Assembly: GCA_023645945.1 (NCBI GenBank)
Contig: JALAIB010000058.1
Location: forward strand, 1 to 38,099
Source of the DNA: Diploschistes diacapsis
Taxonomy: Eukaryota
Direction: 5' to 3'
Length of the DNA: 38,099 nucleotides
Below are positions 1-38,099 of the stretch, piece by piece. A program made the position numbers and the translations under genes. Positions within the stretch are counted from its first letter, which is position 1, and each line of letters begins with the position of its first letter. Below the pieces are notes generated by a model. The model made no database searches and was not told where the DNA came from. It saw nothing but the letters and a program-made list of their open reading frames with translations.

Positions 1-941
1 CCCGCGATCACCCCCACCGAATCCTCCGCGGAAGCCTCCTCCTGGTCGGAAACCACCTGGGACTGTGGGAGGACCGGAGAATCCAGTTGGTCGAGCCGGT
101 AGCGCCTTTGTGTATCCACGGCCACCGAGCCCACCGCCGAATCGACGGGGCCGCCAGCCCTTCACGGTTCGTCCTCGCTCTACGTCGACAAGGACCTTGC
201 GATCTTTGATTCGAATGCCATCTGTTTCTTTGTAGGCAGCTAAATTGCAGCGAACGTAGCCCCCGTGTCAGTGAAGTTCTCATTTTACCTTGAAGCCAGG
301 GAGGGTCTCGGGGTGTATACTTTTCATGTCCTTCTCCCGTTCATACACAATGAATGCATAGCCTCTGTTGGGTTTCTTTTTCTTCTTCTGCGCCCCGTCC
401 ACTTCAGTCTTTGGCGTCGTGTCCGTCACAACTCGAATCTATATCGAATCAGTCACAGTAAGAATGCGGGAGAAGCCAGCAATAGCGTACTCTCTCGATC
501 GGACCGTAACGGCCAAATTCTTTCTCAAGATCAAGTTCCTTGGTCTCGTAGCTCAGGCGCGCGACGAAGAGGGTCTTGTAAGGATCGCCTCGGACCTGAG
601 GGTCTTCTGCAGGCTTGTCTGCAACAATTTCCAGTAAGCACTGAGTTCATTGGAGAACTCAGGGTATATTAATGTGACGAACAGTTTTCATAGTCTTCAA
701 CTAGAACCTTCTTCTGCTTCTCTCTTTTTTCTGCCTTTAAGCGCTCCTTCTTCTCGAACCAACTCTCCGTGAACTCGTACGGTATTTGTTTGTATTCTTC
801 CAGGTCGTTCAGGAAAGCCCCAACACCGCTGGGCGTAGCTGTTTTACGCTTCTCGGGAGCATGATCGGAAGGAGGCAGGTACCGTAATGCTGGCCGGGCA
901 GCAAAAAGTGCAAGGAGGTTTGGTGGCAACTTATCCGTCAT
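1..941 (-). CDS. SNP1: U1 snRNP 70 kDa protein (U1-70K), 3' end beyond the window; exons 941-683, 618-491, 438-321, 239-<1
   Basis: Manual splicing (introns 619-682, 439-490, 240-320, all GT..AG) gives [17 protein letters not shown]...[33 protein letters not shown]...[55 protein letters not shown]. This is the U1-70K N-terminus, RRM and conserved RRFGGGLGG motif. Confidence 0.96.
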
Positions 942-2671
942 CTTAAGATCATTCAACAATCACTTTGAGATGAGGACAGCTATGTGGGTAGAAAGTGATA
1001 AAGAATGCGAAGGTAATGAACTTAGATAATACGTCGCGTGTTCTGGAAAAGCTTCAGGTCGGGAAGCAGCAGCTCTAAACTCGGCTAGCGCATAACCGGG
1101 AGATAGAACTGGCGGAGGCTAAAAATAAGACTAGTCTAACTTTTAAAGGTGCATAAGGTAACTTCAAAAAAGAAGATCCCAGGTCCATCACGCCGCCGTC
1201 TGCCTGTATCAAACGTGCACAGAATCCCACGACTGATGGAAACCACGCGATTTACGTCCCAAAGAACCAACTAGTGTTACGAAGCAACCTGGTCAGCTTG
1301 ACCCTGCTGACCCAGCAACAAGCTGCTAAATCGTCGGGCTCACACGCTCAAGTCGTGTAGGAAAGCATTAAAGAAGATAGAGACACATGCCTTACTAGAC
1401 CCCGAGAAAGAAAGGCGATATGGCTATCCGACATAGCAATCACTACCTCATTCTGCTTCCAACATCACGAGTAGGAGTTAACATCGTTAACCAGCTACAG
1501 ATCCACGATTAAATTCCTACCACGGTCTTCATAAAGATCGGCTCATAAGAATGGCACCTATCTTTAATGGCTCCTGTCGCCAAAGCTGAAGCAAGCTTAC
1601 CTTGAAGAAATCTTGCCGTTATATCAGCTCTATGCATGATCTTGCCAACCCTATGCATGATCTTACCCAGTCTGAATTCAGGCTCTACTGCAAACATCTC
1701 GTCTCAAGGGGCGCTCGCCAGAAAATCCTCTTATCCCACAGAAGTTCAAGATGTAGTAGGGATGCTTAGCCGACTTCAGCATTGGTCTGTAAGTATAATG
1801 TTGAAGCTTGGGAGTTGGAGAGAAAGGAGACACAGGTAGTTCATGGAAAGGCATGGGAAGCAGCTACTGAAAAAGTATTATTACGGTCAAGACGTAAAGC
1901 GACGATGCCGTGAACGAGTGATGGAGTCACCCAAAGACTCAGAGGATCGAAGACAATGCCAGACTAATCCGTACCAAAACCAGCACCTGAGTCAGCGACC
2001 ATTTCAGTATGGTTATGTTGTCAAGATTCTCTGAGTTTCTGCATATTATGCCAAGGTTCGTTCAGTAGTAAATCTACATCTTGTTTCCATGTGAGTACAT
2101 GATTCCGTCGGGGCCCAAGGTGCGCCTCAGTACTTTAGTCGCCTGAAGTGCAACTCTACCATCCAAAAACTATTGTTGATGTCCTTCATATTTGACTTCT
2201 GCCGTATCACAGTAACAGTGAGTGTATCTCTACTTTGATTTGTAATATCTACGCTTGAGCTTTGTTCCTGTTTGGCTGGGCAACTTGGTATACATCATAG
2301 GAGCTATGATTTCAAGAACTAATGAGGAAGCTCGAAGAGAGTTAGATTTATTTCTCAATGTATAAGTCCCAAAATCGTGCTTGAGACTTGCTAAGAAATC
2401 ACAGGCCTTGCGCTCTGGTATACATTAAAAAATGCTCTCTTAATCCCTCCGTTCAGCTATACTATACTTCCCTCTGTCCTTGCTCTCACGCAATTTCTCC
2501 CTGATCTATGAAAACCCAACGACCGGAACAATAGGGAATAGCGCAAAAGAGAAAAGGGAAACCCTTGTAGAGGGGACTCGGAGTTACATGAAGGATCCTA
2601 AGTGGAGGTATATGGCGTTTATCGAAAGGAAAGCAGCGAGGAACAAGCACTTACCCCTGCCCCTGCGCTTA

Positions 2672-2900
2672 GTATTCGGTATTCGGTATTCGGTATCTCT
2701 GTTTCTATATATGGACTTAGTACAGAAGATAAGAAAGTGAAGGCTGCCGGCGTTGCTGAGGACAATCGCTTACGCAGAGGACAATCGCTTACGGAGAGGA
2801 CAATCGCTTATGCAACGCAGGAAATTATAGACGCGATAAGTAAATCGCAGAGCGTGGTTACGATTATAACAGATCCGGATCCGGATCCGTCGTAGCACTG
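2672..2900. repeat. Cluster of short tandem repeats, possibly a relic DNA transposon end
   Basis: GTATTCG x3 (2672-2692), 19-bp unit GAGGACAATCGCTTAYGSA x3 (2758-2814), and GATCCG x3 followed by TCGTAGCACTG (2872-2900). The repeats are seen directly; the transposon origin is inference. Confidence 0.6.
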
Positions 2901-3867
2901 GTATATGCGGAAGATAGCGTGAATCCGGTCACGTGACACTTTCTTCCGGATCATCTTCGGTTAATCTGGCAACTGGGGTCAAAGTACCATCACATACTAA
3001 TTAATATGTAAATGTACTTACCCCTGGATTTTACCCTCACTTTCAATGGCAAATCTACAGCCTACAGCATAGGGGTTTTATTGCTCCCAGCGCGCATTCC
3101 GGCTGGCGCTGCCTTAGAAAGGGCGAAAAGGGGTCCACTTAGGGGGAGAAGGAACTGAAAATTGACACGCGAATATACTAGCAAGAACGCAGCAGGACAA
3201 ACTACAGCCTTGTCCAAAAATTGAGCCGCATTTCTCTCTTCTTCAGCTTCTATCAGCACGTTCGAACCTTGGCCCGTTTTCCCCTTGCCTAGTTGCCTAT
3301 CCTTGATCAGCCCGCATCTTGCCTATATATATATATCCAAGGCTGTGCTTCTTTTTTCTTCAGTTTCTGTTGTCGTAATTTTCTGCTATTCCCATTATGT
3401 CTGCCGCTCCTGCTGCTCCTCCCGCATCCTCTGCGTCTCCCGCCCCTCAACAGCCCCTGATGAAGAAAGTCAAGGTAAAGAAGCCTGATGGCACAATTGT
3501 TACTGTATTGATGCCTGTTAAACCTGGTGCGAGTCCACTTTCACCGACTGGCTCTCAGCCAGCTCCTGCGCAGAGCAAGCCAACTAATCCGACTGCTCCC
3601 AACTCCAAGCCACCAACGGCTATTTCAACGCCTTTGCCGACTCAGTCGATTTCGAAGACCGCTACTGTCGTATCCTCACCAGCAAACGCGTCGAAACCCG
3701 CGACTCAGCAAACAGTAAAGGAATCTGTTATCAAACCAAACGCACCAGATGCCAAAGTAGCAAAGCCAAACGAGGCCCCTAAAAGTACCACATCTGCACC
3801 CCAGCCAATCAAAGTTCAAGCTCCGGCTGTTGCAGCCCCAAAACCCTTGCCGGTGAGCGGAGAAAGT

Positions 3868-4260
3868 AGCCAACCTGCAGCTACTGTGTCTCAGCCGAAA
3901 GCCCCTCCTAATGTGGCTTCATATGCTACTGAAACTGCCCCTGTCACTGGAGTGACCAAGCAGCCCCTCGCTCCTCATGCCCAGCAACACACGAGTCAAA
4001 TACCAGCTGTTACAGGTTCGAAGTCTGCACTTGCAGCCACCGCACCCAGCCAACATGCAGCTGGCGTTACTCAGCAAAAAGCTCCTTCTAATGCAGCCTC
4101 GCCTGCTACTGGAACTGTTACTATTGCTAAAGTGACCAGGTAACCCGTTGCTCCTCCTGCTCAGCAGAAAACGAGCCAAAGCCCGGCTGTTACAGGTTCG
4201 AACTCTGCACCGGCAGCGACAGCAAGTAGCCAACCCCCAGCTATTGCTCCGCAGTCAAGT
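3868..4260 (+). repeat. Coding 180-nt (60-aa) diverged tandem repeat, about 2.2 copies
   Basis: SQPAATVSQPKAPPN (3868), SQHAAGVTQQKAPSN (4048), SQPPAIAPQ (4228). GCTGTTACAGGTTCGAA recurs 180 nt apart. Confidence 0.9.
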
Positions 4261-4849
4261 AAAACCCACCCTCCAGCAGCTTCATCTACTAGGTCCGTAC
4301 CGCCAGCAGGGGCGAACAGTGTGCCTTCAGCTTACTCGCAGCCAACTCCTCGAGGTTCCGATCTCGTCAGAGGTATGGATCAGCTCTCGACAGCTATCAC
4401 CACGGGGGGTCAGGTAATTGATAACTTGGATCGTATTGCTCAGCAATTCGGTACTGTGGTTGACAAAGCGAACACACTGGCTCACAGATTCGATAACGGC
4501 GAAGAGAAAACCGAAGTCGCTGCTAAGGGTGCCCCCAAGGCAGTCCCTGCCCCTCCCAAGGACGCGCCAAAAGGAGCTGCACAACCAGCACCTAATAGCA
4601 AGCCAGTCTCAACGATAGCTTCGACTACTGGAATGTCGAAAGCTTCTTCCGATCAAGTCGCGCCCAAGGGAGCCCTCTCGGCCCCAAAAAACATAACACT
4701 AGCCACGGCGAAAAGGCAGCCCCAGCTTTCAGCCACAGCTAGTGCTCCCAAGGACATCAAAACACCGCCCAAGGTGGTTTTAGCAGCTGCTCCTGCCGAA
4801 GCTGCTGCACACTCACCCTTCCATCCTGAAGCAATGGAAGGTGAAGGGT

Positions 4850-5530
4850 CTCATGGAGTTTACGACCAAGCTTTTCATGTAGGCTCGCAGCGTGGACTGG
4901 TAACCGAAAATGAGCCCCTCGAGATGTACAATCCTGCGATACACGGAGTTATATACCATGGCCTAGGAGATGAAGACGAGCCTATTGAGATGTACAATCC
5001 TGCGATGCACGGAGTCATTTACGATGGCCTAGGGGATGGAGACGAGCCCATCGAGATGTACAATCCTGCGATGCACGGAGTTATTCACCATAGCCTAGGG
5101 GATGAAGACGAGCCCATAGAGGTATACGACCCTGCCATCCACGGAAACTATCAACATTTAGCAGAAGGCGGCGAAGAAACCCTGGAAGCCAATGACCCGG
5201 CAGTACATAGAGTGCTACACCAAGCGACAGAAGACGCTGACCTCGCCCCAGAACACCTAGTATCAGACAGTAACGAGCCTCTGGAGGAAGCTCATGACCC
5301 TACCATACACGACGCTCTTGCAGACAACGCCGAAGTTGGCGACGACTTTGCCGTCATGTATGACCCGGCGATACACGGAGCCCTGGAACAGCTAGCGGAA
5401 GGTCAAGAAGCAGACGGTAACGAGGCTACCGAAGTCTATGATCCTGCAATTCATGGACCCCTCGATCTCGCTGCAGCAGACGATGAATCGCCCGCCGAAG
5501 GCTATGACCTCGCCGATCATGGAAACACCG
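4850..5530 (+). repeat. Coding 66-nt (22-aa) tandem repeat with core Y[DN]PA[IM]HG; 4 tight copies plus about 6 degenerate ones
   Basis: GAGATGTACAATCCTGCGAT at 4921, 4987 and 5053, and GAGGTATACGACCCTGCCAT at 5119. Other copies: YDQAFHVG, NDPAVH, HDPTIH, YDPAIHG (x2), YDLADHG. Confidence 0.92.
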
Positions 5531-7175
5531 ATAGCGGCGAGGCCGATGCCGCCACTTACGGGCGCTTAAATCCTGCTGAAGTTGCCCACCCTGTCGCCGA
5601 CGCACAAGCAGGTGGAGGTACAGGTACCACGACGCCGACGTCTCCCACCTCGCCCACGCCAGAAGCGGAGCCCAGTGCTATTGACGGTGATGGAGAGCCA
5701 CAGGCAAAGGAGTGGTTCGATGAGCATATTGGCATTTCTCAAGGTTCAAGAGCAGGGGACGGAAATGGAGATGATGGTCAAGGAGACGGCGGGGACGAGA
5801 ATAGGTCTCAGAATGGCAGTGATGGCCAAGGTGGTGATGATATTCAAGATGGCAGCGATGGCCAAGGAGATGATGGGGACCAGGGGCAGAGGAGCGGGGA
5901 TGAGGGCCAGGTACATGACGGTTACGAGTCTGGCGTCGAGGAGAGCGGGGATGAGGACTAACGGGATGATGGCCTTGCCTTGCTTCTGAGATGATTCTCG
6001 TTTGTGTCTTTCGTTAGCTTTGTTATAGGGCTATGATGTGTCTCGCTCCTGTTTACGATACGGATTTTCCCTTGTCCATCTACTTTTTAGTCATTTCTTA
6101 CAATGCGCGGAAACTCTTGACTGGTTCCAAACCTTCTGTTACCGACATCGCTCGCCTTGCTCTGGATCCTCCTACAGCAATGAAGTCTTCGATCTTCCTC
6201 TCTTTCCTTGCTGCAGGCCAGAATAACCCAAGGTCAGAACGACTTAGACCCAATAATATTTTCATCCGGCTTCCCGAAAGTTAGCCACTTGCAACTAGTC
6301 ATGGGTAGGTAAAAGATGTCACTAAGAGCAAGGATGAATTAGACAGAGGAGCAAGAGATTTAACGTTGGTGCTGAAGGCTGATAACCCCATCACTAAGGC
6401 AATCAGAAGGTCGGCAGGCGATATTAACAATAGATTGCCACTTTAGACCCCTACAAGAGCTCGTGAGATAAAGGAGGTCGATATGGATCGGAAGAACCTT
6501 TGGCCGGAGCCAGTTCCCCGTAAAGCGAGCCAATCATATCATGTCACGTGACCATTTTCATTGTCTCGCGTATAGATATATCTCACACCAAACAACCTGA
6601 CCATTGTCTTCAATTTCAATTGCTTCCACAACCACGTCTTAACTTCCGAGTATTACCTTTGCGAGTGTTGCCATCCACCACCGTCGGCTTCCTATAATCC
6701 CCTGCTACGGCAATATATAATGGCGGAATATGAACTGTTCTGGATAAACAAGGCCTCTCAGAGTCGAAAACCTCTCAGTCTAGGTAAGGGCGTCGACAAC
6801 AAAAGCCAAGACGCCGTTTCGCAGTCCCGAAGGAATATTTCCCGGGTTCAAATACCTGCATGCAGTTCTGAGAATGGACCGATTCCTAGATGAGGGGTGG
6901 AATGTATGGAAGGATGCCGCTGACGGTCCGCCCAGCCATGGGAGCATCTTGACGTCCATACCCCTTTTGTAGCCGTGGTTCTTCTAGACTAGCAGCAATG
7001 TTCTCCTGCATTCACTGTGGCCTGATGTCAGTTCCCGTTGCCTTGCCACTCACTGCTCGCTCATGCATAAATACCTGCCATCCGCCTATCGCCCGCCCAT
7101 AGTCGAGCGTTTTCCTTCAGCAAGCTGAAACCTGATTCATCTCAAAGATTATTCCGTCTCAGTACAGCAAGCAAC

Positions 7176-10086
7176 ATGTCAAAGTCAACCGACAACCTCT
7201 TCTCACATCCGCTGGTTGGGATTACTACCGCCAAGCTCGAGTAACTGGCCAAAAAGCGTGATATGTTCGAGAGCCACAATGCGCAAATTGCCGCCAAAGT
7301 TAATAAAGAAGGGCAATAATCTCGGGAAGGTCAGGATCCTGTCTGAGGGCCTCAAGGCCAGCTTCGGCATTTCTCTCTCCGGAGGCAAGGTTGTTCGCGG
7401 CAATACCAACTGTACACGTGATTGGAGATTGATGTCAAGAACTTTGGCCACTTTCTTGCTCAGGCACGCCATGACCTTTCCGTTTCCACAAGCCTGTAAA
7501 GCAATGGCAGGATGCTCTCATGCGGCACCTTGAGGTTCAATCCCTCAAGTATCTCTATGCTGACCTTTACTGCCAGCTTACAACCAAATGGCTTTCTAGC
7601 AAGCAACAACTCATCACTGGAGTCTCTAAAGACGACGTCAACGTGGATTACTTCGGACAAATACCGGGAACTAAAAGGATTGACTTTAGAGTCGAATGGG
7701 AGCGCTCCGTGTTCGAGGCCGCCGATGTTAACTCGAGTAATATTCTTAAAATGCTCCGGGGTATTTCGAAAGGGAAGTTGACAGCTCTAAGAAACTCGAA
7801 GAGGCCTTGATTGCTCTCCGAATGAAAGTGGAAGAAGTGGCAGAAAATGGCTTCAACACGCCAACAAGCTTTACACCACAGGAACTGAAATGGGTAATCA
7901 ATGTAGCTTCAGGCTTATTGACCGAGGGGAACGGAATGTACTCAAAAGTTTTCTTGAAAATCCAAAACATTTTGGGCGAAATCGCCGACGTCCTCAACAT
8001 GAGAACGGTTGCTCTGATGATTGGTCTTGGGGAGAAGTGGTTCAACTCGAGGAGCGCCGGCAATTGAATGGAACGTTCAACATCTTCCTGCACGAAGATC
8101 TTTTACAAGCTATATTCCTGCAGTATATTGGCTTCAAGTGGTCAGCAGCTTTCAAGAGTATCTTTGCGGATTTTTATAAGTCACCGGTCGTATGGAAGAT
8201 AACAGGAGCTTCATTGACCATGAAAGACAAATAGCATAGAGATTACTTTCTTGGTCCGCAGAGAACAACGCCAGCCATTTCGTCCATGGAACGTTCCATC
8301 TATCGCAAACGTTACTTTATACATCGGCTTCACGACTACAAGGAGCAGTCGTTTATTAATGCAGAAGGAGACAAAGAAGCTGATTTTGAATATTTCATGC
8401 ACGTGACAAAGCCTGCGCCGCAAACATATTCAGGCCAGACCAAGCAGACGGCACGTATATCTACAGGAGGCAAAGCCCCCTCGAATGCAGCTGGCCTCGA
8501 AAGCCGCCAGGCAAGCTCCACACTCGACAGAAAATGAAGACTTCGTAGAAACGGAGATGGAGGACGACGATGATGTCGGAGACGAAAAATCCCATGGAGG
8601 TCAAGCAGGGTTTGCTCCACCTACTTTCGACGGGCATACTTATGAACATCTGACTGCATGGTGAAGTCACTGCTTTGGATCACGAGTCGATTCGTTATTC
8701 CCTTCCGCATACGACGATCTTGACGATATTGGAATATCTTGGGCTTTCCCAAAAGTGGACCACCTTCTTCCGACGCTTTTTGGAAGCGCCGCTCCAGTTT
8801 GCAGATGATCCGTCCTCTCCGCCGCGAAAGAGGCTCCGAGGTACACCTGGCTCGTATGTGCTAAGTGGGGTCTTCAGTGAACTTGTTCTCTTCTGCCTAG
8901 ACTTTTGCATCAATTCTGTCGCCGAAGGCAATGTTCTTTGGAGAGCGGGAGATGACTTCTGGTTCTGCGCTTCAGATAATTCGAGCTTCGTCAAGGCTTG
9001 GCGCTATGTCACTGAGTTTATGAAGACCACGGGGCTATCCTTGAACGAGCAACGAAGGGGCAGCACCCGGATGGCTCGAAAAGGTAATGATGAAAACAGC
9101 TTACTTTCTATAGACGTTGGAGCTTCACAAGGGCCAAATCACATGACCAGATGGGGCATGTTGTTCCTCAATCCCGAGACAGGTCATTCGAGATTGACCA
9201 AGAAATGGTCGCAACGCATATTGATGAGATGGGCCGCCGGCTCGAAGGAAAGAAGGACAACATCTTTTCCTGGATACATGGGTGAAATAGCTACGCAACG
9301 ACAATTTCACGACAAATTTTAGAAAACCAGCGAACTGTTTTGGAAGACAGCACGTCGATAACATGCTTCCTACGCATGAACGGATCCAGCTCAAGATCTT
9401 TTCCTCTTCAGCAGATACGGCCGGTGCCGAAGCTAGCCGCAATGGTAGCGTTGTCGAATTCCTCCGCCAAACCATCGAGCATCGCTTCGGGGTCAAAGAC
9501 GTCCCGGACGGCCACTTCTCCTTTCCTTCTGAAATTGGCGGCCTGGACGTCCAGAGTCCCTTCGTCAGCCTGATCCAGAGGCGTGAGGCCGCCGAAAAGC
9601 AGCCGGGAAAGAGCATAGACGAGTACTTCAAGAAAGAACGTGAAGCCCACAAAGAGGCCAAGGCCAGATTCGAAAGCGGAGAAACCACCGACGCACGCTA
9701 CCAGTCACCCGACCCGGACTTCAAGCCGGAAGATGCTGACGCCTTCTTCTCGTCTGAGGAATTCGTCAGCTCTCGCAAAATCCTCGATGACGGGCTCCGC
9801 GGTGCCTACGAGAAACTGCTCAGCCCGCCCAAAGAGCAGGGCCTCGACTACGATGACCGCGGGGTCGTTATGAACGCGGTCGCTGCTCTGAGTGGGCAGC
9901 AGAATCTGCGGGGGATCAGCGCTCCGTGGTATGGTATGGAATCTTACTGGCCGTGGGTCGCGCAGCTGGGTATGGACCGGAGATGGTGCAGCGCGTTGGG
10001 GGGTTTTTCGGATAGCTGACCGGGGATTGCTGCCTAGGGGGATGGCGAGCTCGTTTAGGAATGCTCGGCTAGACTGGCAGGAGTAG
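7176..10086 (+). pseudogene. rvt: rvt-type cellular reverse transcriptase-related gene with multiple frameshifts and stops
   Basis: Fragments in shifting frames match rvt proteins as I recall them: ITTAKLE*LAKKR, LEVQSLKYLYADLYCQLTTKWLS, IADVLNMR, IFLHEDLLQAIFLQYIGFKWS, ISTGGKAP, SLPHTTILTIL..KWTTFFRRFLEAPLQF, RGTPGSYVLSGVFSELVLFCLDF, WRAGDDFWF (RT catalytic xxDD), FGVKDVPDGHFSFP..GGLDVQSPF, LLPRGMASSFR..W.E*. No gag, endonuclease, RNase H or integrase is nearby. Confidence 0.88.
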
Positions 10087-10486
10087 TTGTTAGCATGTGG
10101 TGAATTGCTATGTACGATGGAGGAGTTTTGATTATATAATAGGTGGGCAAAGATGGAAAAGGGGCCGTAAAGTAAGCTCGGACATGAATCGTTCTTGAGT
10201 CCTCGGTTGAGGCAGGGTTTCACGTGTAACAGACTGACGATCAGTACGGTTTGTTATCTAGATCAGGTTCGTATTAAATTGCAAGCAACCTCGTCCGGGC
10301 CTGCTGGATTGCTCCCCAGCTGAAAAATTTTTTTAAAAAAATACACAGATGCATCAGTGACGCCAAGAAGCACTCCGACTTACCACGTCCCAAAGGGATA
10401 ATTCATCGTAACGAAGCACTTGTTCCTCCACATCCCGTACAGTACAAACTCGAACCACCCAGCGCCAGTCCGCAGCAGCAGCGATC

Positions 10487-11311
10487 CTACTCCAACCTCA
10501 CGACCCCGTCGCGCTTCCACCCCATCCACACCCCAGCGAAAACAAGCTTGATCGCGCCGGCGCTCCACAACGCCGCACTAATGTCGCCCTCCCGCGTCAG
10601 CGCCCCGCCGACGATCGCGCCCAGCAGCAACGCCACCATGCTCGCCGCGCGCCTGTTCCGCTTCACGTTGCCGGCGACGGTGGCGGGCACGAAGAGCTTC
10701 TCGTCCACGACGAGGTCGCAGTAGGCGCTCGTCAGCACCACGCTCGTGACCTCGGCGCAGCCCAGCACGCGCGAGACGAAGATCTGCGCGCCGGCCTGCG
10801 CGCTCAGCAGCGCGAGCGGGAGCAGCACGATGAAGTCGGACGGCAGCGTCCCGCCGGCGGACCGCGGCACGGCCCCGACCGTCGTGAGCAGCGCCGAGGC
10901 GGAGATCAGCAGGGCCTGCACCAGCGTCGCGCCCACGATGCTGGAGCGCTGGAGCGCGCCCGCGTGGCGCATCAGCCGCGACGACACGTAGCAGCCCAGA
11001 AGGAAGGAGAGGATGGCGGTGCCGGACTTGGCCCAGCGCCACGGCTGCGAGCTGGGTTGGTGCGTGGCGCCCAGGCCGAGGTAGATTGTGTTGCCTGCGA
11101 AGGGGGAGATACCGGTCTGCATGCTCACGAAGCAGCTCCAGACGCTGAACACGGCGGAGTCCAGGAGGCCCGTGACGAAGCAGTTGAGGATCAGCATGCC
11201 GTCGCCCCATGCCGTGCTAAGTTCCTGAGCCAGATGCTCGCGGGCTTTGGACAGCCAGTGGCTCCGGGCTTTCGATCCATTGATCTGCGGGACAAGAGCA
11301 CCGTTGGACAT
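10487..11311 (-). CDS. DUF1275/YoaK-family multi-pass membrane protein, 274 aa, intronless
   Basis: Motifs CFVTGLLDSAVF, FVSMQTG..GNTIYLGLG, LLSAQAGAQ..SRVLG..EVTSVVLTSAYCDL..D, RNRR..LLGAIVGG; several hydrophobic segments; strong GC3 bias. Confidence 0.9.
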   Translation of the reverse strand: MSNGALVPQINGSKARSHWLSKAREHLAQELSTAWGDGMLILNCFVTGLLDSAVFSVWSCFVSMQTGISPFAGNTIYLGLGATHQPSSQPWRWAKSGTAILSFLLGCYVSSRLMRHAGALQRSSIVGATLVQALLISASALLTTVGAVPRSAGGTLPSDFIVLLPLALLSAQAGAQIFVSRVLGCAEVTSVVLTSAYCDLVVDEKLFVPATVAGNVKRNRRAASMVALLLGAIVGGALTREGDISAALWSAGAIKLVFAGVWMGWKRDGVVRLE

Positions 11312-11449
11312 GGCGGCGCCGTGTATGCGAAAACTCTATGTGTGGGCACCGATATTTACAGGAACAATTACATCAGCAGAAAATCGTCCTCCTCTCCCAT
11401 TACCGGTGTGGCTTTGCGACGGAGATAAGCCAATAAACCCGAAGGCTTG

Positions 11450-11720
11450 ACAGTAGACCCTATCGATTTTTGTACACAATTATTTGCCGTAAAACTCCCC
11501 TTTTGATCTTGTTTATCCGTTATTACCTATTTCAGTAATATGGAGATCTCCCTAGGCGGTACACTTTATGTTATTTAAAAGCTTTTTAATCGGTTAACCT
11601 AAACCTGTTTGGGTTTAATATTCCGAGACTAGGTTAACTGTTAGTTCTACAAAGTTTATACAAGGGGTAATGCGGAACAGGTGGTGCCTTTCAGTCAAAC
11701 AGTTTATGTAAATGCTCTGC
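11450..11720. other. Short AT-rich, RIP-like tract (probable repeat relic)
   Basis: TpA-rich stretch between two GC-rich genes, with small imperfect inverted repeats (GGTTAACCT...AGGTTAAC). Judged by eye. Confidence 0.4.
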
Positions 11721-11844
11721 TGTTCATCAATATCAGCTTATGCTCCATGAGGCCGTCCTCTGCTTGTGGACTGTCAAGAATTCTTTATTTCGGATTGTCT
11801 GCTCCTGGTCGGGTATTCAGTAACTGCGAGAGGAGATAATCTTT

Positions 11845-13170
11845 ATGGAAGAACGCTTGGAAAAATGCATGCAAGAATGAAGAGTTGCCGGGGGTCGTCC
11901 TACTGGCTTGCAACGGCCGGGGTATTCGATGACCTTCCCAAGCCTGATGCCATCGGCTAAAAGTATTGCAGGCACCTTCTCTTTATAGCAAGGCATTTGG
12001 CTTGCGCACTGTTCGTGACCTTAAAGAATACAATGCCCCTGGAACCAAGCACAATCATGGCGGCTCGCGAGCACCTCCAAGCTCATCACGAGCATCGCCG
12101 CGATGCAGTGCGTGGACCGTGGTTTGATAGGCCTCGATGACGACGGCGACGCAGATAGCGCCAGAGCTTAAAGACATCAAGTTGCTGACCGGCTTCGACG
12201 GGGACACGCCCATTTCTCAAGCGGCCGGAGCAGACGCTCACCCTACGACGTCTCCTCTCCCATAGTTCGGGCTTCTGCTACGATCCCATTTGCAGCTTTC
12301 TGATCAAGTGGCGACAGATCCACAAAAACCCCCTGCAGCCGGAGGGGCCTAAAAACTCATAGATCGCTTCCTCTACCCTCTTGTTTTCGAGCCTGGCGCA
12401 GAATGGATCTACTCGCCGTCCATCGACTGGGCAGGCCGCATCGTAGAGCACGTATCGAAAATACCCCTGGAAGACTATCTGCACCAACACATCTGCGCCC
12501 CCGCTCGGCCTCTCAAGCATGACCTTCTTCCTACAGAAACACCCCGAGCTGAGCGCCCGCCGCGCCGACACGACCGTGCGCAATGAGCAGACGGGCAAAG
12601 CTGGAGCACTCGGACGAGATGTACTGGACGCAAGACCCTGCAGAGGCTATGGGTGGCATGGCACTCTACGGGAGCCCGCAGAATTTTTTTTCGCGGTCAT
12701 GCGCAGCCTGCTTGCTAGTGATGGCCGCCTCCTGTCGTCTGCCGCGGTCGACGAGTTCTTTCGCCCCGCAGCCGACCGAGGCTGCCAAGGCGTCGCGGAG
12801 AGCAAGTTCCTCAGTAATGAGCGTTGGAACTTGCTCATGGGCGGCTTCTTACCCTACGGCTTGCGCAAGGATCATGGACTTGGGTGGTATCCTAGCTGCT
12901 GAGGACACGGAGGAGGGATGGAGGCGGAAAGGAACCATGTCGTGGACTGGAGGGCCGAATCTGTTCCGGGTGAGTCAGCGTTAAGAGGTCCTCGAAGTTG
13001 GTCGATTTTTCTTCCTAGAGCTGACGCATGCAATAAGTTCATCGACCGTGCCGCGGACGTCTGTGGTTTCTATGCCAGCCAGCTGAAGCCTTTCGGCGAT
13101 CCGCTGTCGCACGAGCTGGGTAAGTTTGTTTGAGAAGACGATGTACCAGCGCGCGAAGGAAGCTCCATAG
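11845..13170 (+). pseudogene. Beta-lactamase-family (LovD-like) serine hydrolase/transesterase pseudogene
   Basis: MEERLEKCMQE*RVAGVVLLA (TGA 11878-11880); SxxK motif LASTSKLITSIAAMQCVDRGLIGLDD (about 12070); LLSHSSG; LVFEPGAEWIYSPSIDWAGRIVE; MGGMALYGSP; RRKGTMSWTGGPNL; ends FEKTMYQRAKEAP*. Several frameshifts. Confidence 0.88.
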
Positions 13171-13393
13171 CGGGACCGATCATAGTCTACAATTTGCATT
13201 ATTTTACAGCTGGCTTGTGCAATGGGAGCCGAGAACTTGTCAGAGAATTAAGCGTTATCTACCTTGAAAACTGTTTGATTAAAGTGAAAGTAATCCAAGA
13301 TGAACGCGAATGTGAGGCATTACTTACGCTGAAAACCGTTTATACTATACTACTCCATCAGCCATCAGCCATCAGCCAAATGTGTCCACTCTT

Positions 13394-16300
13394 CTATCCA
13401 GCTGTAGCTGTGCCACGAGAATCCCCTTCCCTCCCAGGCACCCTATTCACCACCTTTTTCGCAGAGCGCCTCCAAATTTCTCGCGCTCGTGATCTCTAGC
13501 GTGGCAAGTTCCGCGCTCAGCTTCGTTCGAAGCCCAATTCCGTAGCTCGACGGCCCCGAGCGAGTCCAGCCCGTAGCTCGCAAGCGGCTTCCCAGGCTCC
13601 ATGGGCTCTGCAAATGCCATGGTCATAGTCAGATGCTTATTGACAACGTCAACGACCGGTCTAAGCCGGATCTTGCGATTTGCCGTCTTGCGTTTTCTTG
13701 GCCGACGTAATGAGTAGCGATAGCGCCTGCAGCTCGTGAGACAGCGAATCGCGGTCCAGCCTTGCGCCTTGCTTTAACAAGTGGCCTGCGCCGTCGTCGG
13801 CGCCAAAGCAGAGGCCGCGGAAGCGCGCGTCTGTTAGGAGCTCGGAAGTCTCTGGTAGGGGAATTGGAATACCGGTGATGAGCTGCGAGTTGGCTGAGGT
13901 CGACGGTTTTGTGTGCAATCGCGTGAGGATGGCCCGGGACAGTATCTCGTGCAGCCGCGCCTCGTTGATTCCTGCTGCCCATGTGTTGCGATCGAGTCGG
14001 GCGGCAAGCTCATCGTTTCCTGCAATATAGCCAACGTCTTCGATGACCCAAGGTCAATGCTGCAAGCTGGCAAGTTTCTGTGGCTACGGTACGCCGCGAA
14101 CGAATCGAGGAACGCGTTGGCCGCAGCATAATTTGCTTGGCCTTTTTGGCCAATGACTCCGGAGAGACTGGAGAGAAGGGTAAAAGATGACAGACTATGG
14201 GGTTGTTGAAGAGAACTTTGATGTAAATTCAAAGTTCCTTGAACTTTTGGAGAGATACATCCTTGAACTCTGCGATGCTCATTGATCCGACAATCTTATC
14301 CTGTTGTATGATCTGTCAATTCCTATAAGTATCTCGAAGTGCGTATGCTGACATACCTTGAGAACCATAGCTCCATTTATGATCCCATCCACGGGAGCAG
14401 TTGCTGAATCAAAGGCACGCCGGACGTCGTCGAGTTTGCTAACATCTCCCTGTATGAGTACTGTTTGGCCACCGAGCATCTCAAGGTTTTGCACAATTTG
14501 TTTAGATCTCAGGTCTCTGTCCCCGCTCCTGGACAGTATAGTGAAGTGTCTAACACCGAGACGGGCAAGGAACAGCACTAATGAGCCGCATAGACCTCGC
14601 AACCATCCAACGATCAGGAAGGAAATGTTAGCAGAGAATGAAAGTTTGTCCTGTAGTGGCTGAATCTAGATCGCGCATTAATATTATGTCACTTTACCCT
14701 AGGAACTACTCTACCAGTATCTTTGTGTCGTTACACTTATCATCTGAGATGACAATTTTACCCATATCAGTGCCACCACGCATGTATCGCATCGCGGTGG
14801 GTATTTCACTGAAGGGAAAGATCTTTACCGGCACAATCGTTCCCAATATGCCCTGCAGCTAACATTTCAAAAATCCGTCGTAGAAGCCTTCAACATGTTA
14901 GCTACCTAATCTAGCGGTTGACTATGCTGGGACTCACCCCTTAATGACGCTTTATGGAATACTTGGATGTGACATGTCCAACGCTCTGAAAGAAGCATTT
15001 CGGCCAAAGGGTTCCATTGGAAGACTGGCGCGGCCGATGATATCCTTCATGCCAATCTCTATCATGGTACCTCCATCTGCGATGCACCGCCATGATTCAG
15101 TCAGAAGATCGCCTGTAATCGAATTGAAGATAATATCACAGCCCCGGTTGCCTGTCAGCTTCATTAGATCTTTAGAGAAACCGGTTGTCCTCGAGGATAA
15201 TATGTGACTGTCGGGGATCTGAAAGTTGTCTTTTAGGAACGCCCTCTTCTCCTCTGTCCCTACCGTAGCAAATATCTAGATACTGTATCAGCAACATCCT
15301 TAAGCAAGTCGATGTTTTTTCACACCTCTACTCCTACGTGCTTGCAGAGATTTATCGGAGCGATACCCACTCCGCCAGCTGCGGAATGCACAAGAACTTT
15401 CTATGCTAAGTAAGCAAAGCTGCAGCACATGAAGCAGGATCCGTACGTGTCATTTGCGCATATGAGCCCAATCCAATAGCCCGTGAATCGAAATACCATA
15501 CACACAAGTTAACGTAGATGCATCCTGTAGCAGATCATCAGTGATGCGAAATAGCGTTGCATGTCGACCGACCTCGAATGACATGTCGTCAGGTAGAAGG
15601 TGGATACGTTCGACAGGTGCCTGCACCCGATTGCCGAAAGTACCTTTTCTGTATGTGACAACTCTCTGGCCGATGCAATATGGTTTGTATTTACCTAATC
15701 TGCGAATGACGCCTGCACCTTCAAGCCCAAGCAGGTGCTCATTCTCCGGAACAGTACCCATCACAACGGCGACATCCTAGGATATATTAGAGACAGTCTA
15801 GCCATTCCAGGCAGGTGTCGCAATTACCTTGAAATTTAAGCCAGCAGCATAGATCTCTACCTCCACGAATCCATCGGGCACTACGCCAGGGTCCGTACAT
15901 TCTGTGTAAATAAGTGAGTCAAGGTCTCCGAGTTGCCCACATTCGAGCCGAATGGGGTTAAGAGAACTGCGCAGACTATGTCTCTCGAATAGAAGACTTG
16001 GTCCCCCGCTTTCAGTGGAAGTATCATCCTTGATGATTCTGCCGATATGCAATATCCCAGAGCGTTCCACATATTCGTTCTCGTCGAGGTAATCGTATAT
16101 CTGAAGTACTTTGCCTATAGTGATCGCGTTGTAAGGACATTGCCTACTTTCTAAGTCTAGTACTTTGAATCTGAGGCTCGGATCCTCTGCTCTAGCTGTT
16201 CGCACCATACCGTAGATCAAGGCATTCTCTGGCTGATCTCCCCTCAGCATCGCACCACGGGTGACCCACAGAACCTTCTTCCCAGAGCTGAGCAGTGACT

Positions 16301-19300
16301 GGAAAGAGGCCCATTGGTCAGCTGAGAGATCTTGCAGAACAGGTGCCCATATTTCGTCAAGGACTAAGAGTATTGCATGATCATCTTCTCCCCAGCCGTT
16401 GGTGAAGTGGTCCAGAACTTTCCAGCCGAATTCGGCTCCAAAATTGGCTCTTGTGCTTCGCTGTTCAGCGGAATGTCCTACAAAGGAGACAATTTGTATG
16501 GGCGTCTGATTCGTTGGCTGAGACGCATGCAGAGGACTGTTGAATTCAAGGTTCATCAACGGGACTTTTATCGAAGAGGCATTCGTAAGAAAAGCTTCTC
16601 GAGCACCGCAGGGTCCATTCGTGCCTAGTTTTTGAGAAAGCGAATGAAGAAAGTTCTGAATGATTCTCAGAAAGAGGTTTGCGACAGAGGATCTTGGTGC
16701 CCACTGATTTGTGATGCTTGTTTGTGCATATCATAGTCCTGTCTCTGTTTCGCAGGCCCCTATTTTCGTGGGCTACCGTATTAGGCTTCGCTGCTGTCGT
16801 CAAGGACGCTGGGTTATCTTCTGGCTCGCTTGTCAGACTTTCAGCTGTGGGTATTACCACCCACTGACCTGTGATTTGATCGGCCACTATAAAAACAAAG
16901 CCATCCGGCCTTATGAGGCTTTGGCAATGCTCTATCCAGCTTTTGATAGAAGTACTTGCGTGCTCGAGGAATCTGTTAGCCCTATATGTAAGTGTCTCTT
17001 GTTACCTACTAGTTTTATTATAATCAAATGGAACCCAGCCTCGCCGATATCCAGCCCATTTTCTGATTTAGAAAGGTCCGCATGAAGAAATATACAGTCT
17101 CTCTGGTCTTTATAAAGCTCCTCAGCATTTAGGACGCCGTTGGCATCGTCGGAAACAAAAACAAAATGGCTTCGCTTATTCATTGATTCACTTTCACCGA
17201 TATGATCTGGCCAGACACTTTGCGCAATTGAAGGCGCGAATGTGATCTCTGCTACTCTCAGAGCAGCAAACTTATAATGGATAAGAGAGACTGCTTGGTC
17301 AAAGGTTATTGTATCTGGTCCAAGCTCCTTCGGGCTACTAGAGCCTTGAGAATGCTCGGTCCGACTCGATGAAACTCCAGCATACCCTTCTAGGCGACCC
17401 CGAAGGGACATCTCGCCATCATTCATTTGCAGGAGACGAAGGCAACTAATATCGGGCTTCCAAACTTCACGAGCGAATGATGCCCGTGGACTCAATCCGC
17501 GCACGCTCTCTAGTTGATGATAACGCAGGCCCGAAACCGTGAAGAAAGTTGCTTTGAATTCCATATCACACACTTCTATACTGGACTCGTAGCTTTTGGG
17601 ATTAAGTGGCGTCCCGACTCCAACGTATTGTCTTCGGGAATATGCAAGCCCAGTGTGACTGGACATGCTTCGTTCGCAAATTCTCATATGCCCAATCGAA
17701 GCAGGCACAAGAACGGCATCGATGGCGCTCCTTCTACCTAACCAAAGAGACGGTGCAGCAGCCTGAAAGCAGTTGTCCATACATGCTGGATGTAAGAGGT
17801 ATAACGACTGCTCAAAGCAGGATGATGGAGGAGAGAGATCCACAACTGCTTGACTCTTGGCAGAGCCTTCAGCGCACTCTATTCCAAGCTGCTTCTGAAA
17901 AGCCGGACCAAAACTGTAACGAACATCTGACATTGCCTTGTACCATAATTTAGCCGGCGCATAGCCATAGCGAGGATGTTCTGTAAAGCGTGCAACTTCT
18001 AAGCGAATGTTAGCGAAGAAATTGTGTCCTGCAACGGAAAAGGCCTCCTCACCTTTACGAAATTGCTTCTTGAAAGAAATCAACCCATTACAATGTTCAG
18101 TCCAGGTCTCATCTCTCAATGATGAAACGAAACAGTGCCATGATGAACTTTCAAAATACAGAGGCGTTAGTGAAAGCATAAGTCTCTGATTCGTATTGTT
18201 ATGCAAGACTAGTAGTAGCTGGAATTCGCCAACGAAGGAATTGACTTCGTTATATGATGGGAGATTCCCAACAGCATGCTCCAATTGGTGAATGGCTTCA
18301 ATTGGCATGCATACGTAGCCAGCAGCAGGAAAAACAATGTCATTCCCGATCTAGAAACCCGTAAGATAGATGCATACATATGCATCGCTCTGGCTAACCT
18401 TGTGATCCTGTAACCACGGCAGGTCGTTTACCTGCAAAGTCTTCTTGAAATTTGGGGACTCCCAAGCTGTTCCTAAGATTTTACTACCTAACAAATCATG
18501 GGCAACGATTTTTCGGAAGCGCCAATCCTTCCTCGATTCGCTTTCATACCAATATTTAGCCGAATGATTCCATGAATAACTAGGGAGATCAACAAAAATT
18601 CTGGCCGGCTCTCCCTGTAGGTCTTTGTTAACTTTCTTATAAGCTACCGGAGCTCCAGCTAGATAGAGTTGTCCGGCAACATTAAGTATGGTTTTGAGGC
18701 AATCTTGACTTCGTTTGGCGACGGTACAGTATTCGATCGCTGCGCACCCTCCGTTCACGGACTGTAAGATATGAGAGACAGGACCTGAAAGGGTACTGGG
18801 AAGCCCTAATTCAATAAACAAATTGAATTCATCGTTTAGCATTATCCTCAAGCTTTCTTCAAAGCTCACAGGACATACCATGTTAGCTTTCCAATATGCT
18901 AAGCCGCAAGCGGACTGTGAGTATGAGCCAGTAACAGACGAAGAGAAGTGGATCTTGGCTTCTGCTTTCTTGGATATGATACAGTCTTGCGCGAGCAACT
19001 GCTTATATCTTTCGCCAAGTGAAGCTACATATTTGGAGTGGTAAGCTAAATCGACCTCGAGAAGTCGAGCAAAATGTCCTGCAGACTCAATCTGCGATCT
19101 GAGGCGTTCAAGCCTTTCTGCCAGTCCAGATAGAGTCACGCTCTTATTGCTGTTATAACAAGAGACTACGACGTCTTCGTTGCTGGAGGCGAGTATGGGT
19201 GCAATATCCTGAACTCCTAAGCCAACGGCAAGCATTCCTCCTGTCTTGGCACCAGTTGGGCACGACATCGCAGCTTGGCCTCTAAGGTACGCTATTTTGA

Positions 19301-21625
19301 TCGCTTCTTCTGGGGTGAGATACCCTGCAGCGCTGGCTGCTACTATTTCCCCAGAGGAATGTCCTACCACGCCTTGACTGCTAATACCCCACGAACGCAA
19401 TATCTCAACTTGAACAAGCTGCAGAGCCGTGATCAGGGAGCTGAGAGAATTCAGGCTGACGAAGATGAGCACTGTCGCGAGCTTCAAGAAGTTCATCTAC
19501 GCTTCTGTTAGGGCAGCTTATGCCTGACGTCGTGGAAGCATACCAATTAAAGTCCATTGGGGGTGGGCTTGACAAGCCTTGTAATGCTTCATCCAAACGC
19601 GCAAGCAATTGCCTAGCTTCTGAAAAATGCATGATCAAGTCTTTCCCCATCTGAGACCACTGACCGCCCTGGCCGCTGAAGATGAAACCAATATGTAGGT
19701 CATGCGTTTTCCTCTTCCCATAGACTATATTAGATTTAGAGATTTCCATTCTATTCGTAACAGTATAAGCCCTGTAAAAGTGATGTGTCTTTCGTTCGGA
19801 TAAGGTGTATGCAAGATCCCGAAGAGCGACATCTGTGATAGGATTTACAGAGTAATTTCCTTAGCCGCTTAATGTTCTCCTGTAAAGCTGTTTGGTCATT
19901 CCCGGAGAGAAGCGGTAGATACGGTCAAGAAGGATGAGTGCTATTAGACTCTGCAAGTACATCAGCCTCGTCAGAACAGCGCGAAAATGCATGGTGGAGC
20001 GGGATGTCGGGGAGAAATGGGTCGGCTGCTTCCACAATTACAAGCGCATTAGACCCCCCATATCCGAAAGAGTTCACGCTTGCACGTCGTTTCCTTGATT
20101 TGGGCCATGGGATTGCTTCTTTGACCACTCGCAACCGTAACGCCTTGAAATTAACTTGGATCTTGTCAGACTCTCTGCCACAGGAAGAAACACAAGAAGG
20201 GGCTTACTCTTAGGATTGGGGGTGACAAAGGTTGGGTTCCCAGGGATTCTTGCTTTTTCGACTGCAAGAATAGCTTTCAGCAAGCCTGAAAGCCTGCACG
20301 CAGGCTCTGAATGTCCAATATTGCTCTTGATCTAATGGAGTTCATGAGTTTATTGATCCAGAGAACAAATAATATGGGCAAGCTTACGGATCCGATCGGC
20401 GAAGGGTCGGCTTCAGCCCTAGTAGGAGCGAAAACTGCCGCGACTCCTAATGCCCTAGCTTAAGCATTACTGGTAGCTCTCGCATTAAGGAACCGTTTTC
20501 TCTTACTCATTAGGATCTCCCGCTTGTGTGCCAGTGCCATGGCATTCTAGGAATCCAGTATCCCCAAAATTATTGATACCTGCATTAGCATACGCTTTCC
20601 GAACTGCAGCAGACTGCGCCTCCGAACTGGGATTTGCGATTCCCGATTCCCGGGGTCCATCCATTGCTGTTTGAGGCTGTCCCTAAGATAACAGCTCGAA
20701 TGCGATCACCGTTACTTATAGCACTGTCCAATCGTTTCAGAACTACAGCGTTCACTGCTTCGCTTTTGATTATCCGTCTGCCTTGGCATCAAACGCATGG
20801 CATTTGCCAGACTTCGAAGAGGCCCCCTGAATCGCCATTGCGTCGGTGTTGTGCTCTGGACTAAGTACATATTGCACCCAGCCACGATTGCTCCGTCAAT
20901 GTCTCCAAGGTGAAGATATTTACAAGCCACATCGATGCCAACCAGACTTCCAGAGGATATGGTGTCTATAGGAATGCTGTCATCTTCAGTGAGCCCCGGT
21001 CATGTGATCCCTGGACCTAAATATTCCAGGTTCAAGAAGAGCATTTTTGAACTCACCTATGGCCTTTGATATTCAGAAAATGGCTTATGCGATTGCTTAG
21101 CATGGAACGTCCTACACCAATTGTGACCAACGGAGCCCTATCCTCAGGATCTGTAGCTTGCATGTCTCCATAACCTAGACGTTTAAACATAATCAGATTC
21201 AGTATTGTGATATAGCTGCATTGAGACATACCACCTGCGTAGGAACCGACAAAGCATCCCATTTGCTTCCCAACCAGACTATCCAAAGGCAATCCTGCAC
21301 TCTCTAGGCTCTCGTAGATGACTTCAAGGAGTTGGCGCTGCTGCGGATCCATTGCTGTCGCCTCTGGCCTCGAAATCCCGAAGAATTGAGCATTGAAATC
21401 TCAAGGATCATAATCGATGAACATCCCCCCCTGGCGAGCGCATTGTTCGCGGCTTGGAAGATCCATCATAATGACCTCTGAGGTTAAACCGGCTCTTGGG
21501 AGGCACAGTGCTTGCAATCTCAAGTTGTCGAGAAAACTCCAGAATTGTTCCAATGAATTGCATCCACCAGGCAGTCGGCAGGCGAGGCCAACCACTGCGA
21601 TAGGAGTCTGCTTTGATGGAGCCAT
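13394..21625 (-). pseudogene. Highly reducing iterative type I PKS (KS-AT-DH-degenerate MT region-ER-KR-ACP) with many frameshifts
   Basis: [138 protein letters not shown] degenerate ACP lies at about 13450-13610. The 3' end is uncertain (13443 or 13394). Confidence 0.93.
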
Positions 21626-22073
21626 TTAGCAGAAAATAGCATTCGTAAATATTGAGGCCGCGGCTACATCGAGTTCTGAAAACTTGTTAACCTTAAGACA
21701 AGAGTCTTTCATTCTGATTCTTCAGCGCTTCTACTGAATTCGGTCGAGATATCTCTGTCAGGTTAATGCAAGGCGCAAACCGGCCTCCACAAAGTGGTGC
21801 AGGCTAGTTGAATACAAACAACCCATACCCTGACAAAGGCACCTCTGCACATAGTGGTATCTATCCGCAACTAGATCGTCTCCGCTATGACAGTAATAGC
21901 ATCTCACCGCGGAATTACTTACCGCAGTAAGGTCACACTTCTCAGAACTCGCCATATGTAATGCAAGCCACGGTGAGCAGGTAGATAGGGCCTGCTCCGT
22001 GCCCCATGCACGTCCATATTGAGGAAAAGGCCGTCGAAGCCCCGATAGAACGGTCTCGGAATTCACTAATGAC

Positions 22074-23729
22074 TTAAGCCCCTGCCTTCCTTGCCACCTT
22101 TCCCAGGCGCTCCGCTACTGATTCCAGAAAGTGCCCTGTACCCCAACGCAACACATTATCCACCGCTACAATAAATTCCACTACGCTCTTCATCAACATT
22201 CCATTACAAATCTCCAAAAGCGTCTGATTGAACTTGCGCACACCATCTTCAATGTGGGTGTAGTGGGCCCAGAGCTCGTGGTAAGGGCCTTCGGTACAGA
22301 CGGAGAAGAAGAGTGGGGGCGAAGTGTCTACGGGCGCGGGCGAGACATCGGAACCCGTTGCGCGCTTGACCAGCTCATTCAGGCAAAGCTGTATCTTTAG
22401 CCCAGAAGCCCCGGAAACTGCAGCCTGGTTCTCCGCTTCGAAGACTTGTTTGCCGGTCGAGTAGGCCTTGCCCTCGACAACAGCAAATGGGAAGACGAGA
22501 TCTGACGCGCGTTGCGTGGGTACCGCGATCAGCAGTGGTTCCTGGGGCCCGCGACTCTCACGAGGCATTATAGTGTTCTGGAGCTGTTCGAGGAATCGCT
22601 TGGCCCTGGTGTTGTCCAGAATTTGCGACGAGAGAGCGGATATGAGAGTCGTGTCTTGTGTACCCATTGATATATCGGGACGGGGTGTTTTGATTGGGGA
22701 GGGCTCTTTGGCGTTATCCAGGAGGGGGCCGGGAGCAGGAGGAGGCATGGTGTCTGATTCCAGTGGCCTTTTTTCTGGCGTATAATCTGATGCGTCGGTC
22801 CTTGAAGGTTGCGGGGAGATGGGTGTCTGGGCGGCATACTGCTGCTGGCGTTTCCGTGGTGGAGCCGAGGCGTCGTCGACCCCTTGTTGCTCGTCACCGG
22901 CCATGGCGTTGAAATCTGCCAGGAAACTCAAATTCAAATCCGACCGCTGGATCGTTGGCTTGAGCTCCTCTCGCCAATCGGCTTTTGCACGGAGACAGAG
23001 GCTTCTGTGGTCCATAGCCCGGAGCGCAATTAGGAATAGTTCAATGAAATCATCTTCGCCAACCGCAGCTTTGACCGCTTTCTTGCAACCATCGTAGAGT
23101 TCTTGGGTTATGACGCGGAGTTCAGCGCGGCGCTTTTTGGAAACTTTAGCTTTGATAATGGCGTTGATAGCGGCTTGGATGTTGACAGGCGGATCGGTGT
23201 GGATGTAAACCTCGGCGGCTGCAAGATGCTTGTAGCGGTAGTAGGCAGTGGAGTTAGAAGAACGTTGGGATCGGACTGTATCCGCTTCTGATGACGCGGC
23301 CATGGAACGCCGCGATGAGGACCGTTTCAGAGCCAGAACATTGTTGGCTGCGGAGTCCATCTCTTCCCCGTTGAATATTTGCAAGTTCTTCTCAGAGAGC
23401 TCGAGCTTGGGTGGGTGCCTTCGGGGCTGTTTTGCGGGGCGCTCGCCTTTTGTCTCGTCGGCTTCAGCTTTAGAGTCTTCTTGTGGGCGCCTCCGTTTGG
23501 TGCGGGCCCGCTGAGAAACGAGTGTAGGACGTGTGGGTGATGCTTGGACAGGCGAGAGCTGGGGAAGGTGGGAAACGAGCGGCTCGCTAGAATCTTTTGC
23601 TCGCACTCGCGCGCTCCTTCGAGGGCCAGCGGCCTGTCTGCGCCTTATGATGGGGGTCGCGTGCTGAGAGCCTGGTGCGAGTTGCCGCCTGTTCTTCTTG
23701 ACGGGAGCAGAATTGGCTCGCGGAGCCAT
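22074..23729 (-). CDS. 551-aa protein with a basic disordered N-terminus and a PD-(D/E)xK nuclease-like C-terminal domain (resembles the DUF7924 family)
   Basis: Intact intronless ORF. KTPRPDISMG ... FPFAVVEGKAYSTG..FEAENQAAVSGA ... FFSVCTEGPYHELWAHY. NLS-like KRRRP and RKRQQ. Family name is from recollection. Confidence 0.75.
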   Translation of the reverse strand: MAPRANSAPVKKNRRQLAPGSQHATPIIRRRQAAGPRRSARVRAKDSSEPLVSHLPQLSPVQASPTRPTLVSQRARTKRRRPQEDSKAEADETKGERPAKQPRRHPPKLELSEKNLQIFNGEEMDSAANNVLALKRSSSRRSMAASSEADTVRSQRSSNSTAYYRYKHLAAAEVYIHTDPPVNIQAAINAIIKAKVSKKRRAELRVITQELYDGCKKAVKAAVGEDDFIELFLIALRAMDHRSLCLRAKADWREELKPTIQRSDLNLSFLADFNAMAGDEQQGVDDASAPPRKRQQQYAAQTPISPQPSRTDASDYTPEKRPLESDTMPPPAPGPLLDNAKEPSPIKTPRPDISMGTQDTTLISALSSQILDNTRAKRFLEQLQNTIMPRESRGPQEPLLIAVPTQRASDLVFPFAVVEGKAYSTGKQVFEAENQAAVSGASGLKIQLCLNELVKRATGSDVSPAPVDTSPPLFFSVCTEGPYHELWAHYTHIEDGVRKFNQTLLEICNGMLMKSVVEFIVAVDNVLRWGTGHFLESVAERLGKVARKAGA

Positions 23730-24315
23730 AGGACGTAGAAAGAGAGGCGTAACGCGTAGTGCAGTGTTGGATATATGATGACGGGATGATCGCAGGATGG
23801 TTGCGGGAGTGTCGGCGCGAAGCCGGATGGGTGGTTTGGTGTTGGCAGGCAGGTTTTGAACGTCAAAGCTTGGCGCTGGCGAGGGACAGTCGGAAACGGA
23901 TTAGGCGAGCAGCGGGCGCTACCCGTCGCGCCCGGGACGAGCAATGCCGCGAACCTTGAAGTCTGCGACTTCTCTTCTGATTGGCAGTGGGAACAAGCTT
24001 CGCTCTAGGAGACATCTCAGCTGAGGCTTTCACGCAACAACGGTGTTGCCGGGCAGAGCAGTCTCATGCCTTGGCGCTTCTAGAGTATTCTACGCTGTAC
24101 ATTTTGAGCGCAGTGGGCCCGATTCTAACCCCCGAGCAGGTTTTGCTGTGTAGATTGGCTTCGAACACCAGGCACGAAATTTGCCAACAGTTAGAAATGT
24201 ATCCTTTCTCCTGGATTCGGTTTTGCGGGGGAACAACCACCTTCCTCTTTTATGGAATCATTTGCCAAGCTTGTGGCTGTTCAAGACTGTGGCTGACGCT
24301 AGGCCGAACTGCACC

Positions 24316-24574
24316 ATGCGTGGCCTTGACTGGCAGCGAGCGAACACCAGATCGCATCTATGATAAGATCGCACACTGGTTTGAGGTGCTTGGAGAGGAA
24401 CTAGATAATCCGGTTATTGTACCGAAGAAGATCAACATTATGAACGAAACGGGAGTCATGTTAAGCATGCTCGGCTCCCTCAAAGTCCTGGTAAGTGAAG
24501 ATGACACGCGAACTTACAGAGGCGCAGGTATTAAGCGGGAAATGGTGACTGCGATTGAGTGCAGTAGCGGGTGA
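24316..24574 (+). mobile_element. pogo/Fot1-type DDE transposase internal fragment
   Basis: RGLDWQR then, frameshifted, IYDKIAHWFEVLGEEL...NIMNETGVMLSMLGSLKVLV..D.RTYRGAGIKREMVTAIEC. This matches the Fot1/pogo YNMDETG region with the first catalytic D changed to N. No TIRs seen. Confidence 0.85.
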
Positions 24575-24642
24575 TTTCAAGGCTCAGTTCTGGAATGTCT
24601 GCGGTAGCCCATGAAAACTCACGTCTCAAAAACGATGTAATG

Positions 24643-25708
24643 TTATATGACTTCCATGATCCAGACGTCTCCTAGCCGGCTGTTGTCTTCGGCAAGGCCA
24701 CCATGCACAACTATGGCCTCTTTGCCCTTCACATCCTTCGCAACATCTGCATCGAACCAGCCTCTTGGCTGAGGAGCATCACCATCTGTCTTTATCTCTG
24801 ACCAATCCCCACCTGTAATGTCGTACGCCCACACATTTCCCAGCATCTTCCCGGCGCCCGAATGTCCAAGTGAGCTGGGGTCATGCTCGCCAAAGAGCGT
24901 TATGAGATATTTCTTGCTGTCAACCTCCAGAGGAAGCAATGCACTCACACTGCGAGCTTCTGGCCCACTCTTGCTATCCGCAGGATATGTGATAGTGGAC
25001 CATGCTTCACTGCCCAAGTCGAACACATCCACATGGCCACCCTGTTCTTTCTGCCCATCGAAGCCGTTCATACGGTACAGCTTACCGGCAGAGTACGTGA
25101 TCGATGTGCCACCTCGAGGTGGGTCTGGAGCAGCCGGAAGACTCCTCCACATCTTGGCGTTGACGTCGAAGGCCCACAGATCAGAAAGACGGCCTTGTTG
25201 GGGACAACCAGCATGGAGAAAAAGTGTGTCACTACCATCGCTTGTCATCGTGTGGTAGCTTCGAGCTGCTGGATACGGAGCTGTGGCGTCCGCAGGGGTA
25301 ATCAATTTCCACTGAGAGGTAGTTGGATTGAAGCTCCACAAGCTTCCTTTCTCTTCAATCGGAGCCATCGCTACGCCGCCGCGGCCGGAATAATAAAATA
25401 TTATGTTGTTGAGCACGATGCTAGCTGAGCCGACGCGAGGGGAAGGAGTATTGCTGGAGGTGGAGATTGTTTGGACAGTGGCCGACGCTGGCAGATATTA
25501 ACATCACGTGTGGCTTATCTGAAGTTCGCTGCTCATACACACTCTTCGAAATCTCAACTACATCGAATTGATTGTCAACCGGCTGCCGGGGCTGGAGTTC
25601 GCCACCAAAAATCCAGGCTTGGTTCTTGACGACAGATAGGGTATGGGAGGATCGCTGAAGACGCGCCGAAGACGCTAGGCGCGTCCACTTTACAGTAATG
25701 GCCGACAT
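24643..25708 (-). CDS. Kelch-repeat beta-propeller resembling nitrile-specifier proteins; exons 25708-25543 and 25487-24643
   Basis: A phase-1 intron at 25488-25542 (GTGTGT..CAG) joins LQRSSH..WIFGGELQPRQPVD to PSPRVG..YSGRGG, ARSYH, PRGG, ARSV, PRGWF, VHGG..RLGDVW: six kelch blades. Confidence 0.9.
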
Positions 25709-25896
25709 TTCATGCCAAATGACTGTACCTAAGAAAAGGCTTGGAACCGCAAGCAAGGTATATATATTATATATACACGGCACGAATTGGGCAGTGGCAC
25801 CGCTAGCTCCACGTTCAATTTCGGTCGCGGGCTGATTCCGCTGAAGAGCAGATTACTTAACACATGTCTAGTCAAACACCGCCCTGGACATGACAG
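25709..25896. promoter_or_regulatory. Compact bidirectional promoter between the kelch and ferroportin genes
   Basis: 188 bp separate the divergent ATGs, with a TA-rich tract TATATATTATATATA at about 25759-25775. Confidence 0.6.
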
Positions 25897-27633
25897 ATGA
25901 GCGACGATATTGCTGTTGCACCTTCTGGCATGGAAACGATCGGTCTTTCTACTATCAACGTAATCTCCAATGAAGGCTCAGAGACTACACGAGACTTACA
26001 AATCATTCGGAACGGGAGAAGCAGCACAAGTAGCGCCACAGCCGGAGAGCGTGCCAAGCCTAGCAGCAGGCCGGCCATCGCAGCGCCCGCTCATCATCAA
26101 GCCAGCACTGCTGACGACACATATCACAACAATGATTCTGTGCTCACAACGGGGTCCGTCGATATCCAGGAGCTCTCGGAGCGACCGATAGCCTCATCTT
26201 CTCACCCAATATCGAGACATATTACAAGTCGATTGTTCATCTCTCACTTCTTGTCGACATGGAACTCGCGGCTGTTCGAAATGGGCGCTGTGCTCTTCAT
26301 CGCCGCCATTTTCCCCGGGACGTTACTGCCAATGTCTGTGTATGCACTTGTGCGTAGCGGAGCCGCTATTATGCTATCGCCCGCCTTAGGGTCTTGGATT
26401 GATAAAGGCGATAGACTGAACGTTGTCAGAGTTTCTATTGTGGGCCAACGGCTGGCAGTTGGGACATCGTGCGGTATATTCTGGATCTTATACGAGCGAA
26501 AGGAGCTCGGAACCAAGCTGAGGATCGGCCTCTTTGTCGTGAACATGCTTCTGGCATGTATAGAGAAGCTGTGTTCAGTCATGAATCTGGTCTCCGTGGA
26601 AAGGGATTGGGTTGTGGTCATTTCACAAGACGACGATACAGCTCGGAGAATACTTAACGCTCGCATGCGCCGCATCGACCTGTTTTGCAAATTGTCTGGT
26701 CCACTCGCTATCTCCTTGATTGACGGAGCATCTACAATCGTCGCTATCATGGTTACTCTGGCGATGAACTGTACGTCAGTCCTAATCGAATACTTTACGA
26801 TTGCGGCAGTTTTCAGAATAGTTCCGGCTCTTCAACGAACGACGACTGAGAACAGCCTTACTGCTGCCGAAGACGACCCAGAGCGACTACCATCGGCGAA
26901 TGAAACCAATCGACTTTCACTGCGTGGGATTATCGACTTCGCACAGTCAGCCGCCTCCAACCTCCTTCCGCTCAACTCGATACCTTACTACTTCCAACAC
27001 CCATCATGTCTCCCCTCAATCTCCTTGTCTCTGCTCTACTTTACGGTCCTCTCCTTCTCCGGCCAAATGATCACCTTTCTCCTCGCCATTGGCTATACGT
27101 CTTTCGCTGTGGGTGCTGCCCGAGCGGTTAGCACCATTTTCGAACTCTCCGTAACCTGGATCGCTCCCAAAGTACAAGAACACATCGGTGCTGTGCGAGG
27201 CGGTATCTGGTTTTTGACATGGCAGATGATATGGCTTGCTGGGGGACTGTCCTGGTTCTTTGCCAGTGGTGAAAGCCTTACTGTAAATAAGTTCTTCGCG
27301 GCCAGCGGGCTCGTCGGCGCCGTCATATTGAGCCGTGTGGGTCTGTGGGGTTTTGATCTTTGCGCTCAGAGCATTATACAAGAGGAGGTAAATGGGCAGA
27401 GTCGGGGCGCTTTTTCCACCGTGGAGGCATCTTTCCAGAACCTTTTTGAGCTCCTTTCGTACGTAACAACGATCATCTTTTCGAAGGTAGATCAGTTTCA
27501 GTGGCCTGCTGTCATCAGCACCATTGCGGTATACGTCGCTGGAGGAACTTATATGGTATTTGTGAGGAGAAGGCGCGGGCACCTGGTACATATGCCTAGC
27601 TGTATTAAGCCGCGGCTGGAAGACAACCGCTAG
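25897..27633 (+). CDS. Ferroportin (SLC40/IREG) family MFS transporter, 578 aa, intronless
   Basis: RLFISHFLSTWNSRLFE, ERDWVVVI, NARMRRIDLFCKL.GP, LLYFTVLSFSGQM, SRVGLWGFDL..Q.IIQEEV...RG.FS.VE.S.QN.FELL; many hydrophobic segments. Confidence 0.93.
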   Translation: MSDDIAVAPSGMETIGLSTINVISNEGSETTRDLQIIRNGRSSTSSATAGERAKPSSRPAIAAPAHHQASTADDTYHNNDSVLTTGSVDIQELSERPIASSSHPISRHITSRLFISHFLSTWNSRLFEMGAVLFIAAIFPGTLLPMSVYALVRSGAAIMLSPALGSWIDKGDRLNVVRVSIVGQRLAVGTSCGIFWILYERKELGTKLRIGLFVVNMLLACIEKLCSVMNLVSVERDWVVVISQDDDTARRILNARMRRIDLFCKLSGPLAISLIDGASTIVAIMVTLAMNCTSVLIEYFTIAAVFRIVPALQRTTTENSLTAAEDDPERLPSANETNRLSLRGIIDFAQSAASNLLPLNSIPYYFQHPSCLPSISLSLLYFTVLSFSGQMITFLLAIGYTSFAVGAARAVSTIFELSVTWIAPKVQEHIGAVRGGIWFLTWQMIWLAGGLSWFFASGESLTVNKFFAASGLVGAVILSRVGLWGFDLCAQSIIQEEVNGQSRGAFSTVEASFQNLFELLSYVTTIIFSKVDQFQWPAVISTIAVYVAGGTYMVFVRRRRGHLVHMPSCIKPRLEDNR

Positions 27634-28227
27634 TAACGAGCGTTGCCATGATTCTATGGGATAACAGCGCAAGGACGAAGCATGAACCGGAGAGTCGCTT
27701 AGGTGCTGCAGCAGAGCCATCTCGCTGCCGTAGTGACGGTCGCAAGTTGTACAGTCGAATGGGTCTCGTCTGTGCTGCTGCAGGCTTTCGTCGCTATGGA
27801 CAGATCGATCGCAGAGAACACAACGGGAGCTTATAGTGTCAAAGTCTTCATACGACTATTGATTCTTTTTTCAGAAAGTGTTCAGAAGTAATGATAGTCG
27901 GAAGCGGTGAGTCGAGCAAAGAAGGACACTTGGCTATAACCGCAGTACTTTCTCACAGCAACCCGAGTCCTTGTGGAGAAACAGCTGAAGAACAACGGCA
28001 CACTGAGTATAACTTCATATGCTCGCGAGGGCGAGATTTGATACCCCTAGCTAACGGATTCATCCCGGCACGGTGGGTTTCTCTCCACCCCGAGACGCAC
28101 GTTAGGAGATTGCATGCATTTAATGCAGATTTTGGAAGTCAGATTCAAAGCTCTGCCAACTGGCCACAACTGCACCTACCACATCTATACTTCAGACTTG
28201 CTCGCTTATAGATGTGTGTAAGACTCC

Positions 28228-29670
28228 CTATCCGAGGTGCTCTTGCATGGAGGTGCAAGCTAGCTCCGATTTTACCTGATCCAGAGCTGTGAAAATCTTG
28301 TTCATTTCTATACAGTATTTGTCTGCATTGCTCTTTAACTCCTCAGCTATTAGCTTCCACTTACTAATATGCTTCTCGAGTTTTCTATTGTCCATCTGCA
28401 GCTGCTGGATAGTGATTTTCAATTCACTAGCCGTCAATGCAGCTGCTCGTCTCCTTTCCGATTGTGGCAACCCGATATTCACATTTACCAATTTCGCGAG
28501 TTACTCTGACGTTGTCCTGGTGTAGGTCGTTAATCTTTGCCACGAAACTGACTTCCTGCTTGTGAAATTCCAGAAACTTATCGAGCAGTCAGCCAAATAT
28601 CTGATTGACGAAGATGAGAAGCGCGTACAGATTCTTCCCCATTCTGCGGCTGGATTTCCGATTGTGATCAGGACATGGGCTACCTTGCTTTCACCCATTT
28701 CCATGGATCGGTTGTACCTGTCTTCGAAATGCCAGAAATGTTCTTGCAGGTGCTCTTTCCAGCTCTGTTTAACGAGGAACTGATGGAAACGTTTCGTTGG
28801 TGAGAGCTTCAAATCGAAGAGACAAAAGAGACACTGCCCAGCAGCAACAAAAGTCCGACGGAAGACAAATGAATTGCATTAAACTGGGAACGTCTCGAGG
28901 TTAATAAAATGACGTTGACAGTAGATACTTAAACCATCCGGTCCCACTAGTGATCTATTCGTCGTACTGAAAACAGAACTCGGCAAAGCCGTATTTCCTT
29001 TCAAGGTCGCCCTTATGGCAACGGTAAATATGTTCCCACCTCGCCCATACTGATGCTGTAGAATCGAAGGGTGGTCAGCCAGTCCGCAACAACTGAGCAT
29101 TTAGGAAATTGGAAAGGAGAAGCAGACGAACCGATCTATATCCCTTGCACATTAGGGTATAGAGTAACGACCGTTTATAAGCCGTATACTTGAACGATAG
29201 GTTACCCGCGGGTTTTTTTTATATAATGTGATTATATCCTGAAGTGCGCTGCGGCTTTGTATACTGCGGAAGGGAACGTTGAAAAAAAAATAACGATGTT
29301 AGCCTGTTACGTAACGGATTTAAACGACGAATTCGGTTAAAATAGTTTAATAAATTTACGATTTAAAATGGTTTATTTTTAGTGATAAAGTAATTTTACG
29401 TAATTGAATCTGTTGCTATTTATTGAATTCCTCGGATACGAGCTGGCGTTTTTATTTAATATAATTTTTTTCCGTCTGAGTTCGAGCTGGTTAAGCTTTA
29501 TTTTTTAACTTAATATTTTAAAGTTTTTTTTCTTTAATATTTCGATCTTTTTGTTGATAGAGACGAAGTCGGTATAATTATTTAAATTAACGTCGATTTT
29601 TACGGATAACGAAATATAATAATTAAAAATAATCTTAGAACGATAACCCGCGAAATCTTCTAAAATAAAC
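28228..29670 (-). pseudogene. 3' half of a probable Starship captain (DUF3435 tyrosine recombinase) gene, RIP-mutated and 5'-truncated
   Basis: Minus-strand translation across stops and frameshifts: KRQLVSEEFNK*QQIQLRKIT...YFNRIRRLNPLRNRLTSLF..NVPFRSIQSRSALQDIITLY..NPRVTYRSS..NGRYSIP*C. After an intron at 29056-29131 (GTTCGT..GCTGAC..CAG) comes RWEHIYRCHK...YGFAEFCF..E*...CQRH..FPV*CNSFVFRRTFVAAGQCLFCL...RFHQFL....WKEHL..H. This Cys/His-rich tail matches captain C-termini as I recall them. The catalytic domain itself is not visible. Confidence 0.7.
29160..29670. other. Heavily RIP-mutated tract
   Basis: Very AT-rich and TpA-rich, depleted in CpA/TpG but retaining CpG. Stops fall where W/Q codons are expected. 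Sharp right boundary near 29670. Confidence 0.85.
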
Positions 29671-30153
29671 TGGCAGGTTCGACCGGATCACCCTGATTTC
29701 TAACACCACCAAACAAAGTCTTTCAGAATCACGAGGCGCAGTGCTGAACTCCGCCCGGCATGATTGACGCCTACCTTCACTGCCTTGCCTCGCGCAAGGC
29801 ACTCGGCCACAAAATCAACTGGCTTTTTCGCAGGGAGTTAGCCTTGTATATAGAGGCATCTTCGATAAAAAAAAAACAAGGCTGACCAACCAGGGCAACT
29901 TGTCCAACGGTGAATCGCGGCGTACTGGTGCCTAACAATAATGGCAGGAAAAACATCGCAAGGGTCCGGATTCCTTGCGTTGACTGGTGCTGCATTTTAT
30001 AAATGATGGCGCAAATGCCATTCCTGTGTACATGCGTCTGGAATTTGCCACTACCTTGTGGTTCATATTGGTGCGTCCCACTCAAGCGCCCCTCCCCTCC
30101 AAGCGTCAGAAAAGCTGCGAACAACCGACTGCCTGCTCACCTCGCGCTAGCAA

Positions 30154-31656
30154 ATGACTGAAAATTCCAATCCTGGCCCAGCAAATCTTGGCTCTTTGGG
30201 GGTGCAGACTCTACTCGGCACTGCGCCCATCATTAATGTGGTCGCAGAATGGGCTTCTCTCATTCCCCTCGCCCTGCACCTCACCAACAGGCGCCAGGAC
30301 TATTCTTTGATGGGCGAACTTGCCTTGACGGGCCAGATGTCGGTCGGGCTGTTTGAAGAGTTAGGTTTCGCCAAGGGAATGGCTCGGCTGCTCCAGGAGG
30401 GATCGGATTTCCTCGATCATGCGAGTATTCGCGGTAATATGAGCCGTGAGGTATGGGATGTCAATTGGGGCAGCACCTTCCCCTGCTCGAACGGGGCCGC
30501 GTGCGCCATTGTGACCGCGTATGCTCTGCGCAAAGTGCCGGAAGTGGTCAACATAAGTGATCGCATTCATGACGAAGAGGCGGCTAGGTCGCTGGAAGCC
30601 GGAATGGCAATCGCGACTCCGTTGAGCGAGAGCTCTGCCTCGACGTCTTTGGAGAAAAGAAAAATTGAAGCTTTGGAGATAACGCTCCACGCGAGGCACG
30701 TACGGAAGTCACGAATTCCATCCAGTGGATCTCATCCAGAGATGCCACCGTCAGATAATTCCGCTCTTTCCAACAATCGCGCCGCTCGCAACCCGCACCG
30801 CCGGTACCAGCGGTTACACATTCTTGACTTCCAGCGAGCCACTCCTGACGAGCATAAGATGCCAAAGAAGACCTTCTCTTTCTTGGCACACTTGGATCCT
30901 TTTTTCTCCATCTTTATTCTTGGTATTGCTGGGCTTCTTGTCCTCTTCGGTCTATATGGCACTGCGCTTGGCATACTCGCAGGATTAATCTCCAAAGCTA
31001 TTGTCCTTTGCAGCGTTCATCTCGAGAGGCCTCCGGGCTATCTCGTTAATAACGAAGTGAGCGACGCATGCATGTTAGTAGCGACTCACCGAAATGCGAC
31101 AACTTGGTACTTGCACACTGGCGACCGAGGGATCGTAGACCATCTTCTCAACAAGCCCATGGTTGAACTTCGTTATCTCCGCACTATCTTTATCCCATGG
31201 TTCAGGTTGGGGCATATTGCGCAGCTGACTGCCATGACGTTTGTCGCCGCACAGAAAGGGTGGGACGGGGTCGCTATGGTGGTGCTTATGCTGTGCACTC
31301 GCTTGGTGAAATGGTGCTATGGGGGCGACTATCTTGCACGGCGCTGGCTAGCCCAAGAAGGGATTACCGTTCGAGTCAAAAGCTTTGACTTTGAAGGGCG
31401 AACTGCCATGATCATTGCTATTCAGGCTCTGAGCGAGAGTAATGTCACAAGATGGATGGACGATATTATCGTCCCGCATCCTCGTCGCGATGCTCTGCTG
31501 GTGGCTCTCGGAATGAGCCCTAGCGAAAATCCTGCACCTGGTCCCAAGCCGCAACTGAGTGCTTTCGATCACCATTGGGTTGAACTTCACCTAAAAAGGG
31601 TATCAGCAGCAGCAACAATTATGCTACAGGAACTCGCTAAGATGGTTGAGGATTGA
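30154..31656 (+). CDS. Uncharacterised 500-aa membrane protein with about 4 TM segments in two hairpins
   Basis: Intact intronless ORF in good start context (GCAAATG). Hydrophobic hairpins FFSIFILGIAGLLVLFGLYGTALGILAGLISKAIVLC and IAQLTAMTFVAAQKGWDGVAMVVLMLC flank a polar loop ERPPGYLVNNE..MLVATH.NA..W.L..GDRGIVD.LLNKPM. Confidence 0.85.
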   Translation: MTENSNPGPANLGSLGVQTLLGTAPIINVVAEWASLIPLALHLTNRRQDYSLMGELALTGQMSVGLFEELGFAKGMARLLQEGSDFLDHASIRGNMSREVWDVNWGSTFPCSNGAACAIVTAYALRKVPEVVNISDRIHDEEAARSLEAGMAIATPLSESSASTSLEKRKIEALEITLHARHVRKSRIPSSGSHPEMPPSDNSALSNNRAARNPHRRYQRLHILDFQRATPDEHKMPKKTFSFLAHLDPFFSIFILGIAGLLVLFGLYGTALGILAGLISKAIVLCSVHLERPPGYLVNNEVSDACMLVATHRNATTWYLHTGDRGIVDHLLNKPMVELRYLRTIFIPWFRLGHIAQLTAMTFVAAQKGWDGVAMVVLMLCTRLVKWCYGGDYLARRWLAQEGITVRVKSFDFEGRTAMIIAIQALSESNVTRWMDDIIVPHPRRDALLVALGMSPSENPAPGPKPQLSAFDHHWVELHLKRVSAAATIMLQELAKMVED

Positions 31657-31815
31657 TTCATCCAGGAACAGCACGTCAATACTACTGATTTAGCTCTTGA
31701 TAGAAGATCCTGTTTGTGTAAAATGGATGGTAAATGCTGGAATTTATTTTCCCTTTACCTGGACAAAATTGGCTATTTAGTTGAAGTGCATCACGCTGTG
31801 GGAATAACGTTGCTC

Positions 31816-34223
31816 TCAGGCAATAAGCACATCTTCGGTGAACTTGAAGGGAGGGGAGCGGAATCCTTTTATCCAATTCAAAAACGCCTTGTCATCTCCA
31901 TCTTCTGCATTTTCGGTTCTTCTTGAGTAAAGATTCTCTCTTCCAAGCACCGAGAACAGCAATCATTGTGCCTCGATACTCGCTCATTTAGAGCCGCTCT
32001 CCGCCGTAGCTTGGATGAACTAGTGCCACTCGACTGTGTTCCTGTACGTACAGTAGTGGAATGGTTTGTAGAGTAGAAACACATTGCTGGTCTGTGCAGG
32101 CCTCGGAATGCGACTTGTTGGCTCCTACCGGGTTTCAGCTTGGGGACTATAAATTCGTAGAGCATCCAGGGTGCCAACAGGCCCTTGGAAGTGATTCGGC
32201 CGACCTCGACCGTGTGGAAGTTGGGTTGTGATAGGATAGCAAGCTCTGATTAGCTCCCAACAGAGGAATTGGATGACAATAGGGGGATGCAGGCGCCCAG
32301 GATGGACCTGGCAGATCCAAACGTGGAGCACTGGACGGTAGAAACCCGGTGAATGCGAATCTCTGGTGCCTCCAAAATTGTTTCTGCGGTATCGGGCGAC
32401 TTCTCTCCCATAAGAAGACTTCCAAATCACTACATCATCTCCTGGCCTACTTGCCGGTCTATGGCTGAGAAAGCTGCCCGCTCGCTCCAGATCAAGGTAT
32501 TCTATATATGTGATGCCTCTTGCCTCATCGGCTTGTGTCAATTTTCCGGAGACAGTCTGCGGCAGGGCGTGAGGAACGGTCAAAATTAGGTTAGCAAGGT
32601 CGACTGCTCCATTCTGCAGGATATCCTTTACCAGCTCCTCGAAATGAATGGTAGCATTATTTTTGCAAAGGATTTGTATTTGATTTCGTCCTCGCATCGA
32701 TTCGAGGTATGTCCATGCTCTAACGTTTTGATCGCACACCAAGAACATTGCTAGAATCGTTTCCTTTGTCTGAATACTCAGGTCTGATATGCTGATATCC
32801 ATCAGATCACGATCACAGATTAAGGTTACTTTACTAGCGGCCAAAGTTTGATTAATGTTGTTCATGATAGCCTGTTTTCGCAGCTGGTGCTCCTCAGGAA
32901 TGCAGGGGGCATCCCACCAGTAAGAATCACGATCGGAACGTTTTGACGCCATATTGCTTGTGCAAACAACGATTGATACCACCATGAGGTCATCCTCCCT
33001 GGCCATGAGACCAGACATGCGAGATAGCCAGTGTCTTGTTGGAAGCCGTACAATACTGCAAAGGCCCTTGGCCGCTTGTCCCTTCCAAGCTAACGGCGCA
33101 AGAGCCTGATACCAAAAGGAATGAGGCTCTGTTCCAGACAAGCCTTTCGCGGGAAGTGTAATTTCGGTCATGAAGCGGATTGATCTTTTGATTATAAGAC
33201 CTATGGATCTCTGACAAGCATTCGTCTTCTGAAGATCACAAGCCATTCCGGAGCTAAGGTTGCATCTGCTAGGTTTCCCCTTCCAGACTGCCCCATACAC
33301 GGAGTGAAACCGTCCGAAATCCGTGCCCATACAGGGCTTCTGAGCCCTCAAAAGTTCGAAAGCCCAAGAGCACATATATTCGTCTTTGTCATGAAAGGCG
33401 TATCGCTTCGACGTATCGAGATGAGAAAAGCCCGGTATGACTCTTAGCGGGATTACTGAGACGCCGTAGCCCTGGTAGAAATCTCTCAGATAATTAAAAT
33501 CGTTTTCCGTGGGCCCAAAATTAAAGCATCTGGCAACGCTGCTAGGAGCACCAGAGTGCTCCTCTAATAATGAAAAAGGTAGGGCAAATCAGCTTCGTAC
33601 GCACAAGAAGTAAGTGAACAAACGATCCCAAGTAATTCTGCTGGTAGGTTGGGGTAATCTAGAATAGACTGCAAACGAACAGAACGATGATCGGTTTGTA
33701 TTAGGAGGGCACAACGAACGGCGTTGACGTTCAGTATGTTGGAAATGCGTAGATTTGGCCAGGTGCGTGCCGGTTTGCGAGATATTTTCTCCTCATGAGC
33801 CTATTTCGAATTGGAAATGTCCTTGATCAAGGTTATCTAGCAAATCCGGTAGGCTGAGCGGCTGGAGTGGCAGGCGCTGCAAGAGGTGATGGGCGCGTCG
33901 AGACATTACTAGAACTACCTTCGAAAGTAAAATGGCAGCTCACAAAGGAGGCAAGCAGTGAGTCGATATCTTGGACATGCGTCGCAGGCCTTTGAGCTCT
34001 TGCAAACAGTTGTTTACAGGGGTCCTCATATATGACGATCAGCTGTTTCCAGGTTTTATGGACAATGACCGATCCTTTTCGTTCCGCTTCGAAGCCTTCG
34101 ATCCTCATTTGAGGTAGCTTATATCCTTCAGTAAGATTAGGGATCCCCAAGCAAGAGTGAGTCCAGGACTTCTTCGACCCACTGCAGCGTGATATGAGTT
34201 GGGCCTCGCACCGGTCCCATCAT
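31816..34223 (-). pseudogene. HET-domain gene pseudogene, paralogue of 34513-37281
   Basis: YMCSWAFELLR..C.G.DF..FH; TLAISHVWSHGQGG (different frame); DSYWWDAPCIP..HQLR..AI; RAWTYLE; LSHRPASRPGDDVVIW; terminal FKFTEDVLIA*. Many frameshifts and stops. The start is approximate. Confidence 0.85.
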
Positions 34224-34512
34224 GATTCACTAACATCGAGTAAGTCTGCTATTGATCAACCACAACCTGATGGGACATGAAAATGGAGGAATGAATTCGA
34301 AACTTCAAATCCACAAATTGCTTATCATGGCCAGAACGCTGGATTCCGACGGGCAATTCATCAAACCAAAAGCGAACAATAAGCCACCTCGCCTTCGCTG
34401 GCTGCCTGGCAAGGCTCTATCTCTCATAAATTGGACGCTGACCTTCACGATATTGTTAGATAAAACAGTTTGTGAAGTTGCTGTTCTACTGAGCTCCTGC
34501 TGGTTCAAGATC

Positions 34513-37281
34513 CTACACGATTAGGAATTTAAACACTTTCCTCCATTCCGGCAACGGCTCTACATCGTCCCACTGATAGACGCCCCTCCATTCCCATCCC
34601 TTGGCTTCAATATTTTTTTCCCATCGTATCCAAGGCGGCCCGCTCCGATCGTCTTTGCAAACGTACGCTTCAGTTACTGTTCCTTTCGCGTCGTTCGTGC
34701 CGCACACGACAACGGACGTCCGTCTTGCTCTGCCACCAACTTCTTGCCACCAGCGGCCGTCATCATTGGAGCCTCCATTGTACGTTGGCTCGTAGATAGG
34801 GCATAAAACCGCGCCCCATCGATATCCTTGCCAATACCGTTCCCGAATAAACGTTAAATTGCGGAAGCGACGCCGGTCAAGCGAACTCCCAGTTTCCATA
34901 TTGTCGAATTTCCATAGCCACCAGTCGGCAACAAGACCATCCGGTGTTACACGTCCGTAGTCCGCACCGTCGTCGCCGCTGAGACTGGGGCTGATCGACT
35001 GGACGGAAGAGATGAATGTCGGTGTGGAAGGGGCCCAGTGCAAATACGGGACGTTCAGCCGTGGTGCAGTAGAAACTAGGTAGCCTGTTCTGATCGACAA
35101 ACCATTGGAGACAATCTGACCATTTTCTGTAGACTTCTGGAGAATTGGTCCCTGCATGCTTTTCCACAAGTCTTCTGCAGTGTGGTATACAGTGTTGTCA
35201 CTAATCAGAAGGCTCCAGATAACTATGTCATCGCCGGGCCGAGAAGCCGGACGATGGTTAAGCATGGTGCTGCCAGTGTCTACCTGCATGAAGCCAGTTT
35301 CAAACCCGTCCCTTTGATCCTTTAGTCGCCTTCGCGGTTGAAGTTGTTGATCGTCAATGGAAGGTAGGAAATGAGGTGCTGTCAAGCAAAGTAAGCTTAT
35401 ATCCAATCTGCCTTCAGAACAGACTCTCCCAATGACGCCTTTCATTGGGACGACGGCGTTGCCCCCACAAAGAAGATGGATATTTTGTCTACCTCGGAAG
35501 GCCTCGAGAAAGGTCCAAGCTCGTGTGTTCCAATCGCTAACAAGTGCTGTGACCAGCAGCGTTTCGTATACAAGAAGGTCTGCTTTCAAAACATCTAATT
35601 CCATGATATCTCGATCACAAACGAGAACAATCTTCGCGTTCATGAAGGTACGGTTGATGTTTGCGATTGCGTCTGCACGTAATTGATGATCACATGGAAT
35701 GCAAGCTGTATCTATCCAATACGAGTCGCAGCCGAATGACTCTGCAATGTTGACATATCGATCATGCAGACAGCTGTTCAGACCTGTTTCTGGCCTCCCA
35801 CCTTGACCACTATGTGGAAAGTCAGCCTATTGGGAACTACTCCTGAATATCGCTCAAAAGCACTTCCGGGAAAGGCAGTCACCACTCTGGAATCAGGGCA
35901 CGTTATATTAAAATGACCAGATCCCAACAATGCGAAATTAGACTTACTGGCTCCAAACATGCGATATTGCAAGCGTGTTGGCAGACGCATTGCAATAATG
36001 TAGTGTCCCGTGATGGTAGCAGCCTACGTGCTTTAAAGAGACAGCTCGAGCCCCAGATGTGCTTCTGTAAGAATCTTCGTTCCAGAACAGCCTTCTACAA
36101 TCTTTCGGACATCCTTGATTATGTGCTGACTGTGCTTCAATCGCCATGCCCTGGAAACGTTGGCAGCTTTTAAAGCTGTCACCTTGGCAAGCTTCGGCCT
36201 TTCCTAGAAGACAACGAGCTTCACGACTACCAAAGATGCTACTATAGATTTGATGGAACATTCGAAAGTCAGCACCAATGCACACAGTATTACTTCGAAG
36301 TAGTTCAAAATTCCAGCCACACATATATTTTGGTTTTCCTATACTCGAGGTCAGTCTAGACATCTCGTGCAAGGTCGTGTCGGGCGAAGGGAAAGTATCC
36401 CTTAAGAATAGATCCCCTTTCTTATTATCGGGAGAGCCTTCGAGAACGGCAGATCGGGCAGCCAAATGGAAGTATATGAGTTGGCACCGTTGCCATGTTG
36501 TCCATAGAAATGCTCGCACGATGAACAGTCTCCAACTGGCTTTGAGCGCAGCGGCATCATGAGAAAGCTGGGAAGTTATCTCGAGGAGGGCTGCAAGAAT
36601 GCTGCTTATATCTAACAAAGATCGTCGACAGTCGTGATCCACAACGGCGGCCAAAACAATCCTAAGAACAGTGTCGTTTACATATGTCGTAACTTGCAGC
36701 TCATTCCAAAGACAATTACCCTTAGCAGCTAGGTTCGTGAGACACGAAGCCCGATAACCTCTGGGGGCATCTGCCGGCGTATCAAGCAACGCCGGTGGAT
36801 ACGCGGGCATTCGCCCCAGGAGTTCGGCAGCCTGCTGAACGAAATTTTCGGCTTGTTCCAAAGTCTCGAACTTGAATCGAAATACTGACGAGAGATCTGC
36901 GTCCAAACGAGTGACCGACATTGGTGTGGGTTTGCCGAATCCGGAGAGCTTCTTACATATGCTAACGGCGCGTGCTTTTGCATCCTTATTCGTAAAGCAA
37001 CGTATTCCTTCGCCGCAGGCGCCTGCGCCATCTCTGACAACCTCGCAATCGAAATAACTGGCGTCTATCTCGCACCGGATCGTTGGGGGTTCATAGACAA
37101 CATCGCTATAAGACCGTGCATTGGGGTTGTTTCTGTAGGCATAGGAGAATCTTTCATTCTGGAGAATCGAGCGGAGTCTCTTAAGAGTAAAGGTGTTAGG
37201 TCCTTGAGATAGCAAGTTACTGCAAGCATGTGCATTCGTCATCGGTAGAAAGAAGTGAAGCTCGAGGTTTTGACTGTGCAT
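34513..37281 (-). CDS. Intact HET-domain protein with a Cys-rich N-terminal region; exons 37281-35948 and 35809-34513
   Basis: Intron 35810-35947 (GTAAGT..GCTGAC..TAG) restores TLAISHVWSHGQGGRPETGLNSCLH...DSYWIDTACIP..HQLRADAIANINRTFMNAKIVLVCD...DWNTRAWTFLE, the typical HET motifs. Alternative ATG at 37242. Confidence 0.9.
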
Positions 37282-37414
37282 TGCCGAAGAAGGCGGGTAA
37301 AAAAGGACTGGCACAGCCCTCTAATAAAATAATCATGGCTCTATAACTTCCTCTAAGGAATCACGATAAATATGTAAATTATTATGGGGATTGAGTATGA
37401 ATTAAAGGGGTAGG

Positions 37415-37845
37415 TACAGTCCGGTGCCAAAAATAGTTAGTTAGGTCCTCCCAATTCTCACCAAAATCGATTAATTTTATACCCAAATATTTTTCTCAGC
37501 AATGTACCAAATCGAAAAATTTAAAATTTTATAAAGAAGGTTATATATACAACAGATTTTTTCGAACTTTTGGGAAATTTTCCTGAATTGCCTAACATTG
37601 GGTTAAATATTTAAGAAAAATGGGATGAGGCAACTATATCCTCGCTTTTTCCATCGCATCTTACGGCCCCCAAGAAAATTATAAAAAATGAAAAAAAAAT
37701 ACTAACAAATAATTAAAGCTTTAAAAAGCTTTTGCATTTTTCTTTTCGAAATTTTTAAGAGCATTTTCGCAGAGATATAAGGGCTAGAAAAGTGACTTTT
37801 TTGAGTAAGTACATGAGGAGCAGGTGATATTGTATTAAATATTAA
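37415..37845 (+). mobile_element. AT-rich relic beginning with a Tc1/mariner-like terminal repeat
   Basis: TA|CAGTCCGGTGCCAAAAATAGTT at 37415 resembles Tc1/impala-type ends (TA target, CAGT.. start) and is followed by a RIP-like AT-rich tract. No matching opposite TIR was found. Confidence 0.5.
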
Positions 37846-37985
37846 ATGAAAATGTTCGGGGTCTTGGCATCAATCAGCCTTGGCATTAGCATCACAACCC
37901 CAGACAGAGCAATCGATTCTTTCCCACAGCTCCATCGTCAGCAAAGCAATGCGCATCCGCAGATAACACGACAAGGACAACAACG

Positions 37986-38099
37986 ATGCCCGTCTCAGCG
38001 CTGGAAGCCGTGTCGGCTGGCCGAGTAAGCTCTCGCCATCCCTCCCCCTCCATCTCCCTTTGCCTCAAATCTCCCCCCCTTCCCGCCCCTGTTTCCATG
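37986..38099 (+). CDS. Possible first exon (MPVSALEAVSAGR) and start of an intron of a gene continuing beyond the window
   Basis: ACAACGATG start context and a GTAAGC donor at about 38025 followed by pyrimidine-rich sequence. No recognisable domain. Confidence 0.3.
   Translation, partial: MPVSALEAVSAGRVSSRHPSPSISLCLKSPPLPAPVSM

Follow-up and report, generated by a model that had tools for sequence, protein, structure and literature searches.

HET domains are among the most abundant domains of filamentous fungi and are sufficient to kill cells; they are recognized by three conserved blocks, which are ALSYxWG-like, WIDxxCI-like and RxWTxQE-like. In the bacterial Thoeris and CBASS systems, the gene for a TIR-related protein lies next to that for a transmembrane (TM) effector with a conserved soluble domain, and toxin-antidote pairs in general are tightly linked and occasionally fused. 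How HET kills is unknown and is called a major knowledge gap in the available text of three papers (PMC10197012, PMC12881547, PMC10890737); the domain itself is held to be related to TIR (PMC4986451, PMC10890737). In the het-B locus of Podospora anserina, as far as the accessible part of the source describes it, the gene for Bh, a HET + HAD + lectin-fold protein, adjoins that for Bp, a PII-like protein (PMC10890737). Likewise, the adjacent genes of the het-S/nwd2 and gasdermin/protease pairs form functional units that are kept in many fungi (PMC10197012, available sections).

Here we describe a locus of Diploschistes diacapsis in which a divergent HET gene, denoted B, is encoded close to the gene of a membrane protein candidate, denoted T (Table 1). 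The window, that is, the whole stretch of DNA analysed, is contig JALAIB010000058.1 of 38,099 nucleotides. On balance, we favour the view that a conserved and dedicated two-gene HET-T module of filamentous ascomycetes is present in the window as one working copy, and that its products act together at the membrane.

Table 1. Features of the HET-T locus and its flanks, in window coordinates
Feature	Position	Strand	Basis and description
Left AT-rich tract	29200..29680	.	RIP-like by both indices; GC 0.297, TpA/ApT 1.12, (CpA+TpG)/(ApC+GpT) 0.51
Gene T	30154..31656	+	Uninterrupted ORF, 500 aa; membrane-anchored by prediction; Ascomycota-wide family
T residues 237-287, first helical hairpin	30862..31014	+	AF2 helices H237-264 and H268-287; highest hydrophobicity
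T residues 291-345, peak conservation	31024..31188	+	Family alignment; RP.GYL.NNE.HDACMLVA.H.NA..W.L..GDRG..D.LLNKPM
T residues 346-389, second helical hairpin	31189..31320	+	AF2 helices H346-367 and H370-389; conserved polar turn AAQKGWDG
HET-like copy A	31820..34219 (about)	-	Family HMM and tblastn; decayed full-length relic (pseudogene)
HET-like gene B, exon 2	34513..35809	-	Family HMM positions 409-802; remaining HET core (YWIDTACIP, DWNTRAWTFLEA) and Trp-rich C-terminal region
Intron of gene B	35810..35947	-	138 nt, predicted from sequence; GTAAGT ... CTGAC ... CACATAG
HET-like gene B, exon 1	35948..37281	-	ORF; family HMM positions 6-407; encodes a variable N terminus, the Cys/His-rich region and the first HET block, TLAISHVWS
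Right AT-rich tract	37310..37850	.	Multi-copy repeat; GC 0.307, TpA/ApT 0.90, (CpA+TpG)/(ApC+GpT) 1.38

The T protein belongs to a sizeable uncharacterized family, with neither a Pfam family nor a fold match in whole-model searches. We collected 183 homologues, and a profile search returned 401 cluster representatives. Across 54 members no Pfam family was found, a single member giving a weak EccD match, and the ESM Atlas matches of T are exclusively Ascomycota hypothetical clusters. The AlphaFold2 (AF2) model (pLDDT 83.7, pTM 0.81) contains two helical hairpins, as predicted in the first-pass annotation of this locus. Searches with the whole model yielded no fold match in the PDB (Foldseek, best E 2.6) or in BFVD (best E 0.71), and a wide VIA-align search reached a best Z of 6.5 on helical hairpins only; PDB sequence-profile searches with the T and HET-like families returned nothing meaningful. 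Kyte-Doolittle hydropathy peaks at 2.44 (residues 250-268) in the first hairpin, which has family means of 1.84 and 1.14 and is preceded by about 6.4 Lys/Arg; the corresponding values for the second hairpin are 1.25 and 1.68, with -1.54 for the turn. Since only the first of the four 'TM' helices exceeds moderate hydrophobicity (family mean 1.84, versus 1.14-1.68 for the other three), membrane insertion of T is a prediction. The segment between the hairpins, for which AF2 predicts beta strands and a helix, is the best-conserved part of the family, with 59% mean pairwise identity and 19 of 55 columns conserved at 90% or more. The NNE..H.NA..W..GDRG loop, to which attention had been drawn earlier, indeed falls within this segment (residues 299-325).

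Gene B is a single, intact gene with two predicted exons for an 876-aa protein with a divergent HET domain. Joining of the exons yields HVWS-H-GQGGRPE, which corresponds to the invariant family motif SHVWSHGQGGRP, and all three HET blocks (TLAISHVWS, YWIDTACIP and RAWTFLEA) are present and invariant across the family. Because the first block is encoded in exon 1, Pfam scans the domain in two pieces, and the exon-2 protein gives a weak match to HET (E 0.0075, 17 bits versus a cut-off of 22.5 bits). The assignment to HET made in the first-pass annotation is in line with the blocks, although the window protein itself scores below the cut-off. Among 50 family members, 39 match PF06985 at E <= 0.01 (best 1.1e-6), a few homologues bear a precomputed PF06985 label, and a representative HET-like protein (P0009) matches HET clusters in the ESM Atlas. 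The hhalign comparison of the family with a canonical HET (E 1.4e-4, with a probability of only 53%) aligns the second and third blocks, YWMDTPCIP to AWMDTCCID and RAWTFLE to RGWTLQE, and the PDB sequence-profile search with the family did not find TIR. Pfam identified HET as the sole domain of the window HET-like proteins and the 50 family members, which confirms the earlier observation that NACHT, WD, ankyrin and kinase domains are lacking and sets gene B apart from fungal NLRs of the HET-NACHT-WD type, in which a NACHT/NB-ARC domain is combined with WD, ANK or TPR repeats. The exon 1 product contains 19 Cys among its 444 residues, and C290, C326, C334, C342, H356, C360 and C364 (P0009 numbering) are conserved in the family; the Cys/His-rich region ahead of the HET core may bind metal. 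The core displays 56% mean pairwise identity across classes, with 73 of 220 columns conserved at 90% or more, whereas the N- and C-terminal regions are far more variable (23-36%). Compared to canonical HET (PF06985; HET-E/D/R, TOL, PIN-C, HET-6), the family retains the three blocks, as (A)ISHVWS, YW(I/M)DT.CIP and RAWTFLE, but scores at or below the Pfam cut-off, carries its own invariant insert SHGQGGRP..G.N.CLH along with the Cys/His-rich pre-domain, lacks NACHT, WD and ankyrin, and is conserved across classes, which typical HET genes are not.

A second HET-like unit on the minus strand, copy A, lies between T and gene B and ends about 163 bp from the T stop codon. It is a dead paralogue left over from a tandem array: its family HMM matches (positions 37-114, 263-348, 430-602 and 672-702) each fall on separate stop-to-stop frames, and its tblastn pieces run through frames -3, -2, -3, -2 and -1, with one in-frame stop. 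Copy A shares only 41% identity with gene B, to which blastn found no nucleotide match, and lacks an intron at the gene B intron site. The Glu of RAWTxLE, as originally pointed out, is kept in both copies (RAWTYLES in A). The pair of HET genes at 160 bp from T reported in the first-pass annotation therefore holds as regards the spacing and the presence of two minus-strand units, but, copy A being a relic, there is no tandem pair of working genes in the window.

RIP is typically indicated by TpA/ApT above ~0.89 and (CpA+TpG)/(ApC+GpT) below ~1.03. The tracts flanking the block had both been called RIP-like; this applies to the left one, but not to the right one, which fails the second index. 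Many contigs match the right tract; their loose ends fall at 37450-37810 and their summed depth is raised, the behaviour of a multi-copy repeat. No repeats common to both flanks of the block were found. Contigs from a second sample, X2, cover T in part, with 18 differences over 823 bases, as well as part of B, with 29 differences over 916 bases. As a separate observation, high-depth contigs of run X3 match positions 22000-27939 and the vicinity of 37.8 kb, with low-depth contigs only in between (e.g., 34541-35243, 11 differences in 703), a gap in cover that is not evidence of absence.

The test on which the proposed association was to be decided, namely, whether genes of the 500-aa family and of this HET subfamily are linked across fungi, gave a positive answer. 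The T profile retrieved 29 metagenome loci, which collapse into 20 groups once near-identical loci are merged, and a HET-like family member adjoins the T homologue in 14 of the loci and in half of the groups (10/20). In one further group (L002), the divergently oriented neighbour is a canonical PF06985 HET gene (E 3e-14), the C-terminal ORF of which does not match the HET-like family profile, and in another (L001) a marginal HET-like match (E 9e-4) is found at the contig end. In seven of the eight groups without a HET neighbour, less than 2 kb of sequence is visible to one or both sides; in the only such group seen on both sides (L025/L028/L029), T contains 2-3 in-frame stops. Overall, 11 of 12 evaluable T groups have a HET neighbour. 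The gaps between the two genes range from 48 to 2746 bp and the orientation is convergent, divergent or tandem, but adjacency holds. Among the matches listed, the pair is also adjacent in at least five annotated genomes, which represent four classes of ascomycetes: Mycoblastus (MMC28_004531/004532), Cercophora (OQA88_1497/1498), Endocarpon (EPUS_07172/07174), Acephala (KAF8849854/55) and Phialocephala (PAC_19237/19238). In each of three further pairs, the two genes lie on contigs of equal length (21128, 169436 and 31084, respectively). The linkage is not universal: the matches listed for Sticta, Geoglossum and Coleophoma, beyond which further paralogues may exist, place T and HET-like genes on different contigs, and T is missing altogether from a 6.7-Mb record that carries an intact HET-like gene of 824 aa. 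Pairwise identities of T and HET-like proteins are correlated across 15 pairs (r 0.69, reached in 5 of 5000 permutations), which is weak support for the HET-T module, since shared species history is still included in this value.

The linkage supports a module in which a HET protein functions with a membrane partner, and natural fusions strengthen this case. Three proteins among 255 T matches examined combine HET-like and T parts, in this order, in one chain: P0291 (973 aa, encoded on a contig of 3105 bp), Chaetomium globosum CHGG_10924 (P0296) and Aspergillus calidoustus ASPCAL00269 (P0300). The T parts of the three form one clade with support of 100/100. Decayed loci are informative as well. 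In L018/L019, an insertion of 805 bp interrupts T while the adjacent HET-like ORF of 874 aa is intact, and in L008, T stands next to an AT-rich tract with no HET-like gene, so that the persistence of one gene does not strictly depend on the other. Tandem HET-like arrays and relics recur, as copy A in the window and in L009 and L023, with HET-like copies outnumbering T three to one in L009. No short motif common to T and HET-like proteins was detected in seven pairs, the best ungapped 12-mer scoring 31.1 for the same locus versus 30.0 +/- 2.8 for cross pairs.

In the HET-T module as we envisage it, the gene B product would be a cytosolic protein built around a divergent, TIR-related HET domain, and T would be anchored in the membrane by its two hairpins, with the conserved soluble parts all on the same, probably cytosolic, side. 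The two proteins would act together, most likely in contact, given that they form a single polypeptide in one clade. If other HET systems are a guide, the HET domain would be the death-executing or signalling part, and T its dedicated membrane-resident partner, acting either as a controlling sensor or anchor, or as the site of HET action. Such a module probably serves regulated cell death or a non-self response at a membrane.

Similar to HET-T, the het-S/nwd2 and gasdermin/protease pairs consist of adjacent genes; however, the T and HET-like proteins have no gasdermin, protease or NLR domain and, unlike het-S/nwd2 pairs, share no amyloid-type motif in the seven pairs compared. HET-T resembles Thoeris and CBASS in organization, a TIR-related protein having as its neighbour a protein with both membrane helices and a strongly conserved polar soluble segment. 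Under the same logic, the HET domain would make a NAD-derived signal to be sensed by the T loop, whereupon the hairpins would damage the membrane. Decay of T where the HET neighbour is absent is expected of a dedicated downstream part, and an intact HET-like gene with an interrupted T, as in L018/L019, would be harmless on this model. We nevertheless regard it as unlikely. The available text of PMC10197012 and PMC12881547 reports no enzymatic activity of any HET domain, and the whole T model shows no fold match to a known ligand-sensor domain. PADLOC bacterial defence models and NCBIfam models matched neither T, nor either exon of gene B, nor P0009 or P0296 at E <= 1, a result compatible with remote structural likeness, and a pattern scan of 185,579 prokaryote species genomes found no relative of T. 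Furthermore, a design based on a diffusible signal does not require covalent fusion of the signal-maker to the effector.

Alternatively, the locus might function as a het-B-type allorecognition (het) locus, with the variable domain of the HET-like protein recognizing allelic T variants and killing heterokaryotic cells, and with the pair being polymorphic in populations. As far as the accessible part of PMC10890737 goes, adjacent HET/partner pairs set incompatibility in Podospora het-B; as in HET-T, the gene for a non-NLR HET protein adjoins that of a dedicated partner, conservation of the pair extends past the species in which it acts in incompatibility, and the HET protein is more variable outside the HET core. 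The related loci that differ in gene content (L008, L018/L019) and the recurrent arrays and relics point in the same direction. By contrast, T is strongly conserved between classes and its polar core is invariant, which agrees more with an active component than with a polymorphic label. In addition, Bp is a small soluble PII-like trimer, whereas T is a 500-aa protein with membrane hairpins and no known family or fold; about 5% of PII-like genes lie beside a HET gene (PMC10890737, available text), compared to the 11 of 12 evaluable groups for T, for which fusions also exist; and a long N-terminal and Cys/His-rich extension precedes the core of the HET-like protein. We thus consider this scenario rather improbable.

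Similarly low is the probability that we assign to a conserved membrane-associated enzyme or signalling pair outside death and immunity, for which the HET-like fold would have been co-opted. The unusual conservation of the HET core across classes, unlike the fast-evolving HET genes described in the accessible part of PMC10197012, could reflect a non-immune role, and the invariant polar residues of T and the single copy in most loci agree with this. However, a patchy distribution that includes relics and interrupted copies, along with tandem arrays and flanks that are AT-rich or repetitive, is typical of accessory, non-essential genes, and the blocks known from death-inducing HET domains are retained. 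Finally, a toxin-antidote pair in which T neutralizes a constitutively toxic HET-like protein, an option also raised in the first-pass annotation, would account for the tight linkage and the rare fusions, but is very unlikely considering that HET-like genes remain intact where T is interrupted (L018/L019) or missing (the 6.7-Mb record) and can outnumber it (L009).

Full-text searches over the main text of openly accessible papers found none that names one of 12 locus tags from the two families or describes a pair of HET and a membrane partner. Extending the favoured HET-T module, T might be the missing downstream or cognate component of fungal HET/TIR-like signalling, with the enzymatic product of HET, or direct contact, gating a membrane-embedded executioner. 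Although we deem this extension quite unlikely, if true, the T-HET module would be a eukaryotic counterpart of the bacterial defence systems that combine TIR with a TM effector, and the fused clade would be a single-chain form of that counterpart. A partner that has stayed adjacent to HET through rearrangements across four ascomycete classes, and is fused to it in one clade, offers a concrete handle on how HET works.

The window is fungal, with proteins matching those of ascomycetes, mostly lichen-forming species. The 500-aa protein with two predicted membrane hairpins (hereafter T) is followed on the opposite strand by two units, A and B, related to the fungal cell-death domain HET (Pfam PF06985). 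The first-pass annotation described the latter as a tandem pair of HET genes; there are indeed two HET-like units, but only B is complete, whereas A is a decayed relic. The intron of B (138 nt), as read from the sequence, carries GTAAGT, a CTGAC branch site and CACATAG, and joining of the exons restores the motif HVWS-H-GQGGRPE, which is invariant in the family; the joined exons are spanned by the family HMM over positions 6-407 and 409-802 of 803, and the product is 876 aa long. The inferred 3' end of A is located ~163 bp from the stop codon of T. Because A and B share only 41% protein identity and no nucleotide similarity by blastn, and because A is closer to other family members than to B (51% identity to the family protein P0001), A is, to judge from these comparisons, an old paralogue rather than the product of a recent duplication.

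Features of the T/HET-like block and its flanks in the window
Feature	Position	Strand	Description
Left AT-rich tract	29200-29680		both RIP indices passed
Gene T	30154-31656	+	uninterrupted 500-aa ORF
Unit A	about 34219-31820	-	relic; homologous pieces in frames -3, -2, -3, -2, -1, one in-frame stop
Gene B, exon 2	35809-34513	-	complete two-exon HET-like gene
Gene B, exon 1	37281-35948	-	complete two-exon HET-like gene
Right AT-rich tract	37310-37850		RIP indices not both passed

As the table indicates, the proposal that the block is bounded by RIP-like tracts holds for the left flank but not for the right one. In aligned contigs, the right tract has the behaviour of a multi-copy repeat: at window positions 37450-37810, numerous contigs of three runs terminate or diverge and the summed depth rises several-fold, indicating that the block is edged on the right by a short multi-copy element. 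A search for a repeat common to both flanks found none. Elsewhere in the window, a gene for a DUF1275 membrane protein (10490-11335, minus strand; Pfam E 1.8e-30) lies within an island of ~72% GC, compared to the window average of 50%. At about 13837-19860 (minus strand), a highly reducing polyketide synthase is represented by acyltransferase, dehydratase, sdrA-like NAD-binding and ketoreductase domains on several separate stop-to-stop frames, with no ketosynthase among the ORFs scanned there; the splitting of the frames may reflect introns or decay.

Conserved linkage, proposed at first pass as the test of a functional module, was borne out. When metagenome contigs were scanned with the T profile, 29 loci were obtained, in 14 of which T adjoins a member of the HET-like family; after merging of near-identical loci, this is the case for 10 of 20 groups. 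In an additional locus, L002, the divergently oriented neighbour of T is a canonical HET gene (PF06985, E 3e-14), and in L001 a marginal N-terminal HET-like match is present at the contig end. Among the remaining eight groups, seven have less than 2 kb visible on at least one side, and in the only group visible on both sides without a HET neighbour (L025/L028/L029), T carries 2-3 in-frame stops. The gaps between T and the HET-like gene range from 48 to 2746 bp, the two genes are arranged convergently, divergently or in tandem, and no third gene family common to the metagenome loci was found. In annotated genomes, among the matches listed, T and HET-like genes have adjacent or near-adjacent tags or accessions in Mycoblastus, Cercophora, Endocarpon, Acephala and Phialocephala, so that adjacent pairs occur in Lecanoromycetes, Sordariomycetes, Eurotiomycetes and Leotiomycetes. 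As a rough estimate rather than a computed value, T and a HET-like gene would be neighbours by chance in about one case in a thousand, given a few subfamily copies among about ten thousand genes.

The L002 T (L002:7466-8815) clades with T proteins of Trichoderma, Stachybotrys, Apiospora, Pestalotiopsis and Penicillium, and its HET neighbour (L002:5065-7041, minus strand) lies outside the Cys-rich subfamily; pairing with another type of HET may be general in this T clade.

In three proteins, a HET-like part is followed by T in a single chain, namely, P0291 (973 aa, encoded on a 3105-bp contig, of which no more than about 180 nt remain for other sequence), P0296 (Chaetomium globosum CHGG_10924) and P0300 (Aspergillus calidoustus ASPCAL00269). 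In the tree, the T parts of these fusions form one fully supported clade with a long stem, which points to a single old fusion probably retained in two classes.

Exon 2 of B matches the Pfam HET profile at 17 bits, below the cut-off of 22.5. Among 50 aligned homologues, 39 match PF06985 at E <= 0.01, and no other domains were detected in the 50 by Pfam. Profile-sequence comparison with the canonical HET protein of L002 (E 1.4e-4, probability 53%) pairs YWMDTPCIP with AWMDTCCID and RAWTFLE with RGWTLQE. Thus, given the Pfam matches and this motif alignment, the family appears to be a divergent branch of HET. It is characterized by an invariant insert, SHGQGGRP..G.N.CLH, and, preceding the HET core, by a Cys/His-rich region in which seven Cys/His positions are conserved; mean pairwise identity is 56% in the core and 23-36% in the N- and C-terminal regions, and no hydrophobic segment suggests a membrane helix. 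The Glu of RAWTxLE, already noticed in A and B, is retained in both and is invariant family-wide. The relation of HET to TIR domains is taken from the literature (PMC4986451), and how HET kills is stated to be unknown in PMC10890737 and PMC10197012.

T belongs to no Pfam, PADLOC or NCBIfam family and has no sequence relative in the PDB, and a pattern scan of 185,579 prokaryote species genomes found no relatives. Searching 1.84 billion representatives with a profile recovered 401 at E <= 0.001, and the ESM Atlas clusters for T are exclusively from Ascomycota. The confident AlphaFold2 model (pLDDT 83.7, pTM 0.81) contains helical hairpins at 237-287 and 346-389, a disordered linker at about 155-205 and a soluble body with a beta-sheet, formed by the N- and C-terminal parts together with the inter-hairpin loop; no convincing fold match emerged from the structure searches run. 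Since each hairpin leads the chain back to the side it came from, the soluble parts are all predicted to lie on one face, and the mean of 6.4 Lys/Arg ahead of the first helix suggests a cytosolic location for this face. The motif spotted at first pass is real and falls within the inter-hairpin loop, the most conserved segment of T (59% identity).

The loci are variable. In L018/L019, the HET-like ORF is intact (874 aa) and T is broken within the second hairpin (AAQKGVDGI|SLVV) by an 805-bp insertion that carries direct repeats of ~100 bp at its ends (L018:10954-11759, same in L019; relative to L008:8078). In the related L008, 98.5% identical upstream, T is intact and is followed by at least 10 kb of ~20% GC, without a HET-like gene, in the place of that gene. 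One 6.7-Mb record contains an intact HET-like gene and no T anywhere. Local duplications are recurrent: L009:6676-16146 carries three HET-like units in tandem, L023:8367-9413 HET-like fragments on the far side of T, L006:3847-5411 a second T copy and L017:3575-4678 inverted T fragments. Among the matches listed, pairs of HET-like proteins come from contigs of the same size (19828, 18034 and 9868). An intact fungal-type HET-like gene at L030/L031 (G001:C1:6467183-6479507) resides in a record whose title names an actinobacterial MAG chromosome (Lapillicoccus sp.); with flanks of 25-35% GC and a Dothideomycete protein as best match (45%), the stretch looks like fungal DNA under a bacterial label.

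The adjacency across classes despite rearrangements, the retained fusion and the decay of T without a nearby HET gene argue for a dedicated functional pair, the proteins of which most likely interact physically. The suggestion that T is an antidote neutralizing a constitutively toxic HET protein is disfavoured by the pattern of locus variation. As a member of a dedicated pair, T could act upstream of HET, as a sensor or anchor, or downstream of it, as an effector, the variation pattern favouring neither. Of the known systems, the Podospora het-B pair comes nearest; compared to it, the partner here belongs to a new family anchored in a membrane, the genes are much more tightly linked and the pair also occurs in fused form. 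Given the action of HET domains elsewhere and the accessory-gene behaviour of the locus, we infer that the pair may function in regulated cell death or non-self response.
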